Shown piece after piece: positions 1-64,000 of a stretch of DNA of 64,000 bases. Position 1 is the first letter of the stretch; every line of letters starts with the position of its first letter. The translations under genes were made by a program, and so were the position numbers. The stretch comes from Bacilli bacterium. Lineage in GTDB: Bacteria; Bacillota_I; Bacilli_A; RF39; UBA660. The stretch is taken from the NCBI GenBank assembly GCA_017441845.1, contig JAFRVB010000009.1, positions 38,841 to 102,840 of the forward strand. Direction: 5' to 3'. The notes beneath the pieces are model-generated. The model was not told the origin of the DNA. It made no database searches and was given only the letters and a program-made list of their open reading frames with translations.

Positions 1-461
1 ACAGATTTACCATTAACAAGTTTTGTTCCACTAGCTCTTTCATCCTGACGAGTATATTCTTCGTTTAAAACTTCATAAACTCTACAACCTTTAAGTTCAA
101 CAGTTGCAGCATTTGGATCATCTGACATAGGATATACATAATATGGATTATATCCTTTACTAGTCGCAGCACTCAGACAATACACAGATGCCAGATTCAA
201 AAAATCAGCTTTTGTATAAGTTGGTTTTGTTCCATCTATATCAAAATAATCAATTCTATCACCAACATTTAAACTATATTTAGCTAACATCTTAATAGTA
301 TTATTTTTATTTTCTATTACATAGAAAGATTCAGTACCACATTTCATCTCACTACCAATAGATTTACCACTACTATTAACAATCTTACAATAATCTTTAG
401 CATTTACCATAAAAGGAATAATTAATAAACAAAGTATATTTATAAGAAAAATTTTTTTCAC
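1..461 (-). CDS. Secreted/surface protein, partial (runs off window start)
   Basis: Not in ORF track; translated by hand. GTG at 461 with AGGA-type RBS gives MKKIFLINILCLLIIPFMVNAKDYCKIVNSSGKSIGSEMKCGTESFYVIENKNNTIKMLAKYSLNVG..., open to position 1, with a signal-peptide-like N-terminus. Confidence 0.75.
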   Translation of the reverse strand, partial: MKKIFLINILCLLIIPFMVNAKDYCKIVNSSGKSIGSEMKCGTESFYVIENKNNTIKMLAKYSLNVGDRIDYFDIDGTKPTYTKADFLNLASVYCLSAATSKGYNPYYVYPMSDDPNAATVELKGCRVYEVLNEEYTRQDERASGTKLVNGKS

Positions 462-526
462 TAAATCACGTCCTTATTATTTACTTATATTATATACACA
501 TATAGAAAATAAGTCCACTTTGAAAT

Positions 527-559
527 AAAAAAACATATACTTAATCAGTATATGTTTTT
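527..559 (-). terminator. Intrinsic terminator (bidirectional-type hairpin)
   Basis: AAAACATATAC-ttaatca-GTATATGTTTT at the stop of the 558 ORF. Confidence 0.7.
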
Positions 560-1205
560 AAGATAATACCCATAGGGTTGCCATAATTCCATCTCCATAG
601 CAAGTATACATAATTATATCAGATCTCATATTAAAGAATGAATTACCATTAGTATCTACTAAATCTGGTCCAGTATTAACACCTCTGGCTTTTTTAATTA
701 ATCTGTATCTAATTATAGATCCATCTTTAAATTTAATATATGCAGTAGATTCTTCTCCTAAATTAGTTAAAACACTAAATCCTTGATAGTAATGATCTGC
801 GATAATTAATTTACCTTTATTTATATAATAAGCAGCACTATCTTGATTATTAACTATTGTTTGTAAAGAAGAACTAGAACTTGTATTAACATTATAATCA
901 TATAAAGCTACACTATAACCTCGCACATATAATCTACCAAAAGTACCATATCTAACAGTATTAGTCTTTGGAGCAGGTGTATTCTTAGGAACAGAATTTC
1001 TTACAGTAGAAGTTTTAACAACAGCAGGTTTTTCTCTTTGTACTTGTTTTTCTTTTTGCACTTGCTTTGGTTTTTTAATTTCTTCTTTTATAGTATTAAT
1101 ACCATTATTATCAGCTGTTTTAGCATTAGTGTTAATTCTAAACATAGCAAAAACAGATAATACTACAACAAACGTACATAATAATATCTTTAAACATTTT
1201 TTCAT
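558..1205 (-). CDS. Secreted/anchored protein with sortase-like C-terminal domain
   Basis: Likely start MKKCLK (ATG 1205, GGGG RBS). N-terminal hydrophobic segment, K/P/T-rich linker, then IIADH...MYTC resembling the sortase His and Cys motifs. Confidence 0.5.
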   Translation of the reverse strand: MKKCLKILLCTFVVVLSVFAMFRINTNAKTADNNGINTIKEEIKKPKQVQKEKQVQREKPAVVKTSTVRNSVPKNTPAPKTNTVRYGTFGRLYVRGYSVALYDYNVNTSSSSSLQTIVNNQDSAAYYINKGKLIIADHYYQGFSVLTNLGEESTAYIKFKDGSIIRYRLIKKARGVNTGPDLVDTNGNSFFNMRSDIIMYTCYGDGIMATLWVLS

Positions 1206-1295
1206 AAAACCCAACCCCTTAAAACGCTGTATATTATACCACAAAAAGCCAAAAAAGTCAAAGTATATAAGCATATAGAGTGAGTTTTTTAACAC

Positions 1296-1319
1296 AAAAA
1301 AACTAGTCAACGACTAGTC
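1296..1319 (-). terminator. Terminator of tRNA-Gly transcript
   Basis: Minus strand ACTAGTC-gtt-GACTAGT followed by a T-run. Confidence 0.75.
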
Positions 1320-1328
1320 AAATTCAAA

Positions 1329-1402
1329 TGGAGCGGATGAGGAGAATCGAACTCCCGTAGTCAGCTTGGAAGGCTGAGGTTCTACCATTAAACTACATCC
1401 GC
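1329..1402 (-). tRNA. tRNA-Gly (anticodon TCC), CCA encoded
   Basis: Reverse complement GCGGATGTAGTTTAATGGTAGAACCTCAGCCTTCCAAGCTGACTACGGGAGTTCGATTCTCCTCATCCGCTCCA; cloverleaf with TTCGA T-loop, 74 nt. Confidence 0.97.
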
Positions 1403-1461
1403 AATTAATTAATCAACCTCAGCCTTACGGCCAAGTTGACTAAATCAAGTAGACAAGTAAG

Positions 1462-1489
1462 ATTATATCATAAATAGGGTAAAAGTCAA
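1462..1489 (-). promoter_or_regulatory. SigmaA promoter for tRNA-Gly
   Basis: Minus strand TTGACT-16 nt-TATAAT with extended TG. Confidence 0.75.
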
Positions 1490-1565
1490 GATAAAATCAT
1501 TTGAAAAGACTATTTACAACTTTACGTAAAATGTAAACATTTTAGACAAATGACTTTGAAAACTA

Positions 1566-1594
1566 TTTACAAAAGAAAACCCTTGTGATATAAA
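1566..1594 (+). promoter_or_regulatory. SigmaA promoter for the large ncRNA candidate
   Basis: TTTACA-17 nt-TATAAA with extended TG (1586-1587). Confidence 0.65.
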
Positions 1595-1599
1595 TTAAG

Positions 1600-2165
1600 T
1601 ACAGTAGTAATACATTATTGTAATCATTTATTACAATAAAACAGTTTTCTGTAATTTGTATAACTACTCTGATACAGATATTTAAATCGTATTACATATA
1701 AGTAATTACGAACTGTATCAATTCTAATATGCTTTTCATATTATTTTATATAATAAGTTAAGCATATTAACTTTGGTACGCTAAGTTTTAGTAATTATTT
1801 CGTAATACATTGTGATTTAGATTGATGTGTTGGGGTATTGAATTACTTTAACTATTTTATGTAATATATATATGATTTATGTTAGCTACTGAAGTTTTAT
1901 TTCAATTTCGTTTAGGGCGTTTGGTGAGGCTTATGCATTACTATTTGGAATAAGACGATCTGGATAGATTTCTATCTGAAGAAGCTTATAGTAAAAGGAA
2001 GCTAATTTTACTGTAATGATGTTAATGAGTTGATTGTTGATTTGTTGTTAACACTGATTCAATCGGTTTGCTCTCATCTTTGCTTCGTTAAACTGGTTTG
2101 GGGAGATTTCCTTTCTTATAAGTGTTCGCGCAAAGCATTTATTTGAGAGGTCTTCTCTCTTTTTA
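1600..2165 (+). ncRNA. Large (~565 nt) highly structured non-coding RNA candidate, family unassigned
   Basis: No ORF >=60 aa. Promoter upstream, terminator downstream. Many nested helices (1615-24/1630-39, 1670-77/1713-20, 1726-34/1760-68, 1790-96/1841-47, 1604-15/1933-44, 2078-83/2130-35) and UUCG/UACG loops. Confidence 0.6.
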
Positions 2166-2169
2166 TTTT
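2145..2169 (+). terminator. Intrinsic terminator ending the ncRNA candidate
   Basis: GAGAG-gtctt-CTCTC followed by TTTTTATTTT. Confidence 0.65.
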
Positions 2170-2195
2170 ACAAAAAAATACTTTTATAATATAAT
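2167..2195 (+). promoter_or_regulatory. SigmaA promoter for HAD-typA
   Basis: TTTACA-17 nt-TATAAT. Confidence 0.65.
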
Positions 2196-2218
2196 ACTTC
2201 TGGAATTGGGGTGATATT

Positions 2219-2905
2219 ATGCGTATTATCGCAAGTGATTTTGATGAGACACTTTTAGTAAAAGATCATGATATTTTTGAAAAAAATGTTAAAGCAATCG
2301 ATCATTTCATCAGTAAAGGAAATATCTTTGTAATTATTACTGGAAGATTATATACAGATATAAAATTATTATTAAATAAACATAATATTCATTATTCATT
2401 TCTAATATGTCAAGATGGAGCTAAAATACTAAATGAATTTGATTATTCTATAAAAGATCATCTATTACCTAAAGAAAAGATAGATGAAGTAATAAAGATA
2501 TTTGATAAACATAAATTAGATTATTATTTAGATGATGGTTATAATATTACTACTAATAAGAATGATTGTATAAAAATAAATTCTAAGATTAGAGATAGAG
2601 AAGAAGCTAAAGAAGTTTTAAAAGAAATAAAAGATAATGTAGATGTTTATGCATACCTTTCTAGATCATATATAAATATTATTGATTCTAATACATCTAA
2701 ATCTATTGCGTTAGAATATCTTATGTATCATGAAGATTTTAATAAAGAAGATATATATGTAATAGGTGATGATGTTAATGATTATGAGATGTTGAGTGAG
2801 TTTAATGGAGGAGTAATGACTAAACATAATAAGAAATTAGATTCACTAAATAAAAAAGAATTTGATACTTTATATGAATTCATTGAATATGTAGAAAATA
2901 ATTAA
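2219..2905 (+). CDS. Cof-type HAD-IIB family hydrolase
   Basis: DFDETL motif I, ITGR motif II, SK and GDDVND motifs III/IV. Confidence 0.85.
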   Translation: MRIIASDFDETLLVKDHDIFEKNVKAIDHFISKGNIFVIITGRLYTDIKLLLNKHNIHYSFLICQDGAKILNEFDYSIKDHLLPKEKIDEVIKIFDKHKLDYYLDDGYNITTNKNDCIKINSKIRDREEAKEVLKEIKDNVDVYAYLSRSYINIIDSNTSKSIALEYLMYHEDFNKEDIYVIGDDVNDYEMLSEFNGGVMTKHNKKLDSLNKKEFDTLYEFIEYVENN

Positions 2906-2962
2906 CTTTTATTTTCTTTTTTTATGTGTTATAATTGATTGGTTCAAAAAGAGGTGTACTAT

Positions 2963-4789
2963 ATGGAAAAACGAAATGTCGCAATAATTGCTCATGTAGA
3001 TCATGGTAAAACTAAAATAGTAGATGGTATATTAAAAAGTTCTGGAATGTTTAGAGATAATGAAGATGTTTCTAACTTATCAATGGATTCTAATGCCATT
3101 GAAAAGGAACGTGGAATAACTATTTTAGCTAAAACTACGGCAATTGATTATAAAGGAACTAGAATTAATATTTTAGATACTCCAGGTCATGCTGATTTTG
3201 GTGGAGAAGTTGAAAGAATTATGAATATGGTTGATGGTGTTATTTTAGTAGTAGATGCTTATGAAGGAGCTATGCCACAAACTAGATTTGTTCTTAAAAA
3301 AGCTTTTGAAGCTAAAGTAAAACCTATAGTAGTTATTAATAAGATTGATAAATCATCAGCTAGACCTACAGAAGTATTAGATGAAATATTAGATTTGTTT
3401 ATCGAACTAGGTGCAGAAGATGATCAATTAGATTTTAAGACTATTTATACATCTGCCTTAAATAGAACAAGTTCATATGAATCAGATATTGATTCTCAAG
3501 AAGAAGGATTAACTAAAATATTAGATACAATCATAGAAGAGATACCAGCTCCAACAGGAGATTTAACTAAACCTCTTCAATTTCAACCAGCATTATTAGA
3601 CTATAATGAATTTGTAGGTAGAATTGGTATAGGTAGAGTTACTAATGGTAAGATTAAGACTGGTGAGATGGTTACTTGTGCTAGATTGGATGGCTCAACG
3701 AAACAATTTAGAATTCAAAAACTATTTGGTTTTTATGGATATAATCGTATTGAAATAGAAGAAGCTGAAGCAGGAGATATTGTTGCTATCGCAGGTCTTT
3801 CTGATATTTCAGTAGGAGAGACAATTTGTAATAACAATAATATTCTTCCATTACCTAAATTACATATTGATGAACCAACTCTTCAAATGACTTTTGGATC
3901 TAATTCATCTCCTTTAGTAGGTAAAGATGGAAAGATAGTAACATCAAGAAAAATAGGAGAAAGATTAGATCGTGAAACTCAAAGAGATGTAAGTTTAAAA
4001 GTAGAACAAATATCTAATGAATCATATATGGTATCTGGACGTGGAGAATTACATTTAAGTATTTTAATTGAAAATATGAGAAGAGAAGGTTTTGAAATAG
4101 AAGTATCTAAACCTCAAGTAATTATTAAAGAAGAAAATGGAGTAAAACTAGAACCATATGAAGAATTACAAATAGAAATACCACAAGATGCGATGGGTAC
4201 AGTTATAGAACAATTAGGTGTACGTGGAGCTAAAATGGAAAGTATGCATAATTTTGAAGATCAAGTAAGATTAGTTTATACGATTCCATCTCGTGGCTTA
4301 ATTGGATTCTCAACTGATTTTATGACTTTAACTAAAGGTTATGGTATTATGAATCATACTTTTAAAGAATATATGCCTATGGAAAGCGTTAATATTGGAG
4401 AAAGAAAACTAGGAGTATTAGTTTCAGTTGAAAATGGTAATGCGACTGCTTACTCTATTGGTAATTTAGAAGATAGAGGAGTAATGTTCATCGAGCCTGG
4501 AACTGAAGTATATGAAGGTATGATAGTAGGAGAATGTAATAGAGATGATGATTTAGCTGTTAATGTAGTAAAAGGTAAACAATTAACTAATACTAGAGCT
4601 GCTGGATCAGATCACACAGTAGTATTAAAAAGACCTAGACCTATTACTTTAGAGTATGCTCTAGATTATATCAATTCAGATGAATTAGTAGAAGTAACTC
4701 CAAATAATATAAGATTACGTAAAAAAATACTAAACACTGAAGAAAGAAAAAAATTTGATTCAAGAAAAAAAGAAAATAAAAGCAACTAA
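2963..4789 (+). CDS. typA: Translational GTPase TypA/BipA
   Basis: AHVDHGKT, ERGITILAK, DTPGHADF, NKID; C-terminal EVTP..IRLRK; start moved to MEKRN after GAGGTG. Confidence 0.96.
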   Translation: MEKRNVAIIAHVDHGKTKIVDGILKSSGMFRDNEDVSNLSMDSNAIEKERGITILAKTTAIDYKGTRINILDTPGHADFGGEVERIMNMVDGVILVVDAYEGAMPQTRFVLKKAFEAKVKPIVVINKIDKSSARPTEVLDEILDLFIELGAEDDQLDFKTIYTSALNRTSSYESDIDSQEEGLTKILDTIIEEIPAPTGDLTKPLQFQPALLDYNEFVGRIGIGRVTNGKIKTGEMVTCARLDGSTKQFRIQKLFGFYGYNRIEIEEAEAGDIVAIAGLSDISVGETICNNNNILPLPKLHIDEPTLQMTFGSNSSPLVGKDGKIVTSRKIGERLDRETQRDVSLKVEQISNESYMVSGRGELHLSILIENMRREGFEIEVSKPQVIIKEENGVKLEPYEELQIEIPQDAMGTVIEQLGVRGAKMESMHNFEDQVRLVYTIPSRGLIGFSTDFMTLTKGYGIMNHTFKEYMPMESVNIGERKLGVLVSVENGNATAYSIGNLEDRGVMFIEPGTEVYEGMIVGECNRDDDLAVNVVKGKQLTNTRAAGSDHTVVLKRPRPITLEYALDYINSDELVEVTPNNIRLRKKILNTEERKKFDSRKKENKSN

Positions 4790-4809
4790 TAAACAAATTA
4801 GTTGTTTTT
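4782..4809 (+). terminator. Terminator after typA
   Basis: GCAACTAAT-aaacaa-ATTAGTTGT-TTTT. Confidence 0.7.
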
Positions 4810-4865
4810 GCTTGATAATTATTTAAAAAATTTATATAATGAATATGTAAGGTAAGGTGATAGAA

Positions 4866-5573
4866 ATGGATCCTAATATGAATCAAAATAATCAAATGGG
4901 TGTAGAACCACAAATGATGAATCCACAAGAACAAGTTCAAGCTCAAGTTTTAAATTATAATGATGTTAATACTACTGTTCAAGAAGAAAAACAATCTTCT
5001 TCTTTAAAGAAAGTAGCAATTTTCTTTGTGTTTATCGCAGTTATATTAATAGGTGGAGGAGTATATTATAAAGTTCTTGGTCCAGAAGAAGAACCAGCAC
5101 CAACAGCACCAAGTACTACAAAAGCAGCTTCACCAACAAATGGTACTTCTACATGTACATTAGCAGATGAACAAGGAAGTAACAATCTAATAAGAAAAAC
5201 TATATATACTATGAATTTTGATGAAAGTTTATTGTTAATTAGTTATACAAAAGACTATACAGCTACAACAATACCAGATGATGTTCAAAGTGATTCTACG
5301 TTCTTAGATGAACAAACTAATCTTAGAGTACTTGCTAAAGCTGTAACAACAAAACCAATAAATGGATATTCACTAACTTTAACAGAACCAGCAACAACAG
5401 ATTCACCAAAGACATTAAATGCTAAAGTTATAATTGATTTTGCAGTATTAAATACTAATGATTTAACAAAAGAATTAATAGAAAATACTGTAACAAATGT
5501 TGATCTTAAAAAAGGAGATTCTAAAGACGCTGTTGAAACAGCTTTAAGATCATATGGATATATTTGTCAATAA
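4866..5573 (+). CDS. Single-pass membrane protein with extracellular Cys-pair domain
   Basis: Q/N-rich N-terminus, one TM (VAIFFVFIAVILIGGG), P/T linker, C-terminal domain bounded by CTL...YICQ. Confidence 0.7.
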   Translation: MDPNMNQNNQMGVEPQMMNPQEQVQAQVLNYNDVNTTVQEEKQSSSLKKVAIFFVFIAVILIGGGVYYKVLGPEEEPAPTAPSTTKAASPTNGTSTCTLADEQGSNNLIRKTIYTMNFDESLLLISYTKDYTATTIPDDVQSDSTFLDEQTNLRVLAKAVTTKPINGYSLTLTEPATTDSPKTLNAKVIIDFAVLNTNDLTKELIENTVTNVDLKKGDSKDAVETALRSYGYICQ

Positions 5574-5603
5574 AAAAACTGCATAATTATGCAGCTTTTT
5601 TTT
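5572..5603. terminator. Bidirectional terminator between convergent genes
   Basis: A-run CTGCAT-aatt-ATGCAG T-run. Confidence 0.7.
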
Positions 5604-5766
5604 CTTTATTTAATGTTCTAATTTCTTTAACTGAAAGTCTTACTTTCTTTCCATTTTCTAATGTAGTAGTTTGAAGATTTACTTTTTGTCTCTTCTTTGT
5701 AGCATTCAAAGCGTGACTTCTAATATTCTTAACATTTCCATTTCTTTTTGATACATTTACAGCCAT
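5587..5766 (-). CDS. rpmB: 50S ribosomal protein L28 (zinc-motif-free form)
   Basis: GNVKNIRSHALNATKKRQKVNLQ...KVRLSVKEIRTL; AGGAGG RBS upstream of MAVN. Confidence 0.92.
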   Translation of the reverse strand: MAVNVSKRNGNVKNIRSHALNATKKRQKVNLQTTTLENGKKVRLSVKEIRTLNKEKKAA

Positions 5767-5874
5767 GTTCAAACCTCCTTCATGTCTCGCTTAATAACTT
5801 TATCATAAAAAGCCTTTAAAGTCAAACAAATAAGGCTATTTTTATTGTATAATATAAATGAAAGGAGTGATTTG

Positions 5875-7494
5875 ATGATTATTAATGATTTATCATTATA
5901 CTTTGGAACTCAAACTATCTTTGAAGATATAAACATAAATATACCCAATAATGAAAAAATAGGTATCATCGGAGTAAATGGTTCAGGTAAAACAACACTT
6001 TTTAGATTATTAATGAAACAAATTACTCCAGATAAAGGCAAAATAACAATAACTAATAATAAAAGAATAGATTGGTTACCTCAAGTAATAGATGAAGAAC
6101 TAATAGATAGTAACGAATTAGTATTAGATTTTCTATTAGAAGCAAGACCTATAGAAAAATTAAATAAAAAGTTAGAAGAGTTATATAACTCTTTATCAGA
6201 TTTAAATATTGATCAAAATAAAGTATTTAAAGAAATTGATAAAGTAAATAACAAATTATCATATTGGGAAGCTGAAAAAGCAGAAGGCATATTATTAAAA
6301 TTATGTCATGGACTAGATATAGAAAAACTTCTAGATAAAAGAGTAAAAGATTTATCAGGAGGAGAAAAGTCAAAATTATTATTCGCAAGAGTACTTTATT
6401 CTAATCCAGAAATACTTCTTTTAGATGAACCAACTAATCACTTAGATCCATCTTCTAAAGAGTATATTACTAATTACTTAAAATCATATAAAGGAACAGT
6501 ATTAATAATATCTCATGATATAGATTTTCTAAATAAGATAATAACTAAAACTATATTTGTAGATAAAATAAGTAAAAACTTATATTTATATGATGGTAAT
6601 TATGATAAATTTATTAAGTTAAAGAATGAACATTTAGAATCTTTAAAAAATGAATATAATAAACAAGTTAAAGAAGAAAAGAAATTAAGAAGTATAGTTG
6701 AAAAATATTCTCATTCATCTGGTAAACGTAAAAAAATGGCTCAAGATAGAGAAAAGAAATTAAACAAGTTACTTGAAAATAAAATAGAATTACCAGAAGA
6801 AAACAAAAAAGTAAAACTATCTATGGAAATAGAAAAAGAATCAACCAAACATCCATTATATGTAAAAGACTTATGGTTTAGATATGATAAAAATAATAGG
6901 TATTTATTAAGAAAACTATCTTTTGATATATCTCGTGGAGAAAAATTTTTAATAGTAGGAGAAAATGGTATAGGTAAATCTACATTATTAAAGTTAATTA
7001 TGGGTAAACTAACTCCTGATCAAGGAGAAATAGTATTAACAGAAAAAACAGATATAGCTTATTATGCTCAAGAATTAGAACTTTTAGATGATGAAAAAAC
7101 TGTATTAGAAAATTTATCAGATAATAATTATTCAGAAAAAGAATTAAGAAATATTCTGGGCAGATTTTTATTTAAAGGAGACGATGTCTTTAAAAAAGTA
7201 AAAGTATTATCTCCAGGAGAAAAAGCCCGTGTCTCTTTAGCTAAAATATCTTTAGAAAAAGCTAATTTATTACTATTAGATGAGCCTACTAACCATCTAG
7301 ATCCAGATACTCAAAAAATAATAGGAGAGTTTTTTAAAACTTATAAAGGTACTATGATAGTAGTATCCCATAACCCAGAATTTGTAGACTATTTAGGTAT
7401 TTCAAGAATATTAACTTTACCTGAAGGAACAATAGATTTATATGACAGAAGAAAAATAGAATATTTTTATAAATTAAATACAAAGGAAAAATAA
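5875..7494 (+). CDS. ABC-F family ATP-binding protein
   Basis: Two ABC domains (GVNGSGKT/LSGGE/LLLDEPTNHLD; GENGIGKS/LSPGE/LLLDEPTNHLD), interdomain linker, no TM. Confidence 0.92.
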   Translation: MIINDLSLYFGTQTIFEDININIPNNEKIGIIGVNGSGKTTLFRLLMKQITPDKGKITITNNKRIDWLPQVIDEELIDSNELVLDFLLEARPIEKLNKKLEELYNSLSDLNIDQNKVFKEIDKVNNKLSYWEAEKAEGILLKLCHGLDIEKLLDKRVKDLSGGEKSKLLFARVLYSNPEILLLDEPTNHLDPSSKEYITNYLKSYKGTVLIISHDIDFLNKIITKTIFVDKISKNLYLYDGNYDKFIKLKNEHLESLKNEYNKQVKEEKKLRSIVEKYSHSSGKRKKMAQDREKKLNKLLENKIELPEENKKVKLSMEIEKESTKHPLYVKDLWFRYDKNNRYLLRKLSFDISRGEKFLIVGENGIGKSTLLKLIMGKLTPDQGEIVLTEKTDIAYYAQELELLDDEKTVLENLSDNNYSEKELRNILGRFLFKGDDVFKKVKVLSPGEKARVSLAKISLEKANLLLLDEPTNHLDPDTQKIIGEFFKTYKGTMIVVSHNPEFVDYLGISRILTLPEGTIDLYDRRKIEYFYKLNTKEK

Positions 7495-7524
7495 TATGTT
7501 AATATAATTATTAGGAGGGCATAT

Positions 7525-10479
7525 ATGTATATACCACTATATAATGTGACAAATTATACGTTACTATCGTCTCTATTAAAAATAGATGACTTAGTTTCAT
7601 ATGCCCAAAATAATAATATAAACTCTATATCTATAACAGATACTAATATGTATGGAACTATGGAATTTATAAAAAAATGTAATTCTAAAAATATAAAACC
7701 AATCATTGGATTAACTCTAATTCTAAATGATTATAGATTAGTATATTTAGCAAAAAACTATGAAGGATATAAATGTTTATTAAAACTATCAACTATTCAA
7801 AATGAAAGAGAAGTAACAATAGATGATTTAAAAGAATATAATAACGATGTTATCGCAATACTTCCATATGATTATAGAAATTCATACAAAGATCTATCTA
7901 AATTATTTAAAGATCTATATTTAGGATATACCACTAAAAAAGAAGAATTAGAAGCTTCGGTAATCACAAAAAATATAGTTTTCTTTAGAGAAAATCTATA
8001 TCTAAATAAAGAAGATGAGTATTATTTACCTTATCTTTATAGAATTAGAGATTCTAAAACTATAACAGATGAAATATCTTATGATACATCTAATAAAGAA
8101 TTAAATATTTCTAATATCAATGAATTATCTGATAATGTAGGATTACTTAATACAATTAAAATAGCTGATTCATGTAATATAGAGTTTCCTAAGTATGAAT
8201 TATTATTACCATTATATGATTGTAAAGATCCGGAAAAATACTTGTTCGAATTAAGTAAAAAAGGTTTATCAAAAAGACTAGATGGAAGTATTCCACAAAA
8301 CTATAAAGATAGATTATCATATGAATTAAAAATAATAAGTGATATGGGATTTCCTAATTATTTCTTAGTAGTTTATGATTTTATTAAATATGCTAAAAAG
8401 AATAAAATCTTAGTTGGACCAGGTAGAGGTTCAGCTGCTGGATCATTAGTAGCATATTCTTTGGGTATAACTGATATTGATCCATTAAAATATGATTTAT
8501 TATTTGAAAGATTCTTAAATCCAGAAAGAAAAACAATGCCTGATATTGATACAGATTTCCCAGATAATAAAAGAGATGAAGTAATCGACTATGTAAGAAA
8601 AAAATATGGAGATAAAAGAGTATCTGGTATCGTAACTTTTGGTACTTTAGGTGCTAAACAAGTAATAAGAGACACTTCAAGAGTATTGAATATACCTCTA
8701 CATAAAGTAGATAGTCTATGTCACTATATACCAACTTTTACTAAAGATAAATTACATGATTTTTATAAAAATAATTCTTTATTTAGAAAAGAAATAGACT
8801 CAGATGAATCTTTAAAAACAATGTATAAAATAGCTAATTATATAGAAGGATATCCTCGTCATACTTCTTCACATGCAGCTGGTATCATCATGAGTAAAGT
8901 AGATTTAGATGAGATAATCCCACTAACTACTGGAGATGGAATGTATCTATCTAGTTTTACTATGGAATATTTAGAAGATTTAGGTTTATTAAAAATGGAT
9001 TTTCTAGGTCTAAAAAATCTAACAATCATAACAAATATCATAGAAGATATAAAAACTACATATAAAAAAGAAATAGACTTTTCTAAAATACCATTAGATG
9101 ATAAAGAAGCATTAAAAATATTTGAAGAAGCTAATACTTGTGGAATATTCCAATTTGAGTCAGCTGGTATGAGAAACTTTTTAAGAAAATTAAAACCAAA
9201 TACTTTTGAAGATATCTTTGCTGCAATCGCTCTCTTCAGACCAGGACCAGCTGTAAATATAGATTCATATATTGCAAGAAAACATGGTAAAGAAAGAATT
9301 ACTTATCCAGATAAATCACTAGAGCCAATTCTTAAGAATACTTATGGTATATTTATCTATCAAGAACAAATAATGCAACTTGCTAGAGTCTATGCAGGAT
9401 ACTCATTAGGTGAAGCAGATATCCTAAGAAGAGCCATGTCTAAAAAGAAAGTAGATTTAATTAAACACGAAGAAGAAAGATTCATTAAACAAAGTGTTGA
9501 ACTAGGTCATGATGAAAAACAAGCCAAAGAAATCTTTAATTTAGTATTAAATTTCGCAGGCTATGGATTCAATAGATCACATTCTGTAGCTTATTCAATA
9601 ATTGCTTATAAGATGGCTTATTTAAAAGCCCATTTTAAAGAAGTGTTTTTCTCTAACTTACTTACAAATGTAATAGGTAGTGTTGAAAAAACAAATGAAT
9701 ATCTACTAGAAGTAAAAGCTAACCAAATAGAAATAGAAAAACCTTCTATAAACAAATCATCTGATCATTATATTATAGATAATAAGAAAATAATTTATCC
9801 AATATCAAATATTAAATCTATTGGAGGAGTAGCTTCTAATACTATTTTAGCTGAAAGAGAAAAAGGAGAGTTTATTGATATCTTTGATGCTTTCTCTAGA
9901 CTAGTTAGAGCAGGAATTGGTAAAAAGACAATGGAGACTCTAATATATGCAGATGTCTTTAGAGAATTTGAATTTAATAGAGCTACTTTAATATTTAATT
10001 TAGATAATCTATTTAATTATGGAGAATTAACAAAAGATTTAGATGATTCTTTAGTATCCAAACCAGAAATTATCTTCCAACAAGAATTCTCGGAAAAAGA
10101 TTTACTAGAAAAAGAAAAAGATATTTTTGGATTATACTTATCTAATCATCCAACTAATATGTATAGAAAAGATAATAAATATGCTATTAATATAAACGAA
10201 GTACCTAATCACTTTAATAAACAAGTAGATACATTAATCTTAGTAGATAAAATAAAAAATATTAATACTAAGAAAGGTGATAAGATGGCCTTCTTAACTG
10301 GATCAGATGAAACAGGTTCAATGGAATATACACTTTTCCCTAAAGTATTAGATGATTATCCTAAGATAAAGAAAGGTAATTTATTAAAGATTAGAGGTAG
10401 AGTAGAAAAGAGATTAAATAAATATCAAATAATAGTAGAAAGAATAAAGGATTTAGAAAATGAAAAAGAAACTAAGTAA
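7525..10479 (+). CDS. dnaE: DNA polymerase III alpha subunit (DnaE type)
   Basis: PHP-like N-terminus, GPGRGSAAGSLV, PDIDTDF, LLKMDFLGL, FNRSHSVAY, C-terminal OB fold. Confidence 0.96.
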   Translation: MYIPLYNVTNYTLLSSLLKIDDLVSYAQNNNINSISITDTNMYGTMEFIKKCNSKNIKPIIGLTLILNDYRLVYLAKNYEGYKCLLKLSTIQNEREVTIDDLKEYNNDVIAILPYDYRNSYKDLSKLFKDLYLGYTTKKEELEASVITKNIVFFRENLYLNKEDEYYLPYLYRIRDSKTITDEISYDTSNKELNISNINELSDNVGLLNTIKIADSCNIEFPKYELLLPLYDCKDPEKYLFELSKKGLSKRLDGSIPQNYKDRLSYELKIISDMGFPNYFLVVYDFIKYAKKNKILVGPGRGSAAGSLVAYSLGITDIDPLKYDLLFERFLNPERKTMPDIDTDFPDNKRDEVIDYVRKKYGDKRVSGIVTFGTLGAKQVIRDTSRVLNIPLHKVDSLCHYIPTFTKDKLHDFYKNNSLFRKEIDSDESLKTMYKIANYIEGYPRHTSSHAAGIIMSKVDLDEIIPLTTGDGMYLSSFTMEYLEDLGLLKMDFLGLKNLTIITNIIEDIKTTYKKEIDFSKIPLDDKEALKIFEEANTCGIFQFESAGMRNFLRKLKPNTFEDIFAAIALFRPGPAVNIDSYIARKHGKERITYPDKSLEPILKNTYGIFIYQEQIMQLARVYAGYSLGEADILRRAMSKKKVDLIKHEEERFIKQSVELGHDEKQAKEIFNLVLNFAGYGFNRSHSVAYSIIAYKMAYLKAHFKEVFFSNLLTNVIGSVEKTNEYLLEVKANQIEIEKPSINKSSDHYIIDNKKIIYPISNIKSIGGVASNTILAEREKGEFIDIFDAFSRLVRAGIGKKTMETLIYADVFREFEFNRATLIFNLDNLFNYGELTKDLDDSLVSKPEIIFQQEFSEKDLLEKEKDIFGLYLSNHPTNMYRKDNKYAININEVPNHFNKQVDTLILVDKIKNINTKKGDKMAFLTGSDETGSMEYTLFPKVLDDYPKIKKGNLLKIRGRVEKRLNKYQIIVERIKDLENEKETK

Positions 10480-11068
10480 ATTAATAAAAACTAATAGAAC
10501 TAAAATTAAATCTAATATATTTCAAATAGCCGCAATAGTTCTAATTATTGATCAGTTTGTTAAACTACTAGTAACTACAAACTTAAAAGAATTACATAAT
10601 TATGTAGTAATTAAAGATTTCTTTTCTCTTTACTATGTCAAAAACACAGGAGCTGCTTTTTCTATATTACAAAATCAATCTTTTATATTAATAATTCTAT
10701 CTTTAATAGTATTATTAGTATTAAATAACTACATTACTTTATTAACAAAAGCATCTAAATTAGAAAAATTATCTTTAGGTCTAATCATGGGAGGAATACT
10801 TGGTAACTTAATAGATAGATTACTTTATAAATCAGTAATAGATTTTTTATCATTTAATTTATTTGGTTATGAATTCCCAGTATTCAATCTAGCAGATGCT
10901 GCAATAGTAGTAGGTGTAATACTGTTTATAGTTTCATCTATAATAGATAATTTTAGTGATAAAAATGCTAAAAAAATAGATGTTGAAGCAGAGATAAAGA
11001 AAATGGAAAAAACTACTAAAAAGAAGAAAACAACTAAGAAGAAAAAACAAAGTAAGGTGAAAAAATGA
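10460..11068 (+). CDS. lspA: Lipoprotein signal peptidase II
   Basis: IDQFVK, NTGAAFS, GILGNLIDR, VIDF, FNLAD. Confidence 0.93.
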   Translation: MKKKLSKLIKTNRTKIKSNIFQIAAIVLIIDQFVKLLVTTNLKELHNYVVIKDFFSLYYVKNTGAAFSILQNQSFILIILSLIVLLVLNNYITLLTKASKLEKLSLGLIMGGILGNLIDRLLYKSVIDFLSFNLFGYEFPVFNLADAAIVVGVILFIVSSIIDNFSDKNAKKIDVEAEIKKMEKTTKKKKTTKKKKQSKVKK

Positions 11069-11943
11069 AAGTAATAGATAATGAAAATTTAAGAATAGAT
11101 ACTTACTTATCTAATGAATTAGATATATCTAGAAGTAAAATACAAAAACTAATAAAAGAAGAAAAAGTACTAGTAAATAATAAAGTAATATCAAATAATT
11201 ACAAAGTTAAATTAGATGATGAAATAGAAATAGATGATGATTTAGATTTCGATATCTCAGTAGAACCAAAAGATATACCATTAGATATTGTTTATGAAGA
11301 TGAGTATTTAATGATTATTAATAAAAAAAGTGGTATGGTTGTTCATCCAGCACCAGGTCATTATGATGATACTATGGTTAATGCTTTATTATTTTATTTA
11401 AATAAAGGTACTACTAAAAACATAAGACCTGGTATAGTTCATAGACTAGATAAGGATACTTCAGGATTAATGGTAGTTGCTAAAGATGAAAAGACTATGG
11501 AACTATTATCTAATCTAATGAGTAAACATCAAATTAATCGTCATTATCTAGCAATTGTCGATGGAGTGATTTCGGAAAACTCAGCTACTATAGATGCTCC
11601 AATCGGAAGAGATCCTAATGATAGACAAAAGATGAAAGTAACAGATGTTAATGGAAAAGAAGCTATCACAAACTTTAAAGTTTTAGAAAGATTTGAAAAA
11701 AATACATACATTGAATGTATACTTGAAACAGGAAGAACTCATCAAATAAGAGTTCATATGAAATATATTAATCATCCAGTAACTAATGATCCAGTATATG
11801 GAAAAACAAGTGATGAATTTGGTCAAATGTTACACTCTTATTCAATAGAATTTATTCATCCAATAGCACATAAAAAATTAAGGTTTGAGGTAGAACCACC
11901 AATCGAATTCAAAAACAAATTAGAAGAACTAAGAAACTCTTAG
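11065..11943 (+). CDS. RluA/RluD family pseudouridine synthase with S4 domain
   Basis: S4 N-terminus, NKKSGMVVHPAPG, HRLDKDTSG, TGRTHQIRVH; conserved lspA-rluD synteny. Confidence 0.93.
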   Translation: MKVIDNENLRIDTYLSNELDISRSKIQKLIKEEKVLVNNKVISNNYKVKLDDEIEIDDDLDFDISVEPKDIPLDIVYEDEYLMIINKKSGMVVHPAPGHYDDTMVNALLFYLNKGTTKNIRPGIVHRLDKDTSGLMVVAKDEKTMELLSNLMSKHQINRHYLAIVDGVISENSATIDAPIGRDPNDRQKMKVTDVNGKEAITNFKVLERFEKNTYIECILETGRTHQIRVHMKYINHPVTNDPVYGKTSDEFGQMLHSYSIEFIHPIAHKKLRFEVEPPIEFKNKLEELRNS

Positions 11944-11951
11944 TTCTTTTT
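11925..11951 (+). terminator. Terminator of dnaE-lspA-rluD
   Basis: AGAACTAAG-aaact-CTTAGTTCT-TTTT. Confidence 0.75.
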
Positions 11952-12065
11952 AGTAAACATGTGTACACTCGGTTGACATCGGACATTTTGTTGGCTATTA
12001 TTAAGTTAGATTGAAAAATAAAGACAAATGTGTTATAATAGCAACCATTAACGGGGGGTAATAGT

Positions 12066-13967
12066 ATGTCAAACGACAGAGAAATAAAAGAATTAATTGA
12101 ATTAAAAAAAAGAATAAAAGAATATCCTAATTTTTCTGATGAAGAAAAAACGAGACTTTTACACGAAATTGAACAAGGTAAAACATTTGATTTTAAAACC
12201 GGGTATGCAACTATAGATAGACCATGGTTACAGTTTTTTGATATGGATAAGTATTATAAAATGCATAATGATAAAACAGTTTATCAAGATATTTTAGAAA
12301 TAAATAAAAATTATTTAAAAGATTTAGCTATAATGTATTTTGGGAGTAAAATATCATTTAAAGAAATGTTTGAAAAAATTGATGAAACAGCAAAATCACT
12401 TTCTGAATATGGAGTTAAAAAAGGTGACTTTGTAACAGTATGTTCGGCAGGAATCCCAGAATTAATATATACATTTTATGCACTGGCAAAAATTGGTGCT
12501 GTAGCTAATCTTATGGCCCCAAATTTTGAACCTAATCAAATGATTGATAGAATATGTGATTGTGAAAGCGATACGCTTATTGTGATGGATAAGTTTTATC
12601 CAAACATTAAAAATGTAATTGACAAATCCAGCATTAAAAAGACAATTGTTATTCCAACGTTGAATTCTAGTCCATTAAGATTTATTCCAAAGAAAAAGGA
12701 AATAAAATTAGATTATGTTAATGAATTATGGTGGAATCAATTTATAAAAGATGGAAGAAAAACTGGAATACCAAAAACAATGCCATATGAAAAAGATTAT
12801 CCACTTTGCATGGTTTACTCAAGTGGTACTACAGGAGCGAGTAAAGCAATTCTATTATCAAATGATAGTTTCCAAAATTCGGTTTTATCGTATGACCCTA
12901 ATACGTTGGATATAATTAGAGGGCAAAAATTTTATCAAATAATACCACCGTGGTATTCAACTGGTTTAAACTCTTCTATTCATCTTCCTCTACACAGAGG
13001 ATTAATTGTTTTTCTAGATCCTAGATTCGAAAGAGAAGCTTTTGTAAAAAACATATCAAAACATAATATTGATTTTACAATCTCTCCAACAAGTTTATAT
13101 GAAGGATTCTTAGATGAAAAATTAACAAAAGGAAAAAGAGTCAAATCATTTACAAACCCATATGAAGGTGGGGAACCATTACCATATGAATTAAAGACAA
13201 AAATTGAAGATAGTCTTAGAAAAATGGGGTGTGACACAACGATTCGAATTGGATATGGTCAGTGCGAGTGTGGTGCTCAAATAAGTACACAAACACAAAA
13301 TGTTAATCATCCAGATGGATCAGTCGGATTACCAATTCCAGGAGTCACAATAGGTATATTTGATGATCAATTTAATGAATTAGAATATAATCAACGAGGT
13401 AACATTCTAGTAGATACAAGATGTGGAATGTTAGAGTATTATAAGAGACCAGAAGCAACCAAGAATTATTTCCATACAGATGAATTTGGAACAAAATGGA
13501 GCTGCACAGGAGATATCGGCTATTTGAACGAAAATGGTGATTTATTTATTGAAGGAAGAAAAGAAGATTATTCAATAGTAAATGATAGAAGAATATATAA
13601 TTTTGATATAGAAAAGGCCCTTATCAATGAGGATGATATTAATATATGTGATTGCATAAGTATGGAACCGGATGGAACATCAGAGGGATTAGCTTTACAC
13701 ATTATTTTTAAAGAAAATATGAAAAAAGAAATTCAAGATAACCCAGAAAAACTATATGAGAGATTATATGAATTACAACATACTATATATGATAAATATC
13801 ATGATATAGATATGGTACCTTCACATTTTAAAGTTAGAGAATCATTTCCAATAAAACCATTTGGAAAAAGAGATACAGAAGCACTAAAAAAAGAAAAAGA
13901 TGGTTTTATATTTATAGATAATAAAAATGTTTTAGAAAAAGAAAACAAAAAAGTAAAAAGAATTTAA
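12066..13967 (+). CDS. Class I adenylate-forming enzyme (acyl-CoA synthetase-like)
   Basis: YSSGTTGASK P-loop, IGYGQCE, TGD, C-terminal PFGKRD lysine. Confidence 0.85.
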   Translation: MSNDREIKELIELKKRIKEYPNFSDEEKTRLLHEIEQGKTFDFKTGYATIDRPWLQFFDMDKYYKMHNDKTVYQDILEINKNYLKDLAIMYFGSKISFKEMFEKIDETAKSLSEYGVKKGDFVTVCSAGIPELIYTFYALAKIGAVANLMAPNFEPNQMIDRICDCESDTLIVMDKFYPNIKNVIDKSSIKKTIVIPTLNSSPLRFIPKKKEIKLDYVNELWWNQFIKDGRKTGIPKTMPYEKDYPLCMVYSSGTTGASKAILLSNDSFQNSVLSYDPNTLDIIRGQKFYQIIPPWYSTGLNSSIHLPLHRGLIVFLDPRFEREAFVKNISKHNIDFTISPTSLYEGFLDEKLTKGKRVKSFTNPYEGGEPLPYELKTKIEDSLRKMGCDTTIRIGYGQCECGAQISTQTQNVNHPDGSVGLPIPGVTIGIFDDQFNELEYNQRGNILVDTRCGMLEYYKRPEATKNYFHTDEFGTKWSCTGDIGYLNENGDLFIEGRKEDYSIVNDRRIYNFDIEKALINEDDINICDCISMEPDGTSEGLALHIIFKENMKKEIQDNPEKLYERLYELQHTIYDKYHDIDMVPSHFKVRESFPIKPFGKRDTEALKKEKDGFIFIDNKNVLEKENKKVKRI

Positions 13968-14005
13968 TATTAAATTCTTTTTTTACATGCTATAATATAA
14001 TTGTA

Positions 14006-16339
14006 ATGATAGGGAGTGGTTATGTGATATTCACTAAAATGACAATTGCGATAATCATATGTTTAGCATATATACTATCTTTAATTATTATATTTTTTAC
14101 TAAGAAATATGTAAGAAATGAAGAAACCATTATTTATAGATTTCTTTTAATATTAAATAGTATAGGATTGTTTATTCATTTAATAGCAGAAAATGTGTGC
14201 TTTTATTATGACAAAATACCATATAGTTTTTCCTTTGTTATATTAAAAGCAATGCTCGTATATTATTTTCTATTTGGAATTGTGTTATTTACATATTCAT
14301 TAATAGTCGTTAAAACAAAGAAAAATGAGCAAATACGAAAGATAATAAATATTTTTTCAGTTATAATGATCATAGTATTTTTACTTTTGCCCCTTCATGT
14401 CTATAGAGACGTTGATTCTATGAAATTTTATACCTATGGAACAGATGTTATTTTAACTTATATAGTATCTGGATTATTAGTATCGGTTATGATTGTTCTT
14501 TTAACAGTTAAACATAGAGATATATCTATGAAAAAAGCATTACCATTATTGATTTTTTTCATTGGTGGAGGAATATCAATGATTATTCAATTAAACTATC
14601 CACATATAACCTTAATAGATTTAATTGAATCAGTTATATGTTGTATGATGTATTTCACAATTGAAAATCCAGATGTAAAAATGGTTCAACAATTAAAACT
14701 TGCTAAAGAAGAAGCAGATAAAGCTAATGCTGCTAAGACTGATTTCTTGAGTAGTATGTCTCATGAGATACGTACTCCTTTGAATGCGATTGTTGGTTTT
14801 TCAGATTTAGTTAGTGAAGCTAAGACATTAGATGAAGCTAAAACTAATGCTAAAGATATAGTAAATGCCTCTCAAACATTACTTGAAATAGTTAATGGTA
14901 TTTTAGATATTTCTAAGATTGAAGCAGGTAAATTAGAGATAAAAGAATCTCCTTATAATGCTAAAGAGACATTTGAAGATTTAGCTAAATTAATTAAACC
15001 AAGAATGGAAGAAAAGGGATTAGATTTCTCATATTTCATCGCACCAGATATCCCAACTACTTTATATGGTGATCATGCTAATGTCAAAAAGATTGTTACT
15101 AATTTTTTAAGTAATGCTGCTAAGTATACTGAGAAGGGTTATGTAAAGTATGAAGTAAACTGTATTAATGCTAATGGTACATGTAAACTAATTGTCTCAG
15201 TTGAAGACTCTGGTCGTGGTATTAAAAAAGAAGATGTAAATAAACTATTTGAGAAATTTGACAGACTTGATGTAGAAAGAAACACTACTGTAGAAGGTAC
15301 TGGATTAGGTATGGCTATCACTAAACAATTAGTTGAAATGATGGGTGGAAAAATAATAGTTCATACTGTCTATGGAGAAGGTTCTAAGTTTACAGTTATG
15401 TTAGATCAAAAGATTTCAGATGAACAAATTCAAGAAGCAGAAAAAGTATCTGGAGATCTTAACTTATCAGGCATTAAAATATTACTTGTTGATGATAATG
15501 ATTTAAATATTAAAGTAGGATGTAAACTACTTGAGAAGTTTAATGCGAATTTGGTTTCTACTGCGAAAGATGGATTTGAATGTATTGATAAAGTTAAAAA
15601 TAATCAATATGACTTAATATTACTTGATGATATGATGCCTAAGAAGAGTGGAACTGAAACATTAAAAGATTTAAAAGAAATTCCAGGATTCAATACTCCT
15701 GTAATAGCTCTAACAGCTAATGCGATTGCGGGTATGAGAGAATCTTATTTAGCAGCTGGTTTTGATGAATATTTAGCTAAACCAATAGAACGTCAAGATT
15801 TAATCAAAGCAGTTAATAAACTTCTAGCAGATAAATTATCAGCTGGACCTGTTGAAGAAGCGACACATGTAGTTGACAATGCTTATCCAACTAATGCGAC
15901 TGAAGCACCTACTGAAGAAACAAATACTGTAATTGATAATAATCAAATACCAATTCCAGTTGAACCTACTAGAGAATCAGATGAAGAATTCTTACGTAAT
16001 CGTGGAGTAGATATGGACAAAGCCCTAGAATTACTTGGTGATATGGAAATGTATAATATGACTATGGAAGATTTTGCTCAGGAATTAGAAAATAAATGGT
16101 CTAAGTTAGAGCAAGAAAAACTTCAAAATGATATGGAAAATTATGCTATAGATGTTCATTCTTTAAAGAGTGATTGTAAATACTTAGGTTTCTATAATCT
16201 AGCAGATGTCGCCTATGAACACGAACTTAAGAGTAAAGAAAATGATAGTACTTTTGTAAATGATAATTTTGAGCGATTAGCTAATGAATATTTAAAAGTA
16301 CTAAATATTGTCAAAGAGTATAAAGATCGATTAAAATAA
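14006..16339 (+). CDS. Hybrid sensor histidine kinase (multi-TM sensor, HisKA, HATPase, REC, Hpt)
   Basis: About 7 TM; MSHEIRTPLN; N/G boxes (DSGRG, GTGLG); REC LLVDD...LLDDMMP...LAKP; Hpt VHSLKS. Start may be GTG 14024. Confidence 0.92.
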   Translation: MIGSGYVIFTKMTIAIIICLAYILSLIIIFFTKKYVRNEETIIYRFLLILNSIGLFIHLIAENVCFYYDKIPYSFSFVILKAMLVYYFLFGIVLFTYSLIVVKTKKNEQIRKIINIFSVIMIIVFLLLPLHVYRDVDSMKFYTYGTDVILTYIVSGLLVSVMIVLLTVKHRDISMKKALPLLIFFIGGGISMIIQLNYPHITLIDLIESVICCMMYFTIENPDVKMVQQLKLAKEEADKANAAKTDFLSSMSHEIRTPLNAIVGFSDLVSEAKTLDEAKTNAKDIVNASQTLLEIVNGILDISKIEAGKLEIKESPYNAKETFEDLAKLIKPRMEEKGLDFSYFIAPDIPTTLYGDHANVKKIVTNFLSNAAKYTEKGYVKYEVNCINANGTCKLIVSVEDSGRGIKKEDVNKLFEKFDRLDVERNTTVEGTGLGMAITKQLVEMMGGKIIVHTVYGEGSKFTVMLDQKISDEQIQEAEKVSGDLNLSGIKILLVDDNDLNIKVGCKLLEKFNANLVSTAKDGFECIDKVKNNQYDLILLDDMMPKKSGTETLKDLKEIPGFNTPVIALTANAIAGMRESYLAAGFDEYLAKPIERQDLIKAVNKLLADKLSAGPVEEATHVVDNAYPTNATEAPTEETNTVIDNNQIPIPVEPTRESDEEFLRNRGVDMDKALELLGDMEMYNMTMEDFAQELENKWSKLEQEKLQNDMENYAIDVHSLKSDCKYLGFYNLADVAYEHELKSKENDSTFVNDNFERLANEYLKVLNIVKEYKDRLK

Positions 16340-16350
16340 TCGATCTTTTT
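16322..16350 (+). terminator. Terminator after histidine kinase
   Basis: AAAGATCGATT-aaaat-AATCGATCTTT-TT. Confidence 0.75.
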
Positions 16351-16376
16351 ATGTTAAAATAAAAGAGGTGATGACT

Positions 16377-17150
16377 ATGTTTGAAAATGATACTGATTTC
16401 TTAGATCAACATTTTTTAATAGATGAAAAAGTAATTGATGATTTTGTTAGATATGCGTGTGTTAATAAAGATGATCATGTTGTTGAAATAGGACCAGGTA
16501 AAGGTAATATTACTAAAATATTATTATCTAAAGCTAATAAAGTAACTGTTATTGAAAAAGATGATAGATTAATACCTTATCTATTAGAACTAAAAAAGAA
16601 ATATTCTAATTTAGAAATTATACATGGTAATGTTTTAGATACTTTTATACCTGATTGTGACAAGATAATTACTTCTTTACCATACTCGATAATTGAACCA
16701 TTTATTAATAAAATAATTAAATGTAAATTTAAAACATTAACTATGATTATGGGTTCTAATTATATTGAAGAAGTAATGAATAAATCAAATAACAAATTAT
16801 CATTACTTACTAATTCATTTTTTAATGTAGAAAAGTTGGAAGATATTGGACCTAATTGCTTTGAACCATCACCTAGAACTTTAAGTGGAATAATAAAACT
16901 TAGTCCATTGAAATTAGATAAAATTAAAGACAAAAAGATGTTTATTATTAGACAATTATTTTTTTATCGTAATATGAAAATAAAAAATGCTTTAAAAGAA
17001 GCAATTATTTCATATGAAGATTGTACTCAAAATATAGCTAAAGATAAGATTAATAAATTGAATATAGAAGAATCTATTTTAGAAGAAAAAATGGAAACTA
17101 TTAGTAATTCTGATTTAGATAAATTAGTTAAATATATTGAAAGATTATAA
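16377..17150 (+). CDS. RsmA/KsgA/Erm-family rRNA adenine dimethylase-like protein (divergent)
   Basis: QHFLID, VVEIGPGKG SAM motif, FEPSP; catalytic motif reads SLPY instead of NLPY. Confidence 0.75.
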   Translation: MFENDTDFLDQHFLIDEKVIDDFVRYACVNKDDHVVEIGPGKGNITKILLSKANKVTVIEKDDRLIPYLLELKKKYSNLEIIHGNVLDTFIPDCDKIITSLPYSIIEPFINKIIKCKFKTLTMIMGSNYIEEVMNKSNNKLSLLTNSFFNVEKLEDIGPNCFEPSPRTLSGIIKLSPLKLDKIKDKKMFIIRQLFFYRNMKIKNALKEAIISYEDCTQNIAKDKINKLNIEESILEEKMETISNSDLDKLVKYIERL

Positions 17151-17201
17151 CTTTAAATAATTAATAAAATATTATATAATAAAACTGTTAAGGAGGACTC
17201 T

Positions 17202-18347
17202 ATGAACGGTGAGATTAAGTTAGATGATAAAAACATTATAGTTATGAAATTACTTCATTATTTCATTACAGAGAAGAATTACAATCCTATTATTCTACAA
17301 GGTGTAGAAGATGAAATTTGGCTTGAAAATATGGATGAAGATTACAAAGTAATACGTATTGTTTCTAACTATATTCATAATAACGAACAATTTGATTTTG
17401 ATAAGTTTAAGACAGAGAGAATCGTTAAAAAGATAAAAAGAAAAACTTTATCATTTAACGTTAATGTTTTGAGTATCTTCTTAGACTTAGGAGAAAATGT
17501 TACTACAGATCTTCTAGCATCTAATAATAATTTATGTATAAAGATAGATGATGAAACTGATTTATTAAAGAATGGAATCATCAAAGAACATTTTCCTGAT
17601 ATTTCTAAAAAATTAAAATTTAATGAAAAAGGAATAGAGTTATTTGCGAAGATAACTAATGATATAAATAAACATAATGAGAAAGATGCAAGAAAAGTAG
17701 ATGATGTATTTAAACCTAAAGTTCCATATATTACAATTGCGTTGATTGTTATTAATGTTTTAATCTATTTTGGAACTACTCTTACTGGTACATATGACAA
17801 GATAGTTAATGATTTCTGTGTATATGGACCAGCTATTAGAGATGGAGAATACTATCGTATTATTACTGGTATGTTCTTACATGGTAATATTCTTCACTTA
17901 TTCTTTAACTGTTGGGTTCTATATATAATTGGATCTCAGTTAGAGAGTTTTATAGGTAAATTTAAATATGCAATTATTTACTTTATAGCAGGTATATCTG
18001 GTAGTTTGTTCTCAATGATCTTTTCACATTCTGCATCAATTGGAGCTTCAGGAGCAATCTTTGGTCTTATGGGAGCATTAATCTACTTTGGATATCACTA
18101 TAGAGTATACTTAGGAAATTATGTTAAAACACAGTTAATTCCATTAGTAGTATTAAACTTAATTATAGGTATGTCACCTGGTATTGATAACTTTGCTCAT
18201 ATCGGTGGATTAATTGGAGGAACTATCGCTACTATGGCTTTAGGAATTGATGGAAAATCTACTACATTTGAAAAAACTAATGGTTTGATCATAACAATAT
18301 TATTCTTAGCATTCTCAATTTATATGGCTTTTGTAATAGTCCATTAA
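17202..18347 (+). CDS. Rhomboid intramembrane serine protease with soluble N-terminal domain
   Basis: YYRIITGMFLH, HLFFN, GASGAIFG, AHIGG. Confidence 0.92.
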   Translation: MNGEIKLDDKNIIVMKLLHYFITEKNYNPIILQGVEDEIWLENMDEDYKVIRIVSNYIHNNEQFDFDKFKTERIVKKIKRKTLSFNVNVLSIFLDLGENVTTDLLASNNNLCIKIDDETDLLKNGIIKEHFPDISKKLKFNEKGIELFAKITNDINKHNEKDARKVDDVFKPKVPYITIALIVINVLIYFGTTLTGTYDKIVNDFCVYGPAIRDGEYYRIITGMFLHGNILHLFFNCWVLYIIGSQLESFIGKFKYAIIYFIAGISGSLFSMIFSHSASIGASGAIFGLMGALIYFGYHYRVYLGNYVKTQLIPLVVLNLIIGMSPGIDNFAHIGGLIGGTIATMALGIDGKSTTFEKTNGLIITILFLAFSIYMAFVIVH

Positions 18348-18401
18348 TATTGTAAATAAATAATAATTTTGATAAAATGAAATTGTAGTTGAGGTGATAA
18401 T

Positions 18402-18656
18402 ATGGAAAAAGAAAAAACTTCTTTATTCAACATCAAAGATATCAGCGAAAAACAAGTTAGTGATATTTTAACTGAAGTATATGCTTCACTAGAAGAGAGA
18501 GGATATAACTCTATTAATCAAATAGTAGGATATCTAATCAGTGGAGATCCAGGATATATTTCAAGTTATAATGGAGCACGTAAAAAGATTCAAGAAATTG
18601 ATCGTGCTAAAATAGTAGAAATTATTCTTGAAGACTTTTACAAGAATAATAAATGA
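18402..18656 (+). CDS. IreB/UPF0297 family regulatory protein
   Basis: LEERGYNSINQIVGYLISGDPGYI; synteny with ruvX. Confidence 0.9.
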   Translation: MEKEKTSLFNIKDISEKQVSDILTEVYASLEERGYNSINQIVGYLISGDPGYISSYNGARKKIQEIDRAKIVEIILEDFYKNNK

Positions 18657-19069
18657 GATATTTAGGACTTGATTTAGGGTCTCGTACTTTAGGTATCGCA
18701 ATATCTGACGCTACTGGGACTATTGCGTCTACTTATAAGACTATAAGACATAATGAAGATTATAGACATCTTTTGAATGTCGTAAAAGATATAGTAAAAG
18801 AAGAAGAAATTGATGCGATAGTATTAGGATTTCCTAAGAACATGAATAATACTATTGGACCTAAAGCAGAACTTAGTATTGAATTTAAAGAAGAACTTGA
18901 GAAGAAGCTTAATATTCCAATCTACTTACAAGATGAAAGATTAACCACAACTATCGCCACAAATATATTAATAGAAGGAAATATGAATAGAAAAAATCGT
19001 AAGAAAGTTGTTGACCAAGTAGCCGCAACTATTATTCTTCAAGATTTTTTAGATAGAAAGGAAAAATAA
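18653..19069 (+). CDS. ruvX: YqgF/RuvX family pre-16S rRNA nuclease/resolvase
   Basis: LGLDLGSRTLGIA, VLGFP, QDERLTT, VDQVAATIILQ. Confidence 0.93.
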   Translation: MRYLGLDLGSRTLGIAISDATGTIASTYKTIRHNEDYRHLLNVVKDIVKEEEIDAIVLGFPKNMNNTIGPKAELSIEFKEELEKKLNIPIYLQDERLTTTIATNILIEGNMNRKNRKKVVDQVAATIILQDFLDRKEK

Positions 19070-19070
19070 T

Positions 19071-19349
19071 ATGGATAAGAATTCATTCACAATAATTGAT
19101 CCAGAAGGAGTAGAAAAAACATTTGATGTTTTATTTACATTCGATAATGAAGAAACTAAAAAAAGTTATATTATCTATACTGATAATACTTTAGATAGTA
19201 ATGGAAATGTTGAAGTATATGCTTCTATCTATGATCCAAAAGATCCACATTCTAAATTAGAAGAAATTAAAACTGATAAAGAGTGGAAAGTAATTGAAAC
19301 AATTCTTTCTTCAATAGAAGAAGAAATAAAGAATAAAAAAGGTGAATAA
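19071..19349 (+). CDS. DUF1292 family protein
   Basis: FDVLFTFDNEETKKSYIIY...IKTDKEW; position after ruvX. Confidence 0.85.
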   Translation: MDKNSFTIIDPEGVEKTFDVLFTFDNEETKKSYIIYTDNTLDSNGNVEVYASIYDPKDPHSKLEEIKTDKEWKVIETILSSIEEEIKNKKGE

Positions 19350-19374
19350 GAATTAAAAAGGGAGACAACACGAT

Positions 19375-20427
19375 ATGAAACTAAGAAAACCAATTAAGAT
19401 AATTATGATTCTAACAATACTCCTAGTCGCAACAGGAGTGTTTTATGCTTATTTAATTTCCCCTGTAGATAAAAATGATAATACAGCGATTAAAGTTAAA
19501 GTACAAAGAGGAGCAAGTGTTAAACAAATAGCTAAAACTCTAAAACAAGATGACTTGATTAGAAGTGAAACTCTGTTCTTAATAGAGATGAAATTAAATC
19601 ATCATAAATCATTAAAAGCAGCTACTTATACTTTTGATAAAACTATGAACTTAAATGAAATAATTACTAAATTAGAAAATGCTACTAGTATGGGTGAAGT
19701 ACAAATTACTTTTAATGAAGGAGAGCGAATTACTACATATGCTAAACAGATAGCTGATAAAACAGATAATTCTTATGATTATGTATTAAATAGTATGAAA
19801 GATAGGGTATTCTGTGGGCAATTTGTTAATAAATATTGGTTCTTAACTAATGATATTCTTAATCAAAATATTTATTATCCATTAGAAGGATATTTAGCTC
19901 CAGATACATATGATTTTACTAATGAACAAGTTGATTTAACTACTATTATTGAAACTATGTTAGATCAAGAAGAAAAAGTACTTGAACCATATAAATCTAA
20001 AATAGCAAAAAATCCTCATCATTATATAACTATGGCTTCTATTGCTGAGATAGAAGGAACTAATAAAACTAATAAAAAGATGATAGTAGGAATATTTAAT
20101 AATAGATTACAAGCTAATATGAATTTAGGTAGTGATGTTACTACTTATTATGGATTACAAAGATCTTTAAAAGACAAAGTATCATCTGAAGAATTTGCTC
20201 AGACTAATGCCTATAATACTAGAAGTGTAAATATGGCTGGTAAGATGCCTGTTGGACCAATAAGTAATCCATCTAAAGAAAGTATTGAAGCTAGTGTTTA
20301 TCCAACTAAGAATGATTATTATTTCTTTGTAGCTGATAAACATAGAAAGATATATTATTCTAAAAATCAAGTTGAACATGATAGAACAATCGCAAGACTT
20401 AAAGAAAGTGGTGATTGGCTTTGGTAG
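19375..20427 (+). CDS. mltG: Endolytic transglycosylase MltG
   Basis: N-terminal TM, LEGYLAPDTY, ASIAEIE, YNT...PVGPISNPS, YYFFV. Confidence 0.92.
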   Translation: MKLRKPIKIIMILTILLVATGVFYAYLISPVDKNDNTAIKVKVQRGASVKQIAKTLKQDDLIRSETLFLIEMKLNHHKSLKAATYTFDKTMNLNEIITKLENATSMGEVQITFNEGERITTYAKQIADKTDNSYDYVLNSMKDRVFCGQFVNKYWFLTNDILNQNIYYPLEGYLAPDTYDFTNEQVDLTTIIETMLDQEEKVLEPYKSKIAKNPHHYITMASIAEIEGTNKTNKKMIVGIFNNRLQANMNLGSDVTTYYGLQRSLKDKVSSEEFAQTNAYNTRSVNMAGKMPVGPISNPSKESIEASVYPTKNDYYFFVADKHRKIYYSKNQVEHDRTIARLKESGDWLW

Positions 20428-21029
20428 AAACTTATAAGGAATTAATTCAAGAGATAATGGATTATGCAGAAGAAAATAAGATTCCTATTATGCAACAAGA
20501 AGGTATTATTTATTTAACTAATTATATTGAAAATAATAATATTCATAGTGTACTTGAAATTGGAACAGCTATAGGTTTTTCTGCTATAATGATGGCTCTT
20601 ACTAAAGATGATATCCATATAACTAGTATTGAAAAAGATGAAGAAAGATATATGGAAGCTTTAAAAAATGTTAAGAAGTTAGGTTTAGAAGATAAAATAA
20701 CTTTACTGTATAAAGATGCTTTAGAAGTATCATTAAATAATACTTATGATTGTATTTTTATAGATGCAGCTAAATCTAAAAATACTGAGTTTTTTGAAAA
20801 GTTTTCTCCTAAACTAAATGAACATGGAACTATTATTACTGATAATATGAAATTTCATGGTTATGTAGATAAAGATGAATCTGAAATTAAAAATAGAAAT
20901 CTACGTGGTTTAGTTAGAAAAGTAAAAGAATATAGAGAATTCTTAAAGAATAATAAAAAGTTTGAAACAGACTTTTTAGATGATATAGGAGACGGTATCG
21001 CAGTATCAAGAAAAAGAGAAGAAAAATAG
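20415..21029 (+). CDS. SAM-dependent O-methyltransferase (YrrM/TrmR-like)
   Basis: VLEIGTAIGFSA, IFIDAAK, ITDN, GDG; synteny with mltG and U32 genes. Confidence 0.88.
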   Translation: MALVETYKELIQEIMDYAEENKIPIMQQEGIIYLTNYIENNNIHSVLEIGTAIGFSAIMMALTKDDIHITSIEKDEERYMEALKNVKKLGLEDKITLLYKDALEVSLNNTYDCIFIDAAKSKNTEFFEKFSPKLNEHGTIITDNMKFHGYVDKDESEIKNRNLRGLVRKVKEYREFLKNNKKFETDFLDDIGDGIAVSRKREEK

Positions 21030-21038
21030 GAGTTATTT

Positions 21039-21815
21039 ATGTTTAATAAGTTTAATCTAGATAATCATTATGAAGAAGTATCTAGTAATAAAAAAAATAA
21101 CAATTATAAAAAAATAGATAATTCAACACTAAGATTAATAGCAATCGTATCAATTGCGTTTATAGGGCTATTAGTCTTTTTAGGTATAGATAAAATAATG
21201 AATAATAAGAGTATAACTTTTAGACAAGATAATTCTAAAGATATAGTATATACATTATATGAAAGTAAAAAAGCAGATCAAAAGATCCCTTATTTTAATA
21301 CTAGTAATAAAGATTTACAGTTAATTAATGATAATATTTCTAAATATGTAAAACCTTATCTAAATAATTCAAAAGTAAAAATAAGTTATGATTATAATTT
21401 AAGTGGAATAATACTTTCTTTAGTAGTAAAAATTTATAATGAAGAAAATTATTCTGTTAAATTTAGATCATATAATATTAATTTAGATGAAGAATCTCTA
21501 TTAAGTGATGAATATCTATTAAATTATTATTCTATAGATTCATCTGAAATAAAACAAAAAGTAAAAACAAAATTAAATGATTATTATTTAGATGAAGCAG
21601 GTAAATATTTTGAATTACAAGAAGTGGATTTTGATAGATATTTAGAAATGAGATTATTTAACTCTATTGATACTAAGGATTATGCCTATTATGTAAAAAA
21701 TGGAAAATTAACAGCATATGTTCCTTTTAATCCATATTCTATATATGGAGAAGAAGAGTATTTTACAGAAGATCGTTTTAATATTACTTTAAGTAAGGCT
21801 CCTGAGGAAAGATAG
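21039..21815 (+). CDS. Single-pass membrane protein, extracellular domain resembling DUF4163/DUF3298 (RsiV/PdaC-like)
   Basis: One TM; IPYFN...ILSLVVKI...SYNINL...LLS pattern. Confidence 0.5.
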   Translation: MFNKFNLDNHYEEVSSNKKNNNYKKIDNSTLRLIAIVSIAFIGLLVFLGIDKIMNNKSITFRQDNSKDIVYTLYESKKADQKIPYFNTSNKDLQLINDNISKYVKPYLNNSKVKISYDYNLSGIILSLVVKIYNEENYSVKFRSYNINLDEESLLSDEYLLNYYSIDSSEIKQKVKTKLNDYYLDEAGKYFELQEVDFDRYLEMRLFNSIDTKDYAYYVKNGKLTAYVPFNPYSIYGEEEYFTEDRFNITLSKAPEER

Positions 21816-21824
21816 GAGGAAGTT

Positions 21825-22757
21825 ATGAATTATATTAATATTTTAGCTGGATGTAATTCTACACTTGGTACTTGTTGTAAAGATTATGGATTAGTAAAAA
21901 TATTAGCTATTTATGATAATGTTTTCTCCTTGATTCAGATCTTAGTACCAATACTATTATTATTATCTGCTTCAGCTCAATTATTTAGAATGTTAAGACA
22001 ACCAGAAGAAAAGAAACATATAAAGTCTTTAAGAGCTAAATTTCATGCAGCTGCTATAGTATTTGTTATACCAATATTTGTAAATTTAGTTATCGCAATA
22101 GCTACTGATAATTCTGATTTACAAAAGTATGAAACACTAGCTTGTTTAAAAGAGGCTAAACATACTGTTAGTTCTATGAATAAACAAGGTAATTATATAA
22201 AGAAGAATTCCAGTAATAAAGGTAGCGGACCTATGATTATAGATCCTAGTAAATATAAAGGTACTGATGGTAATCCTAATGCTTCAGAAGGAACTTATTC
22301 TACTAATTCAAGTAGTGATGATTCGTCTACTAATAGTTCCGATACTAGAAATTATGCAGTTACCACAACTTCTGATGGTAAAAAAGTAGTAAGTTATGCT
22401 AAACAATTCTTAGGTAAAGCATATCAATATGGTGGTCAATGGAATGGCTCTCCTACCTATACACCAACTGATTGTAGTGGGTTTGTCAAAGGAGTTTATG
22501 CTCACTTTGGATATAATATCCCAAGAGTCGCTGGAGCTTCTTACTATAATTCAAGTAGTGCTTTAAAGAAAGTTTCAAATAGTAACTTACAAGCAGGAGA
22601 CTTAGTATTATATTCTGGGCATGTCGCTATGCTAACAGGTAATGGAAAAGAGATAATCCATGCTTCAAATAGAAAAGATGGAATAAAATTAACTTCAACG
22701 TATGCTTATCGTGGAGGAAATATACTAGGTTTTTATAGAGTAAAAGGTATAAGCTAA
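21825..22757 (+). CDS. VirB2/TrbC-like pilin domain fused to NlpC/P60 cell-wall peptidase
   Basis: N-terminal two-TM hairpin aligns by eye with ORF 41980; S/N/T linker; C-terminal YQYGG, DCSGF, GHVAM, IIHAS. Confidence 0.8.
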   Translation: MNYINILAGCNSTLGTCCKDYGLVKILAIYDNVFSLIQILVPILLLLSASAQLFRMLRQPEEKKHIKSLRAKFHAAAIVFVIPIFVNLVIAIATDNSDLQKYETLACLKEAKHTVSSMNKQGNYIKKNSSNKGSGPMIIDPSKYKGTDGNPNASEGTYSTNSSSDDSSTNSSDTRNYAVTTTSDGKKVVSYAKQFLGKAYQYGGQWNGSPTYTPTDCSGFVKGVYAHFGYNIPRVAGASYYNSSSALKKVSNSNLQAGDLVLYSGHVAMLTGNGKEIIHASNRKDGIKLTSTYAYRGGNILGFYRVKGIS

Positions 22758-22819
22758 AAAATAAAGTCTAACTTTATTTTTTTATTTATTTATCATATAA
22801 TATGAACGGGTGGACTACT

Positions 22820-23677
22820 ATGAAATTATTAATAGAAAAAATTGATAATAACTTTAAAAATCTAAATGTAGATGGAATAATTCTAGCTTTAAAAGATTTA
22901 TCTATTCAAAGTATAAAATACTATTCAATTGATGAAATAAAATCTATTAAAGAAGAATATCCTAATCTAGAAATATTCATTAAAATAAATAAAAATATTA
23001 TGAATAAAGATTTAGATTTATTGAAAGAAAGTTTAATTGAATTAGATAAGTTAAATATTAATGGAGTATTCTTCTATGATTTAGCTTTTTTACAATTAAA
23101 GAAAGAATTAAATCTTTCCATAGATTTAGTATGGGATCAAACTCATATGGTTAATAATTATAAGACATGTGATTACTATAATTCCTTAGGAGTAAAATAT
23201 GCTTTATTAAGTAAAGAAATAACTCTAAATGAAATAAAAACTATAATTGAAAAATCTAAAATAACTTCTATGGTAGAAGTAGTCTCAGTACCTAGTATAG
23301 CTTTTTCTAAAAGAAAGTTATTAACAAGTTATTTTAAAAATATAAATAAAGAATTAAAAGAAGAAATAGAAGTAATAGAGAAAGTATCTAATAATAAATA
23401 TATAGTTATGGAAGATAATAATGGTACTAGTTTTTATGATGCGAACATAGTTAATGGTACTTCTCTAATTAAAGATTTATATGAAATGAATTGTCCATAT
23501 ATAATTATGAGAGAATATAAAATACCTAAGTTTGATGAATTGGTTAATGATACTAAAGAATATATTGATAATAAATGTATAGATACTAAGTATATTGATA
23601 AATACAAAGTTTTAGGAGATAATACTAATTTCTTCTATAAAGAAACTATATATAGGGTGAAGAAAAATGAAAAATAA
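22820..23677 (+). CDS. Peptidase U32 family protein (YrrN/TrhP2-like)
   Basis: LVWDQTHMVNN, LLSKEITL; directly upstream of the second U32 gene. Confidence 0.75.
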   Translation: MKLLIEKIDNNFKNLNVDGIILALKDLSIQSIKYYSIDEIKSIKEEYPNLEIFIKINKNIMNKDLDLLKESLIELDKLNINGVFFYDLAFLQLKKELNLSIDLVWDQTHMVNNYKTCDYYNSLGVKYALLSKEITLNEIKTIIEKSKITSMVEVVSVPSIAFSKRKLLTSYFKNINKELKEEIEVIEKVSNNKYIVMEDNNGTSFYDANIVNGTSLIKDLYEMNCPYIIMREYKIPKFDELVNDTKEYIDNKCIDTKYIDKYKVLGDNTNFFYKETIYRVKKNEK

Positions 23678-24857
23678 GAGAATAGAATTATTGTCTCCCG
23701 CAGGAGATTTAGAAAGATTAAAAGTAACACTTCTTTATGGCGCAGATGCTGTATATTTTGGAGGAGAGAAATACTCTCTAAGAGCTAATGCGACTAATTT
23801 TTCATTAGATGAAATTAGAGAAGGATGTGAATTTGCTCATAAACTAGGTAAAAGAGTACATTTAACTTTAAATATAGTTTTTCATAATGAAGATATGGAT
23901 GGAGTAGAGGAGTACATTAAAGATGTAGTGGATTGTGGAATAGATGCTTTTATCGTAAGTGATCCATTTATTATTTCACATATTAAGACTAATTATCCTC
24001 AAGTAGAAGTACACTTATCTACTCAAAACTCTACTACTAACTATGAAGCAATTAATTTCTTTGGTTCTCAAAAAGTAGATAGAGTAGTACTAGCTAGAGA
24101 ATTAAGTAAAGATGAAATAAAAGAGATAATTGATAATACCGATGTCGATATTGAAACATTTATTCATGGCGCTATGTGCACATGTTTTTCAGGAAGATGT
24201 GCTCTATCTAACTATGTAACTAACAGAGATGCTAATCGAGGAGGATGTTCTCAAGTATGTAGATTTACATTCTCTAATGGTAATGAAGAAGATTTCTCAC
24301 TAGCTACTAAAGATATGAATATGTCAAATTATATTAAAGATTTAATAGACATTGGAGTAACCTCTCTAAAAGTAGAAGGTCGTATGAGATCTTTATATTA
24401 TCTAGCTACTGTTATAGGTACTTATCGTAAGATAATAGATGAGATTTATGATAATACTTTGACTGATGAGAAGATGAAAATCTATGAAGAAAGATTAAAT
24501 AGAGTAGCTAATAGAGAAACTTCATCACATTACTTCTTAAAAGAAGCAGATGAAACTGATCAGTATTTTACAGGTAGACAAGAAATATCTAATCAAGATT
24601 ATCTAGGACAAGTTATTTCTTATGAAAATAATTTAATTAAATTCTATGAAAGAAACTATTTTGAAATAGGGGACACAGTAGAACTATTTACTCCTAAAGG
24701 AGATAGTATTACTTTTATAGTTGAAGAATTATTAGATGAAGAACAAAATAAAATAGATGTCGCAAGACATCCAGATAATATCTATTATTTAAAAATAGAT
24801 ACTGATATAGATATACCAGAGTATTCTATGTTAAGATTAGTAAAAAGAAATAAATAA
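23667..24857 (+). CDS. Peptidase U32 family tRNA hydroxylation protein (YrrO/TrhP1-like)
   Basis: ELLSPAG, GADAVY, HLSTQ, HGAMC..SGRC, RGGCSQVCR, SLKVEGR. Confidence 0.9.
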   Translation: MKNKRIELLSPAGDLERLKVTLLYGADAVYFGGEKYSLRANATNFSLDEIREGCEFAHKLGKRVHLTLNIVFHNEDMDGVEEYIKDVVDCGIDAFIVSDPFIISHIKTNYPQVEVHLSTQNSTTNYEAINFFGSQKVDRVVLARELSKDEIKEIIDNTDVDIETFIHGAMCTCFSGRCALSNYVTNRDANRGGCSQVCRFTFSNGNEEDFSLATKDMNMSNYIKDLIDIGVTSLKVEGRMRSLYYLATVIGTYRKIIDEIYDNTLTDEKMKIYEERLNRVANRETSSHYFLKEADETDQYFTGRQEISNQDYLGQVISYENNLIKFYERNYFEIGDTVELFTPKGDSITFIVEELLDEEQNKIDVARHPDNIYYLKIDTDIDIPEYSMLRLVKRNK

Positions 24858-24871
24858 TACTAGGAGGATAT

Positions 24872-26494
24872 ATGAAAAGAATAAAACTTTTAAATTTATT
24901 ATTTAGTTTTTTCATTTCAATTTCAATAAATCTAAAATTAATAATAGATAATAATCTAAATTATTTTATAAAACATAATATTATTAATTTTACTTTTATT
25001 ATGAAAATAATTGGTATTACAATACTAGTATATTTTATATTAGAATTATTATTCTATGTACTTGATAAAGTACCATTAAAAAATAAAGAATTAAATTTAA
25101 ATAAGAAAAAGATTTTTATTATATTCATATGTATCTTTATACCTTCAATGATATATTTATTATCACATTATCCAGGAGTATATTTGAATGATACTATGTT
25201 TATGATTTATTCTCCTATATTAAGAGGAGCTCCAATAATATTTAGTTTATTTCTTGCAGCTTCTTTTCATATATTATCTAATTTTTTTGGTAATTTTAAT
25301 GCGATATTTATAATGTCAACTACTCAAGTATTAATCGCAAGTATAATACTTACATATATAGTTTATTGGTTTAATAATAAAACACATAATAAGATATTAA
25401 CTATTCTTTTAATTTTATATTATGTATTAACACCTATACTTGCTAATTACAATGTTGCTTTAAATAAAGATACACCATTTGCTTTACTAATATTATTATT
25501 CTTTACTTTTATATGCGACATAGTAGAATCAAAAGGAAAACTTCTTTCTGATAAAGGGATATTAATATTATTAGTAGCTATATCTTGTTTATCAATTTGT
25601 ATAAGAAATAATGGTCTTTATATAGCTATTATATCTATATTACTTTTATTTATTATTTATGGAATAAAAAATTATAAAAAAGAATGTAGTATTGTTTTAA
25701 TTTTAATTATTCTATTCTCATTTTTACCAGTTGTTTTGGTGAATGTACTACATGCTGAAAAATTAAAAAGAGAGTATTATGGAGTACCTATTCAACAAGT
25801 TTGTTATTTAGTAAAATATCATCCAGATAAATTAAATAAAAAAGATTATAATACATTATCTAAATTTATAAAAGATCCTAAAAAGACTATTCCTGAAAAG
25901 TATGATGTTTATACAGTAGATTCAATAAAATTCCAAGAAGAATTTGATTCAGATAAGTTTAATAAATCTTCTAAAGAATTTTTATCTCTTTGGATTAGAA
26001 AGTATCCAAGTAATATTTCATCATATACTAAGAGTTATTTATTAAATTCTTATCACTTATGGTCGATAAATAAACTTGAAACTGGTCAAAGTACGTTTAG
26101 AGCTGCTTCTATGGATGGACCTCAAGGAGAAGAAGTTTATAATAAACAGATTCTTCCTCAAAAGATTCAAGATAGCTTACTTAAGTTTTATGATAAATAT
26201 AATACTTATTTAAATCCAGCAGGATGTTTTATATTATTATTAATAATTAATTTATATGCATATTATAGAAAGAAAAAAGATATTATAATTATCAGTATTC
26301 CATTATTTGTAGTATGGTTTATCTTGATGTTGGGATCACCACAATCTGGTGCTTTAAGATATATGTCTCCATATCTTTATATATTACCTATAATTGGATT
26401 ATATACATTTAAAATAACAAGAAAGGATGATAAACATGGATTGTCTAGAACAAGCAAAACTAAACTTTCTAAGAAAAGAAAAAGATCTGTCTGA
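24872..26494 (+). CDS. Polytopic membrane protein, DUF6020-like (possible GT-C glycosyltransferase)
   Basis: About 12 TM; YPG...NDT, KDTPF, RNNG, PIQQV, LRY motifs. Confidence 0.6.
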   Translation: MKRIKLLNLLFSFFISISINLKLIIDNNLNYFIKHNIINFTFIMKIIGITILVYFILELLFYVLDKVPLKNKELNLNKKKIFIIFICIFIPSMIYLLSHYPGVYLNDTMFMIYSPILRGAPIIFSLFLAASFHILSNFFGNFNAIFIMSTTQVLIASIILTYIVYWFNNKTHNKILTILLILYYVLTPILANYNVALNKDTPFALLILLFFTFICDIVESKGKLLSDKGILILLVAISCLSICIRNNGLYIAIISILLLFIIYGIKNYKKECSIVLILIILFSFLPVVLVNVLHAEKLKREYYGVPIQQVCYLVKYHPDKLNKKDYNTLSKFIKDPKKTIPEKYDVYTVDSIKFQEEFDSDKFNKSSKEFLSLWIRKYPSNISSYTKSYLLNSYHLWSINKLETGQSTFRAASMDGPQGEEVYNKQILPQKIQDSLLKFYDKYNTYLNPAGCFILLLIINLYAYYRKKKDIIIISIPLFVVWFILMLGSPQSGALRYMSPYLYILPIIGLYTFKITRKDDKHGLSRTSKTKLSKKRKRSV

Positions 26495-27578
26495 ATATGC
26501 GACTTTATCAACTTCTGCAATACGTTTGAAAGAAGAAGAGAAAGTTGATATTAGACCTGATTATTATAGAGATATTGATAGAATCATTTACTCATTAAGT
26601 TTCTTAAGATATCAAAAGAAAACTCAAGTATTTTCTTTTCCTGATAATGATCATATATCTCATCGAATGATTCATGTTCAATTTGTCAGTAAGATTGCGC
26701 GTACTATTGGTAGAAGTCTTAATCTAAATGAAGATTTAATTGAAGCTATTGCTTTGGGTCATGATATTGGTCATACTCCTTTAGGTCATACTGGAGAAGC
26801 TATGTTAAATAAGATATCTCAAAGAGAGTTAGGGGAGTACTTTGCTCATAATGTCCAAAGTGTAAGGAACTTAATGTTTGTTGAGAAAAATGGAGAAGGT
26901 TTAAATCTATCTGTTCAAGTATTAGATGGAATATTCTGCCATAATGGAGAGATTCTAGAACCTATCTATAAACCAATGAAAAAATCAAAAGAAGAATTCT
27001 TAGATATGTATAATACTGCTTATAAAGATTTAGCTAAAACTAAAAAATGTTCAGCTATGACTTTAGAAGGATGTGTCGTAAGAATATCTGATATTATTGC
27101 ATATGTTGGTAGAGATATCGAAGATGCGATTAGATTAAAAAAGATAAAAAAAGAAGATTTACCAGAGAGTATTACTAGTGTACTAGGTACTACAAATAGG
27201 GAGATAATTAATAAAGTAGTAATTGATATAATCACTGAAAGTATGAATAAACCTTATATCAAATTAAGTGATGAAGTATATAAAGCTTTACTTGATCTAA
27301 AGAAGTTTAATTCAATAAATATTTATAAGAAATCTATGACTCAAGAAGAATATGATTATTATGAGAATGGAATGGAAGAATTGTTTGAACAGTACTTAAA
27401 AGATATTAGAGAAAATAATAAAGATTCTGTTATTAATGATTCGTTTTTAAAAGATCAAAATGAACTATATTTAAAAAATACTTCTGATAAGAGAAAGGTA
27501 ATAGATTTTATAGCTGGAATGACTGATTATATGTTTGATAAAGAGGTATCAAAATTAACCAAAAAACTTGCGAAATAA
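26436..27578 (+). CDS. HD-domain dNTP triphosphohydrolase (dGTPase-like)
   Basis: RDIDRIIYS..F.R.QKKTQVF, HRMIH, GHDIGHTPLGH, SDIIAY...DIED, DFIAGMTD. Confidence 0.9.
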   Translation: MDCLEQAKLNFLRKEKDLSEYATLSTSAIRLKEEEKVDIRPDYYRDIDRIIYSLSFLRYQKKTQVFSFPDNDHISHRMIHVQFVSKIARTIGRSLNLNEDLIEAIALGHDIGHTPLGHTGEAMLNKISQRELGEYFAHNVQSVRNLMFVEKNGEGLNLSVQVLDGIFCHNGEILEPIYKPMKKSKEEFLDMYNTAYKDLAKTKKCSAMTLEGCVVRISDIIAYVGRDIEDAIRLKKIKKEDLPESITSVLGTTNREIINKVVIDIITESMNKPYIKLSDEVYKALLDLKKFNSINIYKKSMTQEEYDYYENGMEELFEQYLKDIRENNKDSVINDSFLKDQNELYLKNTSDKRKVIDFIAGMTDYMFDKEVSKLTKKLAK

Positions 27579-27596
27579 CACTTTTTATGGTATAAT
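27568..27596 (+). promoter_or_regulatory. Upstream greA promoter P1
   Basis: TTGCGA-17 nt-TATAAT with extended TG. Confidence 0.65.
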
Positions 27597-27652
27597 TATG
27601 CAATGTAATTGAAGGGGACTTTAGGTCCCCTATAAATTTCATAAAAAAATTC

Positions 27653-27681
27653 TTGCTAAAAAAAATTACTTGTGATATAGT
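27653..27681 (+). promoter_or_regulatory. Proximal greA promoter P2
   Basis: TTGCTA-17 nt-TATAGT with extended TG. Confidence 0.6.
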
Positions 27682-27723
27682 TATGCATGTTAAGTGTAAA
27701 AATACGAAATAGAGGTGATTATA

Positions 27724-28194
27724 ATGCCAAACAAAAATACAGTTTATTTAACAGAAGAAGGATTAAAAGAATTACAAAGTGAGCTAGATAATTTAATTAA
27801 TGTTAAACGTCCAGCAAACATCGAAGCTATCAAAGAAGCTAGATCTTTCGGAGATTTATCTGAAAACTCTGAATATGATGCTGCACGTAATGAACAAGCT
27901 CAAATCGAATCAAGAATTAAAGAAGTAGAAAAAATGTTAGAAAACGTTTCTATCATCAAAGATATTGCTACTGATAAAGTATCAATTGGAAATACTGTTA
28001 AAGTAAAATATGTTGATGAAGATGACGAAGATGAATATAAGATTGTAGGTTCACAAGAGGCTGATCCATTTGAAGGTAAAATATCAAATGAAAGTCCTAT
28101 TGCTGCTGCATTATTAAATCATAAACTAGGAGATACTGTTACAGTTGAATCACCTAATGGTAGTTATGACATCGAAATAACAGCGATAAGCTAA
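27724..28194 (+). CDS. greA: Transcription elongation factor GreA
   Basis: ARSFGDLSENSEYDAAR, ISNESPIAAALL. Confidence 0.96.
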   Translation: MPNKNTVYLTEEGLKELQSELDNLINVKRPANIEAIKEARSFGDLSENSEYDAARNEQAQIESRIKEVEKMLENVSIIKDIATDKVSIGNTVKVKYVDEDDEDEYKIVGSQEADPFEGKISNESPIAAALLNHKLGDTVTVESPNGSYDIEITAIS

Positions 28195-28195
28195 T

Positions 28196-28357
28196 ATGGA
28201 TAAGATAATAAAACCAGAGATAAAATCAGTACTTGGAATAGCTGTATTACTATTAGTTTTAGGAACAGTAATAACTATTGGATTAACTAATCTAATTCAA
28301 AAAACTTATAGTAATAATGACAGTGTTTACAGTCAAGTTACATTTTTATACAAATAA
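28196..28357 (+). CDS. Small (53 aa) single-TM protein, not in ORF track
   Basis: MDKIIKPEIKSVLGIAVLLLVLGTVITIGLTNLIQKTYSNNDSVYSQVTFLYK; ATG 1 nt after greA stop; ends at the terminator. Confidence 0.6.
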   Translation: MDKIIKPEIKSVLGIAVLLLVLGTVITIGLTNLIQKTYSNNDSVYSQVTFLYK

Positions 28358-28387
28358 ATAGTTAACTAAGTGTTAACTATTTTTTTT
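28357..28387 (+). terminator. Terminator after greA/small ORF; left border of the surface-machine locus
   Basis: ATAGTTAAC-taagt-GTTAACTAT-TTTTTTT. Confidence 0.8.
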
Positions 28388-28444
28388 ATTGCTTTTTTTT
28401 GTAGTAAAAATAATGTATAATTAAATAAGATAGGGGAATTAGTT

Positions 28445-30010
28445 ATGATAATAAGAAGACCATATGCATTCCTAATAAAACATTTCAAAATTATACATAT
28501 TATCCTATTAGTAATAGGTGGTTTTATTTTGTTAAAAAACTCATCTATTTCTAGCTATATAAAAGACTTTGTTACTTATGGTGTATATGATAGTATGAAT
28601 AATCCTATAACTAAGTATATACCAATATATTTATTTATAATTTTAATAGCAATGTCTGTCTTAAACATAACAGCAGTTTTTCTATTAAAGTATAAAGATA
28701 AACCATGGAAATTATATTTAATACCTACAATAACATATTTAGGTTTAATGATACTTTATGCATTATTGTTACTATACTTTAATGGATATAATGGAGTTTT
28801 TGAAAGAACTCAAATAGGTTTATATAAAGATTTATTAAATATATTTACAATTACTCAGCTACCTTCATTAATTATTTATTTAGTTAGATGTTTAGGTCTA
28901 GATCTAAAGAAATTTAATTTTCAGAATGATGATGAATTCTTAGAATTAGATGAAAAAGATCGAATGGAATTAGAAATAAATGTTAATGTTGATAAAGAAT
29001 CTATAAAAAGAGTATTTAGAAGATTTAAAAGAAATGCTGGTTATTTTGTAGAAGAACATAAAAAACTAGTTACAGTAGTTTCAATTATTTTAGTTGTTGC
29101 TATAGGATTGGTTATTTATAAGAATCAATTTATTACTAATAAGTCATATGGTATAAATGATGAATATAATGCTGGTAGATATACATTCAAAATAACTAAT
29201 GTTTATTACACTAATAAAAATTATACAGGAGAAGTTATTTCAAATTCTTCAGCTTTTGTTATCGTAAAACTTAATATTAGAAATAATTATGATGATGCGG
29301 TAGTAAAAGTAGATAGATTTCATCTATATAATGGAATAGAACAATATGCTGAATCTAGTAATCAAAATGCTGATAAGTTTATTGATTTAGGAAAAACTTA
29401 TGCTCAACAAACTATTTTAAAGAAAGGTGAAACAACAAGTGTAATTCTAATATATAGAGTTAATAAAAAATTAGATAAGAATAGATTTGTACTATTCTAT
29501 CAAGAACGTAATGGTAATGATTCACATTTAAGAAAGATAAAAATAAAAGTAGAAGATTTATCTACTATTAAAGACAATGGTATCTATAAATTAGGCACTG
29601 AAATAAAGGCTCCTGTCGTTGGTAGAGAAGAGGGAGAAATGCTTGCTCCAGATGGATTTAAAATACGAGATGCTGTTAAATATATGATGGCTGATTGTGA
29701 AAATGGATACTGTGAACAAGTAGAGCAAATTTTACGTGCCAAAGCAGGTTACAAAATCGCAGTAATATCATATATGACAGAAGAGTTTGACAGCAAAGAA
29801 CTCATTGACTTTTCTAGTAATTATGGTAAAATTAATTATATAGATAGTAATAATAAAAAATGCGGTGTCAAGATGAAAAAAGCAATGAATTATAGCTATC
29901 TAGGACAGTATGCTTATGTGTTTGTTCCTGAAGAGATAGAACAATCAAAAACAATCGATTTAGTATATACAATCAGAAACAATAGATATACATACAGAGT
30001 AAAAGGATAG
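28445..30010 (+). CDS. Multi-TM membrane protein with large extracellular beta-rich C-terminal region
   Basis: Four N-terminal TMs, a cytoplasmic linker, one further TM, then an extracellular domain with a Cys pair. Confidence 0.65.
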   Translation: MIIRRPYAFLIKHFKIIHIILLVIGGFILLKNSSISSYIKDFVTYGVYDSMNNPITKYIPIYLFIILIAMSVLNITAVFLLKYKDKPWKLYLIPTITYLGLMILYALLLLYFNGYNGVFERTQIGLYKDLLNIFTITQLPSLIIYLVRCLGLDLKKFNFQNDDEFLELDEKDRMELEINVNVDKESIKRVFRRFKRNAGYFVEEHKKLVTVVSIILVVAIGLVIYKNQFITNKSYGINDEYNAGRYTFKITNVYYTNKNYTGEVISNSSAFVIVKLNIRNNYDDAVVKVDRFHLYNGIEQYAESSNQNADKFIDLGKTYAQQTILKKGETTSVILIYRVNKKLDKNRFVLFYQERNGNDSHLRKIKIKVEDLSTIKDNGIYKLGTEIKAPVVGREEGEMLAPDGFKIRDAVKYMMADCENGYCEQVEQILRAKAGYKIAVISYMTEEFDSKELIDFSSNYGKINYIDSNNKKCGVKMKKAMNYSYLGQYAYVFVPEEIEQSKTIDLVYTIRNNRYTYRVKG

Positions 30011-30022
30011 AAGGGAAAAAAT

Positions 30023-31807
30023 ATGGAAAGACGTTATGACAAAATAATGACTAAAGTAACATACGTTATAGCTGCTATAGTAGTTTTACTAGTAGTATAT
30101 TTTGTTTTTGCTAAACCATATTTTACTTTCCAATCATATGAGAAAAAAATGCTTGCTGCTGCTCAAAGATATTATGAGATCAACTCATCTAAATTACCTA
30201 CAGGAAAAAGAGTTGATACTGTAGGATTATCAAAACTATATAATGAAAAATATATAGATCAAGATTTCACAGTACCTCTATCATCTAAGTTGTGTAACAT
30301 AAAAGATAGTTGGGTAAAAGTTAGAATGGAAGAATCTGATTATCAATATTATGTCTATTTAGATTGCGGTTATATGGAATCAAAAGTAGATCATGAAGGA
30401 CCTGTAATTAAATTAAATGGTGATAAAGAAATGACAATTACCAAAAAAGAGAAATTTACAGATCCTGGTATAAGCAGTGTTATTGATAAAAATGATGGAA
30501 AAATGAATGTTGGAGATGTAAAAGTATCTGGAGAAGTAGATACATCTGTAACAGGAATATATAAAATAAAATATTCTATTATGGATTCATTAACAAATAA
30601 AACAGAAGTAACTAGAGTAGTTAATGTAATAGATACAGTTGCATCAATCACAAAGAGAGAAAGTCAAAAAGGATATTATTCTGGTAATGCCAGTAATAAT
30701 CATATAGCTTTCGCTAATCATTTATATAGAATAATTGGATTAGATGGAGATAATGTAAAAATAGTTTCTGATGAAGTAGTAACTTTAAGTAATTATGATG
30801 CTATTAATAAACAATTAGAAAAGTATTATGATACTTTACCATCTAAAACTAAAAAACTAATAGTTAAAAATAAATATTGTAAAGATCAATTATCTACTAA
30901 AAATACAGATACAACAGAATGTTCAAGTTATACAGAAGAAAGAAATATGTATATTCCTTCACTTGCTGATATCAATAAAGTAAAAGCAGGTACTGATAAT
31001 TATCTAATTTCTCAAAACTTAATTTGGACAGCAAATACTGTTAAAGAAGATTATTCATACATGGTTGGAGAAAGTATGATGTACCTAAAAGGTAATATAA
31101 TTGCTATGAATAATTCGTACAATGCTGGAATAAAACCAGTTGTTACTATTAAAGGAGATTTAATAGTAGAAGATGGTGATGGATCGTTAGATAATCCATA
31201 TATCATTCAAAAAGATTTTAAATCTTCAAAACCAGGTGAAGAAGTAAATAAACGTTTACCTGGAGAATATATATCATTAGAGAGTGGAACTTGGGAAATA
31301 ATTGAAACGTTAGATGATGGAACTACAAAGATAATCCTAGATGGGGTTATTGAAACAGAAGAAGATCTTTTAACTTTCGCAAATCCAAGAACAAGTAATT
31401 ATGAATATGATCCTAAGAAAGTTGGTTCATATGCATATAATATCAATAATAAAGCAAATACATACTTACCATTTGATAAATTGGTAAGTCATGAAATAGA
31501 AATACCAGTATATGATGGAAAAATATTATATGGTAAAGAAAAGAAAACAATTAAACGTAAAGTAAAATTGTCAGCTGTTAATATTTATGATTTATATACT
31601 GTTGGAAATGGTGGATTTGAATATTTACCTATAAATGCATCAAAAGATAAAAATGAATTCTACATAATTAATGAAGAAGGAAATTTACAAAGACAGAAAT
31701 ATCTTCCAGATAGGGGATATGCTGTTAGACCTGTAGCGTTCTTAAAACAAGGCGCTAAGGTAGTAGAAGGTACTGGAAGAATCGATGAACCATACACAAT
31801 AAAATAG
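30023..31807 (+). CDS. Surface protein: TM, pilin-like Cys-pair domain, DUF5011-type Ig domain, two DUF6273-like domains
   Basis: AAQRYY...C...YYVYLDCG; PVIKLNGDKEM..DPG..SGEVDTSVTGIYKIKY; repeated (K/R)PV..(I/L)K....G.G..D.PY.I. Confidence 0.65.
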   Translation: MERRYDKIMTKVTYVIAAIVVLLVVYFVFAKPYFTFQSYEKKMLAAAQRYYEINSSKLPTGKRVDTVGLSKLYNEKYIDQDFTVPLSSKLCNIKDSWVKVRMEESDYQYYVYLDCGYMESKVDHEGPVIKLNGDKEMTITKKEKFTDPGISSVIDKNDGKMNVGDVKVSGEVDTSVTGIYKIKYSIMDSLTNKTEVTRVVNVIDTVASITKRESQKGYYSGNASNNHIAFANHLYRIIGLDGDNVKIVSDEVVTLSNYDAINKQLEKYYDTLPSKTKKLIVKNKYCKDQLSTKNTDTTECSSYTEERNMYIPSLADINKVKAGTDNYLISQNLIWTANTVKEDYSYMVGESMMYLKGNIIAMNNSYNAGIKPVVTIKGDLIVEDGDGSLDNPYIIQKDFKSSKPGEEVNKRLPGEYISLESGTWEIIETLDDGTTKIILDGVIETEEDLLTFANPRTSNYEYDPKKVGSYAYNINNKANTYLPFDKLVSHEIEIPVYDGKILYGKEKKTIKRKVKLSAVNIYDLYTVGNGGFEYLPINASKDKNEFYIINEEGNLQRQKYLPDRGYAVRPVAFLKQGAKVVEGTGRIDEPYTIK

Positions 31808-31820
31808 TAAGGAGATTATT

Positions 31821-32630
31821 ATGAAAAAAAATAAGAAAAAACGACAAAGAAAACGAATACTCATAATCTTATTTTTAATCATTTGTATTTTTCTAGTATT
31901 TATATTATTTAGAAATAATAAAGAATTTTATAAAGTTGAAGATAGAACAACTAATATAAAAGAAGAAAAGAAAAAAGATAATAATAAAGTTACAACTATA
32001 GGATGGATTAGAGTTCAAGGAACTAATATAGATGCTCCAATCGTTGCCTATTCAAAAGATTATGATTTCTATGAAGATTCAGTAGGTAAAAGTAATTTTG
32101 CTTACAACATTGAAACAACAGAAAAAATATACAATAAAGTTAATATAATGGGTCATAATATTTTGAATTTATCAAAGAATCCTAGAATAAAAGATAAGAG
32201 ATTCTCAAGATTTGATAATTTGATGGCTTTTGTATATATAGATTTTGCTAAAAAGAACAAATATATACAATATACAATAGATGGAGATAATTATTTATAT
32301 AAAATATATGCAGTTAGACTGTATAGTTCATACGATAAAGTTGAAACTGAAATCAAAAAAAGATATACTGAAAGTGCAATAGAAAAATATGTTAAAGAGA
32401 TAAAAAAAGATAGTATATATGATTATGATGTCAAGATAGATGGAAAAGATAATCTTATATCACTAATAACTTGTAGTAGATTCTATGGAGAAGATACAGA
32501 TTCCTCATTTGTTGTGGATGCAAGGATGGTAAGAAAAGGGGAACCAATAAAGAATTATACTGTTCAAGAAACAGATAATTATAAAAAGATTTTAAAAATA
32601 ATGAAAGGTGATGGAAAGAATGAAGTCTAA
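31821..32630 (+). CDS. Class B sortase
   Basis: N-terminal TM; TIGWIRVQGTNIDAPI, IMGHN, YKIYAV, LITC, R in VDAR (His-Cys-Arg triad). Confidence 0.85.
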   Translation: MKKNKKKRQRKRILIILFLIICIFLVFILFRNNKEFYKVEDRTTNIKEEKKKDNNKVTTIGWIRVQGTNIDAPIVAYSKDYDFYEDSVGKSNFAYNIETTEKIYNKVNIMGHNILNLSKNPRIKDKRFSRFDNLMAFVYIDFAKKNKYIQYTIDGDNYLYKIYAVRLYSSYDKVETEIKKRYTESAIEKYVKEIKKDSIYDYDVKIDGKDNLISLITCSRFYGEDTDSSFVVDARMVRKGEPIKNYTVQETDNYKKILKIMKGDGKNEV

Positions 32631-35600
32631 AGGAAGAAGAAAAGGAAAAGAACTTGCAATATTATTACTGATAGTAGCTGCTTTCGTTGGTGTGTTAATA
32701 TGGGGCAACCATCGAAGTAGTCAATCACTAAGAACACAATCAAGTGAGAAAAAAGCTGAAAGCCCTGTTAACTTCTATTACAAAATCGTTAACAAACAAA
32801 ATAGCAATGCTAATGATAAGTGTGTAGAAGGATTAGAAGTGTTGGGAGTAGGACTATGGAGATCTTCTGACGGTAAGGTACAAGTATATTGTGCACCTGG
32901 TACTGATCCAACTGTAGATGAATTTGGTTGGAATAACGGAAGTTTCAAATTAAGTCTTGGTACATCTCCACGTTCATATGTATGTAAAAAATCATATGAT
33001 GATGAAGACACTGAACTAGTAAAAACTTCTGCTGGAAATAGCGGTAAATTAAAAGTACACGCAGCATCAAACTATACTTATAAAGGAAAATCTTGTGATA
33101 AAGACAAATTCTATTATGAGTTTGATTTGAGTAAAGTTCCAGGAGATAGTGATAATGCTATAGACCCAGATGAGGTAACTTCAGGAAAAGACGCTGAAGG
33201 AAATCCAACTTCAATGACTGGTACAGTTAGTGTTAAGATTGATGATTTAATTGATAAAGCTGAACTAAAACCTGAGCAAGATGATCCGGAGGAAACTCTT
33301 GAAGATAAAACATCAGTAGTTGGTCAAAAAGGTGATTATGAAATTGTATCTCATTTAGATGGTAATGCAACATATAATACATATAAAAAAGCATTCGAGA
33401 GTATGTATAATGCTAGTCAACAAAAGGCTCGTACATATGTGTTTGAAGGAAACACTAAGAATGAAGCTGCTAAACAAACTAAAGACAAATCTGGAAAGAG
33501 TAAAACAATTTCATTATCTTGTAATTATAAATTAACAAGAACTGATATAACTAATATTGAAGCATATAATAGACGAGGATTGATAGATCAAAATAGTGGT
33601 AAGATATCATATTATTATTATGATAAAGCAAATTTGAATATGTATAAAGGTTATTGGGAGAAGACAACAAAAGAATCAATCCCATATAAATACCATTATA
33701 TGCCAGCTAAATTTAGTAATGATACATATCCAACAGTTGTTACTAAGTCAAAAGAGTTCAATTGTAAGAGAACATGTACCGAATATGTAAAAGTTGAATA
33801 TGGTCCACCTGTTCAAGTAGATGCAGGAATGTGTTTTGAATATAGATTAAAAGTAAGCAGTGTTACAAACTGTACTGCTACTGCTAATAAAGAACAAGCA
33901 AAACCTGAAACTTCAGGTAAGAAATGTGTATTAAAACCTAAATGTGGTGCTGGTTTAAGACAAGCAGGACCAACAGAAGATTTTGATAATTGTGTACAAT
34001 CATGCGACGGTGGAAAATACACTGAGGCATGTAGTAATAAATGTTACGATGAAGTATATGGAGAAGAAGATTCTAATAATGCTGAAAACGTAGCTTATGA
34101 TTCAACTACATTGCCATTAACTCAACAAGTTAAGTTCCCTAATAGTAAAGCACCATCACCTGGAAGTTTCTACTATAATGATAGTAATGGTAATGAAGTT
34201 TCACACAAAGGTGAAAGATGTGTAAGAGGACAACATTATGTTAATAGTAATGGTAAATATAGTTGGTGTCCATTAACTACAAGTGGAAAAGTTGGAATCC
34301 ACAACAATGGTAGCATCAGTACAAATCATTCAACTAAAAATGCTGTAGCTAAAGGATATATAGGAATTTGGTACTGGTATCAAAACTATCATACAATTTG
34401 GTTCAGTGACCATAGTTATGCTAGTGATGCTAGTGGAAATGGATATATTAGACATCAAACATCATCTGGTCAATGTAGAGATAAATGCTCATGGAATAGT
34501 GGATGTAATAAATATAATAGTTATTATTACTTCAACTACAACATAACAAACTCAATTGGAAAGAATAAAGATCAACGTTGTCCAAAAATGTATGTTTGGG
34601 ATAACAAAAACAACAAATATGTTAAAGAAAATATTTGTACAACAGATGATTTAATTAAAGCAGATATTAAGAACAACATGAAAATATATAATGAAAAAGT
34701 TGTAAAAGCCTGTGAAGGAAGAACATCTTGTGAAGAGAGAACTGCAGAATATACTATAGACTTTAAATATAAAGATAACGAAACACAAAAAGTCGATACT
34801 GTTCACTTCCCTTATACAAAATCTAAGGATGAAGTATACAGTAAAGATAAATCAATGCCTACACTTAATAACAATCCAGAAGTTATCATAAAATATGGTG
34901 GATGTTATTCAAATTATAATAACAGAAGATGGTATTATACTGAATGGACATTCCCAGGAACATGGTTACCATACAAAGGAGATTCAAGAGTTTATGGTAA
35001 ACCTGATGATACTTCACAATATAGTTTCGTAAAAGGTAAAGTATGTATACCACATAAATTATCTGATACAAATAAAGATTGGGCTAATTACTACATACAA
35101 CTTTTAAATAATACAAGTTTAGTTCCAGATAATAGTAAATGGAAATTCTATGAAAAAGATCCAAAAACAGAACAAGATTATAATGGATATAATATTTTCG
35201 GTAGTGCTAAGAATTTTGGTCTATTCAGATGGACATTCAATATGAAATGTTTCTATGCATTAACTAACAATCCAACTCCACCTGGAACAACAACAACTAC
35301 TAACAATGTTGACCCTTCTGCTGAACAAACAACAATTAAGACATATGACACTGCTGATCCATTCTTACAAAACACAGCAGTTGATCAAAGAGTTCAATAC
35401 AAGAAACAAACAAGAGCAATTGGATTTAACTGGACTTCAGCAGCAACTCTAGGTAAATATAAAGATGCTGGTGGAGGATATGATCAAAATCCATCACAAT
35501 TATTAAAGAAAATTCAAACAACTGATACATTCAGTCGTAGTAATTTAGATTTCGAGTTTAAACTAGATGTTAAAACATTAAGAAAACTAAGACAAGATAA

Positions 35601-35751
35601 ACGTTATAACTACAGTAAACCAAAATATACTTCTGATGGACATGGAGTATCACATTATACAAGTAGTTTATTACGTAACGGTATAACAAAAACAGTTTCA
35701 CACTTTAATAAGTGTAATAACAAAACATGTAAAGTTTTAGGAGGCGAATAA
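32620..35751 (+). CDS. Giant Cys-rich membrane-anchored surface protein (adhesin-like)
   Basis: Basic N-terminus, one TM, ~1000 aa extracellular with 29 Cys by manual count, no C-terminal sorting signal. Confidence 0.7.
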   Translation: MKSKGRRKGKELAILLLIVAAFVGVLIWGNHRSSQSLRTQSSEKKAESPVNFYYKIVNKQNSNANDKCVEGLEVLGVGLWRSSDGKVQVYCAPGTDPTVDEFGWNNGSFKLSLGTSPRSYVCKKSYDDEDTELVKTSAGNSGKLKVHAASNYTYKGKSCDKDKFYYEFDLSKVPGDSDNAIDPDEVTSGKDAEGNPTSMTGTVSVKIDDLIDKAELKPEQDDPEETLEDKTSVVGQKGDYEIVSHLDGNATYNTYKKAFESMYNASQQKARTYVFEGNTKNEAAKQTKDKSGKSKTISLSCNYKLTRTDITNIEAYNRRGLIDQNSGKISYYYYDKANLNMYKGYWEKTTKESIPYKYHYMPAKFSNDTYPTVVTKSKEFNCKRTCTEYVKVEYGPPVQVDAGMCFEYRLKVSSVTNCTATANKEQAKPETSGKKCVLKPKCGAGLRQAGPTEDFDNCVQSCDGGKYTEACSNKCYDEVYGEEDSNNAENVAYDSTTLPLTQQVKFPNSKAPSPGSFYYNDSNGNEVSHKGERCVRGQHYVNSNGKYSWCPLTTSGKVGIHNNGSISTNHSTKNAVAKGYIGIWYWYQNYHTIWFSDHSYASDASGNGYIRHQTSSGQCRDKCSWNSGCNKYNSYYYFNYNITNSIGKNKDQRCPKMYVWDNKNNKYVKENICTTDDLIKADIKNNMKIYNEKVVKACEGRTSCEERTAEYTIDFKYKDNETQKVDTVHFPYTKSKDEVYSKDKSMPTLNNNPEVIIKYGGCYSNYNNRRWYYTEWTFPGTWLPYKGDSRVYGKPDDTSQYSFVKGKVCIPHKLSDTNKDWANYYIQLLNNTSLVPDNSKWKFYEKDPKTEQDYNGYNIFGSAKNFGLFRWTFNMKCFYALTNNPTPPGTTTTTNNVDPSAEQTTIKTYDTADPFLQNTAVDQRVQYKKQTRAIGFNWTSAATLGKYKDAGGGYDQNPSQLLKKIQTTDTFSRSNLDFEFKLDVKTLRKLRQDKRYNYSKPKYTSDGHGVSHYTSSLLRNGITKTVSHFNKCNNKTCKVLGGE

Positions 35752-35754
35752 TAT

Positions 35755-36270
35755 ATGAATAAAGGTGTATTAGGATTAGGAATAATATTATTAGGCTCTG
35801 TAGCTTTACTAATAATATTTGTAATATCAAATTATTCTACAGGAGGAGAAGTTGATTATTATCTAGTAAAGGAAACATCCGAGGCTGCTATGACAGAAGC
35901 CTTGGATGAGACCTTCATGTCAGTTCATGGAATTCCAAGAATGGACAAAGAATTATTTATGGAATCTTTCATAAGAAGATTTGCTAATAATGTTACTGAT
36001 ACAAGAGAATATACAATAGGATTCTATGGAATGAATGAAGTACCACCTACAGTAAGTGTTAAAGTTGATTCAATGACACTAATTAGTGTTAAAGTAGGAG
36101 ATGAACAATCAGCACAAGAAATAACAACAAGTATTAGTCAATTGGTTGAAACAAATCAAACTTATAATCCATCATTGACATATCAATATACAAATAAGAA
36201 GAGTTTTATTGGATCGCCAATTACTGCTGATGGTAATCAAATAATACTTAGTCCAAAGGTAATAAGTTAG
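35755..36270 (+). CDS. DUF5411-like minor pilin/Tad accessory protein
   Basis: N-terminal hydrophobic helix; YYLVKETSEAAM..A.D, KELFMESFIRRFA, NEVPPTVSVKV. Confidence 0.6.
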   Translation: MNKGVLGLGIILLGSVALLIIFVISNYSTGGEVDYYLVKETSEAAMTEALDETFMSVHGIPRMDKELFMESFIRRFANNVTDTREYTIGFYGMNEVPPTVSVKVDSMTLISVKVGDEQSAQEITTSISQLVETNQTYNPSLTYQYTNKKSFIGSPITADGNQIILSPKVIS

Positions 36271-36284
36271 AAAGGGGAAAAAGA

Positions 36285-37070
36285 ATGAATGGTTTAAAAA
36301 AATTGTTGGCTAACAAAAATACAGTAACTGTAATTGGTATAGTTGTTGTAATTGCAGTACTATATTTTGCTTATAACTGGCGTGTAAATCAAGCAACAAA
36401 CCCTATAACAGTACCATATGCATTAAAGACAATTTCTCCTGGTACACAGATAACTGAAGATATGGTTGGATCTATGAAGGTTTCACCATCTATGGTTACT
36501 GAAGGAGTAATTACTACAGCTGGAGATGTTGTTGATAACTATTCTAATGCTGATACTGTTATACCTGAAGGAAGTTTGTTCTTCAAAAGAACAGTAGTAA
36601 CAAAAGAACAATTACCAGCAGCAGATATCCTTGATATTGAAAAAGGATATGTTGTATATAACATGGCTGTTGATACTAAAACTACATATGGTAACTCAAT
36701 TTATCCAGGAAATTATATTGATATTTATTTAAAAATATTAAAAAATCCAAAAGAAGAAAATGCTTCTATGTATGTTGGTAAATTGATTGAAAATATTAAA
36801 GTATTAGCTGTAAAAGATGAAAAAGGACAATCAGTATTCTCTAATAGAGACGAAGAAAAAACACCAGCTATGATCATCTTTGCAGTACCAGAAAAATATT
36901 TCAATCTGCTAAAGAAAGCTGAGTATTTAGATAGTAGTTATCAATCACAATTAATACCAGTTCCAACAAATGAATCAAAAGAAGAAACACCTGGAGAAAT
37001 TAATATTTCTAGTGAAAAATTAGAAAAATTTATTGAACAAGTAACACGTTCAGAAAATATTATTAGATAA
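36285..37070 (+). CDS. Flp pilus assembly protein CpaB/RcpC-like (SAF domain)
   Basis: TM, then VPYALKTISPGTQITEDMV SAF signature; GNSIYPGNYIDI and IENIKVLAV RcpC motifs. Confidence 0.8.
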   Translation: MNGLKKLLANKNTVTVIGIVVVIAVLYFAYNWRVNQATNPITVPYALKTISPGTQITEDMVGSMKVSPSMVTEGVITTAGDVVDNYSNADTVIPEGSLFFKRTVVTKEQLPAADILDIEKGYVVYNMAVDTKTTYGNSIYPGNYIDIYLKILKNPKEENASMYVGKLIENIKVLAVKDEKGQSVFSNRDEEKTPAMIIFAVPEKYFNLLKKAEYLDSSYQSQLIPVPTNESKEETPGEINISSEKLEKFIEQVTRSENIIR

Positions 37071-37095
37071 AAAAGAAGAAAAGGGAAGTGAAATA

Positions 37096-38397
37096 ATGAC
37101 GGAAAGCATATTTGACAAATTAGACTTTGGTCCGTTCAAGCCATTATTAGAAAATGACGATATTACAGATATTTCATATTGTAATGGTGGTCAAATATGG
37201 ATTCGTTCATTACAACAAGGATCAATGCATGTACAAATAGAAGGAGCTACTCCTGAATTTGTAGAACGTTTAGCATTTCAATGTTCGAATGTCATGGGGA
37301 CAACATTTAATAATGCTAAACCTTTTTTAGATGCTGAATCTGCAGAATTACGTTTAAATTTTGTACATTCGTCTATTGCGACAAATGGTATTGCATTAGT
37401 TATTCGTAAAACTCCTGCTAAGATCAGATTAAAAAAAGAAAAATTGATTCAAGAAGATTATTTTACAAATGATATTCATGATTTCCTAATTAAATGTGTT
37501 TTAGGACACTGTAATATCATGGTTGCCGGAGAAACTGGTTCTGGTAAAACTGAGTTTGTAAAATATCTAGCTTCTCATACTGATTCTAAAGAAAAAATAA
37601 TAACAATAGAAGATACATTAGAATTGCACTTAGATAAGATCTTTCCACAGAGAGATATAGTTGCTATGAAGACAAATAATGTTGCTTCATATACAGACGT
37701 TTTAGTTACATGTATGCGTCAGAATCCAAAATGGATTCTACTATCAGAGGTTCGTTCTGCAGAAGCGGTTTCTGCTGTAAGAAACTCAATATCTTCTGGA
37801 CATAACATCTTATCTACGATCCATGCTGATAAAGCAGCTTCTATTCCGTATCGTCTTTATTCATTGATGGAAACGGATTTAGAAGTAGGGCAATTCTTAA
37901 ATACAATTTATCGTTATATCCAATTAGGTATTCATATTAAAGCCTATTATAGTAAAAAATATGGTAAATTTCATCGTGAAATTGATGAAGTTACTGAATT
38001 CTATGTAGATGATAATAATGAACCACAATCAAGAACTATCTATAGAAAAACTAATGATGGTAATGGAATAATGATAAAACCAAGTGCTCATTTAATTGAG
38101 TATATTGAAAATCAAAATATAGATATTTCTAATATAGTATCTCATTTACCAGAAGAGATGCCATATAAAGAAAATACTCTTGAAGAGTATCATGATAATA
38201 GTGAAGTAGAAGCTAAACCAGAGGAAAAACCTCAAGAAGTAGCTCCAGAGACACCAACTATTGAACAAACACCACCAGCTATTACCAATGTTACTCCAGA
38301 ACCTGTGGCACAACCACAGATTACTCCTGTTACGGAAGCACAACCTGTAATACAACCAACTCCAGTAGCAGGACAACCATTAGATAAATTAAACTAA
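37096..38397 (+). CDS. Tad/Flp pilus assembly ATPase CpaF/TadA
   Basis: LLENDDITDI, Walker A AGETGSGKT, TIEDTLEL, MRQNP..ILLSEVR, STIHA; P/E/T-rich tail. Confidence 0.9.
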   Translation: MTESIFDKLDFGPFKPLLENDDITDISYCNGGQIWIRSLQQGSMHVQIEGATPEFVERLAFQCSNVMGTTFNNAKPFLDAESAELRLNFVHSSIATNGIALVIRKTPAKIRLKKEKLIQEDYFTNDIHDFLIKCVLGHCNIMVAGETGSGKTEFVKYLASHTDSKEKIITIEDTLELHLDKIFPQRDIVAMKTNNVASYTDVLVTCMRQNPKWILLSEVRSAEAVSAVRNSISSGHNILSTIHADKAASIPYRLYSLMETDLEVGQFLNTIYRYIQLGIHIKAYYSKKYGKFHREIDEVTEFYVDDNNEPQSRTIYRKTNDGNGIMIKPSAHLIEYIENQNIDISNIVSHLPEEMPYKENTLEEYHDNSEVEAKPEEKPQEVAPETPTIEQTPPAITNVTPEPVAQPQITPVTEAQPVIQPTPVAGQPLDKLN

Positions 38398-38416
38398 AAA
38401 AGAAAGGGGCAATTAT

Positions 38417-39319
38417 ATGTACTTTGAAGAACTTTTGCTAATAGTAGTAGTTGTAGTAGGTATATATTTATATCGTGTCTATCAAGGCCAAAATGTTAGT
38501 AAGTTTTTCTCAGATGGTGTTGCAGGAATTGTTGATAGAATAACTCCATACTCATATAGATCAGTAAGAGAAAAAACTAAAGAATTAGGTCAAGAATACA
38601 CTGTACGTCAATATACTATTCAATTAGTTGCGATAGGTGGATTTACTGCTGTTGTTACATATTTATATTTCTATAATTTAACTATTACTATATTTTATGT
38701 AATTATTTCTTCTTTTATAGTTCCATATATTTCTTATTTGAGATCTAAAAAGATATATTCAGAATTCATTTTTGAGCAAATTCAAGTATATACATCAAAT
38801 GTAATTATGGAATTTGCGACTACACAATCTTTTGTTAAATCATTAGAAGGTGTTTTAGCTTCTGGATTATTAGAAGATCCTGTTAAGACAGATGTTCAAC
38901 ATATGGTAGATTTATCATATGATAATGGTACTATTGATGAAGCCCTAGAATACATGTCTAAACTATATCCTTATTATATAGTTAAGAATATGCATCAATT
39001 ATTCTTACAAATAACTAAAGAAGGAGCTAGAAACTCTGCTGATTCTTTAGATAATATGCAAGCGGATATAGATATGTTAATTGAAAGTGTTTATCGAGAT
39101 AGAATAGAAAGAGCTTCTTTCCATAGAAACTTTCTACAGTTTGGTATAATGCTTTACCTTTTAGTAATGCTGGTTCAATACCTAGTCGGTAGAGAAACTT
39201 ATATTAATTTATTATCTCTGTGGTATATAAATATAATACTTCATGGAGTGTTGATAATTAATACATATTTCTTATTAAAAGGTGAAAAATATTATAATGA
39301 GAATGTAGGTGCTGAGTAG
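38417..39319 (+). CDS. TadB-like inner membrane platform protein
   Basis: TM pattern and T2SSF-like cytoplasmic domain; follows cpaF. Confidence 0.7.
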   Translation: MYFEELLLIVVVVVGIYLYRVYQGQNVSKFFSDGVAGIVDRITPYSYRSVREKTKELGQEYTVRQYTIQLVAIGGFTAVVTYLYFYNLTITIFYVIISSFIVPYISYLRSKKIYSEFIFEQIQVYTSNVIMEFATTQSFVKSLEGVLASGLLEDPVKTDVQHMVDLSYDNGTIDEALEYMSKLYPYYIVKNMHQLFLQITKEGARNSADSLDNMQADIDMLIESVYRDRIERASFHRNFLQFGIMLYLLVMLVQYLVGRETYINLLSLWYINIILHGVLIINTYFLLKGEKYYNENVGAE

Positions 39320-40121
39320 TATGGAGATATTAATAGTAGGAGCAATACTTTTATTCATATTTTTCTATAATAATACTATAGATAAAGATAAATTTATTGC
39401 GGATAATGAAAAGTATTTAGAAATATTCAAAGAAGAAGATTATGCATTCTTATTATATGCAAAATATGGTGATGAAGTAGATGTAGATCAAGTGTATATG
39501 AAGAGATGTACAAGTAGTTTGGTTATATTCTTGATAGTATTAGTATTATCAATTGGAGGAGCTTCAACTGGTGGGCAAAACATCATTTTAAATGTTGTGT
39601 TTGCCGCAGCTATCGCAGTAGCTTTCTTCAAATATTCATATATGAATTTAAAATCTTACTACAAGAGACATTTGCATGAGATCGATATAATGTTGCCATA
39701 TTACTTAAAGAGTTTAGAGATCTTAATTCAACATTATACAGTTCCGGTTGCTTTAGGAAAATCAATTGAAGATGCTCCTGATATATTTAAACCAGGACTA
39801 AGAAGAATGATAGATAGAATTAACGGTGGAGATGCATCAGTAGATCCATATATGGAATTTGCTAATACATATCCAGTTAGAGATTCAATGAGAATGATGA
39901 GATTACTTTACAGATTAGGTATCGGTGGTCAAGAGAAGAAACAAGACCGTTTGATGATGTTTTCTAGATCAATCTCATCACTTCAAAACAAAGCTAGAGA
40001 AACAAAATACAAAGAAAGATTAGATCATATGGAAAGTCAAACAATGATCATGTTAATTGTTACAGGTGTATCAGTCATGCTGTTAATCTTAGTGACAATG
40101 ATGATGATGTTTAGCTTTTAA
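39309..40121 (+). CDS. TadC-like inner membrane platform protein
   Basis: TM pattern; EIDIMLPYYLKSL helix, C-terminal TM; paired with TadB-like gene. Confidence 0.7.
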   Translation: MLSSMEILIVGAILLFIFFYNNTIDKDKFIADNEKYLEIFKEEDYAFLLYAKYGDEVDVDQVYMKRCTSSLVIFLIVLVLSIGGASTGGQNIILNVVFAAAIAVAFFKYSYMNLKSYYKRHLHEIDIMLPYYLKSLEILIQHYTVPVALGKSIEDAPDIFKPGLRRMIDRINGGDASVDPYMEFANTYPVRDSMRMMRLLYRLGIGGQEKKQDRLMMFSRSISSLQNKARETKYKERLDHMESQTMIMLIVTGVSVMLLILVTMMMMFSF

Positions 40122-40124
40122 TAA

Positions 40125-40154
40125 TTGATTTAGAAAATTAATATTTGATATAAT
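40125..40154 (+). promoter_or_regulatory. Internal promoter for small pilin
   Basis: TTGATT-18 nt-TATAAT with extended TG. Confidence 0.55.
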
Positions 40155-40183
40155 TAAAATAGCAAAAATATGGAGGTGATATA

Positions 40184-40342
40184 GTGAAAGCAGCAACAGG
40201 AGAATTAAACTTAACAGTAATTACATTAATTGCTATCGGATTAGTAATTGCATTCTTTACAGCATTTCTTTATCCTGCAATTAAAAATAGTATTAAAAAT
40301 ACATGGACTAATATAAGCACTTCAACTGCACCAACAGACTAA
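40184..40342 (+). CDS. Flp-like major pilin candidate (52 aa), not in ORF track
   Basis: GGAGGTG RBS, GTG start, MKAATGELNLTVITLIAIGLVIAFFTAFLYPAIKNSIKNTWTNISTSTAPTD; size, hydrophobic helix and position fit an Flp pilin. Confidence 0.75.
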   Translation: MKAATGELNLTVITLIAIGLVIAFFTAFLYPAIKNSIKNTWTNISTSTAPTD

Positions 40343-40358
40343 TATAGGAGGTTTTTAA

Positions 40359-40886
40359 ATGAGTGACGCTATAGGAGGAACTGTAAACGTAATGTTAGTC
40401 GCAATCTTTATGGTTATAGTTTCTGGTTATATGGCTTTCAATGTAAGCTATGTAAAAGCCTTCAAAGTTAAAAATAGAATAATAGATTTAGTAGAACAAT
40501 ATGAGGGGAATTGTAATCCAACTGTTAAAAACAAATGTACTCAAAAAATAGAAGAGTACATGACAGAAATTGGTTATAATACACCAGTCGGAGCAAATAC
40601 TGGTAAATGGTGTTCAGAATCAGCAGGTTTAAGTACTGCTGCAGCAACTGGTTCAGCTGCAACTTCAGCTGGAGGATGTTGCGATCGAAATAGAGGATAC
40701 TGTATTGGAGAAGTACGTGTCCAAAACAAAAAAGTTTCGGGTGGAAAACTAGTAGGAGATACAAAATCATATTATAGAGTTTTAACTCAAGTTAACATTG
40801 ATATACCAATAGTTAATAAGATTATGCCTAATATGAAGGTATTCCAAGTAACCGGTGAAACAAAAGTAATAAAAACAGCTGGATAA
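40359..40886 (+). CDS. TadE/G-like minor pilin
   Basis: MSDAIGG plus hydrophobic helix; Cys-rich globular domain; follows the pilin gene. Confidence 0.55.
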   Translation: MSDAIGGTVNVMLVAIFMVIVSGYMAFNVSYVKAFKVKNRIIDLVEQYEGNCNPTVKNKCTQKIEEYMTEIGYNTPVGANTGKWCSESAGLSTAAATGSAATSAGGCCDRNRGYCIGEVRVQNKKVSGGKLVGDTKSYYRVLTQVNIDIPIVNKIMPNMKVFQVTGETKVIKTAG

Positions 40887-40910
40887 AAATAGAAAAAAGG
40901 GGATGAAAAC

Positions 40911-41924
40911 ATGAATATTTTAATTACTAACAATTTAGAAAAAGAATTGTCATCCCTAGATGTTGATATAATTAAACATATATCAGGAACATATTCAACT
41001 AAGGAAATTGTTGATATGTTTAGAAATTTTTTCTATAACAAGATGATTATTGATGTTACAGCAATAGATGGTAATAATGACATAAGAAATTACCAATCAC
41101 TAGTAGAAGGATTAGATGCAGATAAATTAATTCTCTTCTTACCTGAAGGTAGTGATTATTGTAAGGCTAATTTCCTTTCAAATTTAATATCTATTGGAAT
41201 CTATAATTTTACAACTAACTTAGAGGGTATTAAATATTTATTAAAGAAATCTAATTCTTATAGTGATGTTTCACATATTCAAAAATTAGGAGGAACTAAC
41301 GCCGAATCTACAAATGAAGCAGTAACTGTTTCTCAATCAACTACTATGGAACAAGTAGTTCAAGATACTACTATCGTTTATGGTATAAGAAATGCTACTG
41401 ATCATGCAGGAGCAACTACTTTAACATATATGATGGTAAAAGAATTATCTAAAATATATGGAACAGATAAAGTATTAGGATTAGAGATTGATAAGAGTGA
41501 TTTCAAGTATTTTAAACAAAAAAACTTGTTATCCACAACAGCAAACAATGCTAGACAGGCAATTGGTCAATCAGGCGCAAAATATGTCATTATAGATTTA
41601 AATAAATCTACAGATTCATCTATGTGTAACGTAATAATATATCTAATTGAACCATCAATTGTTAGACTAAATAAAATGATTGATAGAAATAAATTAGTAT
41701 TAGAAAAATTAAAAAATAAGATGGTAATATTAAACAAAAGTTTATTATCAAATAAAGATGTTAATGATTTAGAATATGAATCAGGATTAAAAATATTTTA
41801 TAATATACCACCATTAAACGATCGAAAAAATAATGAAATAATAGTAGACTTTCTAGGTAGAATTAATTTAATTCAAAAACCTAATGATGGTGACAAAAAA
41901 ATATTTGGTCTATTTAGACGCTGA
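40911..41924 (+). CDS. CpaE/TadZ-like protein (degenerate receiver plus MinD/ParA-like domain)
   Basis: N-terminal atypical receiver-like domain; degenerate Walker A ATDHAGATT, EID, IIDL. Confidence 0.55.
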   Translation: MNILITNNLEKELSSLDVDIIKHISGTYSTKEIVDMFRNFFYNKMIIDVTAIDGNNDIRNYQSLVEGLDADKLILFLPEGSDYCKANFLSNLISIGIYNFTTNLEGIKYLLKKSNSYSDVSHIQKLGGTNAESTNEAVTVSQSTTMEQVVQDTTIVYGIRNATDHAGATTLTYMMVKELSKIYGTDKVLGLEIDKSDFKYFKQKNLLSTTANNARQAIGQSGAKYVIIDLNKSTDSSMCNVIIYLIEPSIVRLNKMIDRNKLVLEKLKNKMVILNKSLLSNKDVNDLEYESGLKIFYNIPPLNDRKNNEIIVDFLGRINLIQKPNDGDKKIFGLFRR

Positions 41925-41926
41925 TA

Positions 41927-41955
41927 TTGACAAATTATTAATAAAAAAATATAAT
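41927..41955 (+). promoter_or_regulatory. Perfect-consensus sigmaA promoter for VirB2-like pilin 1
   Basis: TTGACA-17 nt-TATAAT. Confidence 0.8.
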
Positions 41956-41979
41956 TATAGTAGGTAGAGGAGAGATTTT

Positions 41980-42321
41980 ATGAACAAGTATTTTTTAATA
42001 GGAACAAACACTGATTTATCATCAGATTGTATGGGACTTGAACCATTTGTAAAAATAGTAAAGAAAGCATTACTTCCAATGTTCTATATCATAATTCCAA
42101 TTGCTTTAATTTTATATGGAGTTATTGATTTAGGAAAAGCAGTTATTGCTTCAGATGAAAAGGAAATTAAGGAAGCTCAAGGAAAATTAATTAAGAGATT
42201 TATATATGCTGCTTTAGTATTCTTAATTGTCTTCTTAGTTTCATTATTGATGCAAATTGTATCAACATCAAGCGTTGGAGATACAAATGCATGGTTCGCA
42301 TGTTGGAAACATATAAAATAG
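41980..42321 (+). CDS. VirB2/TrbC-like T4SS pilin 1
   Basis: Two hydrophobic helices with a charged loop (DLGKAVIASDEKEIKEAQ...KRFIYAALVF), Cys near each end. Confidence 0.7.
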   Translation: MNKYFLIGTNTDLSSDCMGLEPFVKIVKKALLPMFYIIIPIALILYGVIDLGKAVIASDEKEIKEAQGKLIKRFIYAALVFLIVFLVSLLMQIVSTSSVGDTNAWFACWKHIK

Positions 42322-42345
42322 TAAATTTGTTTACTATTTTTTTTT
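42317..42345 (+). terminator. Terminator after pilin 1
   Basis: AATAGTAAA-tttg-TTTACTATT-TTTTTTT. Confidence 0.7.
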
Positions 42346-42425
42346 GTAAACAAAAGTAAGAATAATTGATATTTTTCCCTTGATTTGATATACTTATTAT
42401 GATAATAATAAGAGATGTGATTCAT

Positions 42426-42887
42426 ATGAAAAAGTCAATTTTTATTTTATTTATATTAATAATTGGTATCTTAGTAATGGTACCTAAAAACACATATGCT
42501 TATACTAATGGATATGTATTGACGACAACTAACAGTCAAGATGTAAATGAATACATTAATAGTGTAAAAAGTGGAAACGTATATAAACAAGATGCTTCAT
42601 CATGTAATTCATTATTGGGTAATCCAAATGAACCTGATTCAGTAGCTTGGTTATTATATAAAATTTTGAACTATATGAGAGTTTTAGGTCCACTAGCAGT
42701 AATTGTACTAAGTGGAATAGAATTTACTAAAGCTATCGTAAATAGTGATGATGATACAATGAAGAAAGCCACGGGTCATCTGAAAACGAGACTTATTATG
42801 GCAGCCTTACTATTCTTAATACCTACAATCACTAAGTTATTGTTCCAAGTATTTGGAATAGCTACTGATTGTGGAATACTTAATTAA
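42426..42887 (+). CDS. VirB2/TrbC-like T4SS pilin 2 (with signal peptide)
   Basis: Signal peptide ...NTYA; paralogous hairpin EFTKAIVNSDDDTMKKA...RLIMAALLFL; Cys pair. Confidence 0.7.
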   Translation: MKKSIFILFILIIGILVMVPKNTYAYTNGYVLTTTNSQDVNEYINSVKSGNVYKQDASSCNSLLGNPNEPDSVAWLLYKILNYMRVLGPLAVIVLSGIEFTKAIVNSDDDTMKKATGHLKTRLIMAALLFLIPTITKLLFQVFGIATDCGILN

Positions 42888-42913
42888 TAGTATGGCCTGA
42901 AAGAAGGGATTAG

Positions 42914-45121
42914 ATGATTTTAGACTTTGAAGTCAACGAAGATCAGCCTGGCGTTGGCAACAATCTAATCAGAATCATATTTAGTAAGCTTGATTTTGTT
43001 GCATTCTCATTGATGAAATTCATGTATGAAATATTCTTCAATGTTGCAACTGCAGAGTTCTTCAGTAATGCAACTATCAGAAGCTTCTATGGAAGAGTCC
43101 AATTAATACTTGGAGTTTTTATGGTGTTTAGATTATCTATCGTAGTACTTCAAACTCTAATAGACCCAGAAAAAATAAATGATAAAAATGAAGGCTTTGG
43201 TGCCATTATTAAGAGAGTAGTTCTAGGTTTATTATTACTAGCTGCTTTAACTCCGATAAATGTACCAAATGCTAGTAATGATTTTGAAATAGAATTAAAC
43301 AATAATGGTTTAATATTCGGAACACTTTATTCCCTACAGAATCGAATATTAGCTAATAATACAATAGGTCGAATAGTCTTAGGTACCACAGACACCAATA
43401 CGGGTACCAATGAATCGGCTAATTCAACGGCCCAGACGGATAATGAAGGAAAGCGGCTAAGTTCAATGGCCAATGTCTTTACTTCAACGATAATGCGTAT
43501 CTTTGTCAGGATAAATCTCCGAGGCGAAGATACATCGAATCCTCGTAAACTGGATGCTAATGGCAATGTCGATATGACGGATAACAGTAACTGGATGTGT
43601 GATATAGAAAATGGTGTATTAGAAACATATACTAGACTAGATGCTGATCCAGCAGACTTAACTTCAAATGCTCTTTTAACCACAACTTGTGGTAATGGAA
43701 AAATAGCATCTGCATTTAATAAGATTTCAGGACATAACTTGTGGTATTCAGGAAAAGCAAGATATGCCTTTAACTATATTCCAATTCTAGGAACTATAGT
43801 GGCGATAATAATGACAGTTATCCTATTAGGATTTACAGTAGATATAGCTGTCCGTGCGATTAAATTATCAGTATTAAGATTGATCGCACCAATCCCAATA
43901 ATTGCTTATATGGGACCACAATCAAAAGATAATAATGCGTTCTCTAACTGGGTTAAAGCAGTTGTTGGAACATATTTAGATTTATTTATACGTTTAGCAG
44001 TTGTATTCTTTGTACTATTCTTAATTCAAGATATTTTAGTAAATGGAATTACAATAAACATTGGTGGAGGAATTGTTGGAGCATTCTCAATGATCTTCAT
44101 CATAATCGGTTTATTTATCTTTGCTAAACAAGCACCACAATTTATTAAAGATGTATTAGGTATTAAATCATTTGGTTCAAATATTGGACTTGCTACTATT
44201 ATGGGTGGACTTGGTTCAATTAGAGGTGGAGGAATCGGTATGGCCTCAGGTGCCTTAAATGCATTCAGAGAGCAAACTGATGCTGCTGCTCAAGGAAAAC
44301 AAGCTCCAGGAATCATGGATACTTGGAGACAATCAACTGATAATATGGCTAAGATTAGAACTGGAGATAAACAAGCTCACGGTGGACCACTTGGAGCATT
44401 ACAAGATAGATTAGCATATCAAAATAGAGAAGCTGCTGCTGATAGACTTGGTATTGGTAGTAGGGACTTTGCTAGAGCTTCATATGTTAATAAAGCTAAT
44501 AAGCTAGATATGGAAAATAAAGAGGCTGAAATGAATGCTGCTAATAAAGATCTTGCAAGATATCAACGTAATGGTGGTATGATGACAAGAGCACAATTAG
44601 CTCAAGAACATGGTCTAACTGATCAACATGAAATTGATAATGCATACAGTGCATACAAACAACAATATGCTCAAGCTGAACAAAGAGCTAGAACAGCTGA
44701 AGCAGAATATAAAGAAGCTGCTAATAAATACTCTGATTCTAAAGACAACGTAGAGAGAATGAGCAAAGAAAGACAAGCTATGGATGTTCTTCCAAGAATT
44801 GTCGATGTTGAAAGACATCATGGTAAAAATTACCAAGGTGTGGCTGGAAGAGTACAAGATGCAATTTACTATAGAGAACCACAAAAAGTTGTTACAGATT
44901 CTAATAAAGTTGCCATTGATTCTAATGGCCAACAAACTCAAAATGTGGAAGATTATCAATACGAAAGAAGCAACGAAGGTTACGATGGTGCTGTTGATGA
45001 TACAACATTCTTAAGTATAGCTTCTGGTCATGGAACTGGACAAGGTGGACCATCTGGAGGAGGCGGAGGCCCTATAGGAGGACCGCCACCAGGAGGAGGA
45101 TCTCCACCACCTACACCGTAG
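42914..45121 (+). CDS. Extended VirB6/TrbL-like T4SS channel subunit
   Basis: N-terminal TMs, extracellular loop, AVRAIKLSVLRLIAPIPI...WVK core TMs, KQAP motif, ~330 aa hydrophilic C-terminal tail. Confidence 0.75.
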   Translation: MILDFEVNEDQPGVGNNLIRIIFSKLDFVAFSLMKFMYEIFFNVATAEFFSNATIRSFYGRVQLILGVFMVFRLSIVVLQTLIDPEKINDKNEGFGAIIKRVVLGLLLLAALTPINVPNASNDFEIELNNNGLIFGTLYSLQNRILANNTIGRIVLGTTDTNTGTNESANSTAQTDNEGKRLSSMANVFTSTIMRIFVRINLRGEDTSNPRKLDANGNVDMTDNSNWMCDIENGVLETYTRLDADPADLTSNALLTTTCGNGKIASAFNKISGHNLWYSGKARYAFNYIPILGTIVAIIMTVILLGFTVDIAVRAIKLSVLRLIAPIPIIAYMGPQSKDNNAFSNWVKAVVGTYLDLFIRLAVVFFVLFLIQDILVNGITINIGGGIVGAFSMIFIIIGLFIFAKQAPQFIKDVLGIKSFGSNIGLATIMGGLGSIRGGGIGMASGALNAFREQTDAAAQGKQAPGIMDTWRQSTDNMAKIRTGDKQAHGGPLGALQDRLAYQNREAAADRLGIGSRDFARASYVNKANKLDMENKEAEMNAANKDLARYQRNGGMMTRAQLAQEHGLTDQHEIDNAYSAYKQQYAQAEQRARTAEAEYKEAANKYSDSKDNVERMSKERQAMDVLPRIVDVERHHGKNYQGVAGRVQDAIYYREPQKVVTDSNKVAIDSNGQQTQNVEDYQYERSNEGYDGAVDDTTFLSIASGHGTGQGGPSGGGGGPIGGPPPGGGSPPPTP

Positions 45122-45154
45122 GATAGAATAATAAAAAAAGGAGTGTGATACTAC

Positions 45155-45481
45155 GTGAATAATTACTTGATACCTGCTAATACAAAACAAGGAAAATTAA
45201 TAATGGGATTATTTAAACCAATAGATTTAATACTATTTGGTACAGGAATATTGATTACTTTAATAATGTTAGCGTTTGCTCAAAACAGTTCATTATTATT
45301 TACAATATTATCCTTACTTCCTGGTTTAATTACTGCTTTCTTAGTAGTACCCATTCCTAATTATCACAATATTTTAACAATAATAATTGAAATGTATGAG
45401 TTCATTACTCATAATCAAACTTATAAATGGAGAGGTTGGTGTGTGACAAATGGCGCAAGTAAAAAAAGAATCAAAAAATAA
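45155..45481 (+). CDS. PrgI/VirB3-like small membrane protein
   Basis: YLIPAN...GLFKPIDL, two TMs, precedes VirB4. Confidence 0.65.
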   Translation: MNNYLIPANTKQGKLIMGLFKPIDLILFGTGILITLIMLAFAQNSSLLFTILSLLPGLITAFLVVPIPNYHNILTIIIEMYEFITHNQTYKWRGWCVTNGASKKRIKK

Positions 45482-46031
45482 TACACAAGTAAAAGCAACA
45501 ACTAACTGGACTGAAGATTGGCTTCCAGTTAAAAGTATTCAAAACAACTGTATTATTACTAAAAGTAATTTGAAAGTGACAGGGGTTAAAATAACTCCAC
45601 GAAATATCTTTATTTTAGATCTAGATTCTCAAAATAGAGTATTGACTGGATTAAAGAATTTTTATAACATGCTTGATTTTGAATTCTGGCTAGTTGTAGC
45701 AGACCGTCCAGTTGATTTAAGCGTGTACATGTCACAATTACAACTTCTATATAACGAAACACAATCTCAAGCAATAAGAAAATTAATTGCTCAAGACTTA
45801 GATAAAGGAACTTCATTTATAAGAAATAATATAGTTGATACAGAATATTACTTCTTGTTTAAAGATAAAGATCAAGATGTAATAGATAAAAAGATCAGAT
45901 TAATGATAAATGGTCTAGCAACTTGTGGACTAAATGCTTCCCAAGTAAATAATGAAGATTTAAGAGTAATCTTAGATAACTTCTTAAATGGTGGAACTAA
46001 AACTGAGTTTGGGACGGTGATGAGTATATGA
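45450..46031 (+). CDS. TrsD-like / VirB4 N-terminal-like accessory protein
   Basis: WLPVKSI, VKITPRNIF, RPVDL, EYYF, L..CGL; stop overlaps the VirB4 start (ATGA). Confidence 0.55.
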   Translation: MAQVKKESKNNTQVKATTNWTEDWLPVKSIQNNCIITKSNLKVTGVKITPRNIFILDLDSQNRVLTGLKNFYNMLDFEFWLVVADRPVDLSVYMSQLQLLYNETQSQAIRKLIAQDLDKGTSFIRNNIVDTEYYFLFKDKDQDVIDKKIRLMINGLATCGLNASQVNNEDLRVILDNFLNGGTKTEFGTVMSI

Positions 46032-47821
46032 GTTTAAATTTTAGAAGTCAAGTAGCCCCAAAAGGTTTAAGTTTTTCACCAAGTGATTTTTACATAAGTG
46101 ATCATTATGCAACTATTTTAACAGTAGTTTCATATCCAAAATATATTTTACCTGGTTATTTATCATCTTTAACTAATATGTCTGGAATTAAGGTTGTTGT
46201 AAAACATATACCAGTTCCATTTACAGATATGGCTAAGATGTTAAATAAACAAGTTGCAGAATTAAGAGAACAATATAAAAATGAACGTGATCAAACTGCC
46301 AGAGAACGTATTAGACAAGATGCTGAATCTTTAGAATATTTCACATCAATGCTAGCTGGTTCTCAAGCTAAAATATTTGATTATCAAATGCATATCATGA
46401 TTACAGCAGGAACAAAAGAAGAATTAGAAATTAAAAAAATTAATGTTAAGAATTATTTAGATGCGATGGAATTAAAAGCAGTATCACTACGTTTTGAACA
46501 AGAAAAGGTATTAAAATCAATTTTACCTGTCTTTCCAAAACAAGATATTGAAGAGAGAATTGGTACACCAATACCAAGTGTAACAATTTCAGCTATGTAT
46601 CCATTCATCTTCGATAGTGTAAAAGATCCAGGATTATCAACACTACTTGGTGTAGATTTCTCTGGAGGAGTTATATTATTTAATCAATTCTTATATAAAA
46701 TTAGAAAAGAAAACAATAGAAATAACGCTAATATGATTATTTTAGGTACATCTGGTTCTGGTAAATCTACAGCAGCTAAATTGATGCTTAGAACTCATAT
46801 TAGAAATGGATGTCAAATAGTAATAATCGATCCAGAAGATGAGTTGAGAGAAATGACTCAAACTTTTGGAGGAGATACAGTAGATATTGGTAAAGGTGGA
46901 GAATTTGGACTTATCAATCCATTAGAAGTGGTAATAGATGCTGATGAAGAAGAAATTAGACAAGGACTTGGTTATACAGTATTGACGAGAACACTTCAAT
47001 TCTTAAGAGCATTTATGACATACTATGATCCATCTATGCAAGATGATGTTCTTACAATGTTTTCTGAAGTAGTACAAGATACATATAAACGTTTCGGAAT
47101 AGATTTTAATACAGATTTCTCTAGATTTACATCAGAGGATTATCCAACATTTAGTGATGTATACGCTACTATAAAGGGACGTTTAATGGCAATGACTGAT
47201 CAAACACATGAAAAAGATATTATGGAAAGATTAGAGTTAAAAGTTAGACCTATCGTAAATGAATTAAAATTCTATTTTGATGGTAAAACTACTCTAAGAA
47301 AAGATTCTGATTTTATGGTATTTAATATTAAAGAATTAATGAATTCTGATTCTAATATTAGAAATGCACTATTCTTTAATGTATTAAAATATGCTTGGAG
47401 TCTATGTTTAGACTTCAATGTAAATACAGTACTAATGGTTGATGAAGCACATGTTTTATTAGGAGATAAGAACGCTTTAGGAGCTGAATTCTTATCACAA
47501 GTACAAAGACGTGCTAGAAAATATAATACTGGTACAATTCTAATTACACAGCAACCATCAGACTTTGTTGCGAATGAACAAATCTTGATGCATGGTAAAG
47601 CTATTTTCGATAATGCTTCATACTATTTAGTAATGGGCTTAAAGAAACAAGCTGTTGAAGATTTAAGTTTATTAATAGATTTAAACGAAAGTGAAAAAGA
47701 GGGTATTAAGAGATATTCTCAAGGAGAAGCACTATTTGTCTGCGGTAATAAACGTATGCAAATAAATGTTGCTGTAACTAAAGAAGAATTAGAATCATTC
47801 GGTTCTGGAGGAGGTTTCTAG
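46028..47821 (+). CDS. virB4: VirB4/TrsE-like T4SS ATPase
   Basis: Walker A GTSGSGKS, IDPEDE, INPLE, Walker B MVDEAH, RRARKY, ITQQPSDF. Confidence 0.9.
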   Translation: MSLNFRSQVAPKGLSFSPSDFYISDHYATILTVVSYPKYILPGYLSSLTNMSGIKVVVKHIPVPFTDMAKMLNKQVAELREQYKNERDQTARERIRQDAESLEYFTSMLAGSQAKIFDYQMHIMITAGTKEELEIKKINVKNYLDAMELKAVSLRFEQEKVLKSILPVFPKQDIEERIGTPIPSVTISAMYPFIFDSVKDPGLSTLLGVDFSGGVILFNQFLYKIRKENNRNNANMIILGTSGSGKSTAAKLMLRTHIRNGCQIVIIDPEDELREMTQTFGGDTVDIGKGGEFGLINPLEVVIDADEEEIRQGLGYTVLTRTLQFLRAFMTYYDPSMQDDVLTMFSEVVQDTYKRFGIDFNTDFSRFTSEDYPTFSDVYATIKGRLMAMTDQTHEKDIMERLELKVRPIVNELKFYFDGKTTLRKDSDFMVFNIKELMNSDSNIRNALFFNVLKYAWSLCLDFNVNTVLMVDEAHVLLGDKNALGAEFLSQVQRRARKYNTGTILITQQPSDFVANEQILMHGKAIFDNASYYLVMGLKKQAVEDLSLLIDLNESEKEGIKRYSQGEALFVCGNKRMQINVAVTKEELESFGSGGGF

Positions 47822-47845
47822 ACCATATAAAAAGAAGGTGAGGAA

Positions 47846-50176
47846 ATGGCATCATATCAAGCTAATAGAGATGGTATGGATGGTGGAGACAGAGCTGCTC
47901 AAAGCTATTCAGATCAGAAAAAAGCTGAAGATAAGAGAAGCGATGAAAATAATGCTAAAAACATACAAAATGCTGCTGATGTTGCCATTGCTTCCAAAAA
48001 TCCTTATGCTATGGCTGCAGGAGCAGCTGTAAAAGGTGCAGATAAAGTTACTGGTGGAAAAGCCTCAAAAGCTCTAGGTAAAGCACTTACTAGATCTAAC
48101 AAATTTAATCCTGCTGGTAAAAAAATCCAGGATGCTTCTAATAAATTAAGTGAAAGTGGAGCAAGTGATGCCATTGGCAAAGTTGCTTCAATGAAAGGTG
48201 GCGCTGGAGGTGCCGAAGCAGGAACAGCAGGGGCAGCCGGTAAAGCTAATGCTGCAAGTGATATGTCAAAAGCAGGAGGAGGACCAGAAAGTTCTCTTCC
48301 TTCTTCTAGTGGAGAAGGCTCTGCTTTAGATAAAATAGGTGGAGGAAAGAAGTCTAGTTCTAAAGATTCCTCAAAACCAGAAGAAAAACCATCTGATCCA
48401 GGAGAAGGAAACTATGATTTTTCTAAAGGTTTATTAAAGATGATAATGGCTAATCCAGTAGCTATTGCTTTAGTTTTTGGATTACCAATCTTAATCGCAA
48501 TATCATTCATGACAGTAATGTTAATCAACAGTATAGAAGAAGATTCTAAATATGAAGATGCTCTAGCAGTTTCAACAGCTACAGGAGGCGCCACAGGTTA
48601 TACACAATATAATTCAATGAATGATGAATTTAGAGATTATATTCAAAGAGTTATAGGTGTTACTGGAGACGATGGAACTAGTGATAGTTATACTTCATAT
48701 AATGATAGTCCATATCTAATTGTTGTCGGAACAGTACATGTCATAATGGATAAAGATGGTACTTATACTTATGAATATTTTACTAATGGTAAATTAAGAA
48801 AAATAGCTAGAGCGGTCGCTGGAGATGAACAAGGTACTAAAACTAATCTAGCTAATAATATTTTTCCAAAATATTTCCCTGGATTATCTCAAGGAGAATA
48901 TGAGAATTTAGCTGATAGAGTATTTGAATATATTACTAATTATTATAGTTATATAGGTGCCAATCGAAATAGTGGAGTATGTGTTCCTACATCTACTAGT
49001 AATTGTACTTATGGAATAAAAGGATTCTATATTCCTGGAAAAGGTAATGTTAAAGAAGAACTAAATCTTAATAATGTTAAAGTTAGAATAATGGATTGTA
49101 ATGATAGTTCTAAAGCTGTTGCTGGTGAAGATTTAGTTGATTTTGAAAAATATGTTTTAGGTGTTGCTTATGCTGAAAATGAAGGGGCACCTGAAGAAGC
49201 TTTTAAAACACAATTGATTGCGGCTCGTAGTTTTATTCTTGCTAGACATGCTGATATGGGTGGCAAGATTAAAAAAGAGGGCGATAACTATATAATAGAA
49301 GCTAGATCATGTACTAAAGATCAAGTTTATTGTAATCCTGATTTAGGATGTTCAAAAACTAATGGTAACATGCGAAGTGGAACTGATTATACTTTATATA
49401 AGAAAGCTATTCCAAGTGATAGTAAATATCGTTCTTGGGCAAAAGAAGTAGAAGGAAAAGTTCTACTTAATGATCAAGGTTATGTTGTTTATACTGGCTA
49501 TAAACGAAAAGAACAAACTCAATTTAATTCTTTAGCAAAAGCAGGAAAAGATTATAAACAAATATTACTTGAAGTATATAGTTCTTCTAAAGCTTCTAGT
49601 ATTGGAGGATCTAGTTGTTCAACTTCAGAAGCATGTGCTTCAGTAGGTACAGCAGCCTCAGGAGACTATACAACGTGGAAACAAACAAATAGTTTATGGG
49701 GAAGTATACCTTTAGGTAATTCTTCAACAGATATAGCTAATTCTGGTTGTACAGTAACTTCTATTGCTATGCAGATAAAAAGAAGTGGAGTAGACACTTC
49801 TAATGTTCAAGGAGATTTTAATCCAGGTACTTTTGTTCAAGGATTAAATAAAATTGGTGGATTTGCTGATAATGGAGGAATAATTTGGGAAAAAGTAACT
49901 GAATTAGTTCCACACTTTAAATATATAACTACTAAAGAAGTAAGAGGTAAAACTCAAGAAGAAAAATTAAATGAATTAAGAAATTTAGTAGGAAAAGGAT
50001 ATTATGTAGTTGCTGAAGTTAAAGGAGCAACCCAAAACTCACAACACTGGGTTGCTGTAAATCAAGTAGTAGGAAATACTATTACAATGATGGATCCAGG
50101 TTCTTCAGCAACAGATATGTGGAAAACATATGACCCTGTTAAAACAACATTCTTTGTATGTTATAAAGCTGATTAG
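47846..50176 (+). CDS. Membrane-anchored cell-wall hydrolase: SpoIID/LytB-like plus peptidase C39-like domains
   Basis: G/A/S-rich N-terminus, TM; FEKYVLGVAYAEN...EAFKTQLIAARSF...DQVY; WKQ..WG..LG...SGCTVTSIAM...HWV...DPG. Confidence 0.75.
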   Translation: MASYQANRDGMDGGDRAAQSYSDQKKAEDKRSDENNAKNIQNAADVAIASKNPYAMAAGAAVKGADKVTGGKASKALGKALTRSNKFNPAGKKIQDASNKLSESGASDAIGKVASMKGGAGGAEAGTAGAAGKANAASDMSKAGGGPESSLPSSSGEGSALDKIGGGKKSSSKDSSKPEEKPSDPGEGNYDFSKGLLKMIMANPVAIALVFGLPILIAISFMTVMLINSIEEDSKYEDALAVSTATGGATGYTQYNSMNDEFRDYIQRVIGVTGDDGTSDSYTSYNDSPYLIVVGTVHVIMDKDGTYTYEYFTNGKLRKIARAVAGDEQGTKTNLANNIFPKYFPGLSQGEYENLADRVFEYITNYYSYIGANRNSGVCVPTSTSNCTYGIKGFYIPGKGNVKEELNLNNVKVRIMDCNDSSKAVAGEDLVDFEKYVLGVAYAENEGAPEEAFKTQLIAARSFILARHADMGGKIKKEGDNYIIEARSCTKDQVYCNPDLGCSKTNGNMRSGTDYTLYKKAIPSDSKYRSWAKEVEGKVLLNDQGYVVYTGYKRKEQTQFNSLAKAGKDYKQILLEVYSSSKASSIGGSSCSTSEACASVGTAASGDYTTWKQTNSLWGSIPLGNSSTDIANSGCTVTSIAMQIKRSGVDTSNVQGDFNPGTFVQGLNKIGGFADNGGIIWEKVTELVPHFKYITTKEVRGKTQEEKLNELRNLVGKGYYVVAEVKGATQNSQHWVAVNQVVGNTITMMDPGSSATDMWKTYDPVKTTFFVCYKAD

Positions 50177-50188
50177 AAGGAGATTAAT

Positions 50189-50992
50189 ATGAAAAAAAAT
50201 ACTCAAGTCGCAATAATAGTAATTATTTCATTGACAATATTCTTGTTAGTATTTTTCCTATTCTCTAATAGAGATGGAGTAGTTTTTACTTCTTCTAAGA
50301 GTGAAGGCTATTTAATAGTAGGTCAAAACTCTATGTTTTCTTATCATAATAAGAAAATATATAATGTACCAATCAATAGTAATGTAATGAAAGAATTAGA
50401 TTGGAATGAATTCAAAGTATTAGATAATTATAAAGTTAAAGGAAATTATCTAATGCACTTTGATGAAAAATGGTATTTATTTACTAAAGATAGAAAAGCT
50501 GTTACTTATGAAAGTGATAGTATTATAGCTTATAAAGCTAATTATAAAATGAACTATGTATATAAAGAATCTATTCCTATAGTAGATAATGAATATGTAG
50601 AGAAAGTTGCTGATAAAAAAGGTGTGGCAGCAGAAAATTTAACTGTTAATGAAGAAGTAAATATGGATATAGATAATGATGGTAAAAATGAAACTTTCTA
50701 TCTAATAAGTACAGCTTTACCAGTAATACCTACAGAGGATAAAGAGTACTCTATAGTATTCATGGTTAAAGATGGCAAAATCTATAATATTTATGATACT
50801 TTAGTAGCTAAAATAATTCCTGATATATGTCAACCTAAGATAGAAGGATTTATTAATTTAAATGAAAATAATAAGTATGAAGTAATACTTTCTTGTAGTA
50901 CGATTGGACCTCGTGAACAAAAAGTTTATTTGTATGAAATGACTAAGAAAAATGGTAATTTACAATTTGAATTAAAAGCATCTAATACATAG
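50189..50992 (+). CDS. Single-pass membrane protein with DIDNDGKNE Ca-binding-like motif
   Basis: N-terminal TM; DxDxDG motif; Cys pair. Confidence 0.6.
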   Translation: MKKNTQVAIIVIISLTIFLLVFFLFSNRDGVVFTSSKSEGYLIVGQNSMFSYHNKKIYNVPINSNVMKELDWNEFKVLDNYKVKGNYLMHFDEKWYLFTKDRKAVTYESDSIIAYKANYKMNYVYKESIPIVDNEYVEKVADKKGVAAENLTVNEEVNMDIDNDGKNETFYLISTALPVIPTEDKEYSIVFMVKDGKIYNIYDTLVAKIIPDICQPKIEGFINLNENNKYEVILSCSTIGPREQKVYLYEMTKKNGNLQFELKASNT

Positions 50993-51018
50993 ACAGTTTT
51001 AAAAAGTTAAGATATAAT
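50990..51018 (+). promoter_or_regulatory. Internal promoter for VirD4
   Basis: TAGACA-17 nt-TATAAT. Confidence 0.55.
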
Positions 51019-51042
51019 ATTAAATGAGAAAGGACGAAGTAT

Positions 51043-53298
51043 ATGAAACTAAAATTACGTGTTGATTCAGATGATTTATTAATGTTTGGTGTATTTGCAG
51101 TATTCTTACTATATGTAATAGCTGTATTAATTTTAAATGTTTCACATTTAGCATCAGAAGGTTCATTATCTGGATTAAACCCATTTCCAGCTTTTGGTCC
51201 TAAATATATAGCAATTACTATACCTTTATGGCTACTAGGATTAGGTGCCATTCTTTTCAGTGTTAAATCATATATCTTTGAAAGAGATACAGGAATAGGT
51301 TTAACTACTGAAAAAGTATCTAAAGGTTATTCAAGATGGGCAAAAGATAAAGAAGTTCAAAATGATGCAGACATGATGGAAATAGATGTCTATGATAAGA
51401 ATGTTAAAGGTGCAGGAGTACCATTAATACTTAAAAAAGATAAACTTTGGGTAGATAATGGAGAATATCATACTTTAGTTATTGGATCTACTGGTTCAGG
51501 TAAAACTCAAACAGTAGTTTTCCCTATGGTTAGAGTTCTAGCTCGTCATGGAGAAAGTATGATTATTACTGACCCTAAAGGTGAAATCTATGAAAAGACA
51601 GCTAATATGCTTCGTAAAAAAGGTTATCAAATATTATTATTAAACTTCCGTGATCCTCAAAGAGGTAATGCTTGGAATCCGATGAGCCTACCTTATAGCC
51701 TATATCAACAAGGAAATCAAGATAAAGCTATCGAGTTATTAGATGACTTAGCACTAAATATTTTGTATGATGCTTCATCTAATCAACAAGATCCATTCTG
51801 GGAGAAAACTTCAGCTGATTACTTCGCAGGTATTGCCCTAGGTTTATTTGAGGATGCTAAACCAGAGGAAATAAACATCAATTCTATTTCTTTAGCCACA
51901 ACAGTTGGTGAAGAAAAGTTTGGTGGTTCTACATATATTAAAGAATATTTTGGAGATAAAGATCCAAGAAGTGCTGCTGCAATTGATGCATCTTCTACTA
52001 TAATGGCACCAGATGATACAAAAGATTCAATTCTAGCAGTATTCAAACAAAAAATTAAATTGTTCGCTTCACGTGAAAATTTAAGTGAAATGTTATCTTA
52101 TTCTGATATAGATATATCTACTATCGGAGAAAGAAAAACAGCTGTATTTATCGTTATTCAAGATGAAAAGAAAACATATCACGCCTTAGCGACAATTCTA
52201 TTAAAACAAATTTATGAAACACTTATTTCAACAGCTCAAAAACATGGTGGAAAACTACCAGTTAGAACAAACTTCATCTTAGATGAGTTTGCCAACATGC
52301 CACCATTAAAAGATGTTACTACTATGATTACCGCAGCTCGTTCTCGTAAGATAAGATTTACAATGATTATTCAAAACTATGCTCAATTAGATCAAGTTTA
52401 TGGTAAAGAAGAAGCTGAAACTATACGTGGTAACTGTGGTAACTTAATTTACTTATTAACTACTGAGTTAAAAGCCTTAGAAGAAATATCTAAGATGTGT
52501 GGTGAGGTTAAATCTAAGAAAGATGATAAAACAGCTTCAACACCTTTAGTAACAGTTTCAGACTTACAAAGAATGAAGAAGTTTGACGTTATCATTATGC
52601 GTACAAGACTTCAACCATTCAAAACACACTTTACTCCAGATTTTCAAATAGATTGGGGAGAAAAACCTCCTAAATCTGGATATCCAACTAGAGAAAAACG
52701 TGAAATTCATACTTTCGATATAAAACAATTTGTTAAAGATACTAAAAAGAAAAAATTATTAGAAATGATGAATCAAGATACATCTGGTTCAAATGATTCT
52801 AGAGGTGGAGGAGCTAAACCTGTACCACCAATAAGTCCATTTGAACAAAGAATTAAAGAAAAACAAGCTGAAATCAGTAAAGAAGATTCTAATATTACTC
52901 ATGAAATACCAAAACCAAGTATTGATATAAAAGAAAATGATAAGAGTTCTATCGCAATGAGTAAAGAAGAATTAAAAACAACACCATTTGGTCAATTTAA
53001 TAATGAATCAGTAATTAAACCTAATCCATTCCCATCTATCGATGTTAAAGAAGATGAAGATGATCAAGATGAATTAGAATTTGATGTGGATGAATTAGTA
53101 AAGAAAATAGATGCTAAAATAGCCGAACTAGAAAGAGAAGAAGCCTTAGAACGTCAAAAATCTAAATCCAAAGGAGCATCCTCAACTAAAGAGACTACAC
53201 CGGTTGTTGAAACTCCTCAGCAAAAACCAACTAATCTTAACTTAGAAGAATTAGATGAAGATGATGATGATTTCTTTGATGATTTCTTTGATAATTAG
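51043..53298 (+). CDS. virD4: VirD4/TraG-like type IV coupling protein
   Basis: Two N-terminal TMs, HTLVIGSTGSGKT, ITDPKGE, WNP, FILDEFAN, ARSR, IQNYAQL..YG; long acidic tail. Confidence 0.92.
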   Translation: MKLKLRVDSDDLLMFGVFAVFLLYVIAVLILNVSHLASEGSLSGLNPFPAFGPKYIAITIPLWLLGLGAILFSVKSYIFERDTGIGLTTEKVSKGYSRWAKDKEVQNDADMMEIDVYDKNVKGAGVPLILKKDKLWVDNGEYHTLVIGSTGSGKTQTVVFPMVRVLARHGESMIITDPKGEIYEKTANMLRKKGYQILLLNFRDPQRGNAWNPMSLPYSLYQQGNQDKAIELLDDLALNILYDASSNQQDPFWEKTSADYFAGIALGLFEDAKPEEININSISLATTVGEEKFGGSTYIKEYFGDKDPRSAAAIDASSTIMAPDDTKDSILAVFKQKIKLFASRENLSEMLSYSDIDISTIGERKTAVFIVIQDEKKTYHALATILLKQIYETLISTAQKHGGKLPVRTNFILDEFANMPPLKDVTTMITAARSRKIRFTMIIQNYAQLDQVYGKEEAETIRGNCGNLIYLLTTELKALEEISKMCGEVKSKKDDKTASTPLVTVSDLQRMKKFDVIIMRTRLQPFKTHFTPDFQIDWGEKPPKSGYPTREKREIHTFDIKQFVKDTKKKKLLEMMNQDTSGSNDSRGGGAKPVPPISPFEQRIKEKQAEISKEDSNITHEIPKPSIDIKENDKSSIAMSKEELKTTPFGQFNNESVIKPNPFPSIDVKEDEDDQDELEFDVDELVKKIDAKIAELEREEALERQKSKSKGASSTKETTPVVETPQQKPTNLNLEELDEDDDDFFDDFFDN

Positions 53299-53308
53299 GA
53301 GGTAAATT

Positions 53309-54577
53309 ATGGAAATTAACTTTAATGAAGGAAAAAAAGAATTAGATAATGTCCAAGAAACTGAAACTCAAGAAGAAGAAATGATTTCAGAAGATGGTGA
53401 AATAATTACTGATTATGAAGAAGATACTACTGATTATGAAAAGATTAAACAAGATAGAAATAAAGAAGAATTAAAAGGACAAATAAAAAAACTATTAATT
53501 ATAGCTGGTGTTATTCTAGGTATTATATTGTTCTTTATACTAATTGTTAGTTTATTTATGAAAAAATCATATACTTATGACGATGTTGAATTAGTAATGA
53601 AGAATGCTACTCAAAAATACTTTGTAGAGTATAAAAACTATCTACCTAAAGAAGAAGGAGATACTAGAAATGTACCTGTAGATAATTTAGTAGCTGGCAA
53701 ATATATGAAAGAATTATCATACTATTTACCAAATGATACTTGTACAGGACGTGTAACAGTAGAAAAAACAGCTGATAGTTATGACTATAGACCTTATCTA
53801 AATTGTGGAGAAAGTTATCAAACAATAGAGTTATATAAGAAAGTAGCAGGTGATGATAATATCGTTACTTCAGGTTATGGATTATATAATCTATATGGTA
53901 ATTATGTATTTAGAGGAGAAGATGTTAATAACTTTGTTAAATTAGGTGATAATCTATGGAGAATATTCAAAGTAACATCTGATGGAAATATCGGTCTAGT
54001 TTATCATGATCGTATCAGTTATTCGTCTCTAAGTTGGGATGATAGATACAATAAAGCTAAAGATTATAATATAGGTATAAATAATTATGTAACAAGTAGA
54101 GTAAAAGAAAACTTAGAAAAACTATATAATAATAAATTAGATGAAGAAGATGAGTTTAAATTATTAAATTCTAATCATAAAGAAAAATTAGCTAGATTTG
54201 ATTTATGTGTAGGTAAACGTGCTCATAAAGATAATACTAATAATAATTCTACTGAGTGTAGTGAGAAAGTTAATGATCAATTAATAGGTTTATTAACAAT
54301 ATCAGATTACATGCAAGCATCTCTAGATACTAGTTGTACTTTAACTTTATCAGAGAGTTGTCAAAACTATAATTATTTAAATACTGATTTTGCATGGTGG
54401 TTTGTTACTGCTGATGCGGCTAATACTTATGATGCTTATAACTTTACTCCAGAATACGGAGTACAAACTAAACATACTAGTAGTAGTGCTTATCTAAGAC
54501 CAGTAATCTACTTAAAGAACAATGTATTCTATAAGAGTGGAAAAGGTACTTTAGAAAAACCTTATAAAATTAAATAG
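53309..54577 (+). CDS. Surface protein paralogous to 30023 (acidic N-terminus, TM, pilin-like Cys domain, DUF6273-like)
   Basis: MKNATQKY...C...YRPYLNCG; C-terminal LRPVIYLK...GKGTLEKPYKIK. Confidence 0.65.
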   Translation: MEINFNEGKKELDNVQETETQEEEMISEDGEIITDYEEDTTDYEKIKQDRNKEELKGQIKKLLIIAGVILGIILFFILIVSLFMKKSYTYDDVELVMKNATQKYFVEYKNYLPKEEGDTRNVPVDNLVAGKYMKELSYYLPNDTCTGRVTVEKTADSYDYRPYLNCGESYQTIELYKKVAGDDNIVTSGYGLYNLYGNYVFRGEDVNNFVKLGDNLWRIFKVTSDGNIGLVYHDRISYSSLSWDDRYNKAKDYNIGINNYVTSRVKENLEKLYNNKLDEEDEFKLLNSNHKEKLARFDLCVGKRAHKDNTNNNSTECSEKVNDQLIGLLTISDYMQASLDTSCTLTLSESCQNYNYLNTDFAWWFVTADAANTYDAYNFTPEYGVQTKHTSSSAYLRPVIYLKNNVFYKSGKGTLEKPYKIK

Positions 54578-54595
54578 AGTCGTAAGACTCTTTTT
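54576..54595 (+). terminator. Terminator; right border of locus
   Basis: AGAGTC-gtaa-GACTCT-TTTT. Confidence 0.8.
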
Positions 54596-54652
54596 ATATG
54601 TTGAAAAGTATAATAGTTCATATTATAATAAAAACATAATGGAGATGATCAT

Positions 54653-55726
54653 ATGGATTATATAATTATAGGATTATTAGTATTATTAATAATATTAGTA
54701 GTAATATCTCTCTTTAAAAATATTAATGAATCTAATATTACTGAAAGATTAGGTAAATTAGAATTAAGTATGACTAAGGAATTAGGAGAATTTAAAGTAG
54801 ATATTAATAAAAACTTAAATGAAGATTTCAATAAATTAAATGAACAAGTAGAAAAAAGATTATTAAGTATTAATGAAAAAGTAAATGAAAGATTAGATCA
54901 AAACTTTGAAAAGACTAATAAGACTTTTATGAATGTTATTGAAAGATTATCTAAGATAGATGAAGCTCAAAAGAAAATAGATAATCTATCTACAGATATC
55001 GTGTCTTTACAAAGTATTCTTACTGATAAAAAGACTAGAGGTATCTATGGAGAAGTTAATCTGGCTCATATACTTGCTAGTGTCTTTGGTGAACATAATG
55101 ATAAGATTTATCGTTTGCAACATACTTTATCTACAGGAGTAATTGCGGACTCTGTGTTATTTGCTCCTAAACCATTAGGTACTATTGCTATAGACTCTAA
55201 ATTTCCACTAGAGAATTATCAATTAATGGTAGATAAAAAGTTATCAGTGTCAGACAGAGAAAAAGCTGAAAAGATGTTTAAAATGGATATGAAGAAACAT
55301 ATTGATGCGATAAGTGAAAAATATATTATACCTGGTGAAACAACTGATCAAGCCATTCTTTTCTTACCAGCTGAAGCTATATTTGCTGAAGTTAATGCTT
55401 ATCATCCAGATATAATTAATTATGCTTATAAAAAGAGAGTATGGATAACTTCACCAACAACTCTAATCTCAACTTTAACAGTCATTGAAATGATTATTAA
55501 AAATATGGAAAGAGATAAATATGCGTCTATTATTCATGATGAATTAAATAAATTAGGTTTAGAATTTGCAAGATACAAAGAACGTTGGGATAAATTAACT
55601 AGAAGTATTGATACTGTAAACAAAGATATTCAAAGTGTATCTATAACTACAGATAAGATTACTAAGAAGTTTGCTTCTATTAATAAAGTTGAAGTAGAAA
55701 ATAATGAAATAAAAGAACTTGAGTAA
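54653..55726 (+). CDS. rmuC: DNA recombination protein RmuC
   Basis: TM plus coiled coil; RGIYGEVNL, IDSKFPLENY, LFLPAEAIFAE, SPTTL. Confidence 0.93.
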   Translation: MDYIIIGLLVLLIILVVISLFKNINESNITERLGKLELSMTKELGEFKVDINKNLNEDFNKLNEQVEKRLLSINEKVNERLDQNFEKTNKTFMNVIERLSKIDEAQKKIDNLSTDIVSLQSILTDKKTRGIYGEVNLAHILASVFGEHNDKIYRLQHTLSTGVIADSVLFAPKPLGTIAIDSKFPLENYQLMVDKKLSVSDREKAEKMFKMDMKKHIDAISEKYIIPGETTDQAILFLPAEAIFAEVNAYHPDIINYAYKKRVWITSPTTLISTLTVIEMIIKNMERDKYASIIHDELNKLGLEFARYKERWDKLTRSIDTVNKDIQSVSITTDKITKKFASINKVEVENNEIKELE

Positions 55727-55739
55727 GTTCTTTTATTTT
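55711..55739 (+). terminator. Terminator after rmuC
   Basis: AAAAGAACTT-gagt-AAGTTCTTTT. Confidence 0.7.
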
Positions 55740-55767
55740 ATGTTATAATAATACTAGGAGGGCTTTT

Positions 55768-56385
55768 ATGGAGATTAAAACAAAGAGTATTTTAGAAAAA
55801 TTAGAGATGATTAAAGAAATAGAAGACATCCAACAAGAAGACCTAGATAAAATAGATGAATTAAATATCACAGGTAAAGACTTTAATAATGATACTCAAA
55901 CAGTAGATTTCAATGATTTAAAATTATTTCCTAATTTAAAAAATCTAAGTATTGAATATTCTACTATAGATTATGACTGTATCGATATAATTAGAAATTA
56001 TGAATTAAAGAATTTATCATTTATATCTTGTGAATTTGATTCTGATTTAACTAATATAAAATCTATTAATACAGAGAATATTTATATAAGTAATTGCTAT
56101 GACTTTGATTTTTCTTTTATTAATAATAAAGAATTTAATGAAGTAAATATCTCTACTGAAACTATAAGAGATAAGATTAATATAAATTGTAATAAATTAA
56201 ATTTAGAACATTGTGAAATAGAAAATCCTGAAGTATTAAGAGGTCTAAATATTAAAGAATTAATTATTTCTACAATTCAATATGAAGAAAATCCTACTGT
56301 TTATGAGAATTTAGGATATCCAGTTACTGTTATGGATGAAGATAGTGAATTTGTCTATACTAAGTTAGGTGAGGGTAATGAGTAA
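55768..56385 (+). CDS. Acidic protein with degenerate leucine-rich repeats
   Basis: FPNLKNLSIE, LKNLSFISC, LNLEHC repeats. Confidence 0.55.
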   Translation: MEIKTKSILEKLEMIKEIEDIQQEDLDKIDELNITGKDFNNDTQTVDFNDLKLFPNLKNLSIEYSTIDYDCIDIIRNYELKNLSFISCEFDSDLTNIKSINTENIYISNCYDFDFSFINNKEFNEVNISTETIRDKININCNKLNLEHCEIENPEVLRGLNIKELIISTIQYEENPTVYENLGYPVTVMDEDSEFVYTKLGEGNE

Positions 56386-57658
56386 AAGAGTCATAAGAGT
56401 AGAAAATAATGTATTATCTTTAACTGATGTTATTAAGTTAAATGCTCTTGCTAAAAGTGAAGATATAATTGTAGAAATAGAAAATACTAAAGGACAAAAC
56501 TCTGAAATATTCAAAAAGTTCTCAGAAAATATTACTATAAGTATTCTTGGTGGACTTAATTATGTTAATAAAGATAAATATAATGATGATGAATATCGAG
56601 TAAGAACATTTTATAAACCAAGAGAAGTATCAAATATAATTAAAACTTTTGAATATATTGAAAGAAAAATTGATCCTGCTTGGAATCAATTAGAAAAAGC
56701 AATGTATGTTTATAAAGTATTTGTAGAAAACTTAAATTATAATGAATATCATAATCATGCTACTGGAATAGTTGACAGAAACCTATTAGTTTTAAAAAAT
56801 AGAAGAGGTGTTTGTGCAGGATTCGCACTACTTTATAAAGAAGCTATGGATAGATTAGGTATTCCTTGTGAATATCAAAATAGACATCATCATCATTGCT
56901 GGAATGTATTAAAATTAGATGATAAATATATTGCTGTAGATATGACTTGGGATATTGAAGATAAAAAAACATTTAAAGATAATAAATGTCATTTTAAATA
57001 TTTTGGTACTGATCAAGATTTCTATAGTAATAAACACCATAATATCTTCGATGATAAAGATGAAGAAGTATTCCCAATAACTACTATACCTGAAGATGTA
57101 TTAAGAGAAGCTTATCAACATATTATTAAAAATAAATCTTATAAAGCACCAATCAAAGAAGAAGCAGTTAATGGTAAGAGAGTAGAATATGCCATGGAAC
57201 AAATAGGTGATACTAATCTTTGCCTATATAGAATAGATAATCAATTATACTTAAATAATTATCAAAATGGTATGAGTAAAGAACAAGTATTTATTGATCA
57301 AAATCAACAATATAATTATGATGATATAACTATGCCACAATATAGAATGTATAGAAGAGATGATAATAGTACTTTCTGTTTAATAAAAGATAAAGATAAA
57401 GAAAATGGTTTTATCTATTGTGACTTTGATGATCAAACTAGAGAATATCGAAGTTATAGAATCTATTCAGAAAGTGATTTGATTAAACCAACTTCAATAA
57501 TAGAAGCAAAAACTATTGCGAATAATCTATTAAAACCAGAAAGACTAATAAGAAAAGTTGATCATTTCAATGGATATGTTGGTTTCATTAAAGCAAGATC
57601 AGTATATTATGATTCTAATTATGAAAAAGAAACATTAAATATTGTTAATAGAAAATAA
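56378..57658 (+). CDS. Transglutaminase-like (papain-fold) cysteine protease domain protein
   Basis: GVCAGFA, HCWNV, VDMTWD triad; no signal peptide. Confidence 0.75.
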   Translation: MSKRVIRVENNVLSLTDVIKLNALAKSEDIIVEIENTKGQNSEIFKKFSENITISILGGLNYVNKDKYNDDEYRVRTFYKPREVSNIIKTFEYIERKIDPAWNQLEKAMYVYKVFVENLNYNEYHNHATGIVDRNLLVLKNRRGVCAGFALLYKEAMDRLGIPCEYQNRHHHHCWNVLKLDDKYIAVDMTWDIEDKKTFKDNKCHFKYFGTDQDFYSNKHHNIFDDKDEEVFPITTIPEDVLREAYQHIIKNKSYKAPIKEEAVNGKRVEYAMEQIGDTNLCLYRIDNQLYLNNYQNGMSKEQVFIDQNQQYNYDDITMPQYRMYRRDDNSTFCLIKDKDKENGFIYCDFDDQTREYRSYRIYSESDLIKPTSIIEAKTIANNLLKPERLIRKVDHFNGYVGFIKARSVYYDSNYEKETLNIVNRK

Positions 57659-57697
57659 AAAGCTATGAGATTAATAATCAATCATCATAGCTTTTTT
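57657..57697. terminator. Bidirectional terminator between the TGase gene and trpS
   Basis: AAAAGCTATGA...TCATAGCTTTT. Confidence 0.65.
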
Positions 57698-58675
57698 AAC
57701 TGTCTTCATAACTTTTTCTGCTTTTTCTTTCGCAGCGACATGTCCTTCTTCAAGAATACGTTTAACTTCATCTGGGTTTTCATCATAGTATTTTCTCTTT
57801 TCTTGAATTGGTTTTAAGAATTCATTCATAGCTTCAATTAATTCTTTTTTACATTGAACACATCCTCGTTCACCTTTTTTACATTCTTCACATATAGTTT
57901 TAAGATTCTCTTCTTTATTTACTAATTTATGATAATAATAAACCATACATATATCAGGATCAGCAGGATCGTCTTTTTTAATCTTTTTAGGATCTGTAAC
58001 AGCTCCCATTATCTTTTTACTAATAGTTTCTTCATCATCTACTAAGAATATAGCGTTACCTAAACTTTTTCCCATCTTTTCATTACCATCAAGTCCTTTA
58101 ACACGTTTAGTTTCAGTATATAATCCCTCTGGTTCTTTTAATACATCTCCATAAATAGAATTAAACTTTCTAACTATTTCTCTACATTGTTCAATCAATG
58201 GAGCTTGATCTTCACCAACAGGTACTAATTCTCCATCAAAACAAGTGATATCAGCTGCTTGAGAAACAGGATAACCTAAGAATCCATAAGTAATAGATTC
58301 TCCTTCATTACCAAATAACTCTTTCTTTTGAAGTATTTCACTCTTAACAGTAGGATTTCTTTGAAGTCTAGCTACTGTTACTAAATTAGAATAAAAAATA
58401 GTTAATTCAGCAATCTCAGGTATTCTAGATTGGATAAAGATATGTACTTTTTTAGGATCAATACCAATCGCTAATAAATCTTTCACAATCTCATCGACAT
58501 TTTCTCTTACTTTTTCAGGATCATTAAAATTATCTGTTAAAGCTTGAACATCAGCTATCTCTAAATAAAAATCATAATCATCTTGTAATTTAACCCAATT
58601 TTGTCCAGCTCCAAAATAATGTCCTAAATGTAAATTACCTGTAGGACGTATTCCTGTCAAGATAGTCTTTTTCAT
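57671..58675 (-). CDS. trpS: Tryptophan--tRNA ligase
   Basis: TGIRPTGNLHLGH, GYPVSQAADI, VPVGEDQ, KMGKS. Confidence 0.96.
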   Translation of the reverse strand: MKKTILTGIRPTGNLHLGHYFGAGQNWVKLQDDYDFYLEIADVQALTDNFNDPEKVRENVDEIVKDLLAIGIDPKKVHIFIQSRIPEIAELTIFYSNLVTVARLQRNPTVKSEILQKKELFGNEGESITYGFLGYPVSQAADITCFDGELVPVGEDQAPLIEQCREIVRKFNSIYGDVLKEPEGLYTETKRVKGLDGNEKMGKSLGNAIFLVDDEETISKKIMGAVTDPKKIKKDDPADPDICMVYYYHKLVNKEENLKTICEECKKGERGCVQCKKELIEAMNEFLKPIQEKRKYYDENPDEVKRILEEGHVAAKEKAEKVMKTVKKAMMIDY

Positions 58676-58793
58676 AATATCACTTCCATATATAATTTTA
58701 TCTAAATTATTTTAATTTTACAATAAAATAATAGAATATTTATTGTTAAAAAGTCAATAATAAGATATAATATTAAACGTTGGAGGGATAATA

Positions 58794-60101
58794 ATGGCTA
58801 AAAAAGAAGAAAAAAATACAAAAAAAGAAGAAACTAAAAAATCTGGTAAAGATTTTGTACATGAAATAGTAATTAAAGTTGAAGGAGACGAATGGAAAAA
58901 AGCTATCGATGAAACTTTTAAGAAGAAACAAAAGAATCTTTCTATCGATGGATTTAGAAAAGGTAAAGTACCTAGATCAGTTTATGAGAAGAAATTTGGA
59001 AAAGAATCTCTATTCTTAGATGCTGCTGATTCTTTAGTACAAATGGCTTATATGAAAGCATTAACTGAATCTAAATTAGTACCAGCAGTACAACCTTCTG
59101 TAGATTTAAAATCTATTGATGAAAAAGGAGTAGAATTTAAATTTACTATTATTACTAAACCAGAAGTAAAAGTTAAAAAATATTCTGGATTAAAGGTAGA
59201 AGAAGAAAAAGTAGAAGTAACTAAAGAAGAAATAGATCATGAAATATCTCATATCTTAGAACATTATGCTGAGATGGCTACTAAAGATGGAAAAGTAGAA
59301 AATGGAGATATTGCAATCATTGATTTTGAAGGATTCAAAGATGGTGAAGCATTCGATGGTGGAAAAGGAGAAAACTATTCTTTAGAAATCGGATCTAATA
59401 CATTTATACCTGGATTTGAAGAAGGTGTAATTGGTATGAAAGCTGAAGATGAAAAAGATATAGAATTAACTTTCCCAGAAGATTATGCTGCTAAAGAATT
59501 AGCTGGTCAAAAAGTTACATTCAAAGTAAAAGTAAATGAAGTTAAAACTAAAGTTGAAAGAACATTAGATGAAGATTTCTTTGAAGATTTGGGTATGAAA
59601 GATGTAACTAATGAAAAAGAATTACGTGATAGTATCAAGAAGAGTCTAGAAGACAGAAAGAAATATGAAGCTGAGAATGTTTACTTAGAAAAATTATTAG
59701 AAGAAGTATCTAAAAATGTAGAAGTAGATATTCCTGAAGAAATGGTTTCAGAAGAAGTTGAAGGTCTTAAACATAGAATGGAACATGAAATGTCTCATCA
59801 AGGATTAACACTTGATATGTATTATCAATTTACTGGTACTACAGAAGAAGACTTAAATGCTCAACTAGAAAAAGAAGCTTATAAGAATGTCTTATATAGA
59901 TTAATGTTAGAAGAAATTAGAACTTTAGAGAAGATTGAAGCTACTGATAAAGAAATGAATGATGAAGCAGATAAATTAGCTGAAAGATATCAAGCTCCTA
60001 AAGAAGAAATTCTAGCTCAAATGGGTGGTTTAGAAGCTCTAAGATACGATGTAGAGATGAATAAAACTATCGATAAATTAAAAGAATTAAATAAGGCTTA
60101 A
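58794..60101 (+). CDS. tig: Trigger factor
   Basis: IDGFRKGKVP, FKBP domain (IDFEGF..GEAF.GG, FIPGFEE, FPEDY). Confidence 0.96.
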   Translation: MAKKEEKNTKKEETKKSGKDFVHEIVIKVEGDEWKKAIDETFKKKQKNLSIDGFRKGKVPRSVYEKKFGKESLFLDAADSLVQMAYMKALTESKLVPAVQPSVDLKSIDEKGVEFKFTIITKPEVKVKKYSGLKVEEEKVEVTKEEIDHEISHILEHYAEMATKDGKVENGDIAIIDFEGFKDGEAFDGGKGENYSLEIGSNTFIPGFEEGVIGMKAEDEKDIELTFPEDYAAKELAGQKVTFKVKVNEVKTKVERTLDEDFFEDLGMKDVTNEKELRDSIKKSLEDRKKYEAENVYLEKLLEEVSKNVEVDIPEEMVSEEVEGLKHRMEHEMSHQGLTLDMYYQFTGTTEEDLNAQLEKEAYKNVLYRLMLEEIRTLEKIEATDKEMNDEADKLAERYQAPKEEILAQMGGLEALRYDVEMNKTIDKLKELNKA

Positions 60102-60132
60102 AATAGATAAAGAAATTTATCTATTTTTTTTA
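60101..60132 (+). terminator. Terminator after tig
   Basis: AATAGATAAA-gaaa-TTTATCTATT-TTTT. Confidence 0.75.
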
Positions 60133-60203
60133 ATTTTAGTGTTGAAATTATTTTAAATTATGTTAGTATAGAAAACATATAAAAAATTTGGAGGTGAGTA
60201 CTG

Positions 60204-62507
60204 TTGAAAAATGATAAATTGAAAGTTTTAATTTTAAATGATATGGTACTATTTCCAAATACTGAACTTAGAGTAGAGTATGATAATATTTATGACCGTG
60301 AAGTTATCGATATAATCGATAAAGTAGAAGAGAATATGTTATTAGTAAATCCTATCGATGATGGTGAAGAGTTTAATATAACTCAATTACCTAAGATAGG
60401 AGTTTTAGCTCGTCTAAAATTAAAATTAAATGTTCCTAATGGAAGAACTAGAGTAGTAGTAGAAGGAATAACTAGAGTAAAACTTTCTAACTATGAAGAA
60501 GCTAATAAATTCTTTGAAGCAGATTATGAAATTATTGAGAATATTCCTGATGAAAATGAAGAGAATTATTATAATGTCTTATTAAAATTTATAGATAAAT
60601 ATGTAGATAAAGTACCTTATATGGGTAATGCGATAGTTTCACAAGTAGATAAAGTAAATAACTTATCTGATTTATGTGACTTAGTAGCTTCTTATATAGA
60701 AGTAAGTTATGATAAAAAGAAAAAATATATTGAAGAATTAAATCCAATCAAAAGATGTGAATTATTAATAGAAGATATGTCACAAGACTTAAAGTTGATA
60801 GATTTACAAAGAAAGTTAGAACAAGAAGTAGAAAAAGAATTATCTGATCAACAAAAAGAATTCTTCTTAAGAGAAAGAATTAGAGCTATAGAAAAAGAAT
60901 TAGGAGATGTTTCTTCTAAAGATGATGAATTAGTAAACTTAAAGAAACAAGTAGAAAAGATAAAATGTAATAAAAAGATAAAAGAAAGAATAAATAGAGA
61001 ATTAAAACGTTATGAAGCAACACCTTCTGCTTCACCTGAATTAAGTATCGTAAGAGAATACTTAGATTGGTTAATAAATCTACCTTGGCAAAAATACACT
61101 AAAGATGAAAGTAATCTAAGAAATGTAAAAGAAGATCTGGATTCTTCACATTACGCGTTAGATGAAGTTAAAGAGAGAGTTTTAGAATATTTAGCTGTTA
61201 AACAAAATACTAATAATTTACGTAGCCCAATTCTATGTTTAGTTGGACCTCCAGGAGTAGGTAAAACTTCTCTAGCTTTCGCGATAGCTCGTGCACTAGG
61301 CAGAAGTTGTACTAAGATATCAGTTGGTGGAATAAATGATGAAGCTGAAATAATTGGGCACAGACGTACTTACATTGGAGCTAATCCTGGACGTATTATT
61401 CAAGGAATCAGAAGAGCAGGTACTACAAACCCAGTATTTATAATTGATGAAATTGATAAAATGACTAAAGATATTAAAGGAGATCCTGCTTCAGCACTAC
61501 TTGAAGTATTAGATCCAGAACAAAATTCTAAATTTTCAGATCATTATATAGAAGAAGAATTTGATCTATCAAAAGTTATGTTTATCGCAACAGCTAACTA
61601 TATAGAACAAATTCCATATGAATTACGTGATCGTTTAGAAATAATAGAAGTATCTAGTTATACTGAATATGAAAAATTAGATATAGCGAAGACTCATCTT
61701 TTACCAATTGCCCTAGATGAGCATGGTCTAACTGCTTTACAAGTTTCTGTAACAGATGACGCTATTATGCATATTATTAGACACTATACTAAAGAAGCTG
61801 GTGTTCGTGAACTACAAAGAATGATCGCAACACTACTTAGAAAAATAGTTAAGAGATTATTATTAAATACTGATGAAAGTTTCTTCTCAATAGATGAAAA
61901 AGATGTTGAAGAGTTTTTAGGTAAACCAAAACATTTTCATCAAGAAAAAGCTACTAATGGTGAAGCTGGTATTGTTAATGGACTTGCTTATACTATTTTT
62001 GGAGGAGATGTGTTACCTGTCGAAGTTACTTCATTTAAAGGAAAAGGAGAACTAATATTAACTGGTTCTCTTGGTGAAGTAATGCAAGAATCATGTAAAA
62101 TAGCTTTCTCTTATATTAAATCTAATGCCAAGAAGTTTGGTATCGATCCTAAATTTTTAACAGAGAATGATATTCATATTCATGTTCCTGAAGGAGCTGT
62201 TAATAAAGATGGTCCATCTGCTGGTATAACTATCACTACCGCAATCATTTCTCTATTAAAAGAAAAGCCTGTACCTAATGATATTGCTATGACTGGTGAA
62301 ATAACTTTACGCGGTAGAGTATTAACTATTGGTGGATTAAAAGAGAAGGTAATAGGTGCTCAACGAGCAGGAATAAAACGTATATTTATTCCAAAAGATA
62401 ACGAAAAAGATTTAGATGAAATTCCTAAAGAGATAAGAAATGATGTTAAATTTATATCTGTTAAGAATTATCAAGAATTATATAAGAAAATATTTCAAAA
62501 GAAGTGA
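60204..62507 (+). CDS. lon: ATP-dependent Lon protease
   Basis: GPPGVGKTS, DEIDK, DGPSAG (Ser), IGGLKEK (Lys). Confidence 0.96.
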   Translation: MKNDKLKVLILNDMVLFPNTELRVEYDNIYDREVIDIIDKVEENMLLVNPIDDGEEFNITQLPKIGVLARLKLKLNVPNGRTRVVVEGITRVKLSNYEEANKFFEADYEIIENIPDENEENYYNVLLKFIDKYVDKVPYMGNAIVSQVDKVNNLSDLCDLVASYIEVSYDKKKKYIEELNPIKRCELLIEDMSQDLKLIDLQRKLEQEVEKELSDQQKEFFLRERIRAIEKELGDVSSKDDELVNLKKQVEKIKCNKKIKERINRELKRYEATPSASPELSIVREYLDWLINLPWQKYTKDESNLRNVKEDLDSSHYALDEVKERVLEYLAVKQNTNNLRSPILCLVGPPGVGKTSLAFAIARALGRSCTKISVGGINDEAEIIGHRRTYIGANPGRIIQGIRRAGTTNPVFIIDEIDKMTKDIKGDPASALLEVLDPEQNSKFSDHYIEEEFDLSKVMFIATANYIEQIPYELRDRLEIIEVSSYTEYEKLDIAKTHLLPIALDEHGLTALQVSVTDDAIMHIIRHYTKEAGVRELQRMIATLLRKIVKRLLLNTDESFFSIDEKDVEEFLGKPKHFHQEKATNGEAGIVNGLAYTIFGGDVLPVEVTSFKGKGELILTGSLGEVMQESCKIAFSYIKSNAKKFGIDPKFLTENDIHIHVPEGAVNKDGPSAGITITTAIISLLKEKPVPNDIAMTGEITLRGRVLTIGGLKEKVIGAQRAGIKRIFIPKDNEKDLDEIPKEIRNDVKFISVKNYQELYKKIFQKK

Positions 62508-62512
62508 TATAA

Positions 62513-63142
62513 ATGCAAAGAGAAAAATTTGTTAATTCAATGTTATTTAAACATTTAATATTAGCTAATAATGATAAAGAATTAGTTAAAATGCTAAGTA
62601 AAAGTGAAAAGTCATTTGACTTATTTATGGAGATACTTGAAGATGCATATGAATTAGATGAAGATTTCTTCGGAATAGATTCATCAATTCCTAGTAAAGT
62701 TTTATCTGTACTTAATTATTATAGATTTGAAGAAAGGTATAGAAAAAAATATTCTGATAAAATAAATGCTTATATTATTGAAATGAATAGAATAGATAAT
62801 ATAAGAAGCGAAGATAAAGATAATTTATGTAGATCATATTTAAATAGACAAAGCAGACTACGTCAGATTAGAATACCTAGTAAATATGATTTATTATATT
62901 TATTAAGAAATGATATGATTGTATATCAAACTTTATTAGATGGAGATATGAATAAGAAAACATTTTTCTTAGTAGAAGAAGCATCAACATATTTTATGAA
63001 ATCTTGTATTGAGTTATATGATGATGATAATTTTCTAACTAATAGTTATAATTTATTAACTGCTGAAGATAATGGTATTTCTAAAAAAGATAACTTTTTA
63101 ATGAAAAGATTAATAAAAGAGATGAATAAAAAGAAAAAATAA
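62513..63142 (+). CDS. Hypothetical cytoplasmic protein
   Basis: 209-aa ORF co-oriented after lon; no recognised motif. Confidence 0.6.
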   Translation: MQREKFVNSMLFKHLILANNDKELVKMLSKSEKSFDLFMEILEDAYELDEDFFGIDSSIPSKVLSVLNYYRFEERYRKKYSDKINAYIIEMNRIDNIRSEDKDNLCRSYLNRQSRLRQIRIPSKYDLLYLLRNDMIVYQTLLDGDMNKKTFFLVEEASTYFMKSCIELYDDDNFLTNSYNLLTAEDNGISKKDNFLMKRLIKEMNKKKK

Positions 63143-63172
63143 GTTATAATAAAGTAGAAGAGGAGGATTGTT

Positions 63173-63712
63173 ATGGAATTAAAAGGATCAAAAACAGAAC
63201 AAAACTTGCTAGCAGCTTTCGCTGGAGAATCACAAGCTAGAAATAAATATACATACTATGCATCTAAAGCTAGAAAAGATGGTTATGAACAAATCGCTGC
63301 TTTATTTGAAGAAACAGCAAACAACGAAAAGGAACATGCAAAAATGTGGTTTAAAGAACTACATGATGGAGCAGTACCTGATACAATAACTAACTTAAAT
63401 GATGCTGCTGATGGTGAAAACTTTGAATGGACTGACATGTATGAAGGATTTGCTAAAACAGCAGAAGAAGAAGGATTTGATGCTATTGCTAAAAAGTTTA
63501 GAGCAGTAGGAGAAATTGAAAAACATCATGAAGAACGCTATAGAAAACTACTTAAAAATATTGAAGATAAAGTAGTGTTCTCTAAGGATGAAGAAGCTAT
63601 TTGGATCTGTCGTAACTGTGGACATATCGTTGTAGGAAAACAAGCACCAATCGTATGCCCAGTATGTGCACATCCTCAAAGTTATTTTGAACTTAGAAGT
63701 GAAAATTATTAG
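63173..63712 (+). CDS. rbr: Rubrerythrin
   Basis: [23 protein letters not shown]-terminal CRNCG...CPVCAHP. Confidence 0.94.
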
Positions 63713-63720
63713 TTAACAAG

Positions 63721-63753
63721 AAAGAATGACAAAATGTCATTCTTTTATTTTTA
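63721..63753 (+). terminator. Terminator after rubrerythrin
   Basis: AAAGAATGACA-aaa-TGTCATTCTTT-T. Confidence 0.75.
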
Positions 63754-63796
63754 ATAATTAGAATTAATGTTATAATATATAATAGAGGGTGATAAG

Positions 63797-64000
63797 ATGA
63801 AGCATGAATTACTTGTACCTGCTGGCGATATGGATTCATTAAAACAAGCAGTCGCTAATGGTGCTGATTCTGTCTATGTTGGCTGTGAGAATTTTGGAGC
63901 TAGAAAGTTTGCCAAAAATTTTAGTAATGAAGAAATGTTATATGCCATTAGATTATGTCACCTATATGGAGTAAAAATATATGCAACAATGAATACACTT
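63797..64000 (+). CDS. Peptidase U32 family protein, partial (runs off window end)
   Basis: MKHELLVPAGDMDSLKQAVANGADSVYVG...FGARKFAKNF. Confidence 0.88.
   Translation, partial: MKHELLVPAGDMDSLKQAVANGADSVYVGCENFGARKFAKNFSNEEMLYAIRLCHLYGVKIYATMNTL

Follow-up and report, generated by a model that had tools for sequence, protein, structure and literature searches.

In the conjugation region of plasmid pLS20, genes 37–55 are arranged in the order found at the locus described here and are followed by oriT, aux1, aux2, rel and a primase gene; gene 51 is TrsD-like, VirB4 being split there too (PMC8557374). Chromosomal type IV secretion systems (T4SSs) without a relaxase are known from Patescibacteria, where the system is essential for epibiotic growth (PMC12857230). 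In these monoderm bacteria (e.g. Southlakia epibionticum) the MPF_FATA-derived system is widespread across a small-genome lineage (PMC12102498; PMC12857230). Its parts are VirB2-like PF18895 pilins, a PrgI-like VirB3, TrsD with a short VirB4, VirB6 and wall hydrolases encoded after virB4, and its coupling protein is rarely linked to virB4 and not essential (PMC12102498). The machinery of the Mycoplasma ICE (MICE; CDS5/VirD4, CDS17/VirB4, CDS16/VirB6-like) mediates chromosomal transfer; these elements are mobile, carry a DDE recombinase and have no VirB1 (PMC12857230).

The window, by which we mean the whole 64-kb stretch of DNA analysed, contains twelve genes in one orientation at 41980–54577. 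All twelve are intact, and the analysis confirmed that 41927–54595 encodes a complete T4SS of the Gram-positive type (MPF_FATA). Its parts are a pair of VirB2-like pilins, VirB6 in an extended form, a VirB3-like protein, VirB4 split into two proteins (193 + 597 aa), a hydrolase for the cell wall, VirD4 in intact form and two surface proteins specific to the lineage. We consider it likely, with a probability of roughly 0.78, that the locus is the machinery half of a pXO2/pLS20-type conjugation region which was fixed in the chromosome, lost its DNA-processing half and is vertically inherited, with cell-contact delivery as its putative mechanism. The features of the locus and its flanks are as follows.

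27715–28194, + strand: greA, flanking the complete 26-kb block of surface machinery on its 5' side (PF03449, PF01272)
36285–41924, + strand: linked Tad-like module with RcpC/CpaB, CpaF ATPase, TadB, TadC, a 52-aa Flp-like ORF (40184–40342), p175 and p337 (PF16976, PF00437)
41927–41955, + strand: sigma-70-like promoter TTGACA-17-TATAAT before the first pilin gene, the sole 12/12 match in 39500–56500
41980–42321, + strand: VirB2-like pilin candidate, 113 aa, two-helix membrane hairpin (weak: PF18895, E 0.0095; NF045849, the Mbov_0395 pilin-like family, E 0.0028)
42399–42887, + strand: T4SS_pilin-domain protein, 162 aa, variable N-terminal ectodomain (PF18895, 5.6e-06, 26.8 bits, cut-off 26.6)
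42914–45121, + strand: extended VirB6/TrbL-like polytopic channel protein, 735 aa (PF19597 TrbL_4, 5.4e-06, 26.4 bits, slightly below the cut-off of 27; NF045889, 7.9e-06)
45155–45481, + strand: VirB3/PrgI-like small membrane protein, 108 aa (by size, two hydrophobic segments and position directly 5' of the VirB4 genes)
45450–46031, + strand: TrsD-like protein, 193 aa, the VirB4 N-terminal domain as a separate protein (NF045975 positions 92–279 of 894, 9.6e-17)
46028–47821, + strand: VirB4 ATPase, 597 aa, which powers the machine (NF045975, 1.1e-103; PDB 4AG5, a solved VirB4 chain, 1.3e-56)
47846–50176, + strand: VirB1-type wall hydrolase, 776 aa (PF08486 SpoIID, 4.7e-06, 27.6 bits, cut-off 23)
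50189–50992, + strand: p267, membrane-anchored all-beta surface protein, lineage-specific (AlphaFold2 pLDDT 91)
50990–51018, + strand: second promoter-like site TAGACA-17-TATAAT before virD4 (11/12)
51043–53298, + strand: VirD4, 751 aa, with two N-terminal membrane helices, an ATPase core and a disordered tail of ~190 aa (PF02534, 2.9e-56; PF12696, 8.4e-26; NF045973, 312 bits, cut-off 250)
53260–53295, + strand: C-terminal tip of VirD4, DDDDFFDDFFDN, an invariant short motif behind a hypervariable linker
53309–54577, + strand: p422, Cys-rich surface protein with a membrane anchor, accompanying the T4SS (AlphaFold2 pLDDT 87)
54576–54591, + strand: terminator-like hairpin with T-run at the operon end, at the p422 stop codon
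54653–55726, + strand: rmuC, conserved 3' flank with its own transcription unit, outside the machine (PF02646, 2.4e-56)

The locus is homologous to and collinear with the conjugation regions of the plasmids. Bacillus thuringiensis pBMB67 (NC_009841), the pXO2/pAW63-family plasmid tested, encodes homologues of VirD4 (33% identity), the TrsD-like protein (26%), VirB4 (29%), RcpC (34%), CpaF (28%), TadB (22%) and TadC (23%), the last four adjoining its T4SS. Shared with the pXO2/pLS20-type plasmids are the sub-order TrbL/VirB6, PrgI/VirB3, TrsD-like, short VirB4 and hydrolase, the extended VirB6 and a Tad-like ("VirB11") module within the conjugation region; pLS20 also encodes a single-pass protein of ~269 aa after the hydrolase. 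In contrast, the MobL-type relaxase gene directly upstream of pBMB67 virD4 has no counterpart in the window. More generally, the plasmids carry either a MobL/MobP3 relaxase beside VirD4 or oriT-aux1-aux2-rel-primase after gene 55, together with replication and partition genes, all of which are absent here. Further differences are the position of virD4 at the operon end behind its own promoter, the VirD4 tip and the surface proteins p267 and p422, for which a search detected no plasmid homologues. One of the two pilins scores above the cut-off of PF18895, a family that the pBMB67 ORF at the same position does not match.

Conceptually, the system comes closest to the co-opted T4SS of Patescibacteria. 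The two systems share the relaxase-less chromosomal setting in small-genome monoderm bacteria and the part list given above. They differ in phylum (the window belongs to Bacillota, class Bacilli) and in the pilin genes, a six-pilin array there and two genes here; moreover, in the window the Tad-like module is physically joined and the coupling protein is strongly conserved within the operon. Among named NCBIfam entries, the Mycoplasma ICE families Mbov_0395/0396/0397 come closest to VirB4 (1.1e-103), the VirB6-like and the pilin-like proteins, and MICE likewise lack a classical relaxase and belong to the same broad Bacilli/Mollicutes lineage. However, all scores of the window's proteins lie below the family cut-offs (348 vs 590 bits), and the locus is fixed, has a hydrolase and is accompanied by no transposase in 64 kb. 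The ICE-borne system L114 from Bacillota metagenomes shows the order VirB6, VirB3-like, TrsD-like, VirB4 (33–34% identity) and hydrolase with sortase and pilin genes alongside, but it carries an SSB, a Toprim primase and a serine recombinase, mobile-element functions that are missing from the window.

Among the channel genes, the 113-aa pilin candidate has orthologues in 68 of 80 loci (dN/dS 0.14), and orthologues of the 162-aa pilin-domain protein span 109–517 aa with a C-terminal hairpin. The VirB6-like protein has a hydrophilic, Gly/Pro-rich C-terminal extension of ~300 aa, and its gene occupies the position of the pBMB67 TrbL gene and of pLS20 gene 49 (PMC8557374). The 108-aa protein showed no Pfam match; it shares 30% identity (E 1e-10) with the same-position ORF of L114, and pBMB67 has a PrgI-family gene there. 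We infer from these features that it is VirB3/PrgI-like. The separation of the TrsD-like protein (dN/dS 0.074) from VirB4 is kept in 78 of 80 loci and also in pBMB67. The Walker A and Walker B core residues (DEAH) of VirB4 are invariant in 81 sequences. The wall hydrolase combines a low-complexity N-terminus, a membrane segment, a SpoIID-like domain and a C-terminal Cys/His region (GCTVTS...QHWVAV) that reads as a candidate peptidase. It evolves fast (24–64% identity, dN/dS 0.28) and gave no match to PDB sequences. No VirB8-like (NTF2) protein was recognised in the system.

The predicted fold of p267, which is present in 63 of 80 loci (dN/dS 0.31), found no match in the PDB. Since the best fold match reached only E 0.012, an NTF2/VirB8 fold was rejected for this protein. 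The sole significant fold match of p422 was the Thomasclavelia ramosa IgA peptidase 9qa6 (E 7.8e-08, 282 columns). Because HExxH is absent from its sequence, the modelled peptidase-like domain of p422 is probably non-catalytic. The protein contains seven invariant Cys, and in G014 and G022 its gene is placed between the pilin gene and VirB6. Hidden HUH enzymes were rejected for p337, p267 and p422, as none of the three has an invariant histidine. Comparison of p337 with TadZ by hhalign gave a weak match (E 0.0042, probability 8%).

VirD4 is intact as originally predicted: across 64 species, Walker A (GxTGSGKT) and Walker B (LDEF) show no or almost no variation (residue G151 conserved in 63/64). 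Orthologues with 52–85% identity were found in 23 of 24 other genomes of the same family, sampled as one genome per genus outside the window's own genus, and also in two other families; G005 matched at paralogue level only. The gene shows a dN/dS of 0.17, and 73 of 80 loci have it within the operon. In G014 it is intact although 37 kb separate it from the other T4SS genes. In 72 of 72 species loci VirD4 terminates in an acidic stretch and then FFDDFF, a core that is likewise retained in G006, G019, G022, G024, G014, G246 and G037. The motif is missing in pBMB67, four ICE paralogues and G030, and occurs only once in the window's genome. This apparently new tip, invariant, clade-specific and missing in plasmid and ICE paralogues, would therefore imply a conserved docking partner. 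Together with its uniqueness in the genome and the intact state of the gene when unlinked, it suggests that VirD4 is in use as a coupling protein.

The limits of the operon were well chosen in the original prediction. The top sigma-70-like site begins at 41927, and the terminator-like hairpin closes the operon. Counted over the whole region, promoter-like sites are no more numerous than chance would give, and it is conservation that carries weight: at least 11/12 positions match in the first-pilin promoter gap of 50 of 64 species loci, and TTGACA is kept in each of twelve loci inspected. In the virD4 gap of relatives, [AT][TA]GACA-17-TATAAT matches at 11/12 or better in 28 of 63 loci. After the hairpin, rmuC has its own promoter-like site at 54601–54629. 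As a whole unit, however, the predicted block was too small. The upstream Tad-like module, syntenic with the T4SS in ~65 of 80 loci, belongs to the unit, which is collinear with the pXO2-/pLS20-type conjugation regions. Of the two neighbours named earlier, rmuC indeed lies directly 3' of the T4SS, but 13.8 kb separate the T4SS genes from greA on their upstream side, the space between being filled by sortase and adhesin genes and the Tad-like module. A composition resembling that of housekeeping genes held for VirB4, VirD4, the hydrolase, p267 and p422, which fall within the genome norm; from TadC through the TrsD-like gene, GC3 is mildly raised (z +1.6 to +3.9).

Vertical inheritance of a T4SS that is not an ICE, as proposed from the sequence, is supported by several results, and domestication of the system is strongly supported. 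Of 151 genomes in the order, 142 encode an intact VirB4 orthologue (63–88% identity) without internal stops; at least one of the nine apparent absences is due to an assembly gap. In a class scan, VirB4 was intact in 48 of 49 family genomes. Relatives of VirB4 are encoded by 554 species-level genomes, the best 80 of the 554 at 83–89% identity. Identity is bimodal among the relatives' genomes, with orthologues at 60% or above and everything else in the class at 34% or below. Only two orphan metagenome sequences at 40–42% were found among 1.84 billion representatives, and the best plasmid match reached 29%. The greA-to-rmuC block is syntenic in genus and family, as seen in all inspected genomes whose contigs permit the comparison; greA holds the same position in G004, G002, G003 and G024, and rmuC lies downstream in 69 of 80 species loci. 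An empty site, which would have spoken against fixation, was not found inside the family. G014 carries the T4SS without rmuC, and G025 and G053 carry rmuC without the T4SS. VirB4 of G037, a member of another family, is 70% identical, while G053 from the same family as G037 has none, which points either to a mis-binned contig or to a transfer of the block now and then. For both VirB4 and VirD4, the distance matrix is correlated with the rmuC matrix (r 0.45–0.50; 0 of 2000 permutations as high). The dN/dS of VirB4 (0.027) is below that of greA (0.036) and rmuC (0.050), and values across the T4SS genes are 0.03–0.33. A whole family of uncultured gut and rumen bacteria with genomes of 0.8–1.3 Mb retains a plasmid-type conjugation machine as a fixed chromosomal operon.

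The reported lack of mobility functions was reproduced. Pfam scans of almost all ORFs of at least 80 aa in the 64 kb (the 209-aa ORF at 62513–63142 only against NCBIfam-independent Pfam) detected no relaxase, integrase/recombinase, plasmid replication, SSB or anti-restriction gene. Outside the block, only housekeeping genes matched (BipA, DnaE, LspA, KsgA, RuvX, MltG, GreA, RmuC, TrpRS, Tig, Lon and others). The only tRNA gene of the window is 40 kb away. Flanking direct repeats of att type were not found, the repeats detected being chance matches or P-loop codons. No oriT signature or strong inverted repeat was observed, and a typical oriT has no room in the block because all intergenic gaps are 78 nt or shorter. 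Across the assembled genome, PF03432, PF02486, PF01076, PF03389, PF13814, PF08751 and PF18555 gave no match, and the same was true for most of the family. A tblastn search of the 784-kb assembly with nine relaxases from relatives' mobile elements and the pBMB67 relaxase reached a best E of 0.28. This negative covers the seven Pfam families and ten queries and the assembled part of a genome rated 67.5% complete, and the argument consequently rests on the relatives. G024, 98% complete in 5 contigs, has no relaxase of the seven families. The MOBP/MobL relaxases that were detected in relatives, which demonstrates that the search is able to find such enzymes, all lie within ~7 kb of a paralogous VirD4 (24–39% identity) and never beside the T4SS operon. 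A cognate relaxase, which would have argued against domestication, was thus not found in these searches.

The missing relaxase, integrase and att sites would also fit a decaying remnant of an integrated conjugative element heading for loss. This reading is contradicted by twelve intact genes, VirB4 without an internal stop in 142 genomes, dN/dS of 0.03–0.33, invariant catalytic motifs, conserved promoters and the same chromosomal site in at least 69 species, and we regard it as hardly tenable. An import or exchange conduit that takes material from a partner cell, with VirD4 as an accessory, has been proposed for the essential Saccharibacteria T4SS. The small genomes of these uncultured bacteria, the fast evolution of the surface parts and the resemblance to the relaxase-less Patescibacteria system (PMC12102498; PMC12857230) would agree with such a role. 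Unlike the Patescibacteria protein, however, the coupling protein is kept in the operon under purifying selection and bears a clade-specific invariant tip. Its presence points to export of a cytoplasmic substrate, and import is accordingly quite improbable.

DNA transfer has more to recommend it. The machine could serve as a resident helper for small relaxase-only elements or perform oriT-independent chromosomal exchange like the Mycoplasma ICE, a relaxase acting in trans, being unrecognised or being unneeded. VirD4 retains an all-alpha domain of DNA-binding type (PF10412, 3.4e-25) and the PF12696 TraM-recognition region. The tail of F TraD binds the relaxosome protein TraM, and the acidic, Phe-ending tail of VirD4 resembles it. 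Six family members carry MOBV relaxases on contigs, some of which are small, that have no T4SS genes, and the closest named families for VirB4, VirB6 and the pilins are those of MICE, albeit with scores below the cut-offs. On the other hand, most family genomes, G024 among them, lack a relaxase of the seven families and yet keep the operon under strong selection, and the block has no SSB, primase or oriT-sized gap. Mobilising occasional passengers cannot account for host-level conservation in more than 140 species. We therefore consider ongoing DNA transfer unlikely.

Since the DNA-nicking and integration genes are gone from a fixed, strongly conserved operon, the host probably co-opted the machine to serve its own cell-to-cell function. 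For this domesticated delivery machine the following course can be proposed. In the ancestor of the small-genome family, a Tad-like module, an MPF_FATA T4SS and a coupling protein would have been fixed in the chromosome, while oriT, the auxiliary proteins, the MobL relaxase, the primase and every integration or replication function were presumably lost. Vertical inheritance under strong purifying selection would have followed. In the present-day machine, the hydrolase would open the wall, and VirB6, the VirB3-like protein and the TrsD-like/VirB4 pair would assemble into a channel and motor in the membrane. A fast-evolving outer face touching another cell may consist of the VirB2-like pilins, p267 and p422, together with the Tad-like filament and sortase-anchored adhesins encoded upstream. 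VirD4 would deliver a putative cytoplasmic cargo or adaptor that docks on the acidic-aromatic tip. A protein or protein-bound macromolecule transported for the benefit of the host would be a more likely cargo than a mobile element in self-transfer. Transcription would start from the machine's own conserved promoters. Assembled contigs from bovine gut metatranscriptomes, whose libraries may contain DNA, match genes of relatives with 85–95% identity, and one contig of 2086 nt spans VirB4 into the hydrolase gene.

The source assembly has a size of 783,682 bp in 11 contigs, a G+C content of 27% and a completeness of 67.5%. In its 64-kb window C5:38841-102840, profile searches revealed both a VirB4-family ATPase and a type IV coupling protein (VirD4) within the region 41927-54595, which contains twelve genes in one orientation. 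The following products were assigned:

41980-42321 and 42399-42887, pil113 and pil162, two small membrane-hairpin proteins; pil162 matches T4SS_pilin PF18895 with 26.8 bits (cut-off 26.6), pil113 weakly (E 0.0095)
TrbL/VirB6-like protein, 735 aa; TrbL_4 with 26.4 bits, borderline against a cut-off of 27
VirB3-like protein, 108 aa; assigned by position and by homology to the ICE-like contig L114 only
TrsD-like protein, 193 aa; matches VirB4 model positions 92-279, the N-terminal part
VirB4, 597 aa; NF045975 at 1e-103, solved VirB4 chain 4AG5 at 1.3e-56
VirB1-like wall hydrolase, 776 aa; SpoIID-type domain with 27.6 bits (cut-off 23)
50189-50992, p267, a membrane-anchored protein of 267 aa
VirD4, 751 aa, between p267 and p422; NF045973 with 312 bits (cut-off 250)
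53309-54577, p422, a membrane-anchored protein of 422 aa

The limits of this operon are apt. The only perfect TTGACA-17-TATAAT site of the region starts at 41927 and is conserved with at least 11 of 12 matches in 50 of 64 species, and a terminator-like hairpin is located at 54576-54591. The Walker A and B motifs are invariant in 81 VirB4 sequences and invariant or near-invariant in 64 VirD4 sequences, which bears out the original prediction of an intact VirD4. That prediction had also named greA (27715-28194) as a neighbour; this gene actually lies 13.8 kb upstream of the T4SS genes, separated from them by sortase and adhesin genes and by a Tad-like module (36285-41924) with RcpC, CpaF, TadB and TadC. 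Since the Tad-like module belongs to the conjugation-type region, the unit begins near 36285 and not at 41927.

No NTF2-like VirB8 homologue was detected among the locus proteins by Pfam or NCBIfam matches. The surface protein p267 is not supported as the missing VirB8; its confident model is all-beta and matches no PDB entry. p337 of the Tad-like module is at most a tentative TadZ-like protein, its hhalign match over a degenerate P-loop being weak (E 0.0042, probability 8%) and a PDB match being absent. Between TadC and p175 of the same module a 52-aa ORF (40184-40342) encodes a short charged leader and a hydrophobic helix (MKAATGELNLTVITLIAIGLVIAFF...) and has no Pfam match; it is a candidate for the Flp-like pilin of the module. 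The second pilin-like protein (42399-42887) and its orthologues (L032-L111) retain the C-terminal PF18895 hairpin, but the N-terminal ectodomain differs between species, with about 40 residues at the short end and more than 400 at the long end (total length 109-517 aa). Further upstream, a gene for a DUF6020 membrane protein (24872-26494, 540 aa, G+C 0.21) is missing at the same position in three congeners, where an HD-domain gene directly follows the U32 peptidase gene. It is probably a strain-specific insertion.

The absence of mobility functions was investigated in the window and in the whole genome. As originally predicted, Pfam scans of almost all window ORFs of at least 80 aa revealed no relaxase, recombinase, plasmid replication, SSB or anti-restriction gene, and outside the block they yielded housekeeping genes only. 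No att-like direct repeats were found to flank the locus, again in line with the prediction, and no tRNA gene is located near it, the only one of the window being 40 kb away. A search for an oriT-like signature gave an equally negative result, as the longest intergenic gap in the block measures 78 nt and no strong inverted repeat is present there. The relaxase search covered seven families (PF03432, PF02486, PF01076, PF03389, PF13814, PF08751 and PF18555); it gave no match in the incompletely assembled source genome. The same seven families were absent from 16 family genomes which carry the operon, including the 98% complete genome G024 in five contigs. For each family, one or more control genomes gave a match, which for PF13814 stayed below its cut-off. 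When nine relaxases of relatives, the relaxase of plasmid pBMB67 and an ICE recombinase were compared by tblastn with the whole assembly, the best E value was 0.28. An HUH enzyme hidden in the block is excluded, because p337, p267 and p422 contain no invariant histidine; p337 was thereby ruled out as an HUH relaxase.

Relaxases do occur in relatives. Each MOBP/MobL match has a second, paralogous VirD4 (24-39% identity) no more than about 7 kb away, and these relaxases belong to real mobile elements. In addition, six family members carry MOBV-type relaxase genes on contigs that lack T4SS genes and are in some cases small (G021:C30, G010:C30, G022:C18, G018:C21, G002:C15/C27/C31 and G006:C1:86008). 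These contigs are candidates for mobilisable elements in need of a helper T4SS, for which the resident chromosomal T4SS would be the obvious choice.

The distribution of the locus was determined in relatives with genomes of 0.8-1.3 Mb; related records are uncultured Bacilli, "Tenericutes" and "Mycoplasma sp. CAG:877"-type entries from guts of human, mouse, rabbit, chicken, goat, sheep and cattle. The sample of the same family comprised 24 other genomes (21 genera in all), of which 23 have a VirD4 orthologue of 52-85% identity; two genomes from other families have one as well. G005, a member of the family outside the order sample, gave a paralogue-level VirD4 match only, and its rmuC lies 300 bp from a contig end. 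Across 399 genomes sampled from the class, VirB4 was present in 48 of 49 family genomes; outside the family two genomes only had a VirB4 of 60-70% identity, all others reaching at most 34%. Within the order, one intact VirB4 copy (63-88% identity) was detected in 142 of 151 genomes, representing 81 of 86 genera. Of the remaining nine genomes, G246 encodes VirD4 and rmuC on a contig of 10 kb, and its apparent lack of VirB4 thus reflects an assembly gap.

The position of the locus is conserved as well. Three congeners and G024, a member of another genus, show synteny over the whole block from greA to rmuC (54653-55726), and G006 does so with greA out of view. Of 80 species-level loci, 69 have rmuC after the operon and about 65 have Tad-like genes before it, where the length of the contig permits. 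The pairwise distances obtained for VirB4 and VirD4 correlated with those of rmuC (r 0.45-0.50), a value reached in none of 2000 permutations, and the mean divergence of VirB4 (12%) is below that of rmuC (17%). The patchy distribution and variable insertion sites typical of an ICE or conjugative plasmid were not seen.

The gene rmuC is a mere neighbour of the machine. It possesses its own promoter-like site after the terminator-like hairpin, it is present without a T4SS in G025 and G053 (from a sister family and a more distant family), and it is missing from the whole genome of G014, which has the machine. RmuC was rejected as a surrogate DNA-processing enzyme on the same grounds. The G014 locus (G014:C5:41000-100899; L119, L022, L021) is rearranged, with tig directly after VirB4 and an intact VirD4 37 kb away. 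Another exceptional block, G037:C76:4400-24399 (L031), comes from a different family and comprises a Tad-like module and a T4SS with a VirB4 of 70% identity; in G053, which represents a different genus of that family, the only VirB4 match is a paralogue of 25% identity. For G037, either the whole block was transferred laterally, as a rare event, or the contig is mis-binned. The stretch that separates p422 from rmuC measures 76 nt in the window (54577-54653) and about 1 kb in most relatives (L032 18732-19661; L046 18671-19648). Its small genes differ between species (paired small membrane proteins; rhodanese-like and DedA-like proteins), and it is therefore a variable site where the operon ends on its 3' side and no conserved part; its genes were discarded as candidate cargo.

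Selection was assessed as dN/dS against the closest relative (dS 0.3-0.9). The lowest value was obtained for VirB4 (0.027), followed by the TrsD-like protein (0.074), the pilins (0.13-0.14), VirD4 (0.17) and VirB6 (0.18), with the hydrolase, p267 and p422 at 0.28-0.33; greA and rmuC gave 0.036 and 0.050 for comparison. Thus, the cytoplasmic motor matches core genes in constraint, and fast evolution is seen in the exposed parts. The possibility of a decaying remnant is contradicted by every selection measure. Composition had been predicted to resemble broadly that of the housekeeping genes. This held for the large genes, whose codon use is typical of the genome, and for GC3 in VirB4 and all genes 3' of it. 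It did not hold for the stretch from TadC to the TrsD-like gene (39309-46031), where GC3 is mildly raised to 0.18-0.25 in TadC, p175, both pilins, VirB6, the VirB3-like and the TrsD-like gene (genome mean 0.132, sd 0.032). Relatives show a similar but weaker trend, and a foreign composition was rejected for the main genes. Near-universal presence, a fixed site, the lack of a relaxase and purifying selection support vertical inheritance rather than an ICE. The observation of a relaxase-less locus is confirmed, and its reading as a domesticated, co-opted monoderm T4SS is supported.

A plasmid ancestry of the locus is still recognizable. The best VirB4 match in PLSDB (29% identity) is found on Bacillus thuringiensis plasmids. 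The pBMB67 region encodes homologues of VirD4, the TrsD-like protein (26% identity to the ORF in the equivalent position), VirB4, RcpC, CpaF, TadB and TadC, and its relaxase (PF18555 MobL, 1.8e-22) is located directly upstream of VirD4. The order in pLS20 is the same, with gene 37 (VirB11-like), 38-41 (small membrane proteins), 48 (VirD4), 49 (extended VirB6), 50, 51, 52 (VirB4), 53 (VirB8), 54 (VirB1) and 55, followed by oriT, aux1, aux2, the MobL relaxase and a primase (PMC8557374). Both plasmids stand for the pXO2/pLS20 subtype of the MPF_FATA machinery and share with the window a separate TrsD-like protein and a short VirB4, VirB6/TrbL-like, PrgI/VirB3-like and VirB1-like proteins around virB4, and a Tad-like module (CpaF/VirB11-like, TadB/C-like) in the conjugation region. 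After its gene 55, pLS20 carries an oriT of 300 bp; the gap at this place in the window is 50 nt long and holds a promoter-like site. The ICE-like Logan contig L114 (14,959 bp) encodes a sortase, a SpaA-type pilin, SSB, VirB6, a VirB3-like protein, a TrsD-like protein, VirB4, a hydrolase, a Toprim primase and a serine recombinase. It shares the common core order with the window (VirB4 33-34% identical) and differs by its SSB, primase and recombinase; sortase and pilin genes thus stand beside the T4SS in mobile relatives too. Homology and gene order in pBMB67, pLS20 and L114 indicate that the chromosomal locus corresponds to the machinery half of such a conjugation region. The nearest VirB4 outgroups are two representatives of 40-42% identity on 2-kb contigs without context. 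The locus scores below the equivalog cut-offs of the Mycoplasma ICE families (NCBIfam Mbov_0395/0396/0397), VirB4 with 348 against 590 bits and the others with 25.5 against 70 and 17-19 against 40 bits.

On domestication, the DNA-processing cassette would have been lost and the two surface proteins p267 and p422, which have no plasmid homologues, would have been added. The variable ectodomain of the second pilin would be a further change. The predicted structure of the Cys-rich p422 gave one significant fold match, to an IgA peptidase domain from Thomasclavelia ramosa. In G014 and G022 the p422 gene is located between a pilin gene and VirB6, so p422 travels with the machine. VirD4 is encoded at the end of the operon after its own conserved promoter-like site. 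Its C-terminal tip (DDDDFFDDFFDN) consists of an acidic run and FFDDFF plus one or two residues, and is terminal in all 72 species loci. The FFDDFF core also occurs in the distant G006, G019, G022, G024, G246 and G037 and in G014; it is absent from pBMB67, four ICE paralogues and G030 and is found nowhere else in the source genome. The preceding linker of 150-250 residues varies freely in sequence and length. A disordered linker with a conserved short terminal motif implies a conserved binding partner of the tip. Analogous arrangements are the tail of F-plasmid TraD, which binds TraM, and the C-terminal tip of SSB.

As to the function of the machine, the coupling protein belongs to the operon, is constrained and carries a docking tip specific to the clade, which argues that VirD4 may export a cytoplasmic substrate. 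The outer parts, which evolve fast, together with the neighbouring Tad-like filament and the proteins anchored by sortase, argue that the machine may contact another cell. That genomes of 0.8-1.3 Mb keep it almost universally, in a single copy and at a fixed site, speaks for a host that needs it. Alternatively, the T4SS might transfer DNA, either by mobilizing relaxase-only elements, which are seen in some relatives, or by oriT-independent chromosomal exchange as in mycoplasmas. We rate DNA transfer lower, because most genomes have no relaxase and still keep the operon. A bolder reading, tentative at a probability of roughly 0.3, is that these prevalent, uncultured gut and rumen Bacilli depend on the Tad-like filament, the VirB2-like pilins and the T4SS channel as an obligatory interface to other cells, with a coupling protein that would actively export a conserved cytoplasmic cargo or adaptor docked on FFDDFF. 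It would represent a second, independent essential T4SS of the Saccharibacteria style, in Bacillota, and would differ from the first by this export through a coupling protein.

The closest concept in the literature is the T4SS of Patescibacteria, which is chromosomal, relaxase-less and MPF_FATA-derived. It contains TrsD, PrgI, VirB6 and PF18895 pilins, and Southlakia cannot grow as an epibiont without it (PMC12102498; PMC12857230). The window locus is likewise chromosomal, relaxase-less and lineage-wide, but has two pilin genes instead of an array of six. The Patescibacteria coupling protein is rarely linked to virB4 and not essential (PMC12102498). The distinctive features of the window locus are its retained, specialised coupling protein and the recognizable plasmid ancestor. 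According to a 2025 review, almost all known Gram-positive T4SSs perform unidirectional DNA transfer, and the Patescibacteria T4SS is unique among monoderms in its host requirement and VirB2-like pilins (PMC12857230). The window locus points to a similar take-over in a second, unrelated small-genome lineage, which is common in human and livestock guts. Full-text literature searches with the lineage names RF39/RFN20 and T4SS terms yielded no description of this system. With the ancestor recognizable and the coupling protein in place, the conversion of a conjugation machine to a host organelle, and its cargo, become testable, and the invariant FFDDFF tip offers a concrete handle, as peptide bait, for the cargo or adaptor.

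In four bovine-gut metatranscriptome runs, the libraries of which may carry DNA, assembled contigs cover conserved genes of relatives at 85-95% identity. This suggests that the operon genes are transcribed in vivo in these relatives, with DNA carry-over as a possible contribution. One run contained pieces over p337 and a pilin gene, VirB6, VirB3, the TrsD-like gene, the VirD4 tail and rmuC, as well as a 2086-nt contig which extends from VirB4 into the hydrolase gene.
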